Below, in pieces: positions 1 through 64,000 of a DNA stretch of 64,000 bases. The translations under genes were made by a program, and so were the position numbers. Position 1 is the first letter of the stretch. Each line of letters begins with the position of its first letter. Under the pieces are notes generated by a model that did no database searches, had not been told where the DNA came from, and saw only the letters and a list, made by a program, of their open reading frames with translations. Source of the DNA: Candidatus Eiseniibacteriota bacterium. Lineage in GTDB: Bacteria; Joyebacterota; Joyebacteria; Joyebacterales; Joyebacteraceae. The DNA is taken from contig JAUVLP010000001.1 of the NCBI GenBank assembly GCA_030600655.1, positions 2,022 through 66,021 on the forward strand, read 5' to 3'.

Positions 1-2
1 CT

Positions 3-99
3 GTGGGGCTTGCGCTCGACGACAACGGTCGTCTGCTTGTGCTCGACCGTGCCGCCGGTCGGCTGACCATCATCGATCTTGTCTACGGTGCCTGTGAGT
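3..99 (+). CDS. C-terminal fragment of an upstream gene entering the window (hypothetical protein)
   Basis: Open frame from the window edge translating ...NGRLLVLDRAAGRLTIIDLVYGACE and stopping at TGA 97-99, 5 nt before the next gene's ATG. No homology recognised. Confidence 0.3.
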
Positions 100-104
100 G
101 ATCC

Positions 105-3100
105 ATGAATAGGATCCAACGTGCCGCGTCGGCGGTGCTTCCTGTGTCTCTCGTTCTTCTCGTGACGTTCGCCCCGGACGCCCGTGCCGGTCACCTTTCG
201 GTCACAAGCGGTGAACGGGAACTCACGTTCTCGGCGGCCGAGGTTGCCTCGGGAGTAATCCTTCCGGACGCGCTCGTCTTCGCCGGGAGTGACTCCCTTT
301 TCATCGATGGGCGGCCGGCCGTACGTGGCCGTGACTACGCCATTGATCATACAATGGGGCAACTGGTGCTCTCCGTCGCCGTCAGCGAGAGCGCTCAAAT
401 CGTCCTCCGCTACCGCTACTATCCCATCTCTGCTCACGTCGTCTACCGCCGGTCGATCCTCGACTCGTCGGCGCAGTTGCCGGATCTTTTCCTGCGAGCC
501 GGCTCGGCGCCCGATTCGGGGCGGGACTACGCGGCCGGACAGGCGGATGCCGACGGGCACGGGCCCGGAGGAATGGTCGTTGCTTCGGGGGCGGGTCCGG
601 CTGCTCGGACGAAGCCTGCATCACTCAAGGTCGGTGGCGCCAAGACCTTTGGAATCACCGTGGGATCCGGTCGCGACCTCAAGCTGGAGCAGTCACTGCG
701 ACTCAATATCTCAGGCAGGATAACGCGCGATGTGAGCGTGACCGCCTATCTGTCGGACCAGAACACGCCCCTCATTCCAGAGGGAGACACGGAGGAGCTC
801 CGTTCTCTGGACAAGGTACTCGTCGAGATCGAGAGCGAACACGTGACGGCCACGATGGGTGACTATGTTCTTGAAATAGATGGGGGGAGCCTTCTGGATG
901 TGAGACGGGATCTATCTGGTGTCAAGGTCGCAGGGGAAGTGGGGAGGGGGGCAATTGTGCTGGCCGGTGCGCGCGCCGGCGGCGAGTACACAAGCCAGAT
1001 ATTTCGTGGGAGCGCCGGGAAGCAGGGTCCCTATCTTCTTACTGATAGAGCCGGTGCGACCGGGATAACTGTTGTAGCGGGGAGTGAACGCATCTGGCTT
1101 GACGGGGAGAAACTCCGGCGGGGAAAGGACAACGACTATACGATCGAGTACACGGCGGGCGAGATAGAGTTCACCGAGCGCCGGCACATTACGGGTGACA
1201 GCGAGATCGTTGTCGACTACGAGTACGCCACCAGCGACTACAGCAGGAACATCTACGGGGGAAGAACCACATTCGTTGCGGGTGATGGACAGTTTGTCAT
1301 TGGAGCCGGGTTCTTTCGCGAGTCGGACGATCGCGGAGATGCTGCGACCTCCACTCTCACTCAGAGTCAGATAACCGTTCTCGAGGCGGCTGGGGACGAT
1401 ATCGAACTGGCTCACGATGACGGTATCGACTCGCTTGGAATCGGCAATGGGGAGTACACGCTCACTCAAGAGGGGTACTTCGAATACGCGGGAGCCGATT
1501 CAGGGGTCTATGACCTGAGTTTCGAGCGGAGCGGCGGCGCGTACGATTTCGACTATCTTGGGGGTTTCTACTACTACGTGGGTGAGGGTGAAGGCGACTT
1601 TCGCCTGGGCAAGTCGCTTCCCATGCCTCAGGACAAGAGCATCGTGGGACTGGATGGCCGGTGGGAATTCGGACGGGATGGATTCGTTTCTGCCGAGGCT
1701 GCCGTCTCGAGTTTCGACCGGAATACCTTCTCCGATCTGGATGATGAGGACAATCTCGGAAACGCGACCGTCCTGCGTGCATCTACGCCCGGCATTCGCG
1801 TGGGCTTCCTCGGTGGAGTTGAGGCCACCGCCGGTTTCGCCGGAAGGCGTGTTGGGGGCAGCTTCGAGGGAGTGGGGCGCCTCAGAGATGTTCGCTACGA
1901 AGAAGTCTGGGAGCTCAAGGGTCTTGACCTTCCCCGGGAAGAGCTTCTGGGTGAAGGGAAGCTGGCCCTTTCTCTGCCGGGTGGGGGTGGCATCGAGCTG
2001 TCTCAAGGTTCGCTCAAACGTGGTGATGCACTCGAGTCGAATCGAGTGGGATTTTCCATGTCGGCAAGCCCTCTCGAGCGGGGGAGTGTGTGGGCCGGTG
2101 GCGGCCTCGTTGATCTGACACACAGAGTTTCGGCAGACTCGTCGCTCCAGAGGGAACGAGAGTTCTACCGCGCCGGCGCCAGCTACGCATTTGGCCCCGT
2201 TCGGCCGGGCCTGAGCTACAGGCATGACTCCCATATTGAGAACAATGATGGAGAACGCTATGCCGAGCGCGGAGCGTCGGTAGAGAGCTCCGGAAGTGAA
2301 GATGTCAGATTCAGAATTGCGGCGAGCTACCGGGTCACTGAACGGACCTCGGATGGAGGAGCCTGGGCTGAATCGTCTACTACCAGAACGGAGGAGATGA
2401 GTGCAGAGCTCAGGCGCTGGGAGGCGCTGACGGTCGAAGGCAATGTGGTGAGGAAGAAAACGGATGTCGCGGAGGGGTTTGTGGAGCCCGGGACCAAGTA
2501 CGATCTTGCCGCGGTCACGCTCGGCCACCGGTCGATGAACGGTGCCCTCAAGGGGGAGCTCAAGTACTCGGTTACGGCAACCGAGGTAGAGGAGAAGGAA
2601 CGGTTTGTGACTGATGAGGACGGGGTCGAAGTGACGCGCATCGTCTCCACCGGGAATTTTCTGCCGGTGACAGAGCTGTCTGTCGGGAGCAGGTGGTCGC
2701 TTCGTTTCAGAAGCAGCCGCAGGGACGACCGTTGGATGCCCGATCCCAGCGCGTGGAAGAGATTTCTGGCAGGGTTGTCGCTCGAGAGCAGCCTGAAGCT
2801 CAGGGAAGTTACGGGGACGAGTGACAAGGCTCGGCTCTATCTTCTGGATTCGTCCGTGCTCAGAGGAGAGGATACGGTCACCGGAGATCTGACGGGACGC
2901 CACGTTGTAAGGTACAAGTCGAGCGGGGTTCTTTCTGTGCGCTTGGCTGTCAAGACTCGCGACCGGTTGGATCGTGTCTACACCAACTCGCCGGAGGAGC
3001 TGAAGGAGCGTGGCGGGACTCTGGAACTCAAAGTCTCCCCGTCGGGGGGGATCACCTATCGTGTTCAGGTGGATACTGTCGTGAGGGCGCGAGAGGCGGG

Positions 3101-3512
3101 CGGTAGCCTCGAGGACTACGATCTGGATGAACGTTCCATCCTTGCCGAGGTCGGCAGCAGGAAGCTCGGGGGCGCTGAGATCAAGCTGACTGGGCTCTAT
3201 GGGCTTGAGAGTGATGCCGTATCCGACGTCGACGTAGGAGTCTGGCAGATCACCCCGACGCTGATCTATCGTCTCAAGGGGCGAGGCGCCGTGACCGCCA
3301 GCCTGACCCGATCCGGAGTGGAGGTCTCTGGCGGAGCGTTGCCGAGCTACATGGCCGACGGAAGGCTGGCTGGAGCTTCAGCTGAATGGAGGCTTTCCGG
3401 TGACTACAGGTTCAACAGGTTCCTGACGGGAAGTGTTAACTACTCGGGAGAAAGGCGTCCGGATGTCGATGTCAGGCATACGGTCGACATGAGGCTCAAT
3501 GCGTTCTTCTAG
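105..3512 (+). CDS. Large (1135 aa) secreted/outer-membrane protein of unknown function, possibly a TamB-like partner or substrate of the downstream Omp85
   Basis: Uninterrupted 3.4-kb ORF. The N-terminus MNRIQRAASAVLPVSLVLLVTFAPDARA looks like a signal peptide ending in an A-x-A site. Composition is Gly/Asp/Ser/Thr-rich with β-strand-like alternation. The C-terminus ends ...RLNAFF (aromatic terminal residue, typical of OM β-barrel/BAM substrates). It is immediately followed by, and overlaps, an Omp85 gene. Confidence 0.6.
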   Translation: MNRIQRAASAVLPVSLVLLVTFAPDARAGHLSVTSGERELTFSAAEVASGVILPDALVFAGSDSLFIDGRPAVRGRDYAIDHTMGQLVLSVAVSESAQIVLRYRYYPISAHVVYRRSILDSSAQLPDLFLRAGSAPDSGRDYAAGQADADGHGPGGMVVASGAGPAARTKPASLKVGGAKTFGITVGSGRDLKLEQSLRLNISGRITRDVSVTAYLSDQNTPLIPEGDTEELRSLDKVLVEIESEHVTATMGDYVLEIDGGSLLDVRRDLSGVKVAGEVGRGAIVLAGARAGGEYTSQIFRGSAGKQGPYLLTDRAGATGITVVAGSERIWLDGEKLRRGKDNDYTIEYTAGEIEFTERRHITGDSEIVVDYEYATSDYSRNIYGGRTTFVAGDGQFVIGAGFFRESDDRGDAATSTLTQSQITVLEAAGDDIELAHDDGIDSLGIGNGEYTLTQEGYFEYAGADSGVYDLSFERSGGAYDFDYLGGFYYYVGEGEGDFRLGKSLPMPQDKSIVGLDGRWEFGRDGFVSAEAAVSSFDRNTFSDLDDEDNLGNATVLRASTPGIRVGFLGGVEATAGFAGRRVGGSFEGVGRLRDVRYEEVWELKGLDLPREELLGEGKLALSLPGGGGIELSQGSLKRGDALESNRVGFSMSASPLERGSVWAGGGLVDLTHRVSADSSLQREREFYRAGASYAFGPVRPGLSYRHDSHIENNDGERYAERGASVESSGSEDVRFRIAASYRVTERTSDGGAWAESSTTRTEEMSAELRRWEALTVEGNVVRKKTDVAEGFVEPGTKYDLAAVTLGHRSMNGALKGELKYSVTATEVEEKERFVTDEDGVEVTRIVSTGNFLPVTELSVGSRWSLRFRSSRRDDRWMPDPSAWKRFLAGLSLESSLKLREVTGTSDKARLYLLDSSVLRGEDTVTGDLTGRHVVRYKSSGVLSVRLAVKTRDRLDRVYTNSPEELKERGGTLELKVSPSGGITYRVQVDTVVRAREAGGSLEDYDLDERSILAEVGSRKLGGAEIKLTGLYGLESDAVSDVDVGVWQITPTLIYRLKGRGAVTASLTRSGVEVSGGALPSYMADGRLAGASAEWRLSGDYRFNRFLTGSVNYSGERRPDVDVRHTVDMRLNAFF

Positions 3513-5346
3513 CACAAGAGAGAGTTCGGATACGTTGATCAAGCGACGCCGCTTGCACTGTGGTGTGCTCATCGCAGCACTGTTCTGTGCGCTTGTCGGA
3601 TCAGGGGCTCGTGTGGGGGCGGCCGGTTTGCCCGCCTCCGTCGATGCCTTGACGAGCGCGCAGGCCGGCACCGGAGAATCGGCGAGCGCGCAGTCGGGCG
3701 CCGTCGCCTCGGACGGTGTTCTGATAGCGCGCGTCGAGATCGAAGGCCACAAGAGCATGAGCCGTCGCGAGGCTGCGAGGGCGCTCGATCTCAGGTCCGG
3801 CGATGTGTTTGACACTACGCGCGTGCGCGCGGGAGTCGACTCGTTACTGGTTCTGCTCGTCACTCGCGGTCGTCCATTTGGCCGGGTGGAAATGGACTGG
3901 ATAGACAGCCCCGACGGTCTTCTGGTTCACGTGGAGATAGATGAAGGTCCCGATGCCAGACTGGACATCGTTCGCCTGACGGGTGTGGATGGGTTGGATG
4001 AGGCAGATCTCAGACGACGGATGGAACTCGGTTCTGGAGACGTGCTCAGCCTGATGTCGCTTGAGGACGATATCTACTCGATTCTGGACTGGTACGCTGC
4101 GACCGGTCGTCCCTTTGCAACGGTTACTCCGGAGATCTCAGTTGCGCGGAGAAGTGAACGTCCCACTCTGGAGCTGGACATCCATGAGAGTGCGGCCGTT
4201 CGCTTTGGACAGGTGTTTCTCTTCGGAAACGATCTGACGCGCGATGGCGTGATCGTCCGGGAGACCGGGATCATCCCGGGACGGTCCTACGACGCGCGCA
4301 TCCTGAAAGCCGTACGTCCGCAGCTCGAACGACTCGGGATATTCTCGGAGGTTCAAGAGCCGGTCGTGGTGTTCGATCCTGTGACCGGGGACGCCGCCGT
4401 GGGCATCGTCGTATCCGAGCGAACGGTGAACAGCATATCCGGGCTTCTTGGGTACGCGCCCGACACCGAGGGCGGTGGGGAATTCACCGGGCTGGTCGAC
4501 ATACATCTCGGAAATATGGCCGGCACGGGGCGTAAGGCGGCGGCTTCGTGGGAGCGTCTGCAGCCCCGGCATGAGCGCATCACGTTCAGATACGAGGAAC
4601 CGTGGCTCTTTGGGGCGCCTGTCAACGTCGGCGTTCGAGGCGAGCAGGTGATACGAGACACGCTCTACACGACGGTGGAGGCGGATCTTTTCGTATCGGC
4701 ACATTTCGGTCCACGCACGACCGTCACCTGGTCGGTCGGCAGTGAGCGATACGTACCTGGGGGGCCGGAGGAGTCGACCACAGAAGGTTACAGGACAGCA
4801 GTCGAGGCTGGATACGACGCGCGGGACGATGCGCTGAATCCACGCCGGGGCGCCTACCTGGGTGGAAGACTCGAGTATCGCGACCAGGAAGTGCGGGAGT
4901 CCCAGGGAGATTACAGGACAGGCAGGCTCGCGGTCGACTGCGAGGTCGTGATCCCGACCCGGGAGGACCAGGTGATCTCAGTTCGGGCGGAACTCACGGG
5001 GATGGCTTCGACCCGGGATGAGATACCGCTCCACGAACAGATCACGCTCGGCGGCGCGAACAGCCTGCGTGGCTACAAAGAAGAGCAATTCCGCGGTTCC
5101 CGGGTCGCCCTTGGCAGCCTCGAGTACCGTTTCTTGCTCGGGAGAACTTCGAGGGCGATAGCCTTCTTCGATGCGGGATATTTCTACAGACAGAGCCCTG
5201 GATTCGCGAAAGGCACAAAGCTGGGATACGGAATCGGGTTGCGGGGCGAAACGCGCTTGGGTACAATCGCGATTGACTACGGGTTAGGTGAGGATGACAG
5301 TTTCCTCGACGGCAAACTGCACGTAGGTCTGATCCGCGCATTCTAG
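3499..5346 (+). CDS. Omp85 family outer-membrane protein assembly/translocation factor (TamA/BamA-like, POTRA domains + surface-antigen β-barrel)
   Basis: 615 aa with an N-terminal signal peptide (KRRRLHCGVLIAALFCALVGSGARVGAA). It has POTRA-like segments (VEIEGHKSMSRREAARALDLRSGDVFD..., VRLTGVDGLDEADLRRRMELGSGDVLS...). The C-terminal β-barrel ends ...HVGLIRAF (terminal Phe). The size fits a 3-POTRA TamA better than a 5-POTRA BamA. The annotated ATG at 3499 overlaps the upstream stop by 14 nt; a TTG at about 3535 is an alternative start. Confidence 0.75.
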   Translation: MRSSSTRESSDTLIKRRRLHCGVLIAALFCALVGSGARVGAAGLPASVDALTSAQAGTGESASAQSGAVASDGVLIARVEIEGHKSMSRREAARALDLRSGDVFDTTRVRAGVDSLLVLLVTRGRPFGRVEMDWIDSPDGLLVHVEIDEGPDARLDIVRLTGVDGLDEADLRRRMELGSGDVLSLMSLEDDIYSILDWYAATGRPFATVTPEISVARRSERPTLELDIHESAAVRFGQVFLFGNDLTRDGVIVRETGIIPGRSYDARILKAVRPQLERLGIFSEVQEPVVVFDPVTGDAAVGIVVSERTVNSISGLLGYAPDTEGGGEFTGLVDIHLGNMAGTGRKAAASWERLQPRHERITFRYEEPWLFGAPVNVGVRGEQVIRDTLYTTVEADLFVSAHFGPRTTVTWSVGSERYVPGGPEESTTEGYRTAVEAGYDARDDALNPRRGAYLGGRLEYRDQEVRESQGDYRTGRLAVDCEVVIPTREDQVISVRAELTGMASTRDEIPLHEQITLGGANSLRGYKEEQFRGSRVALGSLEYRFLLGRTSRAIAFFDAGYFYRQSPGFAKGTKLGYGIGLRGETRLGTIAIDYGLGEDDSFLDGKLHVGLIRAF

Positions 5347-7407
<2,061 letters not shown>

Positions 7408-7445
7408 CAGTAGTAGCTGCAACACAGGAGGGGGAGGGGCGGATC

Positions 7446-8735
7446 ATGCTGATGATGAAGGAGGCCCGGAAGGGCCATGCAACAGAAGAGCTCGAGGCGG
7501 TCGCCCGTGAAGAGGGAGTCCCGATCGAGGAACTCATGGCCAATGTAGCGGCCGGTAGAGTAGCGATACTCAAGAACAACAGGAGCTCCCACCGTCCTGT
7601 TGGTGTGGGGAAGGGTCTCAGGACGAAGGTGAATGCCAACCTGGGGACGTCGACGGATGCATCGGATATCGACGAGGAACTCGCAAAGGTGGATGCGGCG
7701 GTAGAGGCGGGCGCGGACGCAGTGATGGATCTTTCTACCGGCGGCGATCTCGATGCTATTCGGAAGGCGGTCGTCGACCGCTCACCAGTGCCGGTCGGGA
7801 CGGTCCCCATCTATCAGGCGGCCGTGCGCACGCGGCGCTCCGGAAGGGGCATGGTCAACATGACCGGGGATGAGATACTCGGCGCTGTGGCGGACCATCT
7901 CAGGGACGGCGTTGATTTCATCACCGTTCACTGTGGTGTGACGAGGGAGGTTGCCGAGCACTGCCGCAGGTCGCGCAGACTGGCAGACGTTGTCAGTCGC
8001 GGTGGTTCATTCCTGATGGAGTGGATGTCTTACAACGACAAGGAGAACCCACTCTACGAACGGTACGATGAACTGCTGGATATCACTGCTGAATACGATG
8101 CTACGATCAGCCTCGGCGACGGTCTCAGGCCGGGCGCTCTTGCCGACGCCAACGACGCCGCGCAGATAGCTGAGCTCACGGTCATCTCCGAACTCGTACA
8201 GAGAGCGCGGGAGAAAGGTGTCCAGACCATTGTGGAGGGGCCGGGCCATGTGCCTCTTAACTTGGTGGCATCGTCCGTCGAACTCGAGAAATCGCTTTGT
8301 GATGAGGCTCCGTTCTACGTCCTTGGACCACTGGTTACCGACATCGCGCCCGGCTACGATCACATCGGGGCAGCGATCGGAGGTGCTGTGATCGCCATGG
8401 CAGGCGCCGATTTCCTCTGCTACGTGACCCCGGCTGAGCATCTCAGGCTTCCGGATGTAGACGATGTCCGGGAGGGCGTGTACACGTTCCGGCTGGCCGC
8501 TCATGCGGCTGACATCGCCAAGGGTGTTCGCGGCGCACGGGATTGGGACGACAAGTTTTCAGCTGCCCGCAAGGCGTTGGACTGGGACACCATGATGGAT
8601 CTTTGTCTGGACAAGGATAAGGCAAAGGCCTCGCGCGAAAGGGCGCTTCCCTCGGATGAAAGACTGTGCTCCATGTGTGGGGAATTCTGCGCCGTCAAGA
8701 AAATGACCGATGTCAGGGAGAAGGAGGGTGGGTGA
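7446..8735 (+). CDS. thiC: Phosphomethylpyrimidine synthase (radical SAM, thiamine biosynthesis)
   Basis: ThiC-like throughout (ARKGHATEELE..., VHCGVTREV...). The C-terminal CSMCGEFCAVKKM cluster motif (CxxCxxxxC) is present. The first ATG (MLMMKE) sits after a GGAGGGGGAGGGG Shine-Dalgarno. The track ORF begins earlier at a TTG overlapping the ligA stop. Confidence 0.9.
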   Translation: MLMMKEARKGHATEELEAVAREEGVPIEELMANVAAGRVAILKNNRSSHRPVGVGKGLRTKVNANLGTSTDASDIDEELAKVDAAVEAGADAVMDLSTGGDLDAIRKAVVDRSPVPVGTVPIYQAAVRTRRSGRGMVNMTGDEILGAVADHLRDGVDFITVHCGVTREVAEHCRRSRRLADVVSRGGSFLMEWMSYNDKENPLYERYDELLDITAEYDATISLGDGLRPGALADANDAAQIAELTVISELVQRAREKGVQTIVEGPGHVPLNLVASSVELEKSLCDEAPFYVLGPLVTDIAPGYDHIGAAIGGAVIAMAGADFLCYVTPAEHLRLPDVDDVREGVYTFRLAAHAADIAKGVRGARDWDDKFSAARKALDWDTMMDLCLDKDKAKASRERALPSDERLCSMCGEFCAVKKMTDVREKEGG

Positions 8736-8737
8736 GG

Positions 8738-11602
8738 ATGGGAAGTGGACCGAAGGAATACCCTCGGACCTTCGTCGGGATAGACCTGGAGACGACCGGG
8801 CTTGAGATGCACCAGGACCGCATCATTGAAATTGGCGCGGTCCGCGTCACGGACGGCAAGATTGATGGGCGCTTCGAAGCTCTCGTCAATCCCGGTATAC
8901 CCATTCCCACAGACGTGGTCTTCCTCACGGGTATTACAAACGAGGACGTGGCCGACGCTCCCGGGATAGATGACGTGCTCCCCAGTCTCATCGAGTTCGT
9001 GGGGGATGCTCCCCTTGTTGCGCACAACGCTCCGTTCGACCTTGGCTTTCTCGCCAAAGCGGCCGACAACAGGCCCGAGTTCCTCATGGGTGGCGCGGGG
9101 GTGTTCGATACGCTGACTGTCGGGCGCGCCCTTGTTCCGAGACTCGACAACCACCGCCTGACCACGCTCGCCGCATTCTTCGGCATCGAACTCGCGAGGG
9201 CACACCGCGCTGGCGACGACGCCGGCGCCACTGCGCTTCTACTCGTCGCTCTACTGGGTGTTCTCGATCAGGTCGGTTCGGCCATTCTGAATCGCATGTC
9301 CGCATTCTCGGACCCCCAGACGAAGCTTCTGATAGACGCGGCTAGAGTTCGGTCCGAGGGGCGCCTCGATCCGTTCGCGGTTCCCGACCACGGAGAGAAG
9401 GAGCAGAGGCTTCTGCGCTACGACATCGCACGCGGAATGGAGTTCTCGAGGGTAGCGCGAGAGGAGCGGCTGAGCATAGATCTGGACATGGTCGAAGCAG
9501 TCTTTGAAGAGAGCGGACCGATAGCGTCCAGGCTTCCCGAATATGAGGAGCGACGCGAACAGTTGGAAATGATGCGGGCGGTCGGCGATTCTTTCAACAG
9601 CGGCATCGATCTCATCGTCGAGGCAGGGACGGGCGTCGGCAAGTCTTTGGCCTATCTTGTTCCGGCGGCGCACTTCGCAGTGATGAATGGCGAGCGTGTC
9701 ATCGTCTCGACGAATACTAAGAATCTTCAAGAACAGCTTTTCAATAAGGATGTTCCCTTTCTGGAGGACGCGCTCGATCTCAAGTTCAGTGTCTCGCTTC
9801 TAAAAGGGCGGGGGAACTATCTCTGTCGGCGGAGGTGGGCGCAGCTTTCCGAGCGCAGCCTTTCCCCGCAGGAGCGTTCGGTCCTTCTGCCGCTTGTTCT
9901 CTGGGAAGCCGAGACGCGCTCAGGTGATGTCAGCGAAGCGGTTCCGGTGAGACGCTACGGTTATCTCTGGAGCAAGGTGGCAGCGGACAGCGGGCCGTGC
10001 ATGGGGCAGAAGTGCCCGATGAACAGTGAGTGCTATCTGATGCAGGCGCGGCGGGCATCCCAGGACGCACACATTGTTATCATCAATCATTCGCTCCTTT
10101 TCAGTGACAGCGAGACCGACAACAAGGTTCTGGGAGAGTATTCCTATCTTATCTGCGATGAGGCCCACAATCTTGAGCGTGTTGCTACCGAGCACCTGGG
10201 GCGGCGAGCTAGCGTCTGGAGAGCGCGTACGGTTCTCGACGGGGTCTACCGGACTGACGGTGTGGACACCGGGATCGTGGCAGATATTCTCACGGAGCTC
10301 TCGGGGCAGGAAGACGGAGGAATGCTGTCGACGGTGAGAACGGCGGCCGAACGCCTTAGGGGCGAGGTGGAAGACGCCCGGCGAGCCGTGGAGACCTTCT
10401 TCAAGATCCTGTCGACCGCGCATGTCGAACTCAACGCAGGGAGGGCCGTCGAGTACGGTAAGCTGAGATATCGACCGGGAAGCCCGGTCTCGGATGTCAT
10501 CCCAGAGGAGCTAGCCCTGGCGACATCGACGCTCGCTCGCGCCGGGAACTCGATCGCTGCGCTCGCTGACCTCGTTGCCGATTCCGGTCTGGAACGCGCC
10601 GATTCCATCTTTCAGGGTCTCGAGTTCGATGCGGCCCGCGTCGGAGGATTGGCCGATGACCTCAGCTATCTCGCCGGGGCACAGGACCCTGACAGCGTGT
10701 TCTGGCTTGAGGTCAGGTCGTTCCGGGATCATCTGGAGTGCGAACTGCGGTGCGCGCCGGTGAGTGTTGCGGAAAAGATGGGAGACTTTCTTTACTCGAA
10801 GATTGAATCACTCATTATGACATCTGCGACACTGACGGTAGATGGGAGGTTCGATTTCCTGTTCGAGAGGCTTGGCTTGGACCAGCTTCCCGATTGGAAG
10901 GTGCTGACGCTCGACGTCGGGAGTCCGTACGATTACGACGCGCAGGCCCTGGCTGTCGTGGCCGGCTATCTCAAACCGCCTTCATCGCCGGGCTTCAATC
11001 ATGTTGTCAGCGATCTCGTTGCCAAACTGGCAATGCCCGCCACAGGCGGCACTCTCGTTCTCTTCACGTCGAGGGCAGCACTCAACGCCGTCTTCGGGGA
11101 GGTGCGGGGCAAGCTGGCCGGTTCCGGCAAACTGATACTCGCGCAGGGACACGGTGGTGCGCCCTCGGTGCTCCTGAACGAGTTCGCTCGAAGCACGGAC
11201 TCCGTTCTTCTTGCGACGAGCAGTTTCTGGGAGGGGGTCGATGTGCCTGGCCGCTCGCTCGAGCTGTTGATCATTGTCAAGCTCCCGTTCCCGGTCCCGT
11301 CAGATCCTGTCGTGCAGGCGCACTGTGAACGATACGAACAGGACGGTGAACGCTCATTCGACAAGTACATGGTCCCGCGGACGGCGATAGGTCTCAGGCA
11401 GGGTTTCGGCCGCCTGATCCGCTCGACGACCGACACGGGGGCGGTAGTGTTTCTAGACAGCAGACTCGACGGCAAGTCATACGGCCCGCGGCTTCTGGAT
11501 GAGCTTCCTACTCGCGCTATGGTCGCAAGATGCGAGTCGGAGCTTCTGTCCGTAGTCGAGGGACTGCATGTCTGTACTGAGACAGCTGAAGGAGATCAGT
11601 AA
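8738..11602 (+). CDS. dinG: Bifunctional 3'-5' exonuclease (DnaQ-like DEDDh) / DinG-family ATP-dependent DNA helicase
   Basis: N-terminus [26 protein letters not shown]...[10 protein letters not shown]...HRAGDDA shows the Exo I/II/III motifs of an epsilon-like exonuclease. It is followed by a superfamily-2 helicase with Walker [14 protein letters not shown], the DEAH box ICDEAHNL, and Fe-S-domain Cys residues (CPMNSECY) as in DinG/XPD. AAGGAGGG precedes the ATG at 8738, which lies 2 nt after the thiC stop. Confidence 0.85.
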
Positions 11603-13266
11603 TGAACGGAGAATCGAGGAGGATCAGGGCTCCGCGGGGAGCCACGCTTTCCTGCAAGGGGTGGTTGCAGGAGGCGGCGATGCGTATGCTCATGAACAAC
11701 CTCGACCCGGAGGTAGCGGAGAATCCAGATGAACTGGTCGTCTACGGGGGAAGTGGAAAAGCGGCCAGGAACTGGGGTGCATATGATGCGATCGTGAAGA
11801 CCCTGCTTGAACTCGAATCCGATGAGACGCTGCTTGTTCAGTCGGGCAAACCGGTCGGGGTGTTCAAGACACACGAGGATGCGCCCAGAGTGCTCATAGC
11901 TAACTCGAACCTGGTTGGCGATTGGGCGACGTGGGAACAGTTCCGTGAGCTGGAGCGCCAGGGGCTCATCATGTACGGCCAGATGACGGCGGGGAGCTGG
12001 ATCTACATAGGTACCCAGGGGATTCTTCAGGGTACCTACGAGACGCTGGTTGAACTCGCCAGGCAGCATTTCGATGGCGACCTCTCGGGGCGCCTCGTTC
12101 TCACAGGCGGCATGGGGGGAATGGGGGGCGCCCAGCCTCTCGCGGTAACCATGAGCGGCGGAGTCTGCTTGGATATCGAGGTGGACGCGGAGCGGATTCA
12201 GAAACGTCTCGACGGGGACTACTGCGATCGCATGACCGACGATCTCGACGAAGCTCTCAGGCTTGCCAATGCGGCGGTCGCCGCGCGTGAGCCACTGTCG
12301 ATAGGGTTGGTGGGCAACTGCGCGGATGTGCTTCCCGAGCTTGTGCGGCGTGGTGTGACCCCCGATGTGGTGACCGACCAGACGTCAGCTCATGATTCCC
12401 TGGGTGGCTACGTTCCCGGCGGGATGTCTCTCTGTGACGCGCTTGCGTTGAGGAAGAGCGATCCTGAGCGGTACATGGAGCTCTCAATGGAATCGATGGC
12501 CGAGCACGTGAGAGCCATCCTCACGATGCAGGAGCGCGGCGCCGTAGCGTTCGACTATGGGAACAATCTGAGGGGACAGGCCATGTCGGCGGGTGTTGAG
12601 AACGCGTTCGACTATCCGGGTTTTGTGCCTGCCTACATTCGCCCGCTCTTCTGCACGGGGAAGGGGCCGTTCCGCTGGGTGGCTCTCTCAGGAGATCCCG
12701 AGGACATCTACAAGACAGATGATGTGATAGTGAGAGAATTTCCCGAGGACGAGGCTCTCGTACGCTGGATCAAGCTTGCGAGGGAGAGAGTCACGTTTCA
12801 GGGTCTCCCGTCTCGCATCTGCTGGTTGGGCTATGGGGAGAGGGCACGCTTCGGGCGGATCATCAATGACATGGTCGCGTCCGGCGAGATAAGCGCACCC
12901 ATCGTGATCGGGCGCGATCACCTGGACAGCGGTTCCGTTGCCTCGCCCTACCGTGAGACCGAGGCCATGAAGGACGGAAGCGACGCAATCGCGGACTGGC
13001 CTGTTCTCAATGCGCTTCTCAACGCGGTCGGTGGGGCGACGTGGATATCGTTCCATCATGGCGGCGGAGTCGGCATCGGCAAATCGCTTCATGCCGGCAT
13101 GGTCATAGTTGCCGACGGTACGCCCGAGGCTGCCCGGCGTCTCGAGAGAGTTCTTACCACAGATCCTGGAACCGGTGTCATGAGGCACGTGGATGCCGGA
13201 TACGAGGAGGCAATTGAGTTCGCTGCCGGCAGAGGGATCAAGATCCCGATGCTCGACAGCGCATAG
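11602..13266 (+). CDS. hutU: Urocanate hydratase (urocanase)
   Basis: 554 aa. ...[69 protein letters not shown]... is highly characteristic of HutU. The ATG overlaps the dinG TAA (TAATG). Confidence 0.95.
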
Positions 13267-13279
13267 CGAGGGAGTTCTC

Positions 13280-14554
13280 ATGCTGGAGGCCGGCCTCCTG
13301 GTCACGAACATAGGTCAGTTGGTTACCGTACGAGGGCCTGATGCCGCGCGACGCGGCCGAGCGATGAGCGATCTGGGGATCGTGGAGTCCGGGGCCATCG
13401 CGGCCTTGGGTGGTCGCATAGTGGCATTGGGACCAGAGCGCGAGGTTCTGGATGCAGTCTCGGTAGGTTCCGGGACTGTGGAGCTGGATGCCGGGGGCTG
13501 TGTTGTAACCCCGGGGCTGGTTGATCCGCATACACACGCCGTCTTCGCGCGAACGCGGGAGAACGAGTTCGCGATGCGCGTCGAGGGTAGAAGCTATGAG
13601 GACATCGCGGAGGCCGGAGGCGGGATCCGCTCAAGTGTGAGGAGCGTGCGTCTGGCATCGGAGGATGAGCTCTTCTCTCGCGGTGCGAAGACGCTCGACA
13701 GGATGATGGAGTTTGGGACGACGACGGCAGAGGTGAAGAGCGGCTACGGTCTCTCTCTGGAGGCTGAACTCAAAATGCTCCGCGTTATTGCCAGGTTGTC
13801 CGAGCTCCACGCGCTCGACGTTGTTCCGACGTTTCTTGGGGCTCACGAATTTCCTGATGAGTACCGTGAAGACCGCGATGGATACGTTTCGGAGCTTACC
13901 CAGCGGATGATACCTGCGGTGGCCCGCGCGAAACTGGCACGCTTCTGTGATGTCTTCTGCGAGCGTGGCGTATTCTCGATCGAGCAGTCGCGGTCCGTTC
14001 TGCTCGCGGCACAAAAGCACGGAATGGCTTCGAAACTTCATGCTGATGAGCTTAATGCCTTTGGTGGAGCTGAACTTGCGGCTGAGCTCTCCGCGGTCTC
14101 TGCGGACCACCTTGTCTGTGCATCGGACGAGGGACTGAGAGCGATGGCTGACGGTGGGGTGGTGGCGGTGCTCCTGCCGGGTACGACGCTCTCTCTGGGG
14201 AAGAGGGAGTTCGCACGGGCGAGGTTCATGATCGAAGCGGGGGGTGCGATTGCGCTTGCCACCGATTGCAACCCGGGAAGCTCCATGACTGAATCGATGC
14301 AGATCATAATTGCCTTGGCGTCGATGGTGATGAGTATGACGCCGGAAGAGGCCCTGGTGGCCGCGACGATCAATGCTGCAAGTGCTGTGGGTATGGAGAG
14401 CAGCGTGGGGTCGCTGGCCGTGGGCAAACTCTGCGACCTGGTTCTCTGGGAGGTAAACGACTACAGAGCGATTCCCTATCACTACGGCGTGAATCTGACG
14501 GCGAGCGTCGTCAAGCGCGGAACGGTTGTGTCAACACGCGGTCACGCTGTGTAA
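13280..14554 (+). CDS. hutI: Imidazolonepropionase
   Basis: MLEAGLLVTNIGQLVT..., the metal-binding GLVDPHTHAVF motif and a downstream amidohydrolase fold (HADE...). The first ATG is 14 nt after the hutU stop. The track ORF extends upstream only as an overlap shadow. Confidence 0.9.
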   Translation: MLEAGLLVTNIGQLVTVRGPDAARRGRAMSDLGIVESGAIAALGGRIVALGPEREVLDAVSVGSGTVELDAGGCVVTPGLVDPHTHAVFARTRENEFAMRVEGRSYEDIAEAGGGIRSSVRSVRLASEDELFSRGAKTLDRMMEFGTTTAEVKSGYGLSLEAELKMLRVIARLSELHALDVVPTFLGAHEFPDEYREDRDGYVSELTQRMIPAVARAKLARFCDVFCERGVFSIEQSRSVLLAAQKHGMASKLHADELNAFGGAELAAELSAVSADHLVCASDEGLRAMADGGVVAVLLPGTTLSLGKREFARARFMIEAGGAIALATDCNPGSSMTESMQIIIALASMVMSMTPEEALVAATINAASAVGMESSVGSLAVGKLCDLVLWEVNDYRAIPYHYGVNLTASVVKRGTVVSTRGHAV

Positions 14555-14606
14555 GAGGCGGCCAGGGGCGCCTGTGACGGCGTGTTCTTGAGACGGAGGT
14601 AATCAA

Positions 14607-15506
14607 ATGAGACTTGTTGAGTGTGTCCCGAACTTCAGCGAGGGGCGACGTCCCGAGGTTCTCGATGAGATCGTCGGAGCGATGACGGCAGTTGAAGGAG
14701 TAAGACTGCTGGACAAGGAAATGGACGCGGATCACAACCGGGCCGTTGTTACGATCATCGGGGACCCCGATGTGGTCCTGGAAGGGGTATTCAAAGGGAT
14801 TGAGAAGGCGCGCGATCTTATCGATCTGACGAAGCACGAGGGGGAGCACCCGCGCATGGGAGCGACAGACGTCTGCCCATTCGTGCCGGTCAGTGAGGTT
14901 ACGATGGATGAGTGCGTCGAGCTGGCGAAGAAACTCGGTGAGAGAGTGGGCAGCGAGCTGGACATCCCAGTTTTCCTCTACGAGGCGGCGGCGACTCGTC
15001 CGACGCGCCAGAATCTTGCCAAGGTCAGAAAGGGCCAGTTCGAAGGGCTGAGGGACGAGATAGGGACGAACCCGGCCAAGGAGCCCGACTTCGGTCCGAA
15101 CAGAATACATCCGACAGCGGGCGCGATAGCGATCGGGGCACGGGAGTTCCTTGTGGCGTTCAACATCAACCTTGGGACCGATGACATCAAGATTGCCAAG
15201 CGAATCGCGAAGTCGATACGGCATGCGGGTGGCGGTCTCAGGTATGTGAAGGCCATGGGTTTTGAGATCAAGGATCGCGGTATCGTCCAGGTATCGATGA
15301 ACATGGTGCACTACAAAGGGACACCGCTGTTCCGTGTCTTTGAGCTTGTCAAGAGCGAGGCGGAGCGGTATGGCGTTCCGGTCATAGGAAGCGAGATCGT
15401 TGGGTTGGTGCCGCTCGATGCGCTCGTTGACTGCGCCGATTTCTTCCTGAGGCTCGAGAATTTCGATCGCGATCTGATATTGGAGAACCGTCTTTCCGAG
15501 AAGTAG
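14607..15506 (+). CDS. Glutamate formimidoyltransferase (FtcD N-terminal-type domain as a stand-alone protein)
   Basis: 299 aa beginning MRLVECVPNFSEGRR, the signature start of formiminotransferase domains. It sits directly after hutU/hutI. Confidence 0.85.
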   Translation: MRLVECVPNFSEGRRPEVLDEIVGAMTAVEGVRLLDKEMDADHNRAVVTIIGDPDVVLEGVFKGIEKARDLIDLTKHEGEHPRMGATDVCPFVPVSEVTMDECVELAKKLGERVGSELDIPVFLYEAAATRPTRQNLAKVRKGQFEGLRDEIGTNPAKEPDFGPNRIHPTAGAIAIGAREFLVAFNINLGTDDIKIAKRIAKSIRHAGGGLRYVKAMGFEIKDRGIVQVSMNMVHYKGTPLFRVFELVKSEAERYGVPVIGSEIVGLVPLDALVDCADFFLRLENFDRDLILENRLSEK

Positions 15507-15520
15507 GGATTGGAGGTCCA

Positions 15521-16147
15521 ATGACTGCAGTAAACGATTTCCTGGCAGAGCTTGCTTCAGCTTCTCCCACGCCGGGCGGAGGCAGTGTCGCGGCGCTCTC
15601 CGGCGCTCTTGGAGCCTCACTCTGTTCGATGGTCTGTAACCTCACGATCGGCAAAAAGAAATACGTGGAAGTTGAGGAAGATCTGAAGAGAGTCCTGAAG
15701 GAGACGGAACGGCTTCGCCTGGAGCTGACCCGGCTGATAGATGAAGACGCGGCAGCCTTTGACAAGGTTATGGTCGCGATGAAGCTTCCCAAAGAGACCG
15801 ACGATGAGAAGGCAGCAAGGAAGGCTGCGATTCAGGACAGCCTCGTGGATGCAGCCAGCGTTCCTCTCGCGGTCATGGACAAGTGCGTTGAGGTGGTCGA
15901 GCTGTCTGTTGCTGTTGCTGAGAAGGGGAATGTCAACGCTGTCTCCGATGCAGGAGTAGCGGCGCTGAACGCTCGAGCCGGCGCCCACGCGGCGCGCCTG
16001 AACGTGCTTATCAATCTTGGCGGTATCCGGGCCGAACGGCATGCTGTGTTCGTTGAGAAGGCGCGGATCGCTCTGAATAAGATGACGGAAAGGGCCGACC
16101 GCCTCGCCGGGGACGCCATGGCTACGGTGCTCGAGAAGGTATCGTAG
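15521..16147 (+). CDS. Formiminotetrahydrofolate cyclodeaminase (FtcD C-terminal-type domain as a stand-alone protein)
   Basis: 208 aa. LAELASASPTPGGGSVAALSGALGASLCSMVCNLTIGKKKY matches the cyclodeaminase domain signature. It is helical and follows the formimidoyltransferase by 14 nt. Confidence 0.8.
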   Translation: MTAVNDFLAELASASPTPGGGSVAALSGALGASLCSMVCNLTIGKKKYVEVEEDLKRVLKETERLRLELTRLIDEDAAAFDKVMVAMKLPKETDDEKAARKAAIQDSLVDAASVPLAVMDKCVEVVELSVAVAEKGNVNAVSDAGVAALNARAGAHAARLNVLINLGGIRAERHAVFVEKARIALNKMTERADRLAGDAMATVLEKVS

Positions 16148-16173
16148 CACGCAGTCTATATAGCGGAGGTGTT

Positions 16174-16617
16174 GTGCGATCGTTTTTCTTGCCGGCATTC
16201 GTAGCCTGCGTTGTCGCCCTGACGGGATGCGCGCCATCGACTATTGCCGAGAATCCACCGGGCGTCCTGATGGCAGGAGATAGTCAGCCGGGCGGACTCA
16301 CCGAGCTCGATACGTACTCCCTCATCTCGCTCGCGGTCACAGAAGGCGAAATCGGTTACTCGACAGGCCTTCTGTACAAGGTGTACGCGATGTACGACCC
16401 ATTGAGTCTGCCGTCCGAATACAGGAGCGAGGTTCCAGGCAAGTGCGGAACGCCGCTCATCGATGAGGTCCAGCGCAATTGGGGGCGCCTGACTCCGGCG
16501 GACAAGGCTGAGATATCTCAGTACATCAAGCCGATTGGCGAGAGAGATTTCGGCGGCACCCAGCTTGATGACGTTACGCCCGACCAGCTTGAGCGTGAGA
16601 GAACGGCGATCGACTGA
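16174..16617 (+). CDS. Predicted lipoprotein of unknown function
   Basis: GTG start after GGAGG. The N-terminus MRSFFLPAFVACVVALTGCAPS carries a lipobox (L-T-G-C). No recognisable homology. Confidence 0.5.
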   Translation: MRSFFLPAFVACVVALTGCAPSTIAENPPGVLMAGDSQPGGLTELDTYSLISLAVTEGEIGYSTGLLYKVYAMYDPLSLPSEYRSEVPGKCGTPLIDEVQRNWGRLTPADKAEISQYIKPIGERDFGGTQLDDVTPDQLERERTAID

Positions 16618-16675
16618 CGGTTGCCGGCACGGTGTGGGTGTCGATGACTCTCGCTGCCACGGTGTGGAGGTAACG

Positions 16676-17257
16676 ATGATCGACCGGGAGAGGGCCGGGG
16701 GACGGGGTACTCGCGACCTTGTGCTGATGGCGATCCTGACTGCGCTGGCTGTCGCGCTCGGTATGCTGCTCGTGCACGTCCCGAACATCGAACTTGTCTC
16801 CTTCACTGTGTTCGTGTCTGGGGCCGTGCTGGGACGCTGGAGAGGAGCCTGTCTGGGGATGATCGCGATGGGGCTCTACTCCGGGGTGAACCCCATTGGT
16901 TCCGGCCTGGGCATCCCACCCATGTTCGTTGCGCAGGTTCTTGCTACAGGGTTCATCGGTTTTGCCGGCGGTCTCCTGAGAGGGATATGGCGGATGGGGG
17001 CGCGCGCGCGCGAAGTGATCCTCGCGGCCGTGACCGGATTGGCATTGACGGGCATCTACCAGGTCGGTGTTGTCACCGGCCTGGCAGTGGCCAGCCTGGA
17101 TGTGGGCACGGGATTCAAGGCGGCGTTTGTGGCCAATGCCTTCTTCTCGACTGTGCACATGGTGTCCAACACGATAGTCTTCGCTGTGCTTGTGCCGGTG
17201 ATTGTACCTCAAGCCATTGCTAAGGCCGGCCGGCGTGCGGATTCACGATCGGCGTGA
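16676..17257 (+). CDS. Small polytopic membrane protein, possibly an ECF-transporter S-component-like substrate-binding subunit
   Basis: ATG preceded by GGAGGTAACG. About 193 aa with 5-6 hydrophobic helices (LVLMAILTALAVALGMLLV..., FVSGAVLGRW..., VLATGFIGFAGGLL...). Its size and topology resemble ECF S components. Substrate unknown. Confidence 0.4.
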   Translation: MIDRERAGGRGTRDLVLMAILTALAVALGMLLVHVPNIELVSFTVFVSGAVLGRWRGACLGMIAMGLYSGVNPIGSGLGIPPMFVAQVLATGFIGFAGGLLRGIWRMGARAREVILAAVTGLALTGIYQVGVVTGLAVASLDVGTGFKAAFVANAFFSTVHMVSNTIVFAVLVPVIVPQAIAKAGRRADSRSA

Positions 17258-17283
17258 CTGGAATACTCTTTTGTGAGGGATCG

Positions 17284-19206
17284 ATGATAGCAGTCCGCAA
17301 CCTTGTTACTGTTCTGGCTGTCATGGTGAGTGCCGTTCTCGTTGCTGCGCAGGAACCGGAAGATGTACAGAAGCCGGAGCCATTCGCTCCGGACAGCACC
17401 GAGGTCCGCCCCGCGCTGCATGAGCACGAGAGCCCGGACACGCTATTGCTCGAGCGCATGTGGCATCCGTTTCCTATCGTTGCTGCCCAGAGTGTGGCTC
17501 CCACAGGGACGGAGAACACTGCGGCTCTTCTTGCAGGGATTCCTGGAGTGCGGATGGAGTCACCCGGTTGGCAAGGTCACCGTATGTCACTTGCCTGCGG
17601 GGGGCTTTCTCCCTCGATGACAACGGTGTTCCTGGGCGGCCGAGACGCGCACGACCGTGTTCTTGGAGGACTGGACCTCCTGGAGGCGTATGGGGTCTCG
17701 GACGATGTGGTGTTGGTTCCGAGCGGCCCGGATCTCTCGATATGGCCATTCGCAACAATGGAGCGAGTCAACGTGGCGCCCTTCGGGCCGGCGGGCTCGG
17801 GAGCAGGTGGTGGTGGGCTCTCCGTGAGCCTCCATCCAGGGAGGAAACCTGCTGCTGCGCCATTCGCCAGGGTGGGGATGATGAGTGGGGGGTTGGGCGC
17901 CCGCGCCCGGGCATTCGAGTTTGGACGACGTCTCCTGAGTGGAGACGTGGGTTTTCAGGGCTTCATGGAGGCGAGAGAGGGGCGGGCGCCGGTGCCGGGC
18001 GGGTCGTACGACAGCGGAATCATGGGTGGTAGAATCACAATTGCTCTTCCTGGGGCGTGGAGGGCCGATGCTCGGGGGATGAGAATGGATGTCCAACGGG
18101 ATCTTCCATTCGAATTCTCAAACGTTGCATCGGTGAACAATCGTCTCATCAGAAGCGATGTCGATCTGGTCGCGACAGACGGAAGAACTCGCGTCCAGCT
18201 ATTTCACATGGAGACGTGGCTCAACTCGGAGCGATCGGGCGCCGACGGCGGCCATATCGACGGTACAACGAGTGGTGTGGCGCTCTCCTTCGCTGCCGGT
18301 CCCTTCGACGCCGTGCGGATTCACGCTGCGAGCCACAGCGCACGCGGGTCGCTGCTTCAGGAGCGGCAGGATGCTGTCACGATGGCTGCGGGCGTCGACC
18401 GCAGGCTGAAGTGCGGTTCGAGCTGGACACTCTATGCGTCCGCCGGAGCAAGCCGCGAACGTGAAGCGCTTATTCCGCAAGCGGCTCTTCTTCTCACGCG
18501 TGGTCCCGTAGCGAGCGGCGTCTGGATGGCAGCGAATCTTGGCGGACGACAACCCACGGTTTCCGAGCTTGCGCTTGTCGAGGTGCCGATTCCGGGCGCC
18601 GGTGATGCGGGGGTGTTCCTGGAAGGAAACCATGCGCTCGATCCTGAAACGGTCGCTGCTCTCAGCTGCGGTTGGTCGGGCCACACGAGCGTCATTTCTG
18701 GAGGTGTGATGGGCGGGCTGTCCAGAGTGGATGCACGAATCGTGCTTCTCGAAGGCGACGATGGTGCTCTTCTTCCCGTCAACTGCAGCAGCGAGACAAC
18801 AGGAGCGCTTTCACTGTGGGCGGTTCTCAATGACAGTCTGAGGGGCGGTGCCCGCGTGCGTGTGGACCTCACGGAGGCCGCCGGAGATGCCCGCAGTTTG
18901 GTTCCGGTTCCTCCGGTACGGGTTGATGCAGAGGTGTGGCTGGTGCGACTACTCTTCAAGGAAACGCTGAGCACACGATTGGGGCTCGCGGTGATGTACG
19001 AGGCGCCGGATGCGGGAGAGTTCTGGGGAGATGTGGTAGATGATCGTGCGCTCTACACGCGAGCGAGCGTTACCGGGAACGTGGGACCCGCGCATATCTA
19101 CATCCACATGGACAACCCATTTGAGACAGACCACCCGCGTTGGCCGGGGCGCGATGTGGCCGGCCGGGGTTTCACCTTCGGGTTTTCCTGGGACTTCTGG
19201 AACTGA
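17284..19206 (+). CDS. Secreted outer-membrane receptor-like protein (TonB-dependent-receptor plug-like N-terminal region)
   Basis: Signal peptide MIAVRNLVTVLAVMVSAVLVAAQEP. The region GIPGVRMESPGWQGHRMSLACGGLSPSMTTVFLGGRDAHDRVLGGLDLLEAYGVSDDVVLV...MERVNVAP resembles a TonB-receptor plug. The β-rich C-terminus ends in aromatic residues (FSWDFWN). At 640 aa it is short for a canonical TBDR. Confidence 0.4.
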   Translation: MIAVRNLVTVLAVMVSAVLVAAQEPEDVQKPEPFAPDSTEVRPALHEHESPDTLLLERMWHPFPIVAAQSVAPTGTENTAALLAGIPGVRMESPGWQGHRMSLACGGLSPSMTTVFLGGRDAHDRVLGGLDLLEAYGVSDDVVLVPSGPDLSIWPFATMERVNVAPFGPAGSGAGGGGLSVSLHPGRKPAAAPFARVGMMSGGLGARARAFEFGRRLLSGDVGFQGFMEAREGRAPVPGGSYDSGIMGGRITIALPGAWRADARGMRMDVQRDLPFEFSNVASVNNRLIRSDVDLVATDGRTRVQLFHMETWLNSERSGADGGHIDGTTSGVALSFAAGPFDAVRIHAASHSARGSLLQERQDAVTMAAGVDRRLKCGSSWTLYASAGASREREALIPQAALLLTRGPVASGVWMAANLGGRQPTVSELALVEVPIPGAGDAGVFLEGNHALDPETVAALSCGWSGHTSVISGGVMGGLSRVDARIVLLEGDDGALLPVNCSSETTGALSLWAVLNDSLRGGARVRVDLTEAAGDARSLVPVPPVRVDAEVWLVRLLFKETLSTRLGLAVMYEAPDAGEFWGDVVDDRALYTRASVTGNVGPAHIYIHMDNPFETDHPRWPGRDVAGRGFTFGFSWDFWN

Positions 19207-19346
19207 TCGACTCAGCCGGCCTCAGCCCTTGCTACTACTAACCGTCCCCACGACATGTCTGTTCCCTGGATTCCCCTACCATGTAGCCGATACGAAGTAC
19301 CCTTGTTCCCGAGTGGTCGGCCCGCAGGGCGACTGCGAGGAATAGT

Positions 19347-19375
19347 TTGCATTGCGTTTTGCAATTCGTTAGATT
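19347..19375 (+). promoter_or_regulatory. Candidate sigma-70 promoter for comEA (TTGCAT-17-TAGATT)
   Basis: TTGCAT at 19347-19352, a 17-nt spacer, then TAGATT at 19370-19375, about 25 nt upstream of the comEA ATG. The local sequence is more AT-rich than its surroundings. Confidence 0.35.
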
Positions 19376-19400
19376 CAATAGATTGGGTGGGGGTGATGGG

Positions 19401-19802
19401 ATGAAGGGCATCTTCACGCGTGATGAGCGCGCAGTCATCGTGTTTCTTCTGCTGGCCGTTCTGGTTGGCATCATAGTACTTGCGGTAGGGCGCGTTGACC
19501 CGTCGCGCGTCGAAGGGCTTCTGCCGTCTACGGCAACGGTTGAGGAAACGGTCACGGAGGGTCTGACTCCGGTCTGGCCCCTGAATCTGAACACTGCCGG
19601 AGAGACCGAACTTGTTGAGCTTCCCGGCATAGGCCCCGTCCGCGCGAGGGCCATCATCGAACTCAGACAGACGCTGGGGCGTTTCTCGGATCCGGAAGAC
19701 CTCCTCGAGGTGAAGGGGATAGGTCCGCGAACTCTCGAGCGCATGAGGTCCTTGATAGTCGTTGATAACATCCTGCTTCCGTCCGAGGTGGAAGGAGAGT
19801 AG
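19401..19802 (+). CDS. comEA: ComEA-family competence protein (membrane-anchored tandem helix-hairpin-helix DNA-binding)
   Basis: N-terminal TM segment VIVFLLLAVLVGIIVLAVG. The C-terminus LNLNTAGETELVELPGIGPVRARAIIELRQTLGRFSDPEDLLEVKGIGPRTLERM is the classic ComEA HhH module. ATG follows GGGGGTGA. Confidence 0.8.
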   Translation: MKGIFTRDERAVIVFLLLAVLVGIIVLAVGRVDPSRVEGLLPSTATVEETVTEGLTPVWPLNLNTAGETELVELPGIGPVRARAIIELRQTLGRFSDPEDLLEVKGIGPRTLERMRSLIVVDNILLPSEVEGE

Positions 19803-19808
19803 TGACTG

Positions 19809-21413
19809 ATGAGGCAGCTGTCGACTGTGAGGAGCGCCATCGCCGGGCGACTTGTTGTGGCCGCCGTCGTAATAGGTGTCGCATCCATTAGTCGAGATGA
19901 CTTCAACCTGGCGCCGGTTGTGGTGCTTGGTGCTGTCACACTTTTCCTGAGCGGGTGCTTCCATTTCTGGCACTCGTGGGGTAGGTGGCGTGATGCGGTT
20001 CTGCCGGTTCAGCTGGCCTCAGACATTGCATTGATCACTCTCCTTGTCTACTTCACGGGCGGGATAGGAAGTCCCTTCAAGTTGCTCTATTTCCTACCCG
20101 TGATTGCTGCTGCGTCGACGCTTGGAACTCGGGCCGGAGTCGTGGTCGCTGTCGGAGGACTGGCGGCGTTTGCCGGACTGTTCTTCATCGACCGGTCGGG
20201 TATGTTGGACCGGCTTGGACGCCAGCCTATTGAAGAGGGTGTTATTCTCTCGGTGTCGCTGATCCTGGTCGCACTTCTGGTCGGTTTCCTGGGCGTCCGC
20301 ACGCGGGAGAGCGAACAGAGGTTGGAGGAGACCAGGTCCGAGCTGGCGAGAGCGCAGATTCGTGCGGAGAACATCGTGGAGAGCATCCGGAGCGGGCTTG
20401 TTCTGGTCGACAGCGATGGAGTTCTCATCCACCTGAATCGAGCCGGACGCCGCATCCTGGGTATTGCTTCTCTGCCGGAACAAGGCCGGGGTTTCCGCGA
20501 TGTGCTATCGGAGCAGCCGGACTTCTCCCGACACATCACCGCCTCGCTCGGGGAACAACGTTCCGAGGCGCGTGTGGAGCTGCTGGTCACGCGCCCCGAT
20601 GGATCTGAGGTCCCCGTGGGTCTTTCAACCTCCGTTCTTCGCGACGACAAGGGTAAGGCAAGAGGAGCGATCGCGATATTCCAGGATCTCACAGATGTCC
20701 GAGAGCTTGAACAGAGGATGCGTCACGCCGACCGTCTTGCTGCGCTCGGCGAGTTTGCGGCCGGGCTCGCTCACGAAATCCGCAATCCCCTGAACGCGAT
20801 CCAGGGTTCGGTTGAGATGATCCGGGAGGGGATCGATCCAGGGAGCGATGATGCGAAGCTGGTCGAACTCGTGCTGAAGGAGTCTGCGAGGCTGAGCAAT
20901 CTCGTCCAGGGTGTGTTGAGCTACGGGCGGGTGGAAGAGGGCGTGGTCGGACGCGTGGATCTGGGCGAACTCGTTCGCGAGGTATCTCTTCTCGCGAGGA
21001 ACCACTCGAGCTACAGATCAGAGATCGTTCTTGGCGTCGACTGCAGCGGAGCGAGCGTCCGGGGAAATCCCGAACAGATACGGCAGATTCTCCTGAACCT
21101 TATCATCAATGCTTTCGAGGCGATCGTGGGGAACGGCCGGGTTAACGTGTTTCTGCTGCCTGCTGCCGAGATGAATCCGGAGGTGTTGAGGGAAGAGGTA
21201 GCGGTGGTGGTTGAGGACACCGGATGCGGAATCGGAATGGAGCGAGTGACTCAGATATTCGCGCCATTCGTTACTTCGAAGGCCCGTGGAACCGGGCTTG
21301 GACTAGCGATCGTGGACAAACTCATCGAGCTGCAGGATGGACGGATCATCGTTGAGAGTGAAGAAGGTCGAGGCAGCAGGTTCATCGTTTACCTGCCCGG
21401 AGCGGGCGATTGA
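19809..21413 (+). CDS. Membrane sensor histidine kinase (PAS + HisKA + HATPase)
   Basis: N-terminal TM helices, a PAS-like region (IRSGLVLVDSDGVLIHLNRAGRRILG), the H-box LAHEIRNPLNAI, and N, G1 and G2 boxes (LNLIINAFEA..., EDTGCGI..., GTGLGL). Confidence 0.85.
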   Translation: MRQLSTVRSAIAGRLVVAAVVIGVASISRDDFNLAPVVVLGAVTLFLSGCFHFWHSWGRWRDAVLPVQLASDIALITLLVYFTGGIGSPFKLLYFLPVIAAASTLGTRAGVVVAVGGLAAFAGLFFIDRSGMLDRLGRQPIEEGVILSVSLILVALLVGFLGVRTRESEQRLEETRSELARAQIRAENIVESIRSGLVLVDSDGVLIHLNRAGRRILGIASLPEQGRGFRDVLSEQPDFSRHITASLGEQRSEARVELLVTRPDGSEVPVGLSTSVLRDDKGKARGAIAIFQDLTDVRELEQRMRHADRLAALGEFAAGLAHEIRNPLNAIQGSVEMIREGIDPGSDDAKLVELVLKESARLSNLVQGVLSYGRVEEGVVGRVDLGELVREVSLLARNHSSYRSEIVLGVDCSGASVRGNPEQIRQILLNLIINAFEAIVGNGRVNVFLLPAAEMNPEVLREEVAVVVEDTGCGIGMERVTQIFAPFVTSKARGTGLGLAIVDKLIELQDGRIIVESEEGRGSRFIVYLPGAGD

Positions 21414-21439
21414 CGGAAAGTACTCGGAAGGATATCACG

Positions 21440-22813
21440 ATGGCGCACGGAAGAATTCTGGTCGTGGACGACGAGGACAGTATTCGAGAATATCTCGGGA
21501 TGATGCTGGAGCGTGAGGGCTACGAAGTGCAGTCGGCTGCGGACGGGAAGAAGGCGGTGAGGTTGAGCTCGAAGGAGAGCTTCGATGCCGTTATAACGGA
21601 CATCCAGCTTCCCGGAATGACCGGGATCGATCTGCTCAGCGCATTCCGTGAGTCGGATCCGACGGTTCCCATAATCATCGTGACCGGGCACGCATCTCAG
21701 GAGTCCGCTATCAAGGCCCTGAACCTGGGGGCGTTCTACTACCTTCTGAAACCAGTTTCGAACGAGGAACTCAAGCAGGTTGTGCGAAACGCTCTGGAGA
21801 TGCAGAGGCTCAGGGAGGAGAAGGTCGACCTCGAGCGGGCACTGCATGTGGATACGGACCGTAGCATGATCGGCCAGAGCGAGGGGATACACGGTGTTTT
21901 CGATCTGATCAATCGCGTGGCAAAGACGGCGAGCACCGTGCTTCTGAGAGGGGAGAGCGGCACTGGCAAGGAGTTGGTCGCCCGTGCCATTCACGCGGCG
22001 AGTTCGCGTTCCAGCGAACGCTTCGTTTCGATCAACTGTGGCGCGCTTCCGGAGACGCTCCTCGAGAGCGAGCTCTTTGGACACGTGAAGGGATCCTTCA
22101 CGGGTGCGGTAAGGGACAAACGCGGGCTCTTTGTCGTGGCGGATGGAGGCACCTTCTTTCTCGATGAAGTCAGCGAGACATCACTTGCGATCCAGGTGAA
22201 GCTGCTGCGAGTTCTTCAGGAGCGGGAGGTTGTTCCGGTGGGCGGGACGAAACCGACGAAGGTGAACGTCAGGATCATCGCAGCCACGAATGCCGATCTT
22301 GAGAAGAGCGTTGAGAGTAAGCGGTTCAGACCCGACCTTTACTACAGGCTCAATGTGATCCCGATAGTCATCCCCCCGCTCAGGGAAAGGCGTGACGATA
22401 TCTCACTGCTCGTGAGTCACTTCATAGAGAAGCTCACTGGAGGAGAGAAGACCGTGTCCGATGATGCAATGGCCATTCTGACGAGCTACGACTGGCCGGG
22501 TAATGTGAGGGAACTCGAGAACATCATCGAGCGCGCGGTGATCCTTTCCGACGGACCAGAGATCTCAGGTGAAAGCCTCAACGTATCGATCTTCCCCGAG
22601 CGTCTGAGGAAAAAGACTTCTTCGAGCGTGTCTGCGGGCGATCTCGGCGTGTCCGGTATCACACTCGATGAGCTGGAACGCCGTTATCTGCTCCAGACCC
22701 TCAATGAGATGGGATGGAAGAAGAAGCAGGCGGCCGAAATCCTTGGCATCAATCCTTCCACCCTCTACCGGAAGCTCCAGCGATACGGAATGGAAGAGCA
22801 GATCGAGGAATAG
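21440..22813 (+). CDS. Sigma-54-dependent response regulator (NtrC family: receiver + AAA+ + Fis-type HTH)
   Basis: Receiver MAHGRILVVDDEDSIREYL...D(ITDIQLPGMTG). The AAA+ core has GESGTGKELVARAIH and the GAFTGA-like GSFTGA motif. The C-terminal HTH reads KKKQAAEILGINPSTLYRKLQ. The ATG follows GGAAGGA, and the kinase stop lies just upstream. Confidence 0.9.
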   Translation: MAHGRILVVDDEDSIREYLGMMLEREGYEVQSAADGKKAVRLSSKESFDAVITDIQLPGMTGIDLLSAFRESDPTVPIIIVTGHASQESAIKALNLGAFYYLLKPVSNEELKQVVRNALEMQRLREEKVDLERALHVDTDRSMIGQSEGIHGVFDLINRVAKTASTVLLRGESGTGKELVARAIHAASSRSSERFVSINCGALPETLLESELFGHVKGSFTGAVRDKRGLFVVADGGTFFLDEVSETSLAIQVKLLRVLQEREVVPVGGTKPTKVNVRIIAATNADLEKSVESKRFRPDLYYRLNVIPIVIPPLRERRDDISLLVSHFIEKLTGGEKTVSDDAMAILTSYDWPGNVRELENIIERAVILSDGPEISGESLNVSIFPERLRKKTSSSVSAGDLGVSGITLDELERRYLLQTLNEMGWKKKQAAEILGINPSTLYRKLQRYGMEEQIEE

Positions 22814-22895
22814 GTGGAGTGAGGACTGGTTGGGTTGAGGAACAGGCGGGTCGAGGGATAGGTGGGTCGAGGGACAGGAACGACCCGCGGAGCGC

Positions 22896-23486
22896 GTGGA
22901 GGGCGGGTTGCGAGTGATCGCCGGTGAGCTCAGAGGGCGGCGGATCGAAGTTCCCAGAAAAGGCGAAATCCGGCCGACGTACGATCGTGTCAGGGAATCC
23001 GTATTCTCGATCATTGGACCGAGGATCGAGGGCGCGCGAGTTCTTGACCTCTTCGCGGGTACAGGAAGCCTGGGCATAGAGAGTCTGTCACGCGGAGCTC
23101 GATCGGCCACGTTCGTTGAGCGGGACCGTGACATCGCAGGTGTGCTTGTGGGCAACATAGAGCGACTCGATCTCAAGTCGGAGTCCACTGTTCTCAGGTT
23201 GGTTGTGGCCAGGTTCTTGAGCCGTGGACGCGACAGGGCGGTGTTTGACATCGTGTTTGCCGATCCGCCGTATGACAGCGGACTGGCCGAGAGAACGCTT
23301 GAAAGGCTGGGCAACTGGGACGGCGTGGGTGTGGATTCGCTGGTAATCGTGGAGCACCGGGTCGGCGACGAGCTCCCGGACGCAAGTGGCCGGCTCAGGA
23401 GAACGAGAAGAGAACGCTACGGGACCATTGAGGTTGAATTCTTCGAGGCGCGAGCCGCGAGAATGACGTCGGAGGTGGACATTTGA
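22896..23486 (+). CDS. rsmD: 16S rRNA (guanine966-N2)-methyltransferase
   Basis: RVIAGELRGRRIEVPRKGEIRPTYDRVRESVFSII...VLDLFAGTGSLGIESLSRGA...DIVFADPPY gives the RsmD SAM-binding and DPPY motifs. GTG start. Confidence 0.8.
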   Translation: MEGGLRVIAGELRGRRIEVPRKGEIRPTYDRVRESVFSIIGPRIEGARVLDLFAGTGSLGIESLSRGARSATFVERDRDIAGVLVGNIERLDLKSESTVLRLVVARFLSRGRDRAVFDIVFADPPYDSGLAERTLERLGNWDGVGVDSLVIVEHRVGDELPDASGRLRRTRRERYGTIEVEFFEARAARMTSEVDI

Positions 23487-23965
23487 GAACAGCGCTCTAT
23501 GCAGGTACGTTCGACCCGGTCACGAACGGTCATCTCGACCTTCTGAGGCGAGCACTTGGCATCTTCGACCGCGTCGTAGTGGCAGTGGGCACGGGTCGGG
23601 ACAAGAATCCGATGTTCACGCCGTCCGAGAGAGTGGAGATGATCCGGGAGGCCACGAACAACCTTGACGGTATTGAGGTGACATCGCTTGGGGGGCTTCT
23701 TGTGGAGGAGGCCCGACGTCTTGGTGCGTGCGCGGTGATCCGGGGCTTGAGAGCAGTTTCTGACTTCGAGTATGAATTCCAGATGGCTCTGATGAACAGG
23801 CGTCTCGCACCCGAGATCGAGACGGTGTTCCTCACACCGAGTGAGCGCTTCACATATCTTGACTCCACAATCGTCAAAGAGGTGGCCCTTCTGGGGGGCG
23901 ACGTCTCCGGGCTTGTGCCGGACGTTGTTCTCAGAGAGCTTGTGAAGAAGCACAACGGTTCCTGA
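23483..23965 (+). CDS. coaD: Phosphopantetheine adenylyltransferase
   Basis: RTALYAGTFDPVTNGHLDLLRRA...VVAVG has the HxGH nucleotidyltransferase motif in a 160-aa protein. It overlaps the rsmD stop. Confidence 0.9.
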   Translation: MRTALYAGTFDPVTNGHLDLLRRALGIFDRVVVAVGTGRDKNPMFTPSERVEMIREATNNLDGIEVTSLGGLLVEEARRLGACAVIRGLRAVSDFEYEFQMALMNRRLAPEIETVFLTPSERFTYLDSTIVKEVALLGGDVSGLVPDVVLRELVKKHNGS

Positions 23966-23986
23966 AAAGCATGATCACAGGAGAGA

Positions 23987-24991
23987 ATGAAGACGATGGG
24001 AATACTGGAGTCAATCAAGGAACGGGCGGCAGAGCGCGATGCGAGGATAGTCCTGCCCGAAGGGAACGATGATCGCATAGTCAAGGCTGCTGCTCAGATC
24101 AAGCGCGAGGGTTTTGCAACGCCTGTCATTCTTGGCAACCTGGAGAGCCTGGAGGCGGCTGCGCGCGCGCACGGCGATGACATCTCCGGAATCGAGACCA
24201 TTTCGCCTGAGCGTTCGGACAAGCTGGGTGACTTCGCGCGGCAGTACCACAAGCTCAGGGCTCACAAGGGGATTACGGAGGATGAGGCGTGGGAGACCGT
24301 CAGAGACCCTATCGTTTTCTCCACACTCATGGTGAGGAACGGCCATGTTGATGGGTGTGTTGCAGGCGCTGCCACGGCGACGGCGGACGTGTTGAGAGCG
24401 TCGTTTCACTGCATCGGTCTGACCGGTGGCGCATCGATCGTCTCGAGTACGTTCCTGATGATCATCCCGGACGAAGTGCCGGTTCCTGAGCACATCCTCT
24501 TTTTCTCCGACTGCGCGGTGATCGCTCAGCCAACGCCTGAGCAGCTGGCCGACATCGCGATTGCGACGGCGGCAACAAGGCGGGCGCTCGTTGGTGACGA
24601 GCCTGTCGTGGCGATGCTGTCGTTTTCGACGAAGGGGAGTGCCAACCACCGTGATGTGAACAAGATCATAGATGCGACACGACTCGTTCGCGAGCGAGCC
24701 CCAGATCTTATGATCGACGGGGAGCTTCAGGCTGATGCGGCGCTTCTGCCCGCGATCGCGATGAAGAAGGCGCCGGGAAGCGAAGTCGCCGGGCGGGCGA
24801 ACGTGCTCATATTCCCCGATCTCGACGCTGCCAATATCAGTTACAAGCTGGTGCAACGGCTCGCCGGTGCCGTGGCCGTGGGGCCGATACTGCAGGGATT
24901 GGCCAGACCCGTGAATGACCTCTCGCGCGGCGCCAGCGTGCAGGATATCGTTGACTTGGCTGCTATCACAGCCGCACTGAGCGTCGCCTGA
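23987..24991 (+). CDS. pta: Phosphate acetyltransferase (or closely related phosphate acyltransferase)
   Basis: 334 aa. [46 protein letters not shown] and the downstream [18 protein letters not shown] region are typical of Pta/Ptb. No adjacent kinase gene. Confidence 0.8.
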
Positions 24992-25017
24992 GTCCGCTTC
25001 CGGCGGAACCTATCCTG

Positions 25018-26472
25018 TTGAGGCTATGGGCTATGGAAGGCAGTCGCCTGACTGAAGCTGTTAAGAGGGACATCGGGGCTGCGGTTGGAGGATCCTGCTC
25101 GACGGCGCTCGAGGACAGAATCTGTTACTCCTTTGACGCAACCGACATTCGTGGGCTTCCCGACATCGTTGTGTGGGCCGAATCGCGAGATCAGGTCGTC
25201 GCTGTGATGAAGATAGCGTCTCAAGCGCGTCTTCCAGTTGTCCCAAGAGGGGCGGGCACGGGGTACACGGGAGGCAGCATTCCAATCTGTGGAGGGATCG
25301 CGCTTTCGTTCGAGAAGATGACCTGTATCGTCGATGTGAACGTCGAGGCGCGCGTGGCAGTGGTCGAGCCAGGCGTGGTCAATGATGATTTGCGCAGCAC
25401 TGTGGAACGCTTGGGACTGATGTACCCTCCCGATCCTGCGAGTCTCAAAGTGTCCACGATAGGTGGAAACGTTGCGGAGGGTGCGGCGGGACCACGGACG
25501 GTGCTCTACGGAACGACGAGAGACTACGTCGTCGGCCTCGAACTGGTCATGATGGACGGTAGTATCGTTCGCACGGGCTACCTCGCGGGTGATTCCGATG
25601 TCGCGTGGGATCCGGGCCCGCTCATAGTGGGTTCGGAGGGGACGCTGTCGGTGGTGACCAGCGTGGCGCTGAGATTGACCGATGCTCCCGAGGTCACGCG
25701 AACGTACTGGGCCGAGTTCGGCTCGCTCGATGGTGCGGCTGCGGCCGTGGCAATGATAACGGCAGACGGAATGCCTGTAAGCGTTCTTGAGATCATGGAT
25801 GGAGACACGCTGGCCTGTGCCACCGAATACGTGCGTGGCCGGGCGCCGGACACCAGATCGGAGGGAGCGCTTCTCATAGAAGTGGAGGGTGCCGCCGATG
25901 ACATCGCCGGAATGTGGGGGAGACTCCAGCCCCTCCTGGAGAAGTGCGGGGCAACGGGGTGTAGAGCCGCGTCCGATGAGAACGAACGGGATGAGATCTG
26001 GGAGATCAGACGTTCCATCTCGGCATCTCTTGCCAGACTCGGCACCGGCAAGATCAATGAGGACATAGCTGTTCCGAGAAGCCGGATTCCAGTGTTCATC
26101 GCGGAGATGCGCCGCATTTCCGCGGAGGTCGATCTGCCGATCCTGGCATTCGGTCACGCTGGAGACGGCAACCTGCATGTGAACATAATGCTCGATCGCG
26201 CCAACCAACTACATATGGTCCGCGCGCGACAGGCGGTATCTGCGCTGTTCAGTGCCGCACTTGAGCTGGGTGGGACCTTGAGCGGCGAACACGGTATCGG
26301 GATAACCAAGGCGGAGCACTTGGCGGAGGAGTTGGACGAAGCGGCTCTGGGCGTCACCGCAGCAGTCAAGCGCGCGCTTGATCCCTCGGCCCTCCTGAAT
26401 CCGGACAAGATACTGTCCAGCAGACCGAACCCGTGGTGGGACGGTCTCAAAGCACCATCCGTTGGGGCATAG
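25018..26472 (+). CDS. FAD-linked oxidase (GlcD / D-lactate dehydrogenase family)
   Basis: FAD-binding PCMH-type domain ([42 protein letters not shown]) and a C-terminal FAD-oxidase domain ([17 protein letters not shown]). Confidence 0.75.
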
Positions 26473-26482
26473 GAGTACCTGG

Positions 26483-27472
26483 ATGCTGATCGACACAGCC
26501 AAGATACGCGTGAAAGCAGGAGACGGAGGGAACGGCTGCAGGAGTTTCCGGCGGGAGAAGTTCGTGCCCTTTGGTGGCCCTAACGGTGGAGATGGGGGCA
26601 AGGGGGGCAGCGTGAACATCGAGGCGTCCAGCGGCCACTCGACGCTTCTTGACTTCAGATACAGAAGAGAGGTCAAAGCTGAGCGAGGACATCACGGTCT
26701 CGGGTCGCGCAAGACGGGCAGGAGAGGAGAGAGCGTTCTTCTCAAGGTCCCGGTCGGAACTATTATCAAGGATCTGGACACCGGCGACATCCTGGCCGAC
26801 TTGGATGAGGTGGGGAAGAACTTCGTTGTTGCTGCCGGAGGTCGCGGCGGCAGAGGAAACGCCAGATTTGCTACATCCACCAATCGGGCTCCGACAAGAT
26901 GTGAGGAAGGACGTCCTGGTGAGGAACGGCTGATAGAGCTGGAACTCAAGCTCGTTGCGGACGTCGGGTTGGTTGGGCTTCCGAACGCGGGCAAGTCGAC
27001 TCTTCTCTCCACGATCTCGGCCGCTCGACCAAAGATAGGGAGTTTCCCGTTCACGACCTTGAGCCCCGTTCTTGGACTTGTGCCGTTCGATATCGATCGA
27101 AGCTTCGTCGTGGCCGATCTTCCCGGTCTCATCGAAGGCGCTCATCAGGGAAAGGGGCTCGGCTACAGGTTCCTGCGCCACATCGAACGTACGCGAGTCC
27201 TGGTTGTGCTTGTGGACTCCAGTGATCCTGATCCCGAGGTTTCCTATCGTACCTTGCTCCATGAGCTTGAGAGCTACGGTTTCGGCGTCTCCGAGAAGCC
27301 TCGCATTGTGGCTCTGACGAAGATGGACCTCGGATCAGGGGTGAAATCTGGAGATGTAACGTTCGGGGGCGAGAAGATCGTCGAGATCTCATCCGCAACG
27401 AATGTGGGGTTAAAAAAGCTCAAGGGTATGATGCGTGCCCTTCTTGATGAAGCCGACAGGTCGGCGGAGTAG
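26483..27472 (+). CDS. obg: GTPase Obg/CgtA
   Basis: [44 protein letters not shown] is the Obg fold with glycine-rich loops. G-domain motifs GLPNAGKST and DLPGLIEGA follow. Confidence 0.9.
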
Positions 27473-27504
27473 GTTCCTCCTGCTGGAGGAACACGTTCAC
27501 TGGG

Positions 27505-28671
27505 ATGGGGGGTGGTCGGGTGGATGAGCGGGAAGCTGCTATGGCAGTTCTTCTGGCGGACGGAGTGGGGCCTGTGACGGCGGCGCAGCTCAGGACGCGT
27601 TTCGGTTCTTTCACATCAATAGTTGCAGCAGCGGTGCGATGTCCCGACGGGGCCTTGCGCGCGATAGGAGACAGCGCTGGCCGGCGGGAACATCGAGCAC
27701 AGCTCGACAGGACAGACGCTCGCGGAGCGCGGTTCGCAGTGGCCGGAACTCGCGACTATCCAGAGCTCCTTGCTGGAATTCATGCGCCTCCCGTCGGTCT
27801 CTTCGTGCGCGGGCTTGAGCTTGAATCCGCAATGCCGGCTGTTGCGATAGTAGGAACAAGGCGAGCCACGCCCCGGGGCCTGATCCATGCGGGACGGCTG
27901 GCTCGAGAACTGGTTTCGCACGGAATCAGCGTAGTCAGTGGCCTCGCGCGAGGGATAGACACTGCGGCGCACGAAGGTGCGCTCAATGCAGGTGGCACGA
28001 CAATCGCCGTTCTCGGTTCGGGGTTGGATCGCATCTATCCACCCGAGAACGCTGGACTCTGCGAGGAGATCGCAAGGCGGGGAATCGTGGCCTCCGAATT
28101 CCCATACGGACAGGATCCGAGGCCGGGGTCCTTTCCTCAGCGCAACCGCATCATCGCGGGACTCTCGATGGGCATCATAGTCGTTGAAGCCGGTGAGCGA
28201 AGTGGCGCTCTCATAACGGCTGCGCGCGCTCTAGAGCAGGGCCGCGAGGTGTTCGCGGTGCCTGGCCCGGTTGAAGAGATAACAACGCGCGGTCCCCATT
28301 CACTCATAAAGGCAGGGGCCAAGCTCGTTGAATCGATAGATGACGTTCTTGTTGAACTGGAGAGTTCGTGGGGGAAGTTCCCCATCAAGAAGACTGTGTT
28401 TGCGCGTCGTGGATGCTCTGCTGCCGGGACGGCGCGTGCCGGCGCCGGCGGTGCGGCTCCTGCGGATGGGATCCAGCCGGCCTTGGTGGAGAGTGGTGAA
28501 ACCTGCATTAGTGGACTAGTAGGGTTGTTATCGCTCACTCCCGTGCAGCCGGAAGTTCTGGCGGGGAAGTTGGGCGCGCCGCTTGAGGAGGTGCTGGCAG
28601 CATTGATGGAACTCGAACTGAGGGGCCTCGCAAAGACGTGGCCCGGAGGCCTCTACACGAGAACAGGATAG
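27505..28671 (+). CDS. dprA: DNA processing protein DprA (Smf)
   Basis: Rossmann-like core VAIVGTRRATPRGLIHAGRLARELVSHGISVVSGLARGIDTAAHEGAL...GGTTIAVLGSGLDRIYP..., typical of DprA. Confidence 0.85.
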   Translation: MGGGRVDEREAAMAVLLADGVGPVTAAQLRTRFGSFTSIVAAAVRCPDGALRAIGDSAGRREHRAQLDRTDARGARFAVAGTRDYPELLAGIHAPPVGLFVRGLELESAMPAVAIVGTRRATPRGLIHAGRLARELVSHGISVVSGLARGIDTAAHEGALNAGGTTIAVLGSGLDRIYPPENAGLCEEIARRGIVASEFPYGQDPRPGSFPQRNRIIAGLSMGIIVVEAGERSGALITAARALEQGREVFAVPGPVEEITTRGPHSLIKAGAKLVESIDDVLVELESSWGKFPIKKTVFARRGCSAAGTARAGAGGAAPADGIQPALVESGETCISGLVGLLSLTPVQPEVLAGKLGAPLEEVLAALMELELRGLAKTWPGGLYTRTG

Positions 28672-28742
28672 CGGCAGTGAGAAGGCCGTCGCACACGGGC
28701 GAGATACCGGTGGTGTGAAAGCCGCCACCCGGTGACGAGGAG

Positions 28743-29894
28743 ATGGTGGTGGTGAACGCGAACGGCAGGGCAACGGTGGCGATCGCACGATGCGAGAGTT
28801 ACGATCTCGATGAGGTGCGAGCAGCTGTGAGGCAGGTCGTAGACCTGCTCGGGGGGATGTCGGCGTTTGTGACGAGGGGACAGACGCTCCTTCTCAAACC
28901 CAACATGCTCTCGGCGAAGGAGCCGGAGAGAGCTATCACGACACATCCGACCGTCATCCAGGCACTCACTGAACTCGTGCGTGAGGCCGGTGTCGAGCCG
29001 CGCATAGGGGATAGTCCCGGCGGAGCCGTAAGGGGTGTAGAGCGTGTGTGGAGGAACACGGGGCTGCTCGAGCTCTCTCTGAGCATGGGAGTGGAGCTCG
29101 TGAACTTCGAGAAGGCGGGCGCGGAGTCGGTCAAAGGCGAACTGAGATCGTACATGATAGCGCGTCCCGTTCTGGAAGCGGATGTGGTCATAAATGTTCC
29201 TAAGATGAAGACGCACGTCTTGACGCTGTTCACCGGTTGCATAAAGAATATGTTCGGTTCGATCCCCGGATTTGCGAAGGGGCGCATGCACAACCTTGCA
29301 CCAAGACCGAAACCCTTCAGTCATCATCTCGTCGACGTATTCTCCCTTGTCACACCGGCGCTCAATGTGGTCGATGCCGTGGTTGCTATGGAGGGCGATG
29401 GGCCGTCAGGTGGAAAGCCGCGCGCTGTAGGAGCCATCATTGCAGGGACCGATGCTGTTGCCATCGACACGATTCTGGCCGGCATGATGGGGATCAAGGA
29501 CGGTCAAGTCCACATGATCAGACGAGGGGGCGAGAAGGGGTTGGGCATTGCCGACAGGCGCAGGATAGACATCCTTGGAGATCCACCCGAGTCGTTCGAT
29601 ACTGAGGGATTCGTTTTGCCGTCAGCCGGAGTACTGAACTACATCCCGGGTTTTCTGATACGGGCGCTTAAGCCGTGGATCTGGATATATCCGGAGATGT
29701 CGACAGAGTGGGGTTGCAGGGCCGAAGCGTGCGCTCTCTGTGTGCGCAGCTGTCCAGTTGATGCGATACTGATGACGGAGACCGGCCCCGTGGTCGATCG
29801 GAAGAAGTGCGTGGAGTGCCTCTGCTGCCACGAGGTCTGCCCGCACGAGGCAGTTCGTGTGAAGCTATCATGGCTGGCGCGCAAATTCGCTTGA
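28743..29894 (+). CDS. DUF362-domain protein with C-terminal 2x[4Fe-4S] ferredoxin domain
   Basis: N-terminal DUF362-like region (VAIARCESYDLDEVRAAVRQVVDLLGG...LLLKPNML). The C-terminus CALCVRSCPVDAI...CVECLCCHEVCPHEAV gives two CxxCxxCxxxCP motifs. Confidence 0.7.
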   Translation: MVVVNANGRATVAIARCESYDLDEVRAAVRQVVDLLGGMSAFVTRGQTLLLKPNMLSAKEPERAITTHPTVIQALTELVREAGVEPRIGDSPGGAVRGVERVWRNTGLLELSLSMGVELVNFEKAGAESVKGELRSYMIARPVLEADVVINVPKMKTHVLTLFTGCIKNMFGSIPGFAKGRMHNLAPRPKPFSHHLVDVFSLVTPALNVVDAVVAMEGDGPSGGKPRAVGAIIAGTDAVAIDTILAGMMGIKDGQVHMIRRGGEKGLGIADRRRIDILGDPPESFDTEGFVLPSAGVLNYIPGFLIRALKPWIWIYPEMSTEWGCRAEACALCVRSCPVDAILMTETGPVVDRKKCVECLCCHEVCPHEAVRVKLSWLARKFA

Positions 29895-29985
29895 GCGGGG
29901 CATTCATCCGAGATGGCAGCGAGCATGATTCGAGCGGGTGCCGTTTCTGACAACGGGTGCGTCGCTCATGTGAGGAGGGATCTCA

Positions 29986-30894
29986 GTGGCCCGAAGAAGG
30001 AAGACCACCCTCAGTCATCGGATGGAGTACTGCGCTGCGCGGGTGTTTCAGGCGCTCATATGCGCGAGCCCCGCCGCCTTCTCTCGCGAGACAGGGGCGT
30101 TTCTTGGTGGTTTCGCCTTTTCCCCGCTGCATATCAGGCGTGATGTTACGATGGACCATCTCAGGGGGGCGCTGGGGGAGGAACTGAACGAGGAAGAGTT
30201 GGTCCGGATAGCCAGGGAGTCGTATAGGAACTTCGGGAGAATGACATTCGAGTTCGCGCGCTTTCCGCGTCTGACTCCCCGGCGGGTCAAAGAGATGGTG
30301 TCGCTCACAGGCGCCGAGCATCTTGATCGTGCGCTGGGGAAGGGAAAGGGAGCGATTCTCGTAGCCGGTCACCTGGGCAATTGGGAGTACATGGCAACGC
30401 TGCCGATGATGGGCTATCCGATGACATTCCTTGTTGGTGAGCAGCACAACATACTCGTTGATGGCCTCATGAATATGATGAGGGCGAGGTTTGGTGGGGA
30501 GATCGTGCCTGTGACCGGGAGCCTCAGAGGTATCTTTCGGGCGGTTCGCGACAACAGGGTTGTTATGATGCTGTCGGATCAGGATGCTGGCAGGCGCGGC
30601 ACTTTCGTCGAGTTTTTCGGGCGGCAGGCGTCTACGCCCTACGGTTCCGGCCGGCTCGCTGCAGCGACAGGAGCAGCCCTTCTGCCAGGCACGGTTGTCG
30701 GACGCGGAGGCGGCCACCACGAAATCGTCATCAGTCCGGCCGTCGAGCCGCCTCTGGACGGAAACGATTCAGATGAAGCCGCGCGGTATTACACTCAGGC
30801 CTACACACGCGAGTTCGAGGCGTTCATACGGAGCGATCCGGATCAGTATTTCTGGATGCACAGGCGGTGGAAGACGCGACCGCCCGGTGAGTAG
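29986..30894 (+). CDS. Lipid A biosynthesis (Kdo2-lipid IVA) lauroyl/myristoyl acyltransferase, LpxL/HtrB family
   Basis: GKGAILVAGHLGNWEYMA carries the H(X)4D/E-type acyltransferase motif context. About 300 aa, typical of LpxL/LpxM. Confidence 0.75.
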   Translation: MARRRKTTLSHRMEYCAARVFQALICASPAAFSRETGAFLGGFAFSPLHIRRDVTMDHLRGALGEELNEEELVRIARESYRNFGRMTFEFARFPRLTPRRVKEMVSLTGAEHLDRALGKGKGAILVAGHLGNWEYMATLPMMGYPMTFLVGEQHNILVDGLMNMMRARFGGEIVPVTGSLRGIFRAVRDNRVVMMLSDQDAGRRGTFVEFFGRQASTPYGSGRLAAATGAALLPGTVVGRGGGHHEIVISPAVEPPLDGNDSDEAARYYTQAYTREFEAFIRSDPDQYFWMHRRWKTRPPGE

Positions 30895-30942
30895 GTGGGG
30901 CTCTGTGCGTGCAGGCCATACCGGCTCTGAGGGACAACAAAA

Positions 30943-30978
30943 GGAAAACGGGGGGGCCCAAGTTGGCCCCCCCGTTTC
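30943..30978. terminator. Bidirectional rho-independent terminator between convergent genes
   Basis: AAAACGGGGGGGCCCAAGTTGGCCCCCCCGTTTCAG is a perfect GC-rich stem (CGGGGGGGCC/GGCCCCCCCG) flanked by A-run and T-run. It sits between the + strand lpxL-like stop (30894) and the - strand gene stop (31007). Confidence 0.55.
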
Positions 30979-31006
30979 AGCTATCTGGAATTCCGCAAGT
31001 GGACTG

Positions 31007-31867
31007 CTACTCAGTGCCCCAAGCGCAACAGAGACCCGCGCCCCACTTCGCAGCTTCGTTGGCGCCCATGAGGACGTAGAAAACGTCGAAGCCAACGTCG
31101 ATGCCGTTGTCCATCCCATAGACGATGCCGGGGTTGATCTCGACAAGGTTGCTGGCTGAGTCGTCAATGCTGTCACCCTCGAACGTGGCGTCGCTACCGA
31201 AGTAGCCATCGGCCGCGATCTTGAGATCCATGACGTCGCTGAGCGGATAGAGGTAGTCGACAAGGAACAGGATCTTCCCGCCGGGCGCCCAACCACTCTC
31301 ATGCTCCATGCCCATACGGTAGCCGAGCTGGCCACCGAGCTGTCCCGGGCCGGCAGGCATGCCGAAGAGAACGGCAGCGTCGATGTCCATCTGACCTGTA
31401 CCGGTCGGACCGTTGTCCTCGTCACCCTCATCGTCGCCTGTCGCGAGCTTGAGACCAACGCGGGCTGTGACCATCGGGTCCATCATGATCATGTACTTGG
31501 CGTCGATCCACGTGTCCGTGATGCCGCTCGCGTCGAATTCGTCGCCGGTGAAGCTCGTCGCGCTGTTCATCTGGAACCCGGGCTTGATGCCGAGCTCGAG
31601 CTGGTCCATGACGCTGTAGTAGATGTCGATCGGGACATACATCTCGGTCACGGCTGTGTCACCCTCGAAATCAAATTTTTCGCCGTCGACGTCATATACG
31701 CCGGTATGCGAGAAGTAGACAACGCCGGCGCCGATGCCGAACGAGCCGACATCATGCGTCATCGGGGAGTCGTTGAAGTACAGGACATCGTACGCGCCGG
31801 CCGTGGCAGCCAGCCCCACGACGAACACGATCATTGCTACTGAAAGAATACTGCGTCTCATAGCCAA
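31007..31867 (-). CDS. Secreted β-rich protein, probable outer-membrane β-barrel (porin/OmpA-like) of unknown function
   Basis: Signal peptide MRRSILSVAMIVFVVGLAATAGA. The mature part is Gly/Asp/Tyr/Phe-rich with alternating hydrophobic residues. It is convergent with lpxL and shares the terminator above. Confidence 0.55.
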   Translation of the reverse strand: MAMRRSILSVAMIVFVVGLAATAGAYDVLYFNDSPMTHDVGSFGIGAGVVYFSHTGVYDVDGEKFDFEGDTAVTEMYVPIDIYYSVMDQLELGIKPGFQMNSATSFTGDEFDASGITDTWIDAKYMIMMDPMVTARVGLKLATGDDEGDEDNGPTGTGQMDIDAAVLFGMPAGPGQLGGQLGYRMGMEHESGWAPGGKILFLVDYLYPLSDVMDLKIAADGYFGSDATFEGDSIDDSASNLVEINPGIVYGMDNGIDVGFDVFYVLMGANEAAKWGAGLCCAWGTE

Positions 31868-31905
31868 ACCCCCTGGAACTTGAAGAAATTGATTACCTCT
31901 CCATG

Positions 31906-31921
31906 GAGAGGAACTTCATCA
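31906..31921. promoter_or_regulatory. Perfect 16-bp palindrome CCTCTCCATGGAGAGG upstream of the - strand secreted-protein gene (candidate operator)
   Basis: The sequence is self-complementary and lies about 40 nt upstream of the ATG at 31867. Two GGTCTGAC direct repeats occur 10-35 nt further upstream (plus coordinates about 31930-31955). Confidence 0.3.
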
Positions 31922-32122
31922 GTCAGACCGCATTCATGGGTCAGACCAGCTTGGTTCTCTCCCTATTTGCACCTCCCTCCGGATTCGCGGGGACCTGAAA
32001 CCGTCCCCAGTGCACCGTAGAAAGACCCATTTCCAGCAATCCGCAACCGGTTCCCTGGACCGGCGTGGAGCACCACAAGTACCTCCTTATGAACCTCCTT
32101 CGTATCGTTCTTGTCCGGAATC

Positions 32123-32413
32123 CTACTGGAACCCTATCTGCTTGTCCTGTTGTTCATTAGATACAGACTTGATCTCTCCGTGCTTCTCTTCATACTTGCT
32201 GATATTGCCGGCGAGGGCGTGAGCGAATGCCTTAATATTCTGAGGCGCCATCACGACTCGCGCGTGCACTCTACTCTTCTTTGTGCCGGGAAGAACTCTG
32301 ATGAAGTCGACGACAAACTCCGCAGGGGAGTGAGTGATCACTGCGAAGTTCGCATAGACGCCTTCAGCCTCCTCATCTCTCAGCTCGATGTTGATCTTCT
32401 TCTGCTCCGCCAA
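32123..32413 (-). CDS. DUF3467-family small conserved protein
   Basis: 96 aa. AEQKKINIELRDEEAEGVYANFAVITHSPAEFVVDFIRVLPG matches my memory of the DUF3467 signature (ki.ie..ee.aeGvYaN...i.hs..EFv.DF). Apparent TTG start with a GGAGAGG Shine-Dalgarno 8 nt upstream. It lies in a locally lower-GC stretch. Confidence 0.65.
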   Translation of the reverse strand: MAEQKKINIELRDEEAEGVYANFAVITHSPAEFVVDFIRVLPGTKKSRVHARVVMAPQNIKAFAHALAGNISKYEEKHGEIKSVSNEQQDKQIGFQ

Positions 32414-32640
32414 TGGCTAAGCCTCTCCGCATGCCGTGCAACTCCACAGCGGTCAATCCGGATTTTCGGTCAAGATAGGGGCGAACTGACGATATGTCAA
32501 GCGCTTTTTGGACCGGGCTTCAGCAATCACTGTGCCACATTGGTCGGTTGGTCCGCTCGAGTCTGTGGCGGAGGATGGGTGGCTTGGCGCTCCGGTCGAA
32601 GGGGAAACCGTGTCGGAGTAAGCTTTGGCGAATAATCCTC

Positions 32641-32669
32641 TTGACAGGTTTTGAGTGAGGTGATATTGT
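32641..32669 (+). promoter_or_regulatory. Near-consensus sigma-70 promoter (TTGACA-17-TATTGT) driving the repeat-protein gene
   Basis: TTGACA at 32641-32646, a 17-nt spacer, then TATTGT at 32664-32669, about 110 nt upstream of the ATG at 32778. A second TTGACA sits at about 32741. GGAGG lies 6 nt before the ATG. Confidence 0.45.
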
Positions 32670-32777
32670 GGGCATGTATAAATGACACGTGGTGAGATTT
32701 GTGTTGGTGGGCAACGAGCATCCAGCGATCTTATTCGACAGCTTTGACAGTTGTCCGAACTGTAGAGTGGAGGAGCT

Positions 32778-33635
32778 ATGGTTGCGGAGCTGAAAAGGCT
32801 GGATTCCGGAGTAGCGGCGCCTGAGTTGGACCGCGCCGAGGTGATCCAGGTCTATGAGGACGTCTCTACCAAACAGCGGAGGCGTTTCCCGAACAACTTC
32901 TTCGAAGGGGCGGTGGGCCGTGTGAGGGCCGGGATAATCACACGCTACCTTCTCGAGGAGAAGCTTGGCATTGGTGTCGACGAAATACCGCGCGCCATTC
33001 ACAAGAAGCTGTTCTACGAGAATGGCTTGACGTGGATGCTTGGGAGTTGCTTCGAGTGGTCACCGTACAAAGTGATCGACAACGCATATCCTAAGCGATT
33101 CCACAAGTGGCAGTTCAATGTGAAAGGTATGTGGCAAGGTCCCGATCGCTTCAAGCTGGCAGCTGAAGCTACCCGCTGGATGATCGAGGAGAAGGAGGGC
33201 TGCGTGGTAGCTGAAATTCCCCAGCGAATCTCAGCGACTACGTTCGGGAAGTACAATCTGAGAGGCATGTTGTCGGTCTGCTTCAGAGGCTCCTTCTTCC
33301 GCGCGATTGAGAATGCCTATCCCGGACGTTTTCATCCTTGGGAGTTCAGAAATGTCCCGAAGAATTTCTGGCAGGGCGATACTGGACTTGGTAACGCGCG
33401 GCGGGCCACGAGGTGGCTGGTCGAGGACATGCTCGGCGTTCCGCCGGAGCGTGTTTTCCAGGACGTGACATATCACCTTTTCAGGGAGTATGGGCTTGGT
33501 GGTATGCTGACCGGGTGTTTCTCCGGTTCGTCGATCCAGGCTCTTCACAATGCGTATCCGGATCTCCTGGTTCCCGAGCATCCAAAGAGGAAGCCGAGGA
33601 GGAGACGGACGATCGAGAGGGTGAAACTCACGTAA
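32778..33635 (+). CDS. Uncharacterised protein built from three tandem ~75-aa repeats with a basic C-terminal tail
   Basis: Three repeats share the pattern [F/W]-x-G...A..ATRW[LM][IV]E[ED]..G......[IV]........GL.GML..CF.GS...A..NAYP.[RL]F.PWEF (residues about 41-113, 114-190, 191-268). The tail is HPKRKPRRRRTIERVKLT. No family recognised. GC is visibly lower than in neighbouring genes. Confidence 0.6.
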   Translation: MVAELKRLDSGVAAPELDRAEVIQVYEDVSTKQRRRFPNNFFEGAVGRVRAGIITRYLLEEKLGIGVDEIPRAIHKKLFYENGLTWMLGSCFEWSPYKVIDNAYPKRFHKWQFNVKGMWQGPDRFKLAAEATRWMIEEKEGCVVAEIPQRISATTFGKYNLRGMLSVCFRGSFFRAIENAYPGRFHPWEFRNVPKNFWQGDTGLGNARRATRWLVEDMLGVPPERVFQDVTYHLFREYGLGGMLTGCFSGSSIQALHNAYPDLLVPEHPKRKPRRRRTIERVKLT

Positions 33636-33667
33636 GGCCGGTTCAGACTGACATGAGATAAGACGAG

Positions 33668-33705
33668 GCGGTCGGCTCCGTGAGGAGCCGACCGTAGCTT
33701 TTGTC
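33668..33705 (+). terminator. Rho-independent terminator after the repeat-protein gene
   Basis: The stem CGGTCGGCTCC / GGAGCCGACCG with a GTGA loop is followed by GTAGCTTTTGTC (T-run). Confidence 0.5.
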
Positions 33706-33713
33706 GGGCGGCC

Positions 33714-33742
33714 TTGACTTGTCGATTGGACTGACTTAGCAT
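33714..33742 (+). promoter_or_regulatory. Candidate sigma-70 promoter (TTGACT-17-TAGCAT) for the heptose-activation genes
   Basis: TTGACT at 33714-33719, a 17-nt spacer, then TAGCAT at 33737-33742, about 70 nt upstream of the GTG start at 33813. Confidence 0.4.
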
Positions 33743-33812
33743 CCTGTCTGCCGCGTCGTGGCGGCTGCGGCGCGTTGTCCTTTACACCGATACGAGCTGA
33801 TGGAGGTCGTTC

Positions 33813-34817
33813 GTGGACTCGAGACACGTGACGAGGGAGAGGCTGGGCGAACTTCTCGATCGTTTTGGAGAATGCAGGATCGCGATTCTTGGTGACATGA
33901 TGCTGGACCGCTACGTCTGGGGGAATGTCAACCGCATCTCACCGGAGGCTCCAGTTCCGGTGGTGGAAGTTACCAGGGAGACCGTTCGGTTTGGCGGGGC
34001 GGCCAACGTCGCTGAGAATGTGGCGTCACTCGGGGCATCGGCCATTGTCGTCGGCGTCATCGGTCGTGACGAGCACGCCCGGCTGCTGACGTCGCTTCTC
34101 ACGGAGCGAGGTGTCGATATCTCGAAGATCCTCGAGGTGGATGACCGGCCTACCACAACAAAGACACGGATCATCGCTCACAGCCAGCAGGTCGTCAGAG
34201 CCGACAGAGAAGACGTTCGGCCTTTCGGTGCAGACACCGAAGCACGGCTTGTTGAACTGATCACGGAGACTGTCAAATCTGCAGACGTGCTGGTCATCTC
34301 TGATTATGGCAAGGGTGTGGTGAGTGAACGAACCCTCGCGGCGGTGTTGGAACAGGTGCACGAGGAAGGGAAACTCGCCTGCGTTGATCCAAAGGAATCG
34401 CACTTCGGGAGGTACACGGGCGTCACTGCCATCACGCCGAATCAGAAGGAGGCGGCGGGCGCTGTGGGATTCGGGATACACAGCGAAGACGACCTGCTGA
34501 AAGCAGGCTGGGAGCTCCGGAAGAAGCTCGGCGCTGAGTGCGTGATCATCACAAGGGGCGAGGATGGCATGTCGCTTTTCATGAAGGAGAGCGAGCATAT
34601 CCATCTCCCGACCGTGGCGAGAGAAGTGTTCGACGTGACGGGGGCCGGAGACACAGTCGTGGGTGTATTGGCTGTGGCGCTTGCGGCCGGCGCAACGATG
34701 GTCGAGGCGGCTGTCGTGGCCAATCATGCTGCAGGCTTGGTGATAAGAGAGATCGGCACCGCGTCGGTGACGATCGAGGAGATAGCCCGGTCGTTCGAAG
34801 AGACTGGAGGGGAATAG
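33813..34817 (+). CDS. hldA: D-glycero-β-D-manno-heptose-7-phosphate kinase (RfaE domain I / HldA-type sugar kinase)
   Basis: IAILGDMMLDRYVWGNVNRISPEAPVPVVEV closely matches the HldE kinase-domain N-terminus. PfkB-family fold with the C-terminal motif GAGDTVVGVLA. Confidence 0.85.
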   Translation: MDSRHVTRERLGELLDRFGECRIAILGDMMLDRYVWGNVNRISPEAPVPVVEVTRETVRFGGAANVAENVASLGASAIVVGVIGRDEHARLLTSLLTERGVDISKILEVDDRPTTTKTRIIAHSQQVVRADREDVRPFGADTEARLVELITETVKSADVLVISDYGKGVVSERTLAAVLEQVHEEGKLACVDPKESHFGRYTGVTAITPNQKEAAGAVGFGIHSEDDLLKAGWELRKKLGAECVIITRGEDGMSLFMKESEHIHLPTVAREVFDVTGAGDTVVGVLAVALAAGATMVEAAVVANHAAGLVIREIGTASVTIEEIARSFEETGGE

Positions 34818-34819
34818 GC

Positions 34820-35302
34820 GTGGGTGAGGTTGTGTCACGTGATGAACTCATACGGATCCGTGATGAGGCTCGTGCAGCGGGAAGAATCGTCGTCTTCACA
34901 AACGGCTGTTTCGACATAATCCATCGTGGCCATACGGACTACCTCTCGCGAGCGAAATCGCTGGGTGATATTCTTGTTGTCGGTCTCAATACCGACAGAT
35001 CGGTCCGCGCACTCAAGGGCGAGACAAGACCGATAGTTCCGGAGGATGACCGGGCGCATGTGCTTGCGGCGCTCAGGTCCGTCGACTACGTCTGCCTCTT
35101 CGATGAGGACACTCCGCAGGAGTTCATCGCGGCGATCGTGCCGGATGTGCTGGTCAAAGGCGCCGGCTATTCCAAGGACAATATAGTCGGGGCTGATCTG
35201 GTGGAAGAGCATGGAGGAAGAGTCGTTGCGCTCGAAGCGTTGGAAGGTCGCTCGACGCGCTCCATCGTCGACAGGATTCTTGGGGCCAGATCAGGTAGCT
35301 AG
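34820..35302 (+). CDS. hldC: D-glycero-β-D-manno-heptose-1-phosphate adenylyltransferase (RfaE domain II / HldC-type cytidylyltransferase)
   Basis: GTG start 3 nt after the kinase stop. RIVVFTNGCFDIIHRGHTDYLSRAKSLGDILVVGLNTD carries the (H/T)xGH nucleotidyltransferase motif. Confidence 0.85.
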   Translation: MGEVVSRDELIRIRDEARAAGRIVVFTNGCFDIIHRGHTDYLSRAKSLGDILVVGLNTDRSVRALKGETRPIVPEDDRAHVLAALRSVDYVCLFDEDTPQEFIAAIVPDVLVKGAGYSKDNIVGADLVEEHGGRVVALEALEGRSTRSIVDRILGARSGS

Positions 35303-35562
35303 AAAAGGCGTGAATGCACCATTCGCAGCTAGACTATCCTGTACAAATAGAGTACACTTGTACCGTTGTTCGGCAGTCGCATTCTTGGCTGCCGGCGGAC
35401 CGGTGGAACGACATCCACCTGGTCCATCTGATGTTTGGGATCCCCCAGGTGACCGTGTTCAAGTGAATGCGGGGCATGGGGGATTCATGTGCGATAGGCC
35501 GGGTGCGTCGCGGCCTCAAGGTGACGCGATGGTAGTTCATGAGGAAGTCAAGGAGATGTTTG

Positions 35563-36873
35563 ATGGAGAGGCGACGTGTCATTATCATGGGTGCGGCGGG
35601 GAGGGATTTCCACAACTTCAATCTGGTTTATCGTGACCGTGAGAGATTCGAGGTTGTGGCGTTCACAGCAACTCAGATTCCCGATATAGACGGTCGGGCG
35701 TATCCGACAGAACTCGCAGGCAAGCTCTACCCGGATGGCATCCCGATTCATGCGGAGGAGGAACTTCCACGCCTGATCAGGGAACTCAACGTTGATGATG
35801 TCGTCTTCGCGTACAGCGACGTGCCACACGAGTACGTGATGCATAAAGCGTCGCAGGTGAACGCCCTCGGAGCCAATTTCGTGCTCCTCGGTGCGCGCGA
35901 GACGATGCTCAAATCCCGGAAGCCGGTGATAGCCATATGTGCGACCCGGACTGGATGTGGAAAGAGCCAGACAACGCGGCGCGTTGCGGAGATTCTGACC
36001 GAGGCCGGGAAGAAGGTCGTTGCTATCAGACACCCGATGCCGTACGGCGATCTGACGAAGCAGATCTGGCAGAGGTTCGGCAGTTACGACGATATGGCTA
36101 AACACAAGTGCACGATCGAGGAGATGGAAGAGTACGAGCCTCATATCGACCGTGGAAACGTCGTCTTCGCAGGAGTCGACTACGGACGCATCCTGGAAGA
36201 GGCTGAGAAGGAAGCGGACATCGTCCTGTGGGACGGCGGCAACAACGATGCGTCCTTCTACGAAGCCGATCTCTACATCGTGGTGGCCGACCCGCATCGC
36301 GTCGGTCATGAGCTCACGTACTATCCGGGAGAGCAGAACCTCCGGATGGCCGACATAGTCATCATTAATAAGGAAGACTCTGCGGAGCAGGCGGAGATAG
36401 ACCGGCTTGTTCTCAATATCGAGTCGGTGAACCCGGAAGCTCTGATCATGCACGCCGACTCACCCGTAGTCTTCGAAGAGGACGTTGATCTCAAGGGCAA
36501 GCGTGTACTGGTCGTAGAGGATGGTCCCACACTGACTCACGGTGGCATGACGATCGGGGCCGGCACTGTGGCTGCCGTGCGTGCCGGTGCGATCCTTGTT
36601 GACGCGCGCGACAAGGCCGTTGGTAAGATCAAGGAGATGTACAAGAAGTACCCGGGCATTGGGGCGCTTCTGCCTGCGGCCGGCTACAGTGGTGAGCAGG
36701 TGGCTGACCTCGAGAAGACGGTGAACGCGGTCGATTGTGACTACGTTGTTGTGGGCACGCCGATCGACCTCAGGAGAGTTATTACTATAGAGAAGCCGAG
36801 CGTGCGAGTCATGTACGACCTGGATGTCAAGGGTAGTCCCACGCTCGTGGACGTTCTGAAGAAGTTCCTGTGA
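35563..36873 (+). CDS. P-loop protein of the cyclic 2,3-diphosphoglycerate synthetase-like / DUF1611-like family
   Basis: N-terminal Rossmann-like MERRRVIIMGAAGRDFHNFN. The central Walker A reads AICATRTGCGKSQTT. About 437 aa. AAGGAGA lies 7 nt upstream of the ATG. The family assignment is from memory and tentative. Confidence 0.45.
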   Translation: MERRRVIIMGAAGRDFHNFNLVYRDRERFEVVAFTATQIPDIDGRAYPTELAGKLYPDGIPIHAEEELPRLIRELNVDDVVFAYSDVPHEYVMHKASQVNALGANFVLLGARETMLKSRKPVIAICATRTGCGKSQTTRRVAEILTEAGKKVVAIRHPMPYGDLTKQIWQRFGSYDDMAKHKCTIEEMEEYEPHIDRGNVVFAGVDYGRILEEAEKEADIVLWDGGNNDASFYEADLYIVVADPHRVGHELTYYPGEQNLRMADIVIINKEDSAEQAEIDRLVLNIESVNPEALIMHADSPVVFEEDVDLKGKRVLVVEDGPTLTHGGMTIGAGTVAAVRAGAILVDARDKAVGKIKEMYKKYPGIGALLPAAGYSGEQVADLEKTVNAVDCDYVVVGTPIDLRRVITIEKPSVRVMYDLDVKGSPTLVDVLKKFL

Positions 36874-36946
36874 TGTCCGGCCGCTCTCGCCCGGTAGACC
36901 GGGCTGGGGCGGATCCCTGGAACCGCAGCAACCATGGGGGGATCAC

Positions 36947-38086
36947 TTGAAGATCCATGAGTACCAGGCGAGGGAGATCCTGAGCGGATATGGGGTCCCG
37001 ATTCCTCATTTTGAGGTCGTGGACGATTCCAGTGACGCGCGCCGCGTTGCCGAGGGGATTGGCAGCATGGTCGTCGTCAAAGCTCAGGTGCATGTGGGAG
37101 GTCGCGGCAAGGCAGGTGGTGTCAAGTTGGCGCAGACTCCGGGCGAGGCAGAGGCGCACGCATCGGCCATACTGGGGATGGACATCAAGGGCCTCAAGGT
37201 CGAGAAGGTGATGGTGGCGGACGCCGTCGATATCGATCGCGAGTACTACGTCGGAATCGTCGTCGACCGCGCCTCCAAGAGGCCGGTCTACATGGTGAGC
37301 GTCGCTGGTGGAGTGGATATCGAGGAGGTCGCAGCTACGACCCCCGAAAGGATCCACAAGCACCCGGTCGATCCGGAGGACGGGCTCTCGCTGGCCGATG
37401 CACAAGAGCTTGCAGAGAAACTCGATACGAGACCTCATGTGGCACGTGACATCGCAGTCGTTGTTGAGAAACTGTACGAGGCTTTCATTGGAAGCGATGC
37501 ATCGCTCGCGGAGATAAATCCGCTGGTGGTCACACCGGACGAACAGGTCTGGGCAGTCGATGCAAAGATCAACATCGATGACAACGCGCTCTTCCGTCAT
37601 CCCGATATCGAGGCCATGCGCGATCCCTCCAGCGAGACCGACGAACTGAGGCGTGCGCGGGAGATGGGCCTCTCGTACATCAAGCTTGAAGGTGACGTTG
37701 GCTGCATCGTGAACGGGGCCGGCCTGGCCATGACCACCATGGATGTCATCAAGTACTACGGTGGTGAGCCTGCCAACTTCCTCGATATAGGTGGAAGCTC
37801 GAGCCCGGAGAAGATGCAGACCGCCATCGACATAATCACTGGCGATCCGAACGTCAAGTCGATCCTCCTCAATATCTTTGGGGGAATCACCCGTTGTGAC
37901 GATGTTGCAAGGGGACTCGTGGCTGCGCTCAGGGAACGCCCCGTGGGGTTGCCGCTCGTTGTCAGGCTGACGGGGACGAACGCGGAAAACGCCATGCGGA
38001 TCCTTGCTGAGCACGAGCTGGAGTCTGCAGAGACAATGGATGAAGCCGTCGAGAAGGCGGTCGAGCTGGCGAGGAGGCAGGCGTGA
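36947..38086 (+). CDS. sucC: Succinyl-CoA synthetase (ADP-forming) β subunit
   Basis: [25 protein letters not shown]...[21 protein letters not shown] is the ATP-grasp SucC signature. Confidence 0.95.
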
Positions 38087-38955
38087 GTATTTTTCTGGAT
38101 GAAACCACACGAGTCTGCGTCCAGGGAATCACCGGCCGCGACGGCTCGTTTCACACCCGTGCCATGGTGGAGTACGGGACGAATGTCGTGTCAGGCGTCA
38201 CGCCAGGCAAGGGTGGGCAGGAGATGGATGGTATCCCCATTTTCAATACCGTGGGGGAAGCCGTCAACACAACGGAAGCCAATGCAACCATCGTTTTCGT
38301 CCCCGCGAAGTTTGCGGCAGGTGCCGCGATGGAAGCGGTCGAATCCGGCGCAAAACTCGTTGTCTTTGTCTCCGAGGGTGTGCCTACTCTCGATGTGGCG
38401 AAGATCTACAAGCGGACGAAGGAACTTGATGTCCGCATGATCGGGCCTAACTGTCCCGGTATCATAAGCCCCGGGAAATCGAAGCTCGGCATCATGCCTG
38501 GTTTCATCCATTCTCAGGGCGGCATAGGTGTCGTTTCGAGGAGTGGAACGCTGACCTACGAGGTGGTGGATTGTCTGCGTCGCTCCGGGATGGGTCAGTC
38601 GAGCGTCATTGGGATCGGTGGCGATCCGATAATCGGAACCAGCTTCATCGACACGCTCGAAGCGTTCGAGAAGGATAACGAGACGGAAGCTGTCGTGCTG
38701 ATAGGGGAGATCGGCGGGACGGACGAAGAGCAGGCGGCGGAGTTCATCAGGGCCAGGATGACGAAGCCGGTCGTGAGTTTCATCGCAGGCAGAACGGCGC
38801 CCCCAGGAAAGAGAATGGGGCACGCGGGGGCCATTATCGCTGGTGGCAAGGGGACGGCTCAAGAGAAGATGGAAGCGCTGGCGGCGGCGGGCGTGCCCGT
38901 GGCCGACCGTCCGAGTGAGATACCCGGTCTTCTGAAGACTGCGCTTGGGAGGTAG
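38083..38955 (+). CDS. sucD: Succinyl-CoA synthetase α subunit
   Basis: [37 protein letters not shown], and SRSGTLTYE with the active-site His region. It overlaps the sucC stop. Confidence 0.95.
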
Positions 38956-38956
38956 C

Positions 38957-39235
38957 ATGGAGAAGCAGGCGGCCTCGGCCGCGAACGACAGGCGATGGAA
39001 CTACCCGTCGCGCGAAGAGCATCCAGATCAGGACATTTTCATCTACAAGGCTTGGTGCAAGGCTTGCGGTATCTGCATAGAGTTCTGTCCCACAAAGGTT
39101 TTCAGGGCAGACAAGACCGGTTATCCGGTTGTGGAGCATCCGGAGAAGTGCATTGCCTGCAATCTCTGCGAGATGCTCTGTCCGGATATGGCGATCACGA
39201 TCTACAAAGAGCGTGCGAAGAAGAACGGTTCCTAA
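38957..39235 (+). CDS. korD: 2-oxoacid:ferredoxin oxidoreductase δ subunit (2x[4Fe-4S] ferredoxin)
   Basis: IYKAWCKACGICIEFCP...CIACNLCEMLCP gives two 4Fe-4S motifs. It is a small protein directly upstream of the α, β and γ subunits. Confidence 0.7.
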   Translation: MEKQAASAANDRRWNYPSREEHPDQDIFIYKAWCKACGICIEFCPTKVFRADKTGYPVVEHPEKCIACNLCEMLCPDMAITIYKERAKKNGS

Positions 39236-39278
39236 CAAGGGCGGCTAACGGACTACAGAGTCCGGGGGTTCACTAATC

Positions 39279-40430
39279 ATGTCAGGGAGCAAAGAGAGAT
39301 CGATCTGGGTGATGCAGGGGAACGAAGCCTGCTCTGTGGGGGCTGTTGCTGCCGGCGTCAATTTTTTCGCCGGTTATCCCATCACTCCGTCGTCCGAAAT
39401 CGCAGAGTTCATGGCAAAGCACCTTCCACTGATTGGCGGGCGCTTCATCCAGATGGAGGATGAGATTGCCTCGATGGCAGCCATAATCGGCGCATCGCTG
39501 GCCGGTGCGAGATCGATGATCGCTACAAGCGGCCCCGGTTTCTCGCTCATGCAGGAGAACCTGGGATTAGCCTGTCTCGCCGAGATTCCTTGTGTCATTG
39601 TGAACGTTCAGCGTGCAGGTCCCTCCACCGGTCTGCCTACGCAGCCGGCGCAGGGGGATGTCATGCAAGCGCGTTGGGGAACGCACGGCGACCATGCCAT
39701 CATCGCGCTGGCGCCGGCGACGGTCCTCGAGTGCATCGAGCTTACGGCATGTTGCGTGAGTCTGTCGGAACAGTTCCGCACCCCCGTGGTGCTTCTCCTG
39801 GACGAAGTGATCGGTCACATGCGTGAGAGCGTTGAGGTTCCAGCCCAGGGGGCGTACAGAGTGCATGCGCGGCCGCTTCCGAGCGATGAACAGGAGGACT
39901 ACCAGCCGTTCTGCGGTGGGTGCAGTGGCGTTCCTCCGATGGCTCATTTCGGTGGGCCGCATCGCTTCCATGTGACGGGTCTCACTCACGACGAGCGCGG
40001 CTTCCCGACAATGGTGCCTGAGGAAGTGGACAAGAAGATCCGCGGCATCGTGGACAAGATCGAACTCAAGGCGGACGATCTGGCCATGAACGAGGAAACG
40101 ATGACCGATGACTGCGAGGTGCTGCTCTTCTCATACGGTTCTTCAGCACGCGTCGCGAAGGCCTCGGTGAGGACTCTGAGGGAGCGCGGCGTGAAGGCCG
40201 GGCTCCTGCGTGTGAAGACCATCTGGCCGTTCTCAGGCAAGAGGCTCAGGGAACTCGCTCCCCAGCTTCGCAGTATCATCGTTCCCGAGATGAATCTGGG
40301 GCAGCTTGTGACAGAAGTGGAACGTGCGGTGGCTGGCGCTGTTCCGGTCCGACACTTTGGGCGAGTTGACGGGCACCTGTTTGAGCCCGACCAGATCACA
40401 GACTTTGTTCTGGAGGAGATAGCGTCATGA
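39279..40430 (+). CDS. korA: 2-oxoacid (likely 2-oxoglutarate):ferredoxin oxidoreductase α subunit
   Basis: GNEACSVGAVAAGVNFFAGYPITPSSEIAEFMAKHLPLIGGRFIQMEDEIASMAAIIGASLAGARSMIATSGPGFSLMQE is typical of the KorA/PorA transketolase-like domain. Confidence 0.9.
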   Translation: MSGSKERSIWVMQGNEACSVGAVAAGVNFFAGYPITPSSEIAEFMAKHLPLIGGRFIQMEDEIASMAAIIGASLAGARSMIATSGPGFSLMQENLGLACLAEIPCVIVNVQRAGPSTGLPTQPAQGDVMQARWGTHGDHAIIALAPATVLECIELTACCVSLSEQFRTPVVLLLDEVIGHMRESVEVPAQGAYRVHARPLPSDEQEDYQPFCGGCSGVPPMAHFGGPHRFHVTGLTHDERGFPTMVPEEVDKKIRGIVDKIELKADDLAMNEETMTDDCEVLLFSYGSSARVAKASVRTLRERGVKAGLLRVKTIWPFSGKRLRELAPQLRSIIVPEMNLGQLVTEVERAVAGAVPVRHFGRVDGHLFEPDQITDFVLEEIAS

Positions 40431-41335
40431 GCCAGGCCATAGAACGTGCGAGGACCTATCTCAAGCCTCACAAGAAGCTGCCGACCGTATGGTGTGCAGG
40501 GTGTGGTCTCGGGGTCGTGATGAGCAGCCTCACGAGGGTGATGTCCGGGATGGGCCTCGACAAGAACAAGACAGCGACAATCTCCGGTATCGGGTGCACT
40601 GGGCGACTTCCCACCTACATTGATACCAACACTCTACACACGACGCACGGCAGAGCGCTTGGATTTGCCACGGGTGTGAAGCTTGCCAATCCTGAACTCA
40701 CGGTTGTCACAGCAATGGGCGACGGTGACTCTGTGGCGATCGGGGGCAACCACTTCATCCACGCCTGCCGGCGCAATATCGATATCACCGCCGTCGTGGT
40801 GAACAATCAGATCTACGGGATGACGGGCGGGCAGTACTCGCCCACCACGCCTCACGGCAAGCGAGGAACGACCGCTCCCTACGGTAATGTCGAGTACGAG
40901 TTCGACATCGTCTCCCTCGCGACCGGAGCCGGAGCGACATTCGTCGCACGCACATCGGTCTACCACGTGCGCGAGCTGGACAAGCTCCTTGAACGTGCCA
41001 TCCGACACCGTGGGTTCTCTGTCGTCGAGGTCGTCACCAACTGCTACACGAGCTACGGCAGGCTCAACAAATTCTCCGGTCCGGTCGACATGTTCAAGTG
41101 GATGAAGGAGAGCGCGGTCACGGTGAAGCAGGCCGGCGAGATGTCCGCCGAGGAACTCGAAGGCAAGTTCATCCGCGGCATTCATGTTGAGAGGGACCAG
41201 CCCGAGTTCATCGAGGTCTATGACAAGCTCGCCGAAGAGCTGGCGGCGGATTCCTCTGCCGTCAACCTGAAGCGCAGGGCGATGATGGAGAGCTACAGGC
41301 AACTGGGCGACAGGCTCAAGGCGAAGATTGAGTAG
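40427..41335 (+). CDS. korB: 2-oxoacid:ferredoxin oxidoreductase β subunit (TPP-binding)
   Basis: WCAGCGLGVV and the GDGD TPP-binding motif (VTAMGDGDSVAIGGNHF...). It overlaps the korA stop. Confidence 0.9.
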   Translation: MSQAIERARTYLKPHKKLPTVWCAGCGLGVVMSSLTRVMSGMGLDKNKTATISGIGCTGRLPTYIDTNTLHTTHGRALGFATGVKLANPELTVVTAMGDGDSVAIGGNHFIHACRRNIDITAVVVNNQIYGMTGGQYSPTTPHGKRGTTAPYGNVEYEFDIVSLATGAGATFVARTSVYHVRELDKLLERAIRHRGFSVVEVVTNCYTSYGRLNKFSGPVDMFKWMKESAVTVKQAGEMSAEELEGKFIRGIHVERDQPEFIEVYDKLAEELAADSSAVNLKRRAMMESYRQLGDRLKAKIE

Positions 41336-41397
41336 CTGGTGCATCTCGAGGGACGGTCACCGCCGGAGCGCGGCGACACCAATGCGAGGATTCGCAA

Positions 41398-41958
41398 GTG
41401 ACGAAAAGTTCAGGCAGATTCGAGATACGTCTTTCAGGTTCGGGCGGTCAGGGATTGATGCTGGCCGGCAAGCTCCTTGCGGAGGCGGCATCAGTCTACG
41501 GTGGCAAGAACACCGTACAGACGCAGAGCTACGGTCCTGAGGCAAGAGGCGGAAAGAGCAAGACAGATATCGTCATCTCAACCGATGATATCGACTATCC
41601 AAAGGCGACCAGCGTTGACGTGCTTGTCGCCATGACGCAAGTGTCCGCGGATGAATACAGACATTCCCTCAAGGAGGACGGGCTCTTTGTTGTAGACTCG
41701 TACCTCGTTGACAGACCCGGCCGGGACTCCGTCATCGGGATTCCGTTCACACTTCTCGCCATCGAGCAGTGCGGGAGAGCGCTCTTTGCCAACGTGGTTG
41801 CACTCGGCGCGATCGTCGAGCTTTCGAAGGTCGTGGAGTGGGACAGCCTTGAGAAGACGGTACTGGCGCGGGTGCCGAGCGGTACCGAGGAGGCAAACAA
41901 GAAGGCGCTGGCTGTCGGGCGGGAAGCCGCCAGGCGGGCGGTGGGAGAGGTGAGCTGA
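41398..41958 (+). CDS. korC: 2-oxoacid:ferredoxin oxidoreductase γ subunit
   Basis: FEIRLSGSGGQGLMLAGKLLAEAA is the canonical γ-subunit start. GTG start. Confidence 0.85.
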   Translation: MTKSSGRFEIRLSGSGGQGLMLAGKLLAEAASVYGGKNTVQTQSYGPEARGGKSKTDIVISTDDIDYPKATSVDVLVAMTQVSADEYRHSLKEDGLFVVDSYLVDRPGRDSVIGIPFTLLAIEQCGRALFANVVALGAIVELSKVVEWDSLEKTVLARVPSGTEEANKKALAVGREAARRAVGEVS

Positions 41959-42380
41959 TGGACAGGACATTCCTCATGGTGAAGCCGCGGGCCGTTCGTG
42001 ATGGTCTCACGGGAGAGATTCTCACCGCGCTCGAGCAAGGGGGTTTCCGTATCGTAGGCCTTGCATCACGAAAACTGTCTGTCGAAGAAGCTCACGTGTT
42101 CTATGACGTGCATGTGGACAGACCGTTCTTTGGAACTCTCGTCGAGTTTGTTACATCGGGAATGACGGTCGGCGTCATGCTGGAAGCGCCCAACGCGGTC
42201 ACGGCACTCCGGACGTTTATCGGAGCCACCGATCCGGCCAAGGCGGAGCCCTCGAGCATCAGGGGCAAGTACGGCAAGAGCATGACGGAGAACGCGGTGC
42301 ACGCTTCCGACGCGCCGGCGCGCGTGAAACACGAATCAGCCTTCCATTTCGGCGATTGCCCTCGTACACTGGTTGGATAG
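41958..42380 (+). CDS. ndk: Nucleoside diphosphate kinase
   Basis: MDRTFLMVKPRAVRDGLTGEIL, with the active-site His in ...NAVHASDAP. Confidence 0.9.
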   Translation: MDRTFLMVKPRAVRDGLTGEILTALEQGGFRIVGLASRKLSVEEAHVFYDVHVDRPFFGTLVEFVTSGMTVGVMLEAPNAVTALRTFIGATDPAKAEPSSIRGKYGKSMTENAVHASDAPARVKHESAFHFGDCPRTLVG

Positions 42381-42383
42381 GTG

Positions 42384-42917
42384 ATGTTCGCAATGGGCGG
42401 AGCTACCGAGCTATCCGGAGGAACGATGGAGAAGGCGATTGTTCAGGCGGAGACAATGAAGGAGTACCTGGCGACCGTCGATGAGATAGCCGGGAAGTAT
42501 GTGGATGCGCCGGGAAGTGTGATTCCCGTGTTGCAGCAGGTTCAGTCCAGAATCGGTTACCTGCCTATTGAGGTGATTCGGAGAATAGGGCACTCTCTGG
42601 GTGTGCCTTCGTCCCACGTCTACGGAGTGGCCAGTTTCTATTCGCAGTTCAGGTTCAATCCTGTCGGGAAGTACATCGTGAGAGTTTGCCACGGTACGGC
42701 CTGCCACGTGCAGGGGGCGGTCGCGATCAGTGACGCCATCTGTGATGAGCTGAACGTCGAGGATGGGAATACCACCGAGGACGGGATGTTCACCGTGGAG
42801 TCTGTGGCGTGCATCGGTTGTTGCAGCCTTGCCCCTGTGATCATGATCGCGGACGATACATACGGCCGCCTGACTCCCGCCGAGGCACGGAAGATCGTCC
42901 GGGAGTACGGAAAATAA
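42384..42917 (+). CDS. NuoE/HydC-like thioredoxin-fold [2Fe-2S] subunit (StnB-like)
   Basis: VIPVLQQVQSRIGYLP...VASFYSQFRFNPVGKYIVRVCHGTACHVQGA...CIGCCSLAPV shows the NuoE family Cys ligand pattern. Confidence 0.8.
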   Translation: MFAMGGATELSGGTMEKAIVQAETMKEYLATVDEIAGKYVDAPGSVIPVLQQVQSRIGYLPIEVIRRIGHSLGVPSSHVYGVASFYSQFRFNPVGKYIVRVCHGTACHVQGAVAISDAICDELNVEDGNTTEDGMFTVESVACIGCCSLAPVIMIADDTYGRLTPAEARKIVREYGK

Positions 42918-43011
42918 GGCCTGGGCGGCGGTCGATTGCGTGTGGCCGAGCACGGAATCAGAGCGAACCCATTGCGGAACACCCTGTGAAGGGTATCTGG
43001 AAAGGGACAAG

Positions 43012-44799
43012 ATGGCTACTTCGGGCGTGGTTGCTGAGATAACGGTCGGCCTCTCCAGCTGTGGGATTGCCGCCGGAGCTCGGGATGTGTTTGAGACCTT
43101 CCGGGAAAGGCTCCGTGGCCAGGGGATCGATGTCGAGCTCAAGCGCACGGGCTGTGTTGGGATGTGCTACAGGGAACCGCTCGTGGATGTAGTTGTTCCC
43201 GGGTTGGGGAAGACGACGTACGGCGGCGTCACCACCGAACGCGTCGACCGCATCATTGCTGAACACGTGGTGGGCGGAAAGCCGATCGAAGAGTGGTTGA
43301 TCCACGCCGACGGTCGGGAGTTTCCGGATGATGCCTACTTGGCGCCACAGGAGCGGATAGTCCTCAGGAACGCAGGTTTGATCGATCCTGAATCGATCGA
43401 TGACTACATAGATGCGGGCGGCTATGATGCTCTCGCGACCGTGCTCAAGTCCATGTCGCCCGGCGACATCATATCGGTAATCAAGGACTCCGGTCTGAGG
43501 GGGCGCGGCGGAGCCGGTTTTCCGACCGGCGTGAAGTGGGGTCTGGCCAAGCAGCAACCGGGAGACACCAAGTACGTCATAGTCAACGCCGACGAGGGAG
43601 ATCCCGGCGCCTTCATGGACAGGAGCATTCTTGAGGGCGACCCCCATTCGGTTCTAGAAGGCCTCGCGATCTCTGCGTTCGCAATCGGAGCCAACGAGGG
43701 CTACTTCTACGTCCGCGCGGAATACCCTCTCGCCATCAAGCGCCTTGAGATAGCTATTGCCGATGCCACGGAGCGAGGATTTCTCGGAAGCGACATTCTG
43801 GGATCCGGATTTGGATTTACAGTGAAGATCAAGGAAGGCGCCGGAGCTTTCGTCTGTGGCGAGGAGACGGCTCTCATCGCATCCATCGAGGGCAAGAGGG
43901 GGATGCCGAAGTTGCGGCCGCCGTATCCCGCTGTCGAAGGGCTCTGGGGCAAGCCGACCAACATCAACAACGTCGAAACGTATGCGAACATCGCCTGGAT
44001 CATCACAAATGGGGCCGCGGCGTATGCGAGCCACGGTACTGAGACCAGCAAGGGAACGAAGGTCTTCGCGCTCGCCGGGAAGATCGTTCGCGGTGGACTT
44101 GTTGAAGTCCCGATGGGCATTCGATTGAGAGACATCATCTTCAAGATCGGCGGTGGTGTACCTGAGGGACGGGTGTTCAAGGCCGTTCAGCTCGGTGGGC
44201 CATCCGGTGGCTGCATTCCGGAGGAGCACATTGACATCAAGGTCGATTACGAGTCCGTGACGAAAACGGGTGCTATCATGGGCTCGGGCGGAATGGTTGT
44301 CATGGACGATTCGACCTGCATGGTGGACATCGCGCGGTTCTTTCTCAACTTTACCCAGAACGAAAGCTGCGGCAAGTGCACGTTCTGTCGAGTAGGCACC
44401 AAGCGAATGCTGGAGATCCTTGAGCGCATTTGTGCCGGAGACGGACGGGAAGGCGATATCGAACTCCTGCAAGAGCTGGGCGAGAAAATCGTGAGTTCGT
44501 CGCTCTGTGGACTAGGGCAGAGCGCGCCGAACCCTGTTCTTACTACTATCAAGTACTTCAGGAATGAGTACGAGGCACACATTCGTGAGAAACGCTGCCC
44601 GGCGCTCGTGTGCAAGGCGCTTCTGACCTATGAAGTTGTTGCAGAGAATTGCGTAGGCTGTACGCTGTGCACCAGAGCATGTCCGGTGGGTGCGGTGAGC
44701 GGCGAGAAAAAGCAGCCGCACACAATAGATCAGGATCTCTGTACGAGCTGCGACGCGTGCAGACAGGTATGCAAGTTCGACGCGATCATGGTTCGCTAG
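43012..44799 (+). CDS. NuoF/HydB-like NADH-binding FMN/[4Fe-4S] flavoprotein with an N-terminal [2Fe-2S] domain and C-terminal 2x[4Fe-4S] (StnC-like)
   Basis: GRGGAGFPTGVKW (FMN site), VVNADEGDPGAFMDR (NADH site), ESCGKCTFCR (N3 cluster). The C-terminus CVGCTLCTRACP...CTSCDACRQVCKF has two ferredoxin motifs. The first ATG (MATSG) follows AAAGGGA. Confidence 0.85.
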   Translation: MATSGVVAEITVGLSSCGIAAGARDVFETFRERLRGQGIDVELKRTGCVGMCYREPLVDVVVPGLGKTTYGGVTTERVDRIIAEHVVGGKPIEEWLIHADGREFPDDAYLAPQERIVLRNAGLIDPESIDDYIDAGGYDALATVLKSMSPGDIISVIKDSGLRGRGGAGFPTGVKWGLAKQQPGDTKYVIVNADEGDPGAFMDRSILEGDPHSVLEGLAISAFAIGANEGYFYVRAEYPLAIKRLEIAIADATERGFLGSDILGSGFGFTVKIKEGAGAFVCGEETALIASIEGKRGMPKLRPPYPAVEGLWGKPTNINNVETYANIAWIITNGAAAYASHGTETSKGTKVFALAGKIVRGGLVEVPMGIRLRDIIFKIGGGVPEGRVFKAVQLGGPSGGCIPEEHIDIKVDYESVTKTGAIMGSGGMVVMDDSTCMVDIARFFLNFTQNESCGKCTFCRVGTKRMLEILERICAGDGREGDIELLQELGEKIVSSSLCGLGQSAPNPVLTTIKYFRNEYEAHIREKRCPALVCKALLTYEVVAENCVGCTLCTRACPVGAVSGEKKQPHTIDQDLCTSCDACRQVCKFDAIMVR

Positions 44800-44848
44800 G
44801 GCGAATCAACAGATCTTGAGAGCGAGGCTGAATTAGAGAGGGAACAAG

Positions 44849-47800
44849 GTGGCACTGGTAACTGTCTCCCTTGATGGGAAGGAAGTACAGGTAGAGCACG
44901 GTATTACCATCCTTGAGGCTGCTAGGCGAAACGGGATAGAGATACCGACACTATGCCATGATGAACAGCTCGAGCCTTTCACGTCCTGCTGGGTCTGCGC
45001 GGTCAAGCTGGAGGGCGTGAAGCGGTATGTACCCTCATGCGGAACACGAGTGGCAGAGGGGATGAAGATCTGGACGGACACTGAGGACGTGCGTGCGGTG
45101 CGACGGATGGCGCTCGAACTCCTAATGTCGAACCACCGGGGCGACTGCATCGCGCCATGTCAGGTGGCGTGTCCGGCAAGCGTCGACGTCCAAGGGTACA
45201 TTGCTCTCATCGCGAACAAGAAGTACCGTGAGGCGACGGCGCTCGTCAAGGAAGTGAATCCATTCCCTCTGTCGATCGGACGCGTCTGCACCCGACCGTG
45301 CGAGGATGAGTGCCGCAGGAACGCCATGGAGGGACCGGTCTGCATTGATTTCCTGAAGCGGTTCGCGGCGGACTGGGACATCGATCATCCGGGGCCGTTC
45401 TCACCCCCGGTCGCGCCCTCGACGGGGAAGAGAGTTGCGATGGTGGGGGCAGGACCAGGCAGCCTTACGGCCGCCTACTACCTTGTCCAGAAGGGCCATG
45501 CAGTCACGATCTTCGAGGCGCTACCGGCTGCGGGAGGAATGCTTCGCTACGGCATCCCGGAGTACAGGCTACCCAAGAACACTCTTGATGATGAGATCGG
45601 ACTCATCACGCGGCTCGGTGTGACCATCGAATACGGCAAGGCTCTCGGTCGCGATTTCGTGCTGAAGGATCTCTTTGATGATGGGTTCGACGCGATCTTC
45701 CTTGGGCTGGGCGCGATGGGAAGCCGCAAGATGCGCATTGACGGAGAGGACCTCGAAGGGGTTTGGGCCGGGACCGATTTCCTCAAGGAGATGGGTCTCG
45801 ATAACAAGGTCAAGATAGGAAAGAGTGTCGCCATTATCGGAGGTGGGAACACGGCCGTCGATGCGGCGCGAACGTGCCTTCGTCTCGGTGCTCAGAATGT
45901 GACCATTGTGTACCGCAGGTCACGCAAGGAAATGCCTGCATGGGATGTCGAAGTCGATGCCGCCGAGCACGAGGGCATTGTCATGCATTTCCTTGCAGCT
46001 CCGACGAAGATAGATGGAGACGGGAAGTGCGAGCGGCTGGAGTACATCCGCATGGAACTCGGTGAGCCCGACGAGAGCGGACGTAGACGTCCCGTTCCAA
46101 TAGAAGGTTCTGAGGAACTCCTTCCTGTCGACAATGTGATCGCCGCGATCGGTCAGATCCCGGATCTCAATTGCATCCACTCGACAGTCGAGAAGAATCC
46201 CAAATCCCTGGAGGCTGGGCTGGAGCTCACGCGTTGGGGCACCATCGTTGCAGACGAGAGGACATGCGCGACATCAGTTGAGGGCGTCTTTGCCGGTGGC
46301 GACGTCGTAAACGGAGCCGCTACTGCCATCGAGGCGATCGCACACGGCGGCAAGGCAGCGGTCGCAATCGACAGGATGCTCAGCGGCGGCAAGTTCGACA
46401 GTAAGACTCCTTTCTTCAACGCTCAGAAGGAGCGCTGGGATCATTTTCCGGAGGAAGAACTCAAAGACGTTCCTCGTCAGGAGCGCCAGGAGATGCCGGA
46501 GCTTTCCGTCAATGCGAGGATTCGCACGTTCGAAGAAGTGGAACTCGGGTTCACCGAGGAGCAAGCGCTTGAGGAGACCAAACGTTGTCTCGAGTGCGGC
46601 TGCATAGATGCATTCACATGCGATCTGAGAACACACTCGGCGGAGTACGATGTCAGGCCCACGCAGTATGCGGGCGATATGCTCCACGAGCTACCTGATG
46701 TACGGCACCCGTTCATTCGTATAGAACCTGAGAAGTGCATCATGTGCGGCCGCTGTATCCGCACCTGCGAGGTGGTGGAGGGAGCATCAGCTCTCGGTTT
46801 CTTCCAGCGGGGATTCGATGCCCAGATGAAACCGAGCCTTGGTCTGCCTCTCGCTTCGACCGAGTGCGAGTCGTGTGGACAATGCGTCACGGTCTGCCCG
46901 ACTGCGGGAATCTCCGAAAAGCCCCTTGCGATCAAACCCGGGCCGTGGGATCTCGAATCCACAGACTCGATCTGCGGTTTCTGTGGGACCGGATGCGCGG
47001 TGAATCTCAATACAATTGCTGGAGATCTGGTGTCGGTGACGCCTTCGGCTGCCGGTGTCAATGACGGGAATCTCTGTGTTCGCGGCAGGTTCGGTTTCCG
47101 TGCACTTTATATGGGGGAGCGCGTCACGCGGCCTCTCTTGCGTAGAGACGCTGGTCTCGATGAGGTGAGCCTGCCCGACGCGCTTGAGCGGGTAGCGAGC
47201 GTCCTCAAGAGCACGGTGCAGACCTCAGGGCCTGGATCCGTAGCGGTTTTCGGCTCAACGCGGTTGACGAACGAAGAGGCCTACCAGTTGCAGAAACTGG
47301 CCAGAGCGGGTCTAGGAACCCCGAACCTGGGCTCATTCGGTACAGCATCGGAAAGCGCGATCTTCGGTGCGCTGAGGCACGCGGTCGGGTATGCAGCTTC
47401 GACTGCATCCTACGACGACGTCAGAGGGGCGGACGTCATTCTGCTCATGGACTCCGACGTTGCGGAGGAGCAGACTGTCGCGGGCATAGCCATAAGAAAG
47501 GCAGTGAGGAGAGGGGCACGGCTTCTCGTTATATCACCGCGTGCGACCCGGATGGCCCGATTGGCGGATACGTGGATTCAGGTTGACCGAGATACGGTGG
47601 GTGATCTCGTCAGGGGGATGTTGGATCATCTCCTGTCGGAGGGTGTGGTTGATGTTGACGCTCTGCCGTATGGGTTGACGGGATTGGAAGAGCTTCTGGC
47701 GTCGCTTCCTGTCGGCGGTCTTGCGAAGGCCGCGTCAGCTGCGGGAATTGAACCCGATGTGGTCCGCGCTGTAGCCCAGGCATTCGCTTGTGCAGAGAAG

Positions 47801-48691
47801 GGCGTTTTGATCGCCAATGCAGCGTCCTTCTCAATAGCTACGGCTGACCGTGATGCGGCGGGCGCAATAGCGCTTGCCGCAATTTCCGGCAAGGTGGCGG
47901 GTGACGGCTCGGGTGTTCTGTTCCTTCGGATGAAGGCAAACGGACAGGGGATAGCGGATGTCGGCCTCGATCCGTTGCTGCTTCCGGGTCAGTCGTCAGC
48001 TCTCTGCGAGGAGTCGCGTGCGGATCTTGAGGCACTGTACGGGGCGTCTGTACCAGCTCCGCTTTATGGCGACACGAATGCGCTTTTCGAAGGCATAGAG
48101 TCCGGCACTGTCCGGGCTGTGTTGATAGTCGGGGAGGATCCGGTCGGCGGCTCCAATAATCACGAGAGGGTGCGAAAGGCCCTTTCCGGACTCGATTTCC
48201 TTGCTGTAGCCGACTCGGTTCCGACCGCAACCACAGCGCTGGCTGATATCGTGATACCGCTTGCTGCTCTTGCTGAGGTTCATGGAAGCTACACAAACAG
48301 TGAACGGAGAGTCCAGTCGGTCGCCAGAGCCGTGGATGCAGAGCACGACACGCTGACAATGCTGGGTGCCCTCAGTCGGCTGCTCGGAGTAGAGTCCGGC
48401 GAGAGTGTTCCGGCGGCCGTGAGGCGGGAATTTGGTCAGGTCTCGAAGTGGATCGATTTTCCTCCGGGTGAGCCGGGTATTCCCGGCCAGAGGTGGTTTG
48501 GTAGAGGCTTGCACGGTGAGATCCCGGCCATGACCGGGATGACCGTGGCGCTTGACGGTTTCGAAGTGGAGAGCTACGGAGTCTTTTTCGATCCACGCTG
48601 GATCGATGCTCTCGAAGCACGCTTTTCGCGGCTGGCAGAGAAGGAAGGGCTGGCCGACCACATTGTCAGGCGCGTGGGACTTTCGGCTTGA
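44849..48691 (+). CDS. 1280-aa fusion: plant-type [2Fe-2S] ferredoxin + GltD-like NAD(P)H:FAD oxidoreductase + NuoG/FdhA-like Fe-S and molybdopterin-fold domain (StnA-like large subunit)
   Basis: Residues 1-80 form the [2Fe-2S] domain (LCHDEQLEPFTSCWVCAV...PSC). Residues about 85-520 are GltD-like with 2x[4Fe-4S] (CIAPCQVACP...VCTRPCEDEC) and dinucleotide folds (VAMVGAGPGSLTAAYYL, VAIIGGGNTAVD). Residues about 560-700 carry the NuoG-type clusters (CLECGC...C, CIMCGRCIRTCE, CESCGQCVTVCP). Residues about 700-1280 form a molybdopterin-oxidoreductase-like fold (ICGFCGTGCAVNL...). No H-cluster motifs and no in-frame TGA. Confidence 0.75.
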   Translation: MALVTVSLDGKEVQVEHGITILEAARRNGIEIPTLCHDEQLEPFTSCWVCAVKLEGVKRYVPSCGTRVAEGMKIWTDTEDVRAVRRMALELLMSNHRGDCIAPCQVACPASVDVQGYIALIANKKYREATALVKEVNPFPLSIGRVCTRPCEDECRRNAMEGPVCIDFLKRFAADWDIDHPGPFSPPVAPSTGKRVAMVGAGPGSLTAAYYLVQKGHAVTIFEALPAAGGMLRYGIPEYRLPKNTLDDEIGLITRLGVTIEYGKALGRDFVLKDLFDDGFDAIFLGLGAMGSRKMRIDGEDLEGVWAGTDFLKEMGLDNKVKIGKSVAIIGGGNTAVDAARTCLRLGAQNVTIVYRRSRKEMPAWDVEVDAAEHEGIVMHFLAAPTKIDGDGKCERLEYIRMELGEPDESGRRRPVPIEGSEELLPVDNVIAAIGQIPDLNCIHSTVEKNPKSLEAGLELTRWGTIVADERTCATSVEGVFAGGDVVNGAATAIEAIAHGGKAAVAIDRMLSGGKFDSKTPFFNAQKERWDHFPEEELKDVPRQERQEMPELSVNARIRTFEEVELGFTEEQALEETKRCLECGCIDAFTCDLRTHSAEYDVRPTQYAGDMLHELPDVRHPFIRIEPEKCIMCGRCIRTCEVVEGASALGFFQRGFDAQMKPSLGLPLASTECESCGQCVTVCPTAGISEKPLAIKPGPWDLESTDSICGFCGTGCAVNLNTIAGDLVSVTPSAAGVNDGNLCVRGRFGFRALYMGERVTRPLLRRDAGLDEVSLPDALERVASVLKSTVQTSGPGSVAVFGSTRLTNEEAYQLQKLARAGLGTPNLGSFGTASESAIFGALRHAVGYAASTASYDDVRGADVILLMDSDVAEEQTVAGIAIRKAVRRGARLLVISPRATRMARLADTWIQVDRDTVGDLVRGMLDHLLSEGVVDVDALPYGLTGLEELLASLPVGGLAKAASAAGIEPDVVRAVAQAFACAEKGVLIANAASFSIATADRDAAGAIALAAISGKVAGDGSGVLFLRMKANGQGIADVGLDPLLLPGQSSALCEESRADLEALYGASVPAPLYGDTNALFEGIESGTVRAVLIVGEDPVGGSNNHERVRKALSGLDFLAVADSVPTATTALADIVIPLAALAEVHGSYTNSERRVQSVARAVDAEHDTLTMLGALSRLLGVESGESVPAAVRREFGQVSKWIDFPPGEPGIPGQRWFGRGLHGEIPAMTGMTVALDGFEVESYGVFFDPRWIDALEARFSRLAEKEGLADHIVRRVGLSA

Positions 48692-48716
48692 CTTGGTGGC
48701 TTTGTCCATCTAAGAT
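48688..48716 (+). promoter_or_regulatory. Candidate strong sigma-70 promoter (TTGACT-17-TAAGAT) for the rpmF-plsX-fab operon
   Basis: TTGACT at 48688-48693 overlaps the upstream gene's stop. A 17-nt spacer precedes TAAGAT at 48711-48716, about 100 nt upstream of the rpmF ATG. Confidence 0.45.
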
Positions 48717-48816
48717 AGCCTGAATTGCTGTGTCCGGCAGGGATTCCGGCAGGGGTCCCTGTAGGTACTACTGGGTTCCCCGAAACGATTCGGGTAACGG
48801 ATATTTCGGAGGCAAC

Positions 48817-49005
48817 ATGGCTGTTCCAAAGAGAAAAACCTCCAAGTCTATCGGAAGGAAACGCAGGACTCACAAGAAGTTGGCGAGCCCACCGCTCTCC
48901 GTCTGTCCGTCCTGTGGCGAGCCCAAGCTTCCGCATCGGATGTGTCCGCACTGCGGGGTGTACAAGGGCCGTGAGATCCTCCCGGAGGAGAAGGAGAAGG
49001 AGTAA
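48817..49005 (+). CDS. rpmF: 50S ribosomal protein L32
   Basis: [21 protein letters not shown]... with zinc-ribbon Cys pairs CPSCG...CPHCG. GGAGG lies 6 nt upstream. Confidence 0.9.
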
Positions 49006-49006
49006 G

Positions 49007-50044
49007 GTGTCCATAGTTCCCGGAAGCAGTCCTGCAGGCGGCAGTTCGGCTTCGCGGCCTATTCGAATCGCGGTGGATGCGATGGGCGGCGACAACGCGC
49101 CGGGTGTTGAGATTGGGGGAGCCATAGCGGCAGCCAGGGAGGCCGAAGGGGAGATCGAGGTTGTTCTCGTTGGGCAGCGGGGTCTCCTTGAGGCTGAGAT
49201 AGCTAAGCGTGACGCGACGGGTCTGCCGATTTCGATAGTGGATGCCGCTGACGTTATTGGGATGCACGATGCCCCCGCAGAGGCCGTGAGGCGGAAGCGG
49301 GGGTCTTCTCTTGTGGTCGCGACAACGCTCCACAAGAAAGGCGAAGTGGATGGACTGGTGAGCGCAGGTAACACCGGAGCCGTGGTGGCAGCGGGTCTCT
49401 TGGGCTTGGGTATGCTCCGGGGTGTGCGTCGTCCTGCCATTGCCAGCCTCTATCCGACACTCAAGGACCCCGCGATAGTGCTGGACGTCGGGGCGAGTGT
49501 CGACTGCCGGCCGTCCGACCTCCTGGAGTTCGCGGTCATGGGTATGGCATATGCGCGTCATGTTCTTGGGCGCGATGACCCTCAGGTGGCGCTTGTGAAC
49601 ATCGGAGAGGAACCGTCGAAGGGCAATGAACTCACGAGGGCGGCACACAGACTTCTGAAGGAGAGCGATCTTACGTTCATCGGCAACATCGAGGGGAGTA
49701 GTATTCTGGCCGGCGCGGCCGACGTCATCGTCTGTGACGGTTTCGTTGGCAATGTCATACTGAAACTCACCGAAGGACTGATCCACATCCTGCCGAGGTT
49801 TCTGTCGCAGGGAAGCGGTATCGCAGCCGGAGATGCTGATGGGCTGAGGCGCAAATTCGACTACGCTGAGTATGGTGGCGCACCTCTCCTGGGTGTGAAC
49901 GGCGCTGTCATTATCGCCCATGGAGCCTCATCAGAGAAGGCGATAAAGAATGCTGTGAAGGTTGCCGCGAAGTTCGTTGACGCTGATGTTGATGGCGTGA
50001 TCGTGGATACGCTGAGAGAGGTGGTGTCGAACGATGGCCGATAG
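49007..50044 (+). CDS. plsX: Phosphate acyltransferase PlsX
   Basis: IAVDAMGGDNAPGVEIGGAIAAA... is the PlsX signature. GTG start 1 nt after the rpmF stop. The long upstream extension in the track is a frame artefact. Confidence 0.9.
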   Translation: MSIVPGSSPAGGSSASRPIRIAVDAMGGDNAPGVEIGGAIAAAREAEGEIEVVLVGQRGLLEAEIAKRDATGLPISIVDAADVIGMHDAPAEAVRRKRGSSLVVATTLHKKGEVDGLVSAGNTGAVVAAGLLGLGMLRGVRRPAIASLYPTLKDPAIVLDVGASVDCRPSDLLEFAVMGMAYARHVLGRDDPQVALVNIGEEPSKGNELTRAAHRLLKESDLTFIGNIEGSSILAGAADVIVCDGFVGNVILKLTEGLIHILPRFLSQGSGIAAGDADGLRRKFDYAEYGGAPLLGVNGAVIIAHGASSEKAIKNAVKVAAKFVDADVDGVIVDTLREVVSNDGR

Positions 50045-51026
50045 CGCGCGGAACGCATACATCGCCGGTATGGGCATGTATGTGCCCCCCAAGGTGATGA
50101 CGAACGAAGATTTCGCTAGAATCGTTGATACGTCAGACGAGTGGATCACCCAGATGACCGGGATCAAGGAACGGCGTCACGTCGAGGCTGATGTGGCAAC
50201 ATCCGACCTCGCGACGGCGGCGTCGAAGATAGCCATGGAGAAGGCCGGTGTGACTCCCGATGAGATCGACATGATCATCGTGGCGACAGCTACGCCGGAC
50301 ATGTTCTTCCCTTCGACGGCGTGTCTTGTTCAGACGAACATCGGCGCCGTCAATGCGTTTGCGTATGACATGGTGGCTGGATGTTCCGGTTTTATATATG
50401 GTCTTGTTATCGGCGAGCAATTCATCAAAGCCGGCACGGTGGAGACCATTCTTCTGATCGGAGCTGAGACGCTTTCCAAGGTGTCCAACATGACCGACAG
50501 GAACACGTGCGTTCTCTTCGGCGACGGCGCAGGAGCCGCGATTCTGCGTCCGTGCGAAACGCCGAAAGGGGTTATCGATCACGTCATTGGTTCCGACGGT
50601 TCTCTAGGCAGTCTTCTGTCTCTGCCTGCCGGCGGGTCGAGAATGCCGGCCTCCCACGAGACAGTTGACAAGGATCTGCACATGATCTACATGGACGGCC
50701 GCAAGGTCTATGTTAACGCAGTGAAGAAAATGGGTGACTCAGTCGTGCAGGTCCTCGATCAGCAGAACCTGACGGGCGACGACATGGACATACTCTTTCC
50801 ACATCAGGCGAATCTTCGCATCATCACGAGCGTCGCCAAGCGGGCAGGGATGCCGATAGAGAAGGTCTACATCAACATCCATAAGTATGGGAACACATCG
50901 GCGGCGTCGATCCCACTTGCGATGTGTGAGGCCATCGACGACGGGAGCTTGAAAGAAGGCATGCTCGTCGGTCTGGTAGCGTTTGGCGCCGGTTTCACCT
51001 GGGGCTCGGCCTTAATAAGGTGGTAG
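50034..51026 (+). CDS. fabH: 3-oxoacyl-ACP synthase III
   Basis: YIAGMGMYVPPKVMTNEDFARIVDTSDEWITQMTGIKERR. The active-site Cys is in AYDMVAGCSGFIYGL. C-terminal AFGAGFTWGSALIRW. Confidence 0.9.
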   Translation: MADSARNAYIAGMGMYVPPKVMTNEDFARIVDTSDEWITQMTGIKERRHVEADVATSDLATAASKIAMEKAGVTPDEIDMIIVATATPDMFFPSTACLVQTNIGAVNAFAYDMVAGCSGFIYGLVIGEQFIKAGTVETILLIGAETLSKVSNMTDRNTCVLFGDGAGAAILRPCETPKGVIDHVIGSDGSLGSLLSLPAGGSRMPASHETVDKDLHMIYMDGRKVYVNAVKKMGDSVVQVLDQQNLTGDDMDILFPHQANLRIITSVAKRAGMPIEKVYINIHKYGNTSAASIPLAMCEAIDDGSLKEGMLVGLVAFGAGFTWGSALIRW

Positions 51027-51033
51027 AGGATTC

Positions 51034-51975
51034 ATGGAACGCATAGCACTGCTCTTTCCGGGGCAGGGATCGCAAGCGGTAGGGATGGGGAAGGACCTCT
51101 TCGAGAGTTCCCCGAAGGTCCGTGAGATCTACGAGCGTGCGTCTGAGGCAATAGACCTCGACCTTGCAGTTCTGAGCTTCGAGGGTCCTGAGGACGAACT
51201 TAAGAAGACAGTCAACACACAACCGGCACTCCTGGTGGCCGGGGTGGCGGCATTGGCGCTGGTGCTTGATAGAGGTGTTGAGCCGTGGGCCGTGGCCGGT
51301 CACAGCCTGGGTGAGTACACGGCGCTCGTGGCGGCTCGCAGTCTCAAACTCGAGGACGCTGTTCGTGCGGTACGCGAACGCGGCAGACTGATGTACGAGG
51401 CGGGCCTCAAGACTCCGGGCACGATGGCAGCCATTATTGGACTGGGCGCGGACGTACTTGACGGTGTGGTTGCGGAGGCTGGATCCGCAGGAGTCGTGCA
51501 GGTCGCGAATTACAACTCCCCGTCGCAGATTGTTGTCTCAGGCGAAACGACGGGAGTGCGGATGGCGATGCAGCTTGCTACGGAGCGGGGAGCTCGTCGA
51601 GCCATCGAGCTCAAAGTCAGCGGCGCCTTCCATAGTAATCTGCTCGAGAGTGCCCGTCTGGGGATGGAGGCGTTTCTCGAGAGTGTCGTCATCGAGAAAC
51701 CGCAGGCTATCTTCGTTGCTAATGTGGCGGGTGGTGCGATCGATGATCCTGAGGTGATTCGGGAAAACCTGGTGAGACAGATCACGAACCCCGTGAGATG
51801 GGTCGACAGCATGAGGACGATCGTTGACCTTGGGGCAGAGCGACTGATAGAGGTCGGTCCTGGTAATGTGCTCAGAGGGCTCATGAGAAAGATAGACGTC
51901 TCAGTTCCTACTGCGGGCGCCGGTAGTCTGAAGGAGATAGAGATGCTCGTGGACGGTCCGCCGGCCGGTCGGTAG
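51034..51975 (+). CDS. fabD: Malonyl-CoA:ACP transacylase
   Basis: IALLFPGQGSQAVGMGKDL, with the active site in GHSLGEYTALVAA. Confidence 0.9.
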   Translation: MERIALLFPGQGSQAVGMGKDLFESSPKVREIYERASEAIDLDLAVLSFEGPEDELKKTVNTQPALLVAGVAALALVLDRGVEPWAVAGHSLGEYTALVAARSLKLEDAVRAVRERGRLMYEAGLKTPGTMAAIIGLGADVLDGVVAEAGSAGVVQVANYNSPSQIVVSGETTGVRMAMQLATERGARRAIELKVSGAFHSNLLESARLGMEAFLESVVIEKPQAIFVANVAGGAIDDPEVIRENLVRQITNPVRWVDSMRTIVDLGAERLIEVGPGNVLRGLMRKIDVSVPTAGAGSLKEIEMLVDGPPAGR

Positions 51976-52010
51976 CCGGCAGGGTCCGGCTCGGGCAGTG
52001 AGGAGGATCC

Positions 52011-52751
52011 ATGCGACTCGATGGAAGACAGGCGGTGGTTACAGGCGGTGGTTCGGGTATAGGCCGGGCCATCGCGCTCAGACTCGCGTCCGAAGGAGCC
52101 AGCATTGCCGTCGTGGACATCAATGAGGAGAGTGCATCCGCCGTCGCCACCGAGATTGAGGAAGCCGGGGGCACGGCCAGGGCATATGTGCTGGATGTTT
52201 CCGATGCGGTTGCGGCCGCCGGCGTGATGAAAAAGGTGGCCGAGGATCTTGGAGGTCTCGGTATCCTGGTTAACAATGCTGGGATCACTCGTGACAATCT
52301 GCTCATCAGGATGTCGCCTGACGATTGGGACCTGGTCCTCAAGATCAACCTCAAGGGTACGTTCAACTGCACTCGTGCAGTGGCCAGGATCATGATGGCT
52401 GGTCGTTGGGGGAGGGTCATCAACATCTCGTCGGTCATAGGGCAGATCGGCAATGTCGGACAGGCGAGCTACGGCGCGTCAAAGGCCGGCATCGTGGCGC
52501 TGACCAAGACCACCGCACGCGAGCTTGCATCACGCGGGATTACGGCCAACGCGATAGCGCCCGGTTTCATTGAGACTCCTATGACCGAGAAACTGTCGGA
52601 GAAGGCCAGGGACGGTCTGGCATCCATGCTCATTATCAAGCGAATGGGGAAGCCGGAGGACATAGCGAATCTGGTTGCATTCCTTGCTTCTGATGAAGCA
52701 GACTATATCACTGCGCAGACGATAAATGTAGATGGGGGCATGGCCTCGTAG
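52011..52751 (+). CDS. fabG: 3-oxoacyl-ACP reductase (SDR)
   Basis: VVTGGGSGIGRAIALRLA (TGxxxGxG), NNAG, and the catalytic YGASKAG motif. Confidence 0.9.
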   Translation: MRLDGRQAVVTGGGSGIGRAIALRLASEGASIAVVDINEESASAVATEIEEAGGTARAYVLDVSDAVAAAGVMKKVAEDLGGLGILVNNAGITRDNLLIRMSPDDWDLVLKINLKGTFNCTRAVARIMMAGRWGRVINISSVIGQIGNVGQASYGASKAGIVALTKTTARELASRGITANAIAPGFIETPMTEKLSEKARDGLASMLIIKRMGKPEDIANLVAFLASDEADYITAQTINVDGGMAS

Positions 52752-52793
52752 GCTTGGTTCCCGTGGCTTCAACGAACTCAGGAGGTAGAAAGA

Positions 52794-53033
52794 ATGGCGG
52801 ATGTCTTGGGGAAGGTCAAGCAGGTCATTGCGGAGAAGCTCCAGATCGACGCTGAACAGGTCACAATGGAGGCGGCGATCGTTGAGGATCTGGGGGCGGA
52901 TTCGCTCGAGCAGGCAGACATTCTGTTCTCGCTCGAGGACGAGTTTGGTATTACAGCCGATGATTCCGACGAGGCCGAGGGCCTCAAGACCGTTGCCGAT
53001 ATCGTTGCCTATCTGGAGAAGAAGGTAGGTTGA
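52794..53033 (+). CDS. acpP: Acyl carrier protein
   Basis: 79 aa. LGADSLEQADILFSLEDEFGI carries the phosphopantetheine attachment Ser in the DSL motif. Confidence 0.95.
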   Translation: MADVLGKVKQVIAEKLQIDAEQVTMEAAIVEDLGADSLEQADILFSLEDEFGITADDSDEAEGLKTVADIVAYLEKKVG

Positions 53034-53219
53034 CAGGCGGAGCGGCGATTGTGAACCGCGGTTCCACTCTTCGTATGGGGCCGCGGCTCATGGTCACAGA
53101 ATCGCAAGTGTGTTTCTGCAGGCCGGTTCGGCGATGGCGTGCGCGCGCACGGATGTAACGCGCGAGAAGACCCCGAGCACAGGCGACAATGTGTACGGGG
53201 TGGAACATGAGAGGAACGC

Positions 53220-54461
53220 ATGTCGAGGAGAGTCGTGGTCACAGGCATGGGTGCACTGACACCCCTGGGACTTGACAGGGTAACGACCTGGGAAGCCCTT
53301 CTTGAGGGCAAGAACGGCGTTGGGGCCATCACGCGTTTTGATGCTTCCGCCTTTTCCGTAAGAATCGCTGCAGAACTCAAGGGATTCGATGTGGAGTCGT
53401 TCATAGAAAAGCGGGAAGCCAGGAAGATGGACCCGAGTACCCAGTATGGCGTGGCTGCATCTCTCATGGCTTGGAAAGATTCCGGTCTGGATGAGGGTGA
53501 TTTCGATTCGAATCGAGCCGGTGTTGTCATTGGCTCGGGTGTGGGTGGTATACAGACTCTCGAGGTGCAGCATTCCGTTCTTATGGAGAAGGGGCCGAGG
53601 AGGGTCAGCCCGTTCTTCATCCCGATGCTCATAGCGGATATGTCATCGGGCATGGTGTCAATAATGCTCGGCCTCAAGGGAGCGAACTTCGCTACTGTCT
53701 CTGCGTGTGCATCAGGCGCTCATGCTATCGGTGTGTCGTTCAAGGCCATTCGGTGTGGAGATGCCGATATCATGGTGGCCGGGGGCGCCGAAGCTGCCGT
53801 GTGTCCGCTTTCGGTCGCGGGTTTCGCGGCGATGCGCGCTATTTCTCCCAGGAATGATCATCCAGAACTGGCGTCGAGACCGTTCGACGCTGGGCGCGAT
53901 GGTTTCGTTCTTGGTGAGGGCGCAGGCATTATTGTGCTCGAGGAACTTGAGCATGCGAAGCGGCGCGGAGCCGTGATTCATGCGGAGATCACCGGTTATG
54001 GTGCGACAGGTGACGCCTACCACATGACGGCGCCTGCGCCCGGTGGAGAGGGTGCCGCAAGAGCCATGGCTCTTGCATTGGATGATGCTGAGATGGTCCC
54101 CGAGGATGTGCAGTATATCAATGCTCACGGTACATCCACGCCCCTGAACGACAAGTTCGAGACGGCTGCGATCAAGGCCGCCTTCGGAGAGCATGCTCAA
54201 GCGCTCGCCGTGTCATCGACGAAGTCGATGACGGGACATCTTCTGGGGGCCGCGGGAGGCGTTGAGGCCATCTTCACGGCTCTTTCACTCGCGAACTCGG
54301 TCATACTTCCCACGATCAATTACGAGACCCCGGATCCAGACTGTGATCTCGACTACGTTCCGAATCAAGCCAGAGATGCGAAGATTCTGAACGCACTTAC
54401 GAACTCGTTAGGATTCGGCGGACACAACTGTTCGATCGCGATCCGGCGATTCGAGGGATAG
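53220..54461 (+). CDS. fabF: 3-oxoacyl-ACP synthase II
   Basis: RRVVVTGMGALTPLG. The active-site Cys is in ATVSACASGAHAIG, and the His motifs are in NAHGTSTPLND and GHLLGAAG. Confidence 0.9.
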   Translation: MSRRVVVTGMGALTPLGLDRVTTWEALLEGKNGVGAITRFDASAFSVRIAAELKGFDVESFIEKREARKMDPSTQYGVAASLMAWKDSGLDEGDFDSNRAGVVIGSGVGGIQTLEVQHSVLMEKGPRRVSPFFIPMLIADMSSGMVSIMLGLKGANFATVSACASGAHAIGVSFKAIRCGDADIMVAGGAEAAVCPLSVAGFAAMRAISPRNDHPELASRPFDAGRDGFVLGEGAGIIVLEELEHAKRRGAVIHAEITGYGATGDAYHMTAPAPGGEGAARAMALALDDAEMVPEDVQYINAHGTSTPLNDKFETAAIKAAFGEHAQALAVSSTKSMTGHLLGAAGGVEAIFTALSLANSVILPTINYETPDPDCDLDYVPNQARDAKILNALTNSLGFGGHNCSIAIRRFEG

Positions 54462-54474
54462 CCGGGATACACAA

Positions 54475-55581
54475 ATGACACGAATCAAGAACCTGCTCGG
54501 GCGCCTTCGGGCGATCGACAGAGGTAGTATTGAGAAGCAGAGGGCCGAGGAACTCCTGGCTCTCTGCAGTTTGCTGGGTGTCCGGATCCACGACCTGGAA
54601 CTCTTGAACCAGGCACTCATGCACAGATCGTACGTCTATGATAGAGAAATGGGCAGGGCGCAGTCGAATGAACGCATGGAGTTTCTGGGCGACGCGATCC
54701 TGGGCCTTCTGGTCAACGAGCATTTGTATGCCGTGTATGCCACCAGGCAGGAAGGGCGCCTGACCAAGATCAAGTCACTTCTCGTGAGCGAGACCGTTCT
54801 GTCTCGAAGGGCGGAGGAACTCGCATTCGGCGACTATATCCTTCTTTCAGAGAATGAGCGGCTCTCCGGCGGAGCCAAGCGGCCTTCCATTCTTGCCGAT
54901 GCATTCGAAGCAGTCATCGCTGCCATCTACCTTGATGCAGGACTGCCCGCGGCGAGGCGGTTCGTGGAGAATCACATCCTCGCGAGCATGGATGACCTCC
55001 TGAACGTTGATGAGTACCGCAACTACAAGAGCATGATTCAGGAGCATGCTCAAAAGACGATGGGAGTGAGACCTCGCTACCGCGTGGTCTCCGCCACGGG
55101 TCCGGAGCACCGGCGGACCTTCTACGTCGAACTCAGACTGGGCGGCCGCTCGCTCGGACGCGGGGAGGGGCTGAACAAGAAGGTGGCCGAACAGATGGCT
55201 GCCCGAAACGCTCTGAGGAGCCTCAAGCTGATCCCTGAAAATGACAGCTCCAGTCTGGGGGCACCGGTTGTCCGGCGCCACAGACAGAGGAGGCCGTCGC
55301 CGAGAAAGCCCTCATCAGAAGGGCAGACGGAGTCGTCGAAGGGGCGGACAGCACCCCCCGCGAGGGCGAGAAGACCTTCACCCGAGAAACGAACGGTCGA
55401 TGTGAACGATCAGAAATCCCGGTCCCGTGAGGTTGTCCTCTCACCGGACCGACCGGGATCTCCAGAATCCCGGTCCCGTGAGGTTGCCCCCTCACCGGAC
55501 CGACCGGGATCTCCAGCGAGCGTACGGAAAGCAGCAATCAGACGGCGACGATGTAGAACTCCAAGGAAGGAGGCACCCTGA
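54475..55581 (+). CDS. rnc: Ribonuclease III with an unusual ~130-aa basic Pro/Arg/Ser-rich C-terminal extension
   Basis: Catalytic signature ERMEFLGDAILGLLVNEHLY, and a dsRBD (RRTFYVELRLGGRSLGRGEGLNKKVAEQMAARNAL). The ORF continues in frame for about 130 more residues (PVVRRHRQRRPSPRKPSSEGQTESSKGRTAPPARARRPSPEKR...RRRRCRTPRKEAP). The stop overlaps the bcd ATG (TGATG). Confidence 0.85.
   Translation: MTRIKNLLGRLRAIDRGSIEKQRAEELLALCSLLGVRIHDLELLNQALMHRSYVYDREMGRAQSNERMEFLGDAILGLLVNEHLYAVYATRQEGRLTKIKSLLVSETVLSRRAEELAFGDYILLSENERLSGGAKRPSILADAFEAVIAAIYLDAGLPAARRFVENHILASMDDLLNVDEYRNYKSMIQEHAQKTMGVRPRYRVVSATGPEHRRTFYVELRLGGRSLGRGEGLNKKVAEQMAARNALRSLKLIPENDSSSLGAPVVRRHRQRRPSPRKPSSEGQTESSKGRTAPPARARRPSPEKRTVDVNDQKSRSREVVLSPDRPGSPESRSREVAPSPDRPGSPASVRKAAIRRRRCRTPRKEAP
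55415..55516 (+). repeat. Two tandem 51-bp direct repeats, each internally hairpin-forming, inside the rnc 3' coding region
   Basis: Unit 1 at 55415-55465 and unit 2 at 55466-55516 (AATCCCGGTCCCGTGAGGTTG[TCCTC/CCCCC]TCACCGGACCGACCGGGATCTCCAG). Each unit has 9-bp inverted arms ATCCCGGTC ... GACCGGGAT. Both are in frame and encode ESRSREV[VL/AP]SPDRPGSP twice. Confidence 0.6.
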
Positions 55582-56750
55582 TGGACCACTTCCTGACTGA
55601 AGAACAGGAGATGCTGAAGGAACTCTGTGCACAGATAGCAAGGGAGAAGATCCTGCCGATGCGGGAGGAGCTTGATGAGAGCGGCGAGTTCCCTTGGGAG
55701 ATCGTCAAGGTGCTCGCCGAGTCGGACATCTACGGCGTCTACATCCCTGAGGAGTATGGTGGGTTCGGTGGCGGCGCGTTCGAGATGTGCATCGCAACAG
55801 AGGAACTATCGAAGGTCTGTGGGGGGATCTCGCTTGCCTTCGCCGCCTCAGCACTCGGCGCATATCCCATTCTTCTGTTCGGCTCCGACGAGCAGAAACG
55901 GAAGTATCTCCCACCGCTTGCTGCGGGCGAGAAGCTGGCGGCGTTCGCTCTCACCGAGGCCAATGCCGGCAGCGACGCTGGGGCCATCGAGACGCGTGCG
56001 GAGCTGGATGGCGATGAGTATGTCATAAACGGGACGAAGCAGTGGATAACCAACGGTGGCGAAGCGGATATCTACTCTGTCATCGTCAGAACGAAGAAGA
56101 GCGCAGGTCTTCGCGGGATATCCGCTCTGATCGTCGAGAAGGACACCCCCGGCCTGACATTCGGCAAGAGGGAAAACAAGATGGGCATTCGCGCATCGAC
56201 CACGCGGGAGCTCATCTTCCAGGACTGTCGTGTTCCGAAGGAGAATCTGCTGGGGCGCGAGGGGATGGGATTCATGGTTGCCATGCGAACCTTTGACAAG
56301 TCGCGGCCCGGTGTCGCATCGCAAGCGGTCGGCATCGCGCAGGGTGCTCTTGATGAAGCGGTCAGGTACGCGAGGCACAGGGAACAGTTCGGGCAGCCGG
56401 TAGCGTCTTTTCAGGCGATACAGTTCATGATCGCGGACATGGCGACTCAGATCGAGGCTGCAAGGTCTCTCGTCTACTCTGCGGCTCGACTGGTCGATTC
56501 GGGTGCGAAGGATGTCGGCAAGGCTTCTGCGATGGCCAAGGTGTTTGCCTCAGATGTGGCGATGAAGGTTACTGTCGATGCAGTACAGATACTCGGGGGG
56601 TACGGCTACATGAAGGAGTACCCCGTCGAGAAGATGATGAGAGACGCCAAGATAACGCAGATCTATGAGGGCACGAACCAGATTCAGCGTTCCATCATCG
56701 GTTCGGCCGTGATCAAGGAGAGCGCTGCCGAGGAGAGGAAGGGCAAGTAG
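55581..56750 (+). CDS. bcd: Acyl-CoA dehydrogenase (butyryl-CoA dehydrogenase-like)
   Basis: FLTEEQEMLKELCAQIAREKILP...YGGFGGGAFEMCIATEELSKVCGG, with the C-terminal catalytic region (YEGTNQIQRSIIG). About 389 aa. Confidence 0.85.
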   Translation: MDHFLTEEQEMLKELCAQIAREKILPMREELDESGEFPWEIVKVLAESDIYGVYIPEEYGGFGGGAFEMCIATEELSKVCGGISLAFAASALGAYPILLFGSDEQKRKYLPPLAAGEKLAAFALTEANAGSDAGAIETRAELDGDEYVINGTKQWITNGGEADIYSVIVRTKKSAGLRGISALIVEKDTPGLTFGKRENKMGIRASTTRELIFQDCRVPKENLLGREGMGFMVAMRTFDKSRPGVASQAVGIAQGALDEAVRYARHREQFGQPVASFQAIQFMIADMATQIEAARSLVYSAARLVDSGAKDVGKASAMAKVFASDVAMKVTVDAVQILGGYGYMKEYPVEKMMRDAKITQIYEGTNQIQRSIIGSAVIKESAAEERKGK

Positions 56751-56827
56751 GACGCTACAACTCCGGCGGAGGCGCAGGACTGGGAGCGGTCGGCGACCCG
56801 GCGTTCCCGATGGGAAGAGTCTTCTAT

Positions 56828-57619
56828 ATGAATGTCCTGGTTTTGATCAAGCAGGTTCCAGATACGACCGACGTGCGGATCGACAGGGAGACGAACACCC
56901 TGATCCGCGAGGGTGTTCCCAGCATTATCAACCCCTTCGATACGTATGCCATCGAGGAGGGGCTGCGCTTGAGGGAGAGCGCTGGTGGCGGTACAGTGAC
57001 CGTGATGTCGATGGGTCCCCCCCAGGTTGAGGGAGCGCTCAGGGAAGCGCTCGCTCTGGGGGTGGACGATGCCATTCTCTTGTCGGACCGCGCTTTCGCA
57101 GGATCCGATACTTGGGCTACGTCCTACACGCTTGCCGCGGGTATCCGGAAACGCGGCGAGTTTGATGTGGTGCTCTGCGGCAAGCAGGCGATAGATGGTG
57201 ACACCGCGCAAGTGGGGCCCGGCGTGGCGAAGCTGCTGGGTATCCCGCAGGTCGCCTACGTGCGAAAGCTCACGCTCGACGGCAAGCGTTGCATCGCCGA
57301 ACGCATGATGGAGGACGGTTCCGATGTGCTTGGCGTTCCACTCCCTGCGCTTTTCACAGTAGTCAAGGAGATCAATGAGCCTAGACTCCCTTCTCTCAAA
57401 GGGAAGATGAAGGCGAAGAAGGCCGAGATCACGGTGTGGGGTGTTTCGGATCTCGAAGTCGATGACAGCGAGATTGGTCTCGACGGTTCGCCTACGCGAG
57501 TCAAGACGATCTTCGCGCCCGAACTCAGAACGAACGGTATCGTGTTCCAGGGCGAAGTTGACGAGACCGTGCCGTTGCTGGTGAAGGAACTCGTGCCGAT
57601 TCTGAAGACTGAAATCTAG
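56828..57619 (+). CDS. etfB: Electron transfer flavoprotein β subunit
   Basis: MNVLVLIKQVPDTTDVRIDRETNTLIREGVPSIINPFDTYAIEEGLRLRE is canonical EtfB. Confidence 0.85.
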   Translation: MNVLVLIKQVPDTTDVRIDRETNTLIREGVPSIINPFDTYAIEEGLRLRESAGGGTVTVMSMGPPQVEGALREALALGVDDAILLSDRAFAGSDTWATSYTLAAGIRKRGEFDVVLCGKQAIDGDTAQVGPGVAKLLGIPQVAYVRKLTLDGKRCIAERMMEDGSDVLGVPLPALFTVVKEINEPRLPSLKGKMKAKKAEITVWGVSDLEVDDSEIGLDGSPTRVKTIFAPELRTNGIVFQGEVDETVPLLVKELVPILKTEI

Positions 57620-57647
57620 GTAGAAGACCAGCTCAGGAGAGAGCAGC

Positions 57648-58838
57648 GTGAGCAGCATAGAGGTACTAGAGGAACGATGCGTGGGTTGTGAGCTTTGCAT
57701 CAAAGCCTGTCTCTATGATGCCATAGAGATGCGTGATGGAATTGCGGTCATAAAGGACAACTGTACGCTCTGTGGCGCGTGTGTGGAGCCCTGTAAATTC
57801 GACGCGATCATCCTGAGACAGGAGAAGCGTGAGGCGGTCGAACTCAGTGACTATCGTGGCGTATGGGTGGTAGCCGAGCAGCGTGCGGGTGTGCTTCACG
57901 ACGTGTCGTTCGAGCTCCTCGGCAAAGGGCGCGAACTCGCCGAGGAACTCTCTGTCGAACTTTCTGCCGTTCTTCTTGGTTCGGGTGTTGAGGATCTCGC
58001 TCCACAACTGATTGCCCGCGGCGCCGATCGCGTGTATGTGGTTGATGAGCCGGAGCTGGAGCATTTTCTCGATGAGCCTTACTCCAACGTTGTGGCTGAG
58101 CTGATAGGGAGACACAGCCCCGAGATCGTGCTCACCGGTGCGACCTCAATGGGGCGTTCGCTTATTCCTAGAGTAGCGGTTCAGGTGAAGACGGGACTCA
58201 CGGCGGACTGCACGGGCCTCGCGATCGATGACAAGGAGAGGCTTCTCCTTCAGACGAGACCGGCGTTCGGCGGGAATATCATGGCCACCATCATCTGTCC
58301 GGACTTCAGACCGCAAATGGCGACCGTCCGTCACAAGGTCATGTCGGCTCTCGATGCAGATCCATCGAGAAAGGGCGAAATCGTGCGGGAGAAGATGGAT
58401 GCTGTGCTTCTGGAGTCGAAGGTAGAGTACATCGAATTCGTGAAGGATCTGACACAGACGATCAACATTGCAGATGCCGACATCATCGTGTCTGGCGGCC
58501 GTGGCCTCGGTGGCCCCGAGAATTTCCATCTTGTTGAAGAACTTGCTGAAGCGATGGGGGGAGCGGTCGGAGCCTCTCGTGCGGCGGTCGACGCCGGGTG
58601 GGTACCGTACTCACACCAGGTGGGGCAGACAGGCAAAACGGTGCAACCGAAGCTCTACATTGCCTGCGGGATCTCAGGAGCCGTTCAGCACTTGGCGGGA
58701 ATGCAGTCATCAAAGACGATTGTTGCGATCAACAAGGACCCCGACGCACCAATTTTCCACGCTGCGACCTACGGCATCGTCGGGGATCTCTTTGACGTTC
58801 TCCCTGCTCTCACTAAGAGCCTGAAGGCTGAGCTTTAG
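57648..58838 (+). CDS. etfA: Electron transfer flavoprotein α subunit with N-terminal 2x[4Fe-4S] ferredoxin domain
   Basis: N-terminus [16 protein letters not shown]...[16 protein letters not shown]. The EtfA core ([19 protein letters not shown]...) and the FAD-binding C-terminus ([22 protein letters not shown]) follow. Confidence 0.85.
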
Positions 58839-58914
58839 GTTCTCTATTTCAATTCCTGCACACCAACATACTCGCACCGGGGCTGTGCATTATGCACCGG
58901 TTGCCTTCAGCGGG

Positions 58915-60249
58915 CTATTTCAGAGACTCGAGTCGCTGAAGGGCGAGAGCTTCCATGGTATCGGATAGAACTGTGCGTGGTTGAGCCGGCTTCCGATCGT
59001 CGGGCGAGGTGTATTGCGGAGGGAATGCCTGTAGGAGTCCGCTCGGCGTCGCTTCGACTATGATTCTCCCATCGAGGTTGCTCGGCAGGGGGTGGTCGAG
59101 AAGCGCGAGGATGGTCGGGACGATATCCTCGATGTTCACATTGATGGGCGACGGAACGGGGGCGATTCGCCGGCCCTGCACGATGAACACTCCGGGAGAA
59201 CCACGTTCGTGCGATCCAGACAGCAGTATGTCGCCTGACGTCGACGGATGCATGCCGTAGGTCGAACAGATCACGTAGACCGTCCGGTCGTCGCCGATTC
59301 TCCTCAGGCGGCGGATGGCGCCATCCATGAACGTGTAGTAATTCCGCAGAACACCTCCGTACCTTGCTGCTTCCTCCTCAGTAAGCTTATCAAAGAAGGT
59401 GGGCATTGCAGGAGCAACGAACCGGTGCGATATCGCGTCGAGCCCTGAGAAATTGATGAGCGCAAGGTCTGGTTCAAATTCTGCCAGGACTCGTGCCGCG
59501 AGCTCCAGAGTGATGAGATCACTCGTGAAAGCCCAGCGTGCTCCGACCGTGTTGTTCTCCCATGCAGGGAGTTCAGGGCCTGAGCTTGCCAGAATGACCT
59601 CACTGAATGTCGTTGCTGCGGTCCTCTCCTGTGTTCTCACGACGGTTTCCACCATTGGAGAGAAACTCTCCGGCGTGACCTGCAGCTCGCCTTCAGCGAA
59701 GAGCGTCGGGGAGAGCGAAGCAGCATGTGATGTCGATTGCGGCGCGTAGGGCGCGATAACGACACCATGATCTTCCAGCCTGTTCACCTCTTGGGTTCTG
59801 TCGTCAGCCACCGCTCTGGAAACCGGCCAGGTTGCCGGCCAACCGATCGTCACAGCCGTACCTCCCGCGGACGTGACGAGTCGAGCGATATCGGGTCCGT
59901 CGAATTGCAAGGGACGGCGAACGGAAGTGACGAGTCCCAGTTCCTCGTCGGTGAGCGCAGTGCCTCTTGACATAACGGTCCAGCCGACCTCAGGAAGGAC
60001 GGGTCGAGGCGCCTGGACTTCACCCAGGAGGCTCCTTGAGATGACCTGTTTCAGTGTCGGCATTCTCCCTTCCTGCATGAACTGGTTCAGGAGATACCAA
60101 TCGAGTCCATCTATCCCGATCACGACAACCTTGATCCCTGGATCCTGCTCGAGAATTGCGGTCTCGTTGGGTGTCCATCTTAGAGCGAAGACGAGCAGGC
60201 CGAGGGCGACGATAAGAGCAACTGTGAGAAGCACGACTCTGTTGTTCAT
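58915..60249 (-). CDS. Membrane-anchored alkaline-phosphatase-superfamily protein (type I phosphodiesterase / nucleotide pyrophosphatase-like)
   Basis: N-terminal TM helix MNNRVVLLTVALIVALGLLVFAL. VVVIGIDGLDWYLL resembles the metal-binding N-terminus of the PF01663 family, and YVICSTYGMHPSTSGD lies near the C-terminus. It is divergent from uvrA. Confidence 0.55.
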   Translation of the reverse strand: MNNRVVLLTVALIVALGLLVFALRWTPNETAILEQDPGIKVVVIGIDGLDWYLLNQFMQEGRMPTLKQVISRSLLGEVQAPRPVLPEVGWTVMSRGTALTDEELGLVTSVRRPLQFDGPDIARLVTSAGGTAVTIGWPATWPVSRAVADDRTQEVNRLEDHGVVIAPYAPQSTSHAASLSPTLFAEGELQVTPESFSPMVETVVRTQERTAATTFSEVILASSGPELPAWENNTVGARWAFTSDLITLELAARVLAEFEPDLALINFSGLDAISHRFVAPAMPTFFDKLTEEEAARYGGVLRNYYTFMDGAIRRLRRIGDDRTVYVICSTYGMHPSTSGDILLSGSHERGSPGVFIVQGRRIAPVPSPINVNIEDIVPTILALLDHPLPSNLDGRIIVEATPSGLLQAFPPQYTSPDDRKPAQPRTVLSDTMEALALQRLESLK

Positions 60250-60310
60250 GTTGTATCTACTCCAGCTTTGAGTCTTGTTGGTTGATGCTGACAATGATAA
60301 ACTGCTTGGT

Positions 60311-63241
60311 ATGCCCAAATCCAGTCAAACCAGAAAGAAGTCCGCGTCCGGGCGCAGCAGCGGTGTGCGCCGAGGACCTGAGTCACTTGTCATCCGGGGC
60401 GCGCGCGAGCACAATCTCAAGGGATTCGACCTCGATATTCCCCGAGGATCACTGGTCGTGATCACGGGACTCTCTGGCTCAGGCAAATCGTCACTGGCTT
60501 TTGACACCATCTACGCGGAGGGGCAGAGGCGATACGTGGAGTCGCTCTCGGCCTACGCAAGGCAGTTTCTCTCCCGGATGCAGAAGCCCCGAGTCGACCT
60601 GATAGAGGGGCTTTCGCCTGCGATTTCCATCGAGCAGAGAACGGCTTCTCGAAACCCGCGTTCTACTGTAGGGACCGCGACCGAGATATACGACTACATG
60701 AGGCTTCTTTTCGCCCGGGTAGGTACTCCGCACTGCCACCTCTGCGGACGCGAGATCTCTCAGCTTACAGTGGACCAGATGGCCGACACCGTGTTGTGCA
60801 ATGCGGACGGCACGCGGGTCGAGATAGTCTCACCCGTGGTACGTGGCAAGAAGGGAGAGCACCGCGATGTTCTGCGGCGGATAGAGCGTGGGGGGTTCCT
60901 TCGCGTGCGAATCGATGGCGAACCCACGGAAATCGGCGAAGTTGGCCGGCTCAACAGGAGGCGGAAGCACTCGATAGATGTCATAGTCGACCGGCTGGTG
61001 CTCAAAGACAGCGTCCGCCAGCGTCTCGTCGACTCACTTGAGACCGCGCTGGAACTGACCGGCGGACTCGTGCAGATCAAAGTGGGGAAGAAGGAACTGC
61101 TTCTCAGCGAGAACGCCTCGTGTCCGCACTGTGGTGTCGGGCCCGGTGAGATCACCCCCAGGATGTTCTCGTTCAACAGCCCCTACGGTGCTTGCCAGAC
61201 GTGCGGTGGGCTGGGAACGAAAATGCGCGTAGATCCCGATCTTGTCGTGCCCGACAGATCCAAGTCCCTCAGGGAAGGCGCGATCACAACGTGGCCGGAT
61301 CTGGCGACCGGATGGACGCGCCACAAGCTTGATGCGCTGTCGGAGTTCTATGGGTTCGACCTTATGACACCGTTCGGGGAGCTCGAACCGCGCATCCAGG
61401 ACGTGATCCTCAACGGGGCTGGTGACGAGAAGATCGAGTACAAGATCCAGTTTGAAAAAGGACGCTGGGAGTACGTCGGCGGGTTTGAGGGGGCGCTGCA
61501 AAACCTGGAGCGTCGCTATCTGGAGACCAAATCGGAGAACGTCCGGCGTTGGATAGAAGGTTTCATGGCCGTGGACGGTTGTGTCGATTGCCATGGCGCG
61601 CGGTTGCGTCCGGAGTCGCTCGCGGTCACCGTCGGTGGTCTGTCGATTGACAGAGTCACCGCCATGTCGATCAAACAGGCTCTGGCATTCTTCCGCGGAT
61701 TATCACTCAATGCCAGGCAGAGGAAGATCGCTGAAGAGATTCTGAAGGAGATCGGCGAACGTCTGGCGTTTCTCTCCAACGTTGGGCTGGCCTATCTGAC
61801 GATCGACCGGTCATCAGGCACGCTCTCCGGAGGAGAGGCGCAGCGAATCCGGCTTGCGACCCAGATAGGAACGCGGCTTGTGGGAGTGTTGTACATACTG
61901 GACGAGCCATCGATCGGGTTGCACCAGCATGACAATGCCAAACTTCTCAAGACCTTGGTCGCGCTTCGGGACATCGGGAATACGGTCATAGTCGTTGAGC
62001 ACGACGAAGAGACCATCCGAGGTGCGGATTGGGTTGTGGATCTGGGTCCGGGCGCGGGACGCGATGGCGGATACGTCGTGGCGAGCTGCAAGCCGGATGA
62101 ACTGGCAGAGCATCCCAAATCGCTGACGGGGCAGTACCTGTCGGGGAAGAAACGTATAGAGCTTCCGAAGGAACGACGCTCCCCGGCCGGTCCAAAGTTG
62201 ACGATCGTCGGAGCGCGTGAGAACAACCTCGCAGACATCACTGTAGAAATCCCGCTCGGGACGTTGACGTGTGTGACAGGTGTTTCGGGATCAGGCAAGA
62301 GCACGCTCGTTTCCGACATCCTTCACCGGGCTCTCGCGGAGTGGTTCAACCGCGCTCGCAGGATCCCCGGGAAATTCGATCGCATTGAGGGCGTTGAGCT
62401 CATAGACAAAGTGGTCAATATCAATCAGGCGCCGATCGGGCGGACACCGAGATCCAACCCGGCGACCTACACCGGCACATTCGTGTACATCCGGCAGCTC
62501 TTCGCGCGCGTGCCTGAGGCGCGAGCCAGAGGATACAGGCCGGGGCGATTCAGCTTCAACGTCAAGGGTGGGCGGTGCGAGGCGTGCCAAGGAGGTGGTC
62601 AGGTCAAGATCGAGATGCACTTCCTTCCGGATGTGTTCGTCACCTGCGAGGTGTGCGCCGGCAGGAGATTCAATCGCGAGACGCTCGAGATCTGCTACAA
62701 GGGGAAAACGATCGCCGATGTTCTTGAGATGACCATTGACGAGGCCCTGGAGTTTTTCTCGAACATTCCCATGATAAGAAGAAAATTAGAGACTCTCCAC
62801 GAAGTCGGATTGGGATACGTGCATCTCGGACAGCCGGCGACGACACTATCGGGGGGAGAGGCTCAGCGCATCAAGCTCGCCGCGGAACTTTCGCGACGGA
62901 GCACGGGGCGTACCCTCTATATCCTCGATGAGCCCACTACGGGACTCCACTTCCACGATGTAAAAATGCTCCTGCGTGTCCTCGGGAGGCTCGTTGACAA
63001 GGGGAACACGGTTCTTGTGATCGAGCACAATCTGGATGTGGTAAAGACCGCCGACCACATCATAGATATGGGGCCGAAAGGCGGCGATGAAGGTGGTCGG
63101 ATCGTCGCGACGGGCACACCGGAGGAAATCGCGGCCTGCGCAGACTCTTACACCGGTGCCGTACTGCGGAACGTGCTGAAATCGGCGCATACCGGGAGCG
63201 GCAGACGGTCGGGGGGAGTGGGGGCGAACCGGAAAACCTGA
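60311..63241 (+). CDS. uvrA: Excinuclease ABC subunit A
   Basis: [62 protein letters not shown]. Two ABC modules ([24 protein letters not shown]) and zinc-finger Cys pairs. The first ATG (MPKSSQ) is used. Confidence 0.95.
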
Positions 63242-63470
63242 GTGGTCTTGCCGGAGCCGCTGCCGGACTGCGACTCCGGCGCCGGGTTTGCTCAGTCTGG
63301 TATGAGTTTGGACGCAAAACGCCTTGACTGGCGGGAGCAGGCTCTACTACCATGGAGTGTTCGATTCTGCGCTGGGCATTGGGGTGCTCTTGGGGCATCT
63401 GAATGGACAGTTGCGTGTGAGTTGCATAGTGGGCCGATACTCCGAGCGGAGGGAACAAGCGTTGAGCGGG

Positions 63471-64000
63471 ATGACTCGCGGCCTGAAGACCGCGCTCTAC
63501 GAGAAACACGTCAGGGCAGGAGCGAAAATCGTTGACTTCGTGGGATACGCGATGCCCATGGAATACACGGGTATTATTGATGAGCACAGACGTGTAAGAA
63601 GCACCATCGGTATGTTCGACGTGTCCCACATGGGCGAGTTCTATCTGTCGGGAGGAGGGGCGCTTGGTGACCTCGAGCGGATAACAACGAACAGGGTGTC
63701 CGCACTCGATGAGGGCCGCGTCCAGTACTCGGCAATGTGCTATGAGAACGGTGGGTTCATCGATGATCTCCTGGTCTACAGACTGCCTGACAGCTACATG
63801 CTCGTCGTGAATGCCGGTAACAAGCAGAAGGACCTGGAGTGGGTCGGGTCGCACATCGGTTCGCGCACAGAGTTGAGGGACGCGTCAGACGAAACGGCGC
63901 TCATTGCGCTCCAGGGTCCGCTTGCCGAAAAGGCTCTCGCGAAGGTCGCGGGCGAAAGCGCAGCGTCGCTCGGCTACTACCAGTCTGTGGCCTCCAAGGT
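63471..64000 (+). CDS. gcvT: Glycine cleavage system T protein (aminomethyltransferase), 5' portion; runs off the window
   Basis: MTRGLKTALYEKHVRAGAKIVDFVGYAMPMEYTGIIDEHRRVRSTIGMFDVSHMGEF is the canonical GcvT N-terminus. Open to the window end. Confidence 0.85.
   Translation, partial: MTRGLKTALYEKHVRAGAKIVDFVGYAMPMEYTGIIDEHRRVRSTIGMFDVSHMGEFYLSGGGALGDLERITTNRVSALDEGRVQYSAMCYENGGFIDDLLVYRLPDSYMLVVNAGNKQKDLEWVGSHIGSRTELRDASDETALIALQGPLAEKALAKVAGESAASLGYYQSVASK

Follow-up and report, generated by a model that had tools for sequence, protein, structure and literature searches.

A predicted StnABC/NfnABC-type electron-bifurcating transhydrogenase in an Eisenbacteria-like bacterium

The locus and its genomic setting

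The window, that is, the whole 64-kb stretch of DNA analysed here, contains three consecutive open reading frames on the forward strand, at 42381/42384-42917 (178 aa), 42940-44799 (619 aa) and 44849-48691 (1280 aa). The first-pass annotation described them as a NuoE-like, a NuoF-like and a large fused subunit, and Pfam confirmed these domains. We refer to the genes as stnA, stnB and stnC (Table 1). The start of stnA is probably the ATG at 42427, which has a GGAGG 4 nt upstream. The stnB frame is open from a GTG at 42940, but its start is probably the ATG at 43012, since alignments with homologues begin at ORF residue 32-34. The GTG of stnC at 44849 is preceded by the ribosome-binding site AGAGAGGGA, and residue 1 pairs with residue 1 of 9bov_A.

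Table 1. Genes and domains at the stnABC locus
Feature	Position	Strand	Basis or remark
sucC	36947-38086	+	Pfam; with sucD, succinyl-CoA synthetase
sucD	38083-38955	+	Pfam; succinyl-CoA synthetase
korD	38957-39235	+	2x[4Fe-4S], read from translation; 2-oxoacid:ferredoxin oxidoreductase subunit
korA	39279-40430	+	Pfam; 2-oxoacid:ferredoxin oxidoreductase (four subunits)
korB	40427-41335	+	Pfam; 2-oxoacid:ferredoxin oxidoreductase
korG	41398-41958	+	Pfam; 2-oxoacid:ferredoxin oxidoreductase
ndk	41958-42380	+	Pfam; nucleoside diphosphate kinase
stnA / nfnC (BfuC)	42427..42917	+	NuoE/HydC-like; one predicted thioredoxin-like [2Fe-2S]
stnB / nfnB (BfuB)	43012..44799	+	NuoF/HydB-like; predicted FMN + NAD(H) site
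stnC / nfnA (BfuA)	44849..48691	+	1280-aa large subunit, predicted NADP(H)-binding; GTG start
HydA/NuoG-type [2Fe-2S] domain, stnC residues 1-95	44849..45133	+	Fer2_4 1.6e-18
Inserted GltD/NfnL-like module, stnC residues 96-565	45134..46543	+	Pfam Fer4_20, Pyr_redox_2
NuoG-type Fe-S region, stnC residues 575-690	46571..46918	+	Pfam Fer4_Nqo3, Fer4_21
FdhF-like Mo-bisPGD fold (domains I-III), stnC residues 700-1167	46946..48349	+	Molybdop_Fe4S4, Molybdopterin
C-terminal tail, stnC residues 1168-1280	48350..48688	+	Poorly conserved; mostly coil, one end helix (model)
rpmF	48817-49005	+	Translation; GGAGG upstream
plsX	about 49040-50044	+	Pfam
fabH	50034-51026	+	Pfam
fabD	51034-51975	+	Pfam
fabG	52011-52751	+	Pfam
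fabF	53220-54461	+	Pfam

The earlier claim that sucCD, a 2-oxoacid:ferredoxin oxidoreductase and ndk lie directly before the cluster was correct for all seven genes. The ndk stop codon abuts the stnA frame, and sucCD-korDABG-ndk (36947..42380) is probably in one transcription unit with stnABC. Downstream, a promoter-like TTGACT-17-TAAGAT lies at 48688-48716, and the rpmF-plsX-fab block (48817..54461), a canonical NADPH-consuming cluster for fatty-acid and phospholipid synthesis, is probably a separate unit.

This order of sucCD-korDABG-ndk-stnABC followed by rpmF-plsX-fab was found in 9/9 Eisenbacteria-like MAG loci, within the reach of each contig; the upstream part is kept in the seven loci whose contigs are long enough. 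StnC identity among these loci is 61-73%. Since they are the closest loci, the earlier suggestion of a possibly uncultured lineage holds. The three-gene module also occurs in a second clade (44% identity), where its genomic surroundings are unrelated, and in loci labelled delta-proteobacterial and Geothermincolales. Both the lineage and the conserved gene order are new for a Stn/Nfn enzyme.

The three subunits and their solved counterparts

Three related complexes have been solved, namely StnABC of Sporomusa ovata (PDB 8oh5/8oh9; Kremp et al. 2020, PMC7483475; Kumar et al. 2023, PMC10482914), NfnABC of Caldicellulosiruptor saccharolyticus (9bov/9bp5; Li et al. 2025, PMC11829005) and NfnABC (Nfn-Bfu) of Thermococcus sibiricus (9n5u/9n5v; Xiao et al. 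2025, PMC12018979). Among solved structures they are the top matches for all three proteins, in agreement with the first-pass proposal of a StnABC-type bifurcating NADH-dependent ferredoxin:NADP+ oxidoreductase, and E-values down to 1e-265 leave no room for chance. The C. saccharolyticus complex is the best overall match for the large and the NuoF-like subunit, and the three-gene order is identical to that of S. ovata.

The stnA product contains a 2Fe-2S_thioredx domain (Pfam, 8.5e-51), and its motifs CHGTAC...CIGCC read as one thioredoxin-like [2Fe-2S] cluster. The T. sibiricus subunit matches best (9n5u_C, 7.5e-54), followed by 9bov_C (3.8e-51) and 8oh5_A (1.6e-49), and all four Cys align with those of the three structures.

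In the stnB product, Pfam detected Complex1_51K (5e-47), NADH_4Fe-4S (3.4e-34) and, at residues 566-618, a C-terminal Fer4 dicluster; residues 34-108 near the N-terminus gave a weak remnant of a thioredoxin-like [2Fe-2S] domain. The resulting layout comprises an N-terminal thioredoxin-like metal domain (B5, three Cys), the B1 [4Fe-4S], a Zn site (B2) and, at the C-terminus, a ferredoxin-docking domain with 2x[4Fe-4S] (B3/B4). Conserved sequence features are the motifs GRGGAGFPT, NADEGDPGAF and SCGKCTFC...LCGLGQ together with eight C-terminal Cys. The best match was C. saccharolyticus NfnB (9bov_B, 2.5e-265), followed by S. ovata StnB (8oh5_B, 1.2e-259) and 9n5u_B (9.1e-257); identity to the first two is 64% and 63% (~585 aa), and StnB shares the Zn-site residues and the dicluster domain. 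NiFe-HydB (2.6e-227) and FeFe-HydB (5.6e-215) scored below all three, and the best FDH beta subunit (6.3e-128) and NuoF (about 1e-110) far below. The four residues reported to bind Zn in T. sibiricus NfnB (C437, H524, C529, C534; PMC12018979) pair with identical ones, C460, H547, C553 and C558 (ORF numbering). The B5 site has three Cys only, as in T. sibiricus, whereas the fourth Cys of the C. saccharolyticus Zn(Cys)4 site is replaced by Thr; [2Fe-2S] and Zn are both possible occupants.

The stnC product matches the solved large subunits over its N-terminal 770-915 residues at 1e-185 to 1e-251 (9bov_A 1.8e-251, residues 1-915 to 1-889; 8oh5_C 1.1e-232; 9n5u_A 1.2e-184), and NF009454 (NCBIfam) covers residues 1-643 (2.6e-210). 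Pfam placed Fer2_4 at 3-78, Fer4_20 at 101-178, Pyr_redox_2 at 195-500, Fer4_Nqo3 at 621-685, Molybdop_Fe4S4 at 704-754 and Molybdopterin at 758-1166. The order is therefore a [2Fe-2S] domain, a GltD/NfnL-like FAD/NADPH module, NuoG-type Fe-S clusters and an FdhF-like domain. The same four parts are fused in the 1172-aa S. ovata StnC (PMC10482914), which is 108 aa shorter. The fusion in one 1280-aa chain, as first annotated, thus stands, but not as a difference from StnABC: StnC/NfnA (1172-1178 aa) are built alike, and at least 118 homologues of full length were recovered, so the single-polypeptide fusion is not new.

Conservation was assessed over 118 full-length sequences with the identical Pfam set. 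The [2Fe-2S] ligands C36, C47, C50 and C64 are invariant (118/118). The GltD-like module holds two [4Fe-4S] sites (C100, C104, C108, C147, C151, C155 and K170), to which H96 probably adds a ligand; an FAD site, G200-x-G202-x-x-S205; and an NADPH site, G331-G-G-N-T-A with Y355-R-R-S358 (YRRS). These residues and R240 are invariant among the 118 homologues. A complete GltD/NfnB-type NADPH:FAD module thus lies between the 2Fe-2S domain and the NuoG-type clusters as first described, with both nucleotide fingerprints present. K170 and R240 pair with K170 and R239 of S. ovata, whose importance was demonstrated by mutagenesis (PMC10482914). Differences from S. ovata are an insertion of 12-13 residues around residues 441-455, a Ser in place of the third Gly of the FAD motif GxGxxG, found in the whole Eisenbacteria-like clade, and a Val at the C114 position. 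The Val is shared with T. sibiricus NfnA and was already remarked for some homologues by the S. ovata authors (PMC10482914).

The NuoG-type region has C580/C583/C585/C591 and the ferredoxin-type [4Fe-4S] motifs C630/633/636/640 and C673/676/679/683; 11 of these Cys are invariant (118/118) and C676 is present in 117/118. In total, 26 Cys, H96 and K170 fit one [2Fe-2S] and six [4Fe-4S], the content reported for StnC and NfnA (PMC10482914, PMC11829005), and the Cys set is that of S. ovata StnC. The predicted cofactors are those of C. saccharolyticus, with seven Fe-S clusters and FAD in NfnA and FMN, B1, B3, B4 and Zn in NfnB. On the other hand, the archaeal T. sibiricus NfnA (963 aa) has a truncated Fdh-like domain and lacks the cluster its authors call A4, whereas the stnC product keeps the full Cys set.

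The FdhF-like domain is the least conserved part. It has its own [4Fe-4S] ligands (C709/712/716/743). Ser834-Glu835 occupy the place of the Sec/Cys-His pair of FDHs, with Glu at FdhH His141; Arg745 is found at FdhH Lys44, and the equivalent of FdhH Arg333, Arg1027, is retained. Columns 834 and 835 vary across the family; residue 834 is R, L, A, G or S even inside the clade, while Glu835 is invariant there. The C-terminal 711 residues show 28-30% identity to solved StnC/NfnA. Similarity to S. ovata StnC fades past about residue 883, and to the C-terminal domain of C. saccharolyticus NfnA the sequence resemblance is weak (second stretch 21.5 bits). Compared with that of S. ovata, the domain has stayed much closer to real FDHs, scoring 223 bits against 7qv7_S and 119-132 bits against the StnC/NfnA domain. 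Its AlphaFold model (pLDDT 88, pTM 0.91) gave Foldseek TM scores of 0.81-0.82 against NAD-dependent FDH alpha subunits, the closest fold, and 0.75-0.76 against 8oh5_C and 9bov_A.

When the domain is aligned with 7qv7_S, 7bkb_D and 9t1s_L, all of them FDHs, the match runs out near FDH residue 472, and some 240 residues of the FDH C-terminus are replaced by poorly conserved coil. In FDHs, the place of this tail is taken by the remainder of domain I and by the beta-barrel of domain IV. Within the Eisenbacteria-like clade the tail has an identity of 0.19-0.47 to the query, and the other clade shows mostly gaps in its place. Its model has little secondary structure, with a pLDDT dip near model residues 650-660. 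Pfam found no match in the stnC product to Molydop_binding (PF01568), the pterin-capping domain IV, or to the H-cluster domain PF02906. This agrees with the earlier reading of no [FeFe] H-cluster and no complete Mo module. Judged by its sequence, this part is not a formate dehydrogenase, and Ser834-Glu835 in place of Sec/Cys-His together with Arg745 at FdhH Lys44 lead us to predict a catalytically dead domain. A residual function is conceivable because the domain is closer to true FDHs than to StnC/NfnA and keeps the Arg333 equivalent.

Assignment and alternative functions

All three subunits match the three solved complexes above bifurcating hydrogenases, FDH and complex I; the large subunit has the domain order and ligand count of StnC/NfnA; K170 and R240 are invariant and StnB carries the B2-B5 sites; FDH catalytic residues and domain IV are absent; and the module recurs in a second clade and other loci, with its gene order kept in nine Eisenbacteria-like loci. 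For these reasons we suggest, with a probability of roughly 85%, that the locus encodes a soluble three-subunit flavin-based bifurcating (or confurcating) transhydrogenase of the StnABC family, equivalent to NfnABC or 'Nfn-Bfu'.

NuoEF-type modules also occur in the non-bifurcating R. capsulatus FDH, complex I and S. wolfei hydrogenase, and the B5 occupant is uncertain, so that a non-bifurcating NAD(P)H oxidoreductase was considered, performing NADPH/NAD+ or NAD(P)H/ferredoxin transfer with the three substrates energetically uncoupled. However, Schut et al. (2022) describe the B2-B5 sites as missing from non-bifurcating homologues, whereas the stnB product possesses the B2 Zn ligands as well as both the N-terminal domain and the C-terminal 2x[4Fe-4S] domain. 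Its identity to two enzymes proven to bifurcate is 63-64%, and one of these, C. saccharolyticus NfnABC, does so with Zn at B5 (PMC11829005). This makes an uncoupled enzyme unlikely. An Nso-type NADPH-dependent sulfur/polysulfide reductase, or a reductase of another 'artificial-acceptor-like' substrate, would serve a small-molecule acceptor and not pyridine nucleotide balance. T. litoralis NsoABC, cited among the closest StnC homologues (PMC10482914), was originally reported as an NADPH-dependent sulfur oxidoreductase, and isolated StnC shows high NADPH:viologen activity. Yet Kremp et al. (PMC7483475) suggested that Nso may itself be an NADH-dependent Fd:NADP+ oxidoreductase, and later work demonstrated Nfn-type bifurcation for the related T. 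sibiricus homologue (PMC12018979). As no sulfur-metabolism genes flank stnABC, whose neighbours are TCA, ferredoxin and fatty-acid genes, we find a reductase of this type quite improbable.

In DMSO-reductase-type enzymes, Ser serves as a metal ligand. By analogy, the FdhF-like domain might act on a fourth substrate as a functional molybdo- or tungsto-enzyme, for example a NAD(P)-linked bifurcating FDH with a Ser-ligated metal; its retained domain I-III fold, its score against real FdhF, the Arg333 equivalent and the clade-invariant Glu835 would fit. This is the least probable alternative, given the variable position 834, Glu for His141, Arg for Lys44, the loss of domain IV and the FDH C-terminus, and the low conservation. 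Moreover, no molybdopterin-synthesis or FDH-accessory genes were found within the 64-kb window, and the corresponding domain of the solved StnC is catalytically inactive (PMC10482914).

Related enzymes, proposed mechanism and role

The classical NfnAB/NfnSL (PDB 4ylf, 5jca) has the same overall reaction as Stn, and its NfnB/NfnL is homologous to the GltD-like module of stnC (4ylf_B 5.9e-97, 5jca_L 1e-88). In NfnAB, electrons bifurcate at the FAD of this module itself, an Arg contacts its N5, and one cluster has a Glu ligand; stnC, like Stn, has a Lys cluster ligand, bifurcation being assigned to the FMN/NuoEF-type core, and the locus has no NfnA/NfnS-type subunit. FdsABG/FdhF (6tg9, 7vw6, 7qv7_S) share the NuoE/NuoF/NuoG-type electron-input module, with sequence matches to the C-terminal domain up to 7.8e-65, but they have the Sec/Cys-His pair and domain IV and lack the inserted NADPH/FAD module and the bifurcation-type extra domains of the stnB product. 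SfrAB of Geobacter sulfurreducens, listed as related by Kremp et al. (PMC7483475), contains by description the same NADPH-binding GltD-like and inactive FdhA/NuoG-like blocks; these are two separate polypeptides with no NuoE/NuoF-type core described, whereas in stnABC they are fused beside such a core.

We infer activity, NADP(H) specificity and direction from the homologues (StnB 63-64% identity), and the mechanism is carried over from the solved complexes. NADP(H) would bind at the non-bifurcating FAD of the GltD/NfnL-like module. Single electrons would then pass through the Lys170-ligated [4Fe-4S], the second [4Fe-4S], the NuoG-type clusters and the N-terminal [2Fe-2S] to B1 and FMN of StnB/NfnB, the presumed site of NAD(H) binding. 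FMN, B1 and the [2Fe-2S] of StnA/NfnC would form the bifurcating 'flavobicluster', from which the low-potential branch would lead to the two C-terminal [4Fe-4S] of StnB, where ferredoxin would dock. The FdhF-like domain would be a dead scaffold with off-pathway clusters and a role in assembly. The net reversible reaction would be NADH + 2 Fd(red) + 2 NADP+ + H+ <-> NAD+ + 2 Fd(ox) + 2 NADPH.

Whereas S. ovata is a Firmicute acetogen, stnABC lies in an Eisenbacteria-like MAG and in a different genomic context. The sequence is compatible with both directions of the reaction, and in reverse NADPH would yield reduced ferredoxin for reductive carboxylation of succinyl-CoA. From the conserved gene order, we propose that StnABC may re-oxidise ferredoxin from the co-located 2-oxoacid:ferredoxin oxidoreductase and, together with NADH, supply NADPH for biosynthesis, for example by the neighbouring fab pathway.

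Family assignment of the three genes

The first-pass annotation had read three consecutive genes as the NuoE-like, NuoF-like and large fused subunits of an StnABC-type electron-bifurcating transhydrogenase, and our analysis supports this reading. The ORFs were recovered at the coordinates proposed there, all co-oriented and separated by gaps of 22-95 nt, and Pfam confirmed their domains. Gene 1 (stnA-type) encodes a NuoE-type thioredoxin-like [2Fe-2S] protein (PF01257, 8.5e-51), and gene 2 (stnB-type) a NuoF-type FMN/NADH subunit that carries a 2x[4Fe-4S] domain at its C-terminus and a weak thioredoxin-like remnant at its N-terminus. The order of Pfam domains in gene 3 (stnC-type) is Fer2_4, Fer4_20, Pyr_redox_2, Fer4_Nqo3, Molybdop_Fe4S4 and Molybdopterin.

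When each protein was compared with all solved structures, its top three matches were the Stn/NfnABC complexes of C. saccharolyticus (9bov), S. ovata (8oh5) and T. sibiricus (9n5u). The best matches of StnC were 9bov_A (1.8e-251), 8oh5_C (1.1e-232) and 9n5u_A (1.2e-184), and the alignment was colinear with 9bov_A (1-915) and 8oh5_C (2-883). The NuoF-like subunit matched 9bov_B (2.5e-265), 8oh5_B (1.2e-259) and 9n5u_B (9.1e-257), clearly above the HydB subunits of NiFe- and FeFe-hydrogenases, the FDH beta subunits and NuoF. Its bit scores, used as a proxy for placement in BfuB clade 53 of Schut et al. 2022, fell from 857-885 for Nfn-type B subunits to 760 for NiFe-HydB, 623-719 for FeFe-HydB, 431 for FdsB and about 373 for NuoF. 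The NuoE-like subunit gave 9n5u_C, 9bov_C and 8oh5_A.

The cofactor sites of the two smaller subunits are also conserved. Identity of the NuoF-like subunit is 64% with C. saccharolyticus NfnB and 63% with S. ovata StnB. Alignment with 9bov_B, 8oh5_B and 9n5u_B gave matching positions for its FMN loop, the NADEGDPGAF segment, the B1 motif and all eight Cys in the ferredoxin-like domain at the C-terminus. The Zn (B2) ligands C460, H547, C553 and C558 correspond to T. sibiricus C437, H524, C529 and C534. The N-terminal thioredoxin-like B5 site has three Cys, like those of S. ovata and T. sibiricus, and the sequence is compatible with either a [2Fe-2S] cluster or Zn. According to Schut et al., it is precisely the B2-B5 sites that are missing from non-bifurcating homologues. 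In the NuoE-like subunit, CHGTAC...CIGCC supplies four Cys that line up with their counterparts in NfnC and StnA. As every definitional feature tested was found, we assign the trio, by its sequence, to the StnABC/NfnABC (Nfn-Bfu) family.

The large subunit and its formate dehydrogenase-like domain

The StnC of S. ovata was reported to be a 1172-aa fusion, in which an Fe-only-hydrogenase-like [2Fe-2S] N-terminus is followed by a GltD-like domain for NADPH and FAD, then by NuoG-type clusters and lastly by an FdhF-like domain without catalytic activity (PMC10482914). The window StnC has the same architecture, so that having all parts in one polypeptide is normal for the family and no peculiarity of this locus. 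We thus rejected the idea that the fusion is unusual: StnC and NfnA are fused alike, and 118 of the 120 best database matches span the full length and show an identical Pfam set. In NCBIfam, residues 1-643 match the GltD-like model PRK12814 (NF009454; 2.6e-210), and for the C-terminal part the matches to FdhA and NuoG models stayed below threshold. The PRK12814 model has 657 positions and covers just these 643 residues. In a related locus from a MAG with a delta-proteobacterial label (L010), the ORF at 8001-10043 matches StnC residues 4-692 only and adjoins stnA- and stnB-like genes. Together, this ORF and the model suggest forms that may be short and without the Fdh-like domain, or that may have it as a separate protein.

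For residue conservation, StnC was aligned with the 118 full-length homologues among its best 120 matches, comprising 45 sequences of an Eisenbacteria-like clade (57-88% identity) and 73 of a second clade (about 42-45%). The 7998 matches at E <= 1e-50 were not taken as the family size, because single-domain GltD or FDH proteins also reach that score. H96, K170 and 26 Cys were invariant in the 118 homologues, except C676 (117/118). One [2Fe-2S] and six [4Fe-4S] clusters require 28 ligands in total, as present here, and the same set of clusters was reported for StnC and NfnA; we infer the residue-by-residue assignment to single clusters. K170 (motif F-L-K-R-F, 118/118) aligns exactly with S. ovata K170. 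This Lys (K165 in T. sibiricus) ligates the FAD-proximal [4Fe-4S] cluster, was reported to be strictly conserved in the family, and was found essential by mutagenesis. R240, in the invariant motif GIPEYRL, is equivalent to S. ovata R239, which is required for activity.

The FAD and NADPH fingerprints expected in the GltD-like segment are present and invariant in the homologue alignment (G200xG202xxS205, G331GGNTA and Y355RRS), and the RRS motif would point to NADPH specificity. The third and last Gly of the FAD motif GxGxxG, residue 205, is Ser in 45/45 sequences of the Eisenbacteria-like clade. The position of S. ovata C114 is Val in the window StnC and likewise in T. sibiricus, as previously noted for some homologues. 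Two further features belong to the Eisenbacteria-like clade, namely an additional, clade-invariant Cys394 and, when compared with the C. saccharolyticus and S. ovata enzymes, 12-13 extra residues (about 441-455) inserted in the GltD-like domain. The window enzyme differs from the characterised StnABC/NfnABC enzymes in its host lineage, in small motif variants, in a C-terminal domain that is longer and closer to FDHs, and in a conserved kor-stn-fab neighbourhood.

Three other identities were weighed. A bifurcating [FeFe]-hydrogenase of the HydABC type shares the N-terminal part of StnC, residues 2-101 of which match 8a6t_A and 7q4v_A, but the HydA matches are confined to these ~100 aa, and the hydrogenase was rejected because the Pfam search of gene 3 gave no match to the H-cluster domain (Fe_hyd_lg_C). 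NfnAB/NfnSL is a two-subunit enzyme with an FNR-like NfnA/S partner carrying [2Fe-2S] and FAD, and with a Glu-ligated cluster beside the bifurcating FAD; in the window, no FNR-like partner gene is adjacent and the cluster ligand is Lys, not Glu. The remaining candidate was an NAD-dependent formate dehydrogenase (FdsABG/Fdh-Bfu), which the C-terminal half resembles in fold. Against it, Ser-Glu (S834-E835) occupies the Sec/Cys-His columns in three independent alignments, with T. kivui HDCR FdhF, M. hungatei FDH and an F420-dependent FDH with Sec. These columns are variable: position 834 is R, L, A, G or S within the clade, and 835 varies in the other clade. The position of FdhH Lys44 is Arg. All three alignments stop near FDH residue 472, and gene 3 had no Pfam match to PF01568 (Molydop_binding). 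The Ser-Glu pair, its variable columns, the missing PF01568 and the shortened C-terminus agree with the earlier impression that no obvious complete Mo-catalytic module is present, and the formate dehydrogenase was rejected.

In the AlphaFold model of residues 570-1280 (pLDDT 88, pTM 0.91), domains I-III are FDH-like, and a tail that is mostly unstructured coil takes the place of the domain IV barrel. Foldseek placed NAD-dependent FDH alpha subunits first (TM 0.81-0.82), with StnC/NfnA close behind (TM 0.75-0.76). The domain has therefore degenerated less than its counterpart in the solved Firmicute enzymes. The FdhF-like domain is the least conserved portion of StnC in the homologue alignment, as expected if it is a scaffold. 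In the S. ovata enzyme, assembly and tetramer formation require the domain with its clusters, but electron transfer does not (PMC10482914). We consider it very improbable that in the Eisenbacteria-like and related 1235-aa clades the module is more than a dead scaffold. What favors such a role is the near-complete fold of FDH domains I-III, the retained R1027 (equivalent to Arg333 and invariant in the Eisenbacteria-like clade), the clade-invariant Glu835, and a module nearer to real FDHs than the same domain of the solved Stn/Nfn enzymes. If this were true, the module may bind a nucleotide, a pterin-like ligand or a partner, and the transhydrogenase would gain an additional regulatory input or a fourth redox activity.

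Gene neighborhood and lineage

The trio lies between genes for the TCA cycle and for fatty acid synthesis (Table), and the ndk stop abuts its first gene. The presence of korD makes the 2-oxoacid:ferredoxin oxidoreductase a four-subunit enzyme; an overlapping 93-aa ORF (38995-39276) is in the wrong frame, and korD is the true small gene. The 110 aa that seem to extend plsX at its N-terminus (ORF from 48725) are an artefact, as rpmF lies there in another frame. The stnC-to-rpmF gap of 125 nt holds a promoter-like site, TTGACT-17-TAAGAT at 48688-48716, which overlaps the stnC stop and was the sole plausible site in the scan. The terminator scan gave none that was convincing, with terminator-like sites at background level. 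We regard both scans as weak evidence.

Features of the window
Feature	Position	Strand	Remarks
ORF	105-3512	+	1135 aa
Histidine-degradation cluster	11602-16147	+	urocanase, amidohydrolase (hutI-like), formiminotransferase and cyclodeaminase as separate genes
ORF	17254-19206	+	650 aa
Phosphotransacetylase and FAD-linked oxidase	23987-26472	+	adjoining; oxidase D-lactate/glycolate-dehydrogenase-like
DUF362 protein	28743-29894	+	C-terminal 4Fe-4S domain
ORF	35539-36873	+	444 aa, directly upstream of sucC
sucC, sucD		+	upstream of stnA
korD	38957-39235	+	2x[4Fe-4S] delta subunit, motifs CKACGICIEFCP and CIACNLCEMLCP
korA, korB, korG, ndk		+	upstream of stnA
Gene 1, stnA-type	42381/42384-42917	+	likely start ATG 42427, GGAGG upstream
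Gene 2, stnB-type	42940-44799	+	likely start ATG 43012
Gene 3, stnC-type	44849-48691	+	1280 aa, likely start GTG 44849
rpmF	48817-49005	+	ribosomal protein L32, zinc-ribbon CPSCG...CPHCG; between stnC and plsX
plsX, fabH, fabD, fabG, fabF		+	downstream of stnC
Acyl-CoA dehydrogenase	55581-56750	+	
EtfB-like gene	56810-57619	+	
EtfA-like gene	57648-58838	+	N-terminal 2x[4Fe-4S] ferredoxin domain, Fer4_21, residues 6-54

The closest genomic loci come from MAGs labelled Candidatus Eisenbacteria, Effluviviaceae or unclassified, and a single fragment, which has the label Candidatus Eisenbacteria, shows 95% identity. The stnABC trio was also found in the related loci L001-L005, L007, L009-L011 and L013; L006 and L008, which are cut upstream, show stnB and stnC only. 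The order sucCD-kor-ndk-stnABC-plsX-fab is kept in 9/9 Eisenbacteria-like MAG loci as far as the contigs reach, with a StnC identity of 61-73%. In the second clade, the three-gene module alone is kept and its context is unrelated.

The remainder of the window is ordinary chromosomal housekeeping. The acyl-CoA dehydrogenase and the two Etf-like genes, 7 kb downstream of stnC, look like a second candidate flavin-based bifurcating system of the Bcd/EtfAB type with a ferredoxin-fused EtfA. The phosphotransacetylase/FAD-oxidase pair and the DUF362 protein hint at a fermentative, ferredoxin-using lifestyle. The three ORFs of 1135, 650 and 444 aa had no Pfam match at E <= 1e-6.

Proposed working scheme and biological meaning

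For the trio itself, the data show its homology with the solved enzymes, its modular build, and the conservation of both its cofactor ligands and its gene order; the working scheme of the complex is drawn by analogy with the solved homologues. NADP(H) would react at the non-bifurcating FAD of the large subunit, from which single electrons would pass first through the Lys-ligated cluster and then along the NuoG-type chain, reaching B1 and the FMN of the NuoF-like subunit, where NAD(H) would bind. Bifurcation would be carried out by the FMN, B1 and the [2Fe-2S] cluster of the NuoE-like subunit, whose movement would provide gating, and the low-potential electrons would exit through the C-terminal clusters to ferredoxin. 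From the gene context, we infer that in vivo kor-reduced ferredoxin and NADH may be coupled to NADPH formation. The sequence fits equally well with the reverse direction, in which reduced ferredoxin would be delivered for the synthesis of 2-oxoglutarate.

The Stn/NfnABC family is biochemically and structurally characterised, and this locus brings no new mechanism. Earlier surveys reported Nfn-Bfu/Stn in Firmicutes, Proteobacteria, Synergistetes and Euryarchaeota, and our literature search for Stn/Nfn in Eisenbacteria or Effluviviacota found no mention; the present locus extends the family to Eisenbacteria-like lineages. It also allows the annotation of StnC homologues to be corrected. Their sources name them 'formate dehydrogenase major subunit' or 'molybdopterin-dependent oxidoreductase', and such misleading labels would give a false indication of formate metabolism when the metabolism of these uncultured phyla is reconstructed. 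The clade-conserved order of kor, which reduces ferredoxin, stnABC, and the NADPH-consuming fab genes leads to a testable hypothesis, in which the complex would provide a route for re-oxidising the ferredoxin from a ferredoxin-dependent TCA step and would supply NADPH.

Follow-up and report, generated by a model that had tools for sequence, protein, structure and literature searches.

The usual picture of bacterial RNase III is that of a minimal enzyme with two domains. The rnc gene considered here raises the question of why its product runs far past those two domains, and of what two tandem, hairpin-forming repeats represent in the part that runs past. The original prediction offered two answers: either a small palindromic repeat element was domesticated into the coding sequence, or the extra sequence is a genuine RNA-binding, RS-like extension. 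We have followed up both in the window, by which we mean the whole 64-kb stretch of DNA that was analysed, and in related genomes, which are given by locus where they have to be told apart (L001 is the closest relative and L002 the next).

The RNase III core and its C-terminal tail

The gene, its parts and its downstream neighbour are as follows.

54475..55581 (stop included), + strand: rnc, RNase III of 368 aa (ORF list; Pfam; PDB alignments)
54595..54987, + strand: RNase III catalytic domain, aa 41-171 (Pfam; AlphaFold model, pLDDT >90)
55024..55224, + strand: dsRBD, aa 184-250 (Pfam dsrm; AlphaFold model)
55225..55578, + strand: C-terminal tail, aa 251-368, predicted to be disordered, polycationic and Arg/Pro/Ser-rich (pLDDT, composition, frame)
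55273..55308, + strand: proximal basic patch RRHRQRRPSPRK, aa 267-278 (translation; aligned patches in L001-L004)
55537..55578, + strand: terminal motif IRRRRCRTPRKEAP, a poly-Arg patch and then TP-x-KE (closes the protein in L001-L004 and P0005)
55567..55573, + strand: AAGGAGG, Shine-Dalgarno of the downstream gene, within the last Lys-Glu codons of rnc
55581..56750, + strand: acyl-CoA dehydrogenase gene (Pfam Acyl-CoA_dh_N, Acyl-CoA_dh_M and Acyl-CoA_dh_1)

Judged by its domains and residues, the protein is an ordinary class 1 bacterial RNase III, with a catalytic domain and one dsRBD, from a Candidatus Eisenbacteria-like genome. Pfam matches it to Ribonucleas_3_3 (PF14622, 1.6e-34), PF00636 (1.2e-21) and dsrm (1.2e-16). 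Like other class 1 enzymes it has one RNase III domain with the ERxEFLGD signature, here present as NERMEFLGD, and all the catalytic acidic residues; E66, E69, D73, D142 and E145 are intact, and are invariant across a 32-sequence alignment. Both Pfam and the AlphaFold model place the single dsRBD directly C-terminal of the catalytic domain, and in the model it adopts an alpha-beta-beta-beta-alpha arrangement (helices at residues 184-196 and 235-249, strands at 201-208, 215-222 and 225-232). PDB chains from Campylobacter (3n3w), Thermotoga (1o0w), Mycobacterium (2a11) and Aquifex (1yyk) align with E values of 2e-39 to 1e-24. The solved bacterial RNase III chains comprise 221-252 aa and align with residues ~30-253 of Rnc only, none of them past ~residue 253.

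What does not match class 1 is the two-domain layout of ~220-250 aa, seen for example in E. coli Rnc, which has 226 aa with its RNase III domain (RIIID) at 6-128 and its dsRBD at 155-225 (PMC8708148). The ORF list gives 368 aa for the protein studied here, and ~118 aa remain past the Pfam dsRBD, so that the claim of an over-long Rnc is borne out. This stretch, predicted to be disordered and polycationic, follows a dsRBD past which canonical enzymes have only a few to ~15 residues, and the protein further differs from them in an N-terminal extension of ~20 aa. Because the tail is an addition and no feature is missing, membership of the class 1 core stands.

The tail is made up of 22% Arg, 15% Pro and 15% Ser and has a pI of 11.9 and a net charge of ~+18.5 (110 aa analysed). 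Its pLDDT in the AlphaFold model is 40-56, with secondary structure absent from ~residue 255 onward. The description of the tail as RS-like is apt for its composition and fails for an RS domain proper: there are 7 RS/SR dipeptides in 121 residues, found as two short SRSR runs, and we rejected an RS domain of the eukaryotic type since long consecutive RS/SR runs are absent. Drosha, a class 2 RNase III, has an N-terminal region that is Pro-rich and Arg/Ser-rich. The tail resembles this region, and RS domains, in being a Pro/Arg/Ser low-complexity part of an RNase III family member, but the likeness is compositional; the region here is C-terminal and non-homologous, and has the low dipeptide count just given. 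The other ORFs of the 64-kb window were also checked for basic low-complexity tails, and were found to have short patches only.

The original prediction was also correct in stating that rnc ends at the start of the next gene. The stop codon TGA occupies 55579-55581 and the next ATG 55581-55583 (TGATG), and this overlap is kept in 11 genomes (the window, L001-L008, L081 and L082). In 9 of these (the window and L001-L008) AAGGAG was read directly inside the K-E codons. Unlike in canonical class 1 Rnc, the gene that rnc overlaps, and to which it is presumably translationally coupled, is an acyl-CoA dehydrogenase gene rather than era. A feature in common with the canonical enzymes is that acpP-fabF adjoins rnc.

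Conservation of the tail among relatives

It had been suggested that a comparison of rnc length with related genomes might expose the tail as an artefact, should the frame break right after the dsRBD in those genomes. The long tail is instead common to the relatives, none of which has a stop or frameshift at that point: the tail frame contains 0 stops over 106-184 codons in seven genomes (the window and 6 relatives), and the remaining forward frames of the same seven contain 0-7 stops over the tail region. The long-tailed relatives also have in common the poly-Arg terminal motif and the overlap with the downstream acyl-CoA dehydrogenase gene, and the five closest homologues, of 353-431 aa, each close with RRRRRRTP(K/R/S)KE. 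Differences in tail length are in-frame gaps in the protein alignment. A frameshift or run-on artefact is ruled out by the frame and terminal motif kept in seven genomes, and the conserved frame, terminal motif and gene overlap support the view that the tail is a genuine, translated C-terminal extension that is conserved as a feature, which is the half of the second proposed answer that has held up.

Among the 100 nearest homologues whose dsRBD end could be located, 83 have a tail of 30-39 aa (median 35) and 7 have a tail of >100 aa. The short-tailed homologues terminate in an RRRKKE variant of the motif and carry, in most of the short tails listed, a net tail charge of +8 to +17; the long tails all carry +19 to +34. 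Beyond the clade, RNase III tails are short, and either neutral or acidic. Nothing pertinent came up when the literature was searched for bacterial RNase III enzymes that have a C-terminal, Arg-rich or disordered tail.

Comparison with L001 gives a tail dN/dS of 0.69 and a core dN/dS of 0.11, and across comparisons the ranges are 0.65-0.71 and 0.11-0.14, respectively. On these ratios the constraint on the tail is relaxed, not absent. A tail value of ~0.7 is nevertheless near neutral, so that much of the spacer between the basic patches may be without sequence-specific function. It could also be argued that the whole tail is functionless, a near-neutral read-through that is kept so that ribosomes reach the overlapping acyl-CoA dehydrogenase start, with the repeats being neutral slippage. 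The dN/dS would fit this alternative, as would a tail that ranges in length over 106-184 aa from one close relative to another and differs in its repeat units, which are unrelated, and terminal K-E codons that are constrained by the Shine-Dalgarno of the next gene. We think it unlikely, however, given that the composition is tightly held despite the turnover, as the net charges above indicate, that the poly-Arg run is conserved even though it lies outside the Shine-Dalgarno, and that coupling by itself would need the last few codons only, with ~35 aa sufficing in 83 of the 100 homologues.

Origin of the 51-bp units

The two repeats lie within the tail.

55415..55465, + strand: unit copy 1, peptide SRSREVVLSPDRPGSPE, with arms at 55416-55424 and 55451-55459
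55466..55516, + strand: unit copy 2, peptide SRSREVAPSPDRPGSPA, with arms at 55467-55475 and 55502-55510

In Tandem Repeats Finder the stretch 55415-55516 comes out with a period of 51, 2.0 copies, 96% matches and a score of 190. This is the top-scoring tandem repeat in the window, and it is listed first (D1) among the window's 25 direct-repeat families. The repeats are present as first described: 9-bp inverted arms, ATCCCGGTC/GACCGGGAT, occur in both units, the units are identical at 49/51 bases and, as 51 bases make 17 codons, the repeat is in frame. Both differences are T/C at second codon positions, so that one copy reads Val-Leu where the other reads Ala-Pro. Each unit is nearly neutral in charge, its 3 Arg being offset by 3 or 2 acidic residues, so that the duplication adds length, not charge.

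According to the first of the two proposed answers, the unit would be a REP/MITE-like palindromic mobile element that was inserted in rnc and domesticated as coding sequence. The unit is an imperfect palindrome of ~44 nt that can form a stem-loop, as such elements do, and two copies of it are adjacent. Yet no further copy was found in the 64-kb window by searches that used two 20-mers and tolerated up to 3 mismatches, that used the arm pattern at a variable gap, or that looked for direct repeats, and the location inside a CDS does not follow the insertion pattern of these elements, which are usually intergenic. The metagenome collection returned 0 matches to an exact 20-mer or to a loop-tolerant 27-nt pattern, and so the dispersed spread that had been envisaged was seen neither there nor in the window. 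Among 80 related loci L001 alone matches, at orthologous codons, where it carries one copy of the unit as ordinary coding sequence and no array; copy 2 of the window is nearer to this single copy than copy 1 is. The unit is thus not absent from all relatives, an outcome that the original prediction had also considered, and its peptide is partly kept in L002, in which APSPDR is still recognisable. Furthermore, the flanks are continuous in the alignment of the window with L001, with no target-site duplication or flank discontinuity visible. The single L001 copy and the L002 peptide together indicate that what was duplicated is ancestral tail sequence rather than an inserted element, and we consider a domesticated mobile element extremely improbable.

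At the same tail site as the window's repeat, five relatives have arrays of their own, with periods that are all multiples of 3.

L003: 30 bp x 10.6
L004: 30 bp x 5.1
L002: 15 bp x 8
L081: 54 bp x 3.7
L082: 30 bp x 7.2

Other in-frame arrays at this site in five relatives point to a repeat-prone spacer. The window's repeat has what is expected of an in-frame coding tandem repeat, namely the period, the near-identity of its copies, variation among relatives, low complexity and predicted disorder. It is like bacterial coding VNTRs and minisatellites in its period being a multiple of three, in its near-identical copies, in its low-complexity site and in the changes of unit and of copy number from one close relative to the next, and unlike them in having just two copies. 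On the comparison with L001 and L002, the 51-bp repeats are a recent single in-frame duplication of pre-existing tail codons; we call it recent because the copies differ at only 2/51 bases. The duplication most likely arose through replication slippage or unequal recombination.

A second copy might also come about as an assembly artefact, for example if two strain alleles, one with Val-Leu and one with Ala-Pro, had been joined in tandem. The closest relative is single-copy, the two copies in the window differ at exactly the sites that would distinguish the alleles, and a look-up of the exact protein found it in no other public assembly, all of which would be in keeping with such a join. However, tandem arrays of 2-10 copies occur here in five independent assemblies from different projects, so that repetition at this site is biologically usual, and the duplication is exactly in frame and leaves the protein intact to its conserved terminal motif. 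We regard an artefact of this kind as very improbable.

The hairpin and the proposed role of the tail

When the RNA structure of the unit was predicted, as had been advised, the two copies gave hairpins of -24.5 and -27.0 kcal/mol (z -3.3 and -4.2 against dinucleotide shuffles), and only 9/3000 and 1/3000 codon-order shuffles, respectively, folded as well. The hairpins are thus stronger than their composition alone would give. Within the genome they are no outliers, in that 0.3-0.8% of the 51-nt windows in the 64 kb (71-171 others) fold at least as well. A helix of the kind that RNase III cuts would be expected to be irregular and to span some two helical turns (~20 bp) or more. The helix of a single unit has 17 pairs with two bulges; alternatively, the two units can pair in an imperfect duplex of ~40 bp at -55.5 kcal/mol (z -3.8), which has an ensemble frequency of 0.01. 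We found no terminator-like site and no U-run after the hairpins, and a terminator or attenuator was rejected.

Hairpins of this strength, ~17 bp per unit, could give the rnc mRNA a functional RNA element, either an autoregulatory RNase III target or a site that uncouples rnc from the acyl-CoA dehydrogenase/ETF genes. There is precedent for RNase III regulating itself by cutting its own mRNA: E. coli does so in the 5' UTR, and S. aureus within the CDS (PMC3386247, PMC8708148). The hairpins would share with E. coli rncO and the S. aureus site (PMC3386247) a stable irregular helix within the enzyme's own mRNA, but here the predicted helix is at the 3' end of the CDS and is not kept in the closest relatives. 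In the register of the window 14/17 pairs are kept in L001, 12/17 in L002 and 9/17 in both L003 and L004. The orthologous segment of L002 does fold well, in another register (z -2.9), and this, together with the shuffle counts and the two-unit duplex, would favour an element. In L001, by contrast, the outer 9-bp stem is broken and the z-score is -0.95, and in L003 and L004 (z +0.15 and +0.37) the structure is absent. A base-by-base comparison of the aligned arms in the relatives revealed no compensatory (both-sides) changes. With L002 as outgroup, two of the substitutions that perfect the stem appear to have arisen in this lineage alone; each of them alters an amino acid. The arrays of the other lineages fold no better than shuffles and appear unstructured, and the only Rfam hit at E<=1, to FinP on the minus strand, scored 21.8 bits, below the gathering score of 45, and was treated as noise. 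The frequency of equally good folds in the 64 kb and the low ensemble frequency of the long fold also count against an element. We consider an RNA element distinctly unlikely, and rejected a conserved RNA structure on the pair counts and z-scores of the orthologous segments. Going by these comparisons, the strong hairpin is a lineage-specific palindrome, not a conserved RNA element, and it is probably incidental, given that L001 has it in degraded form and other relatives lack it. In view of the excess over codon shuffles and the L002 fold, the hairpin may nevertheless have some structural role.

The reading that we prefer, with a probability of roughly 70%, is that the protein has a genuine disordered polycationic tail, a putative RNA tether, and that the tail includes a repeat-prone spacer with a recent 51-bp duplication. 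The tail has three parts. A basic patch comes right behind the dsRBD, a low-complexity spacer that evolves fast comes next, and a conserved poly-Arg patch closes the protein, its last codons doubling as the Shine-Dalgarno of the acyl-CoA dehydrogenase gene. The spacer is prone to tandem repeats, with separate lineages having expanded separate in-frame units; in the lineage of the window a 17-codon stretch of the tail was duplicated once, recently, and the hairpin of the unit may have aided slippage. The tail may act as a non-specific electrostatic tether that raises affinity for, or dwell time on, RNA (pre-rRNA and structured mRNAs), and the repeat spacer may set the reach of the terminal poly-Arg patch.

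We reasonably infer that the tail binds RNA from its composition and from the basic tails of other RNA enzymes. In the DEAD-box proteins Mss116 and CYT-19 an unstructured basic C-terminal tail tethers the core to structured RNA, and the C-terminal half of RNase E has Arg-rich segments. As in these proteins, a disordered, Arg-rich, non-conserved addition accompanies a folded RNA-processing core, and an electrostatic tether is proposed; the enzyme class is a different one and the sequences are non-homologous, so that the likeness is an analogy of how the tail might work. A broader reading would combine a clade-wide module of Eisenbacteria RNase III that tethers it to pre-rRNA, ribosomes or RNA-rich condensates, a repeat that acts as an evolvable length adjuster, a possible analogue in Gemmatimonadota with a much longer charged tail, and a self-cleavable mRNA helix that provides feedback as well as uncoupling from the downstream fatty-acid oxidation genes. 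We consider this combination as a whole unlikely.

The long-tailed RNase III is an undescribed yet unsurprising variation on a well-known enzyme, and the findings matter chiefly for annotation: the long ORF is correct, and the repeat reflects neither an inserted mobile element nor an artefactual frameshift. An uncultured clade adds a polycationic tail of ~35 aa to the enzyme, and one sub-lineage has expanded it to 106-184 aa via independent in-frame repeats. If the tail alters the substrate range of the enzyme, its localisation or the formation of condensates, this would provide a simple bacterial case of a disordered region tuning a conserved RNA nuclease, with parallels in RNase E and in the RNase III enzymes of eukaryotes.

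An RNase III with a long basic tail

The window encodes a class-1 bacterial RNase III in which both defining domains are present, and whose architecture differs from the family norm by its tail.

54475-55581, + strand: rnc ORF, 368 aa (ORF listing)
aa 41-171: RNase III catalytic domain (Pfam PF14622, 1.6e-34)
aa 184-250: single double-stranded RNA-binding domain (dsRBD; Pfam PF00035, 1.2e-16)

As the original prediction held, the protein is longer than canonical Rnc, with about 118 residues C-terminal to the dsRBD. Catalytic residues E66, E69, D73, D142 and E145 are invariant in a 32-sequence alignment, and thus the enzyme looks active. In gene order, acpP and fabF precede rnc, and the acyl-CoA dehydrogenase and ETF beta genes follow it. 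Protein and genome searches alike gave MAGs labelled Candidatus Eisenbacteria as best matches. We note that, compared with E. coli Rnc, the protein is also extended by about 20 aa at its N-terminus, a feature conserved in the clade (MTRIQSLLGRLRVIDKG...; window 54475-54594, aa 1-40), with two predicted helices, the first of low confidence.

The tail is translated and conserved. When the DNA was read in the window and in six related loci (L001-L004, L081 and L082, of which L001 is the closest relative and L002 the next), the tail frame ran for 106-184 codons without a stop, against 0-7 stops in the two remaining forward frames, and in none of the six did a stop or frameshift follow directly on the dsRBD. 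The five closest homologues are 353-431 aa long and 69-84% identical over the alignment, where tail lengths differ the protein alignment shows gaps that keep the frame, and all five proteins end in ...RRRRRRTP(K/R/S)KE(T/A)(P/R). The open frame, this shared terminal motif and a conserved stop/start overlap with the next gene bear out the proposal that the extension is genuine. In the 100 nearest homologues with a locatable dsRBD end, tails of 30-39 aa (median 35) occur in 83 and tails of more than 100 aa in seven; most of the short tails printed have a net charge of +8 to +17 and typically end in ...RRRPRRRKKE. In a wider survey of 80 loci, one genome per species, basic tails were restricted to the Eisenbacteria-like loci L001-L010, two Gemmatimonadota genomes excepted, and short neutral or acidic Rnc ends were found in Krumholzibacteria, Latescibacteria, Planctomycetota, Bacteroidota and others. 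In the L010 protein, a more distant homologue (P0116, 319 aa, L010:4001-4867; 52% identity), the tail is 74 aa long and rich in Ala, Ser and Arg; it is unlike that of the window in composition and lacks the poly-Arg/KKE end. Opposite the tail lies an antisense ORF of 104 aa (55223-55537, - strand), in whose translation the repeat is visible; the matching minus-strand frames of relatives are inconsistent (0-8 stops), and the ORF is most likely a by-product of GC-rich low-complexity sequence.

The ORF does end at the start of the next gene, the rnc stop TGA (55579-55581) overlapping the acyl-CoA dehydrogenase ATG (55581-55583). This overlap is kept in L001-L008, L081 and L082, as TGATG in L001-L004 and as ATGA in L005-L008. 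The final Lys-Glu codons of rnc read AAGGAG in the window and in L001-L008. This is the Shine-Dalgarno sequence of the downstream gene (junction at 55567-55583), which explains in part why the C-terminal motif is conserved. Given this arrangement and the conserved overlap, rnc is apparently coupled translationally to the genes downstream, that is, an RNA-processing enzyme to a fatty-acid oxidation/ETF operon. The tail might then be neutral read-through, retained solely for that coupling. Approximate dN/dS values against four relatives, from a low-complexity alignment, are 0.11-0.14 for the core and 0.65-0.71 for the tail, and the comparison suggests a tail that is weakly constrained in sequence and keeps its frame, charge and terminal motif; we consider neutral read-through unlikely.

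A tandem duplication within the tail

Tandem Repeats Finder reports a single strong array in the whole window, at 55415-55516 (period 51, 2.0 copies, 96% matches, score 190), which is also D1, the first-listed direct-repeat family in the 64 kb. Each unit is 17 codons, in frame, as predicted. Two T/C differences fall at second codon positions, so that one copy encodes Val-Leu and the other Ala-Pro. It is very improbable that the second copy is an assembly artefact.

The tail of L001 (80% amino acid identity by BLASTP) lacks a tandem repeat and has the unit just once, at orthologous codons, reading KPRPREVAPSPDRSESPA, to which copy 2 (55466-55516, Ala-Pro) is a closer match than copy 1 (55415-55465); L002 retains ...AAPSPDR... 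at the orthologous place. These alignments argue against insertion from outside and for old tail sequence that was duplicated in the window lineage. The original prediction had offered a domesticated palindromic element and would have counted a unit unique in the genome and absent from all relatives against itself; one copy is present in L001. Its proposed genome-wide search for REP/MITE-like copies, run on the 64 kb, returned only the two adjacent copies, and two scans of metagenome sequence found none. A mobile element thus fails on its defining features, there being no dispersed copies in the 64 kb and an orthologous single copy in L001, and we give a domesticated REP/MITE-like element almost no credence. 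As a coding tandem duplication, recent and in frame, the 51-bp repeat is ordinary; relatives have expanded other units at the same site.

Tandem arrays in related rnc loci
L003:4873-5188, 30 bp x 10.6
L004:4937-5088, 30 bp x 5.1
L002:4908-5041, 15 bp x ~8
L081:2295-2496, 54 bp x 3.7
L082:993-1209 (more distant homologue), 30 bp x 7.2

These arrays are in frame, independent and built of differing units, and they occupy the same part of the Rnc tail as the window repeat. By eye, the L081 unit seems to contain a counterpart of the first half of the window unit. Their positions point to a repeat-prone spacer between two basic patches.

Elsewhere in the window, the second-best tandem repeat is at 22832-22878 (16 bp x 2.9, score 66, GGGTCGAGGGACAGGC). 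A 58-nt direct repeat of 71% identity (44732-44789 and 57754-57811, 13 kb apart, the latter just downstream of the ETF beta gene) is probably a coding motif common to paralogous genes.

A probably incidental hairpin

The predicted 9-bp arms, ATCCCGGTC/GACCGGGAT, are found in both units, which fold as interrupted 17-bp hairpins of -24.5 and -27.0 kcal/mol. Both fold better than dinucleotide-shuffled sequence (z -3.3 and -4.2), and only 9/3000 and 1/3000 codon-order shuffles fold equally well, which makes the palindrome a real one. At genome scale it does not stand out: of all 51-nt windows in the 64 kb, 0.3-0.8% match or exceed its stability; segments near 6979, 7225, 3685, 57016 and 33655 are more stable (-31 to -34 kcal/mol). 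The pairs kept in the window register number 14/17 in L001 (z -0.95), 12/17 in L002, and 9/17 in L003 and L004 (z ~0). A shift of register gives L002 a good fold (-26.6 kcal/mol, z -2.9), and a short inner stem, GTGAGG/CCTCAC, occurs in the window and L001 and, through a G-U pair, also in L002. Base by base, the outer 9-bp stem differs between the window and L001 by four one-sided substitutions, none on both sides of a pair; with L002 as outgroup, and polarity thus from three taxa, at least two are derived in the window lineage, and the derived changes alter the amino acid (Pro to Ser, Glu to Gly). A functional RNA hairpin, or a self-target of RNase III, is improbable. Since the hairpin is poorly kept in relatives, whose arrays are in no case more stably folded than shuffled controls, and since it has no Rfam match above noise and no terminator was found there, we regard it as an incidental, lineage-specific palindrome. 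Indeed, the Arg codon CGG is the reverse complement of the Pro codon CCG, and the Ser codon TCC that of the Gly codon GGA, so palindromes are favoured by the composition of the tail. The palindrome may plausibly have favoured the duplication by stabilising a slipped intermediate.

A possible electrostatic tether

The tail (110 aa analysed) is 22% Arg, 15% Pro and 15% Ser, with a pI of 11.9 and a net charge of about +18.5. AlphaFold2, with the 32-sequence alignment, gives pLDDT >90 for residues ~20-250 and 40-56, without secondary structure, from about residue 255 to 368, and none of the solved RNase III chains aligns past about residue 253. The tail is thus polycationic and predicted to be disordered. 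The RS-like character also offered by the original prediction holds for composition only: with seven RS/SR dipeptides in 121 aa the tail is not an RS domain, and the likeness to the Pro-/RS-rich N-terminus of Drosha is one of composition only. Literature searches returned no account of such tails in bacterial RNase III. The unstructured basic tails of the DEAD-box proteins Mss116 and CYT-19, and the Arg-rich segments of RNase E, act as electrostatic RNA tethers, and by analogy the tail may be a non-specific tether of this kind. Under such a model, how far the terminal poly-Arg patch reaches would depend on spacer length. With almost no net charge of its own, the duplicated unit adds length and not charge.

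Lastly, the Rnc proteins of two Gemmatimonadota MAGs, L011 (L011:4001-5875) and L013, are 624-628 aa long, with tails of 377-381 aa after the dsRBD. These tails are low-complexity and rich in Arg, Glu and Asp; Pfam finds no other domain in them, and they close with a basic patch (SRRKRRHARGLRRR). Their layout is similar to that of the window tail, but they are far longer and of mixed charge.
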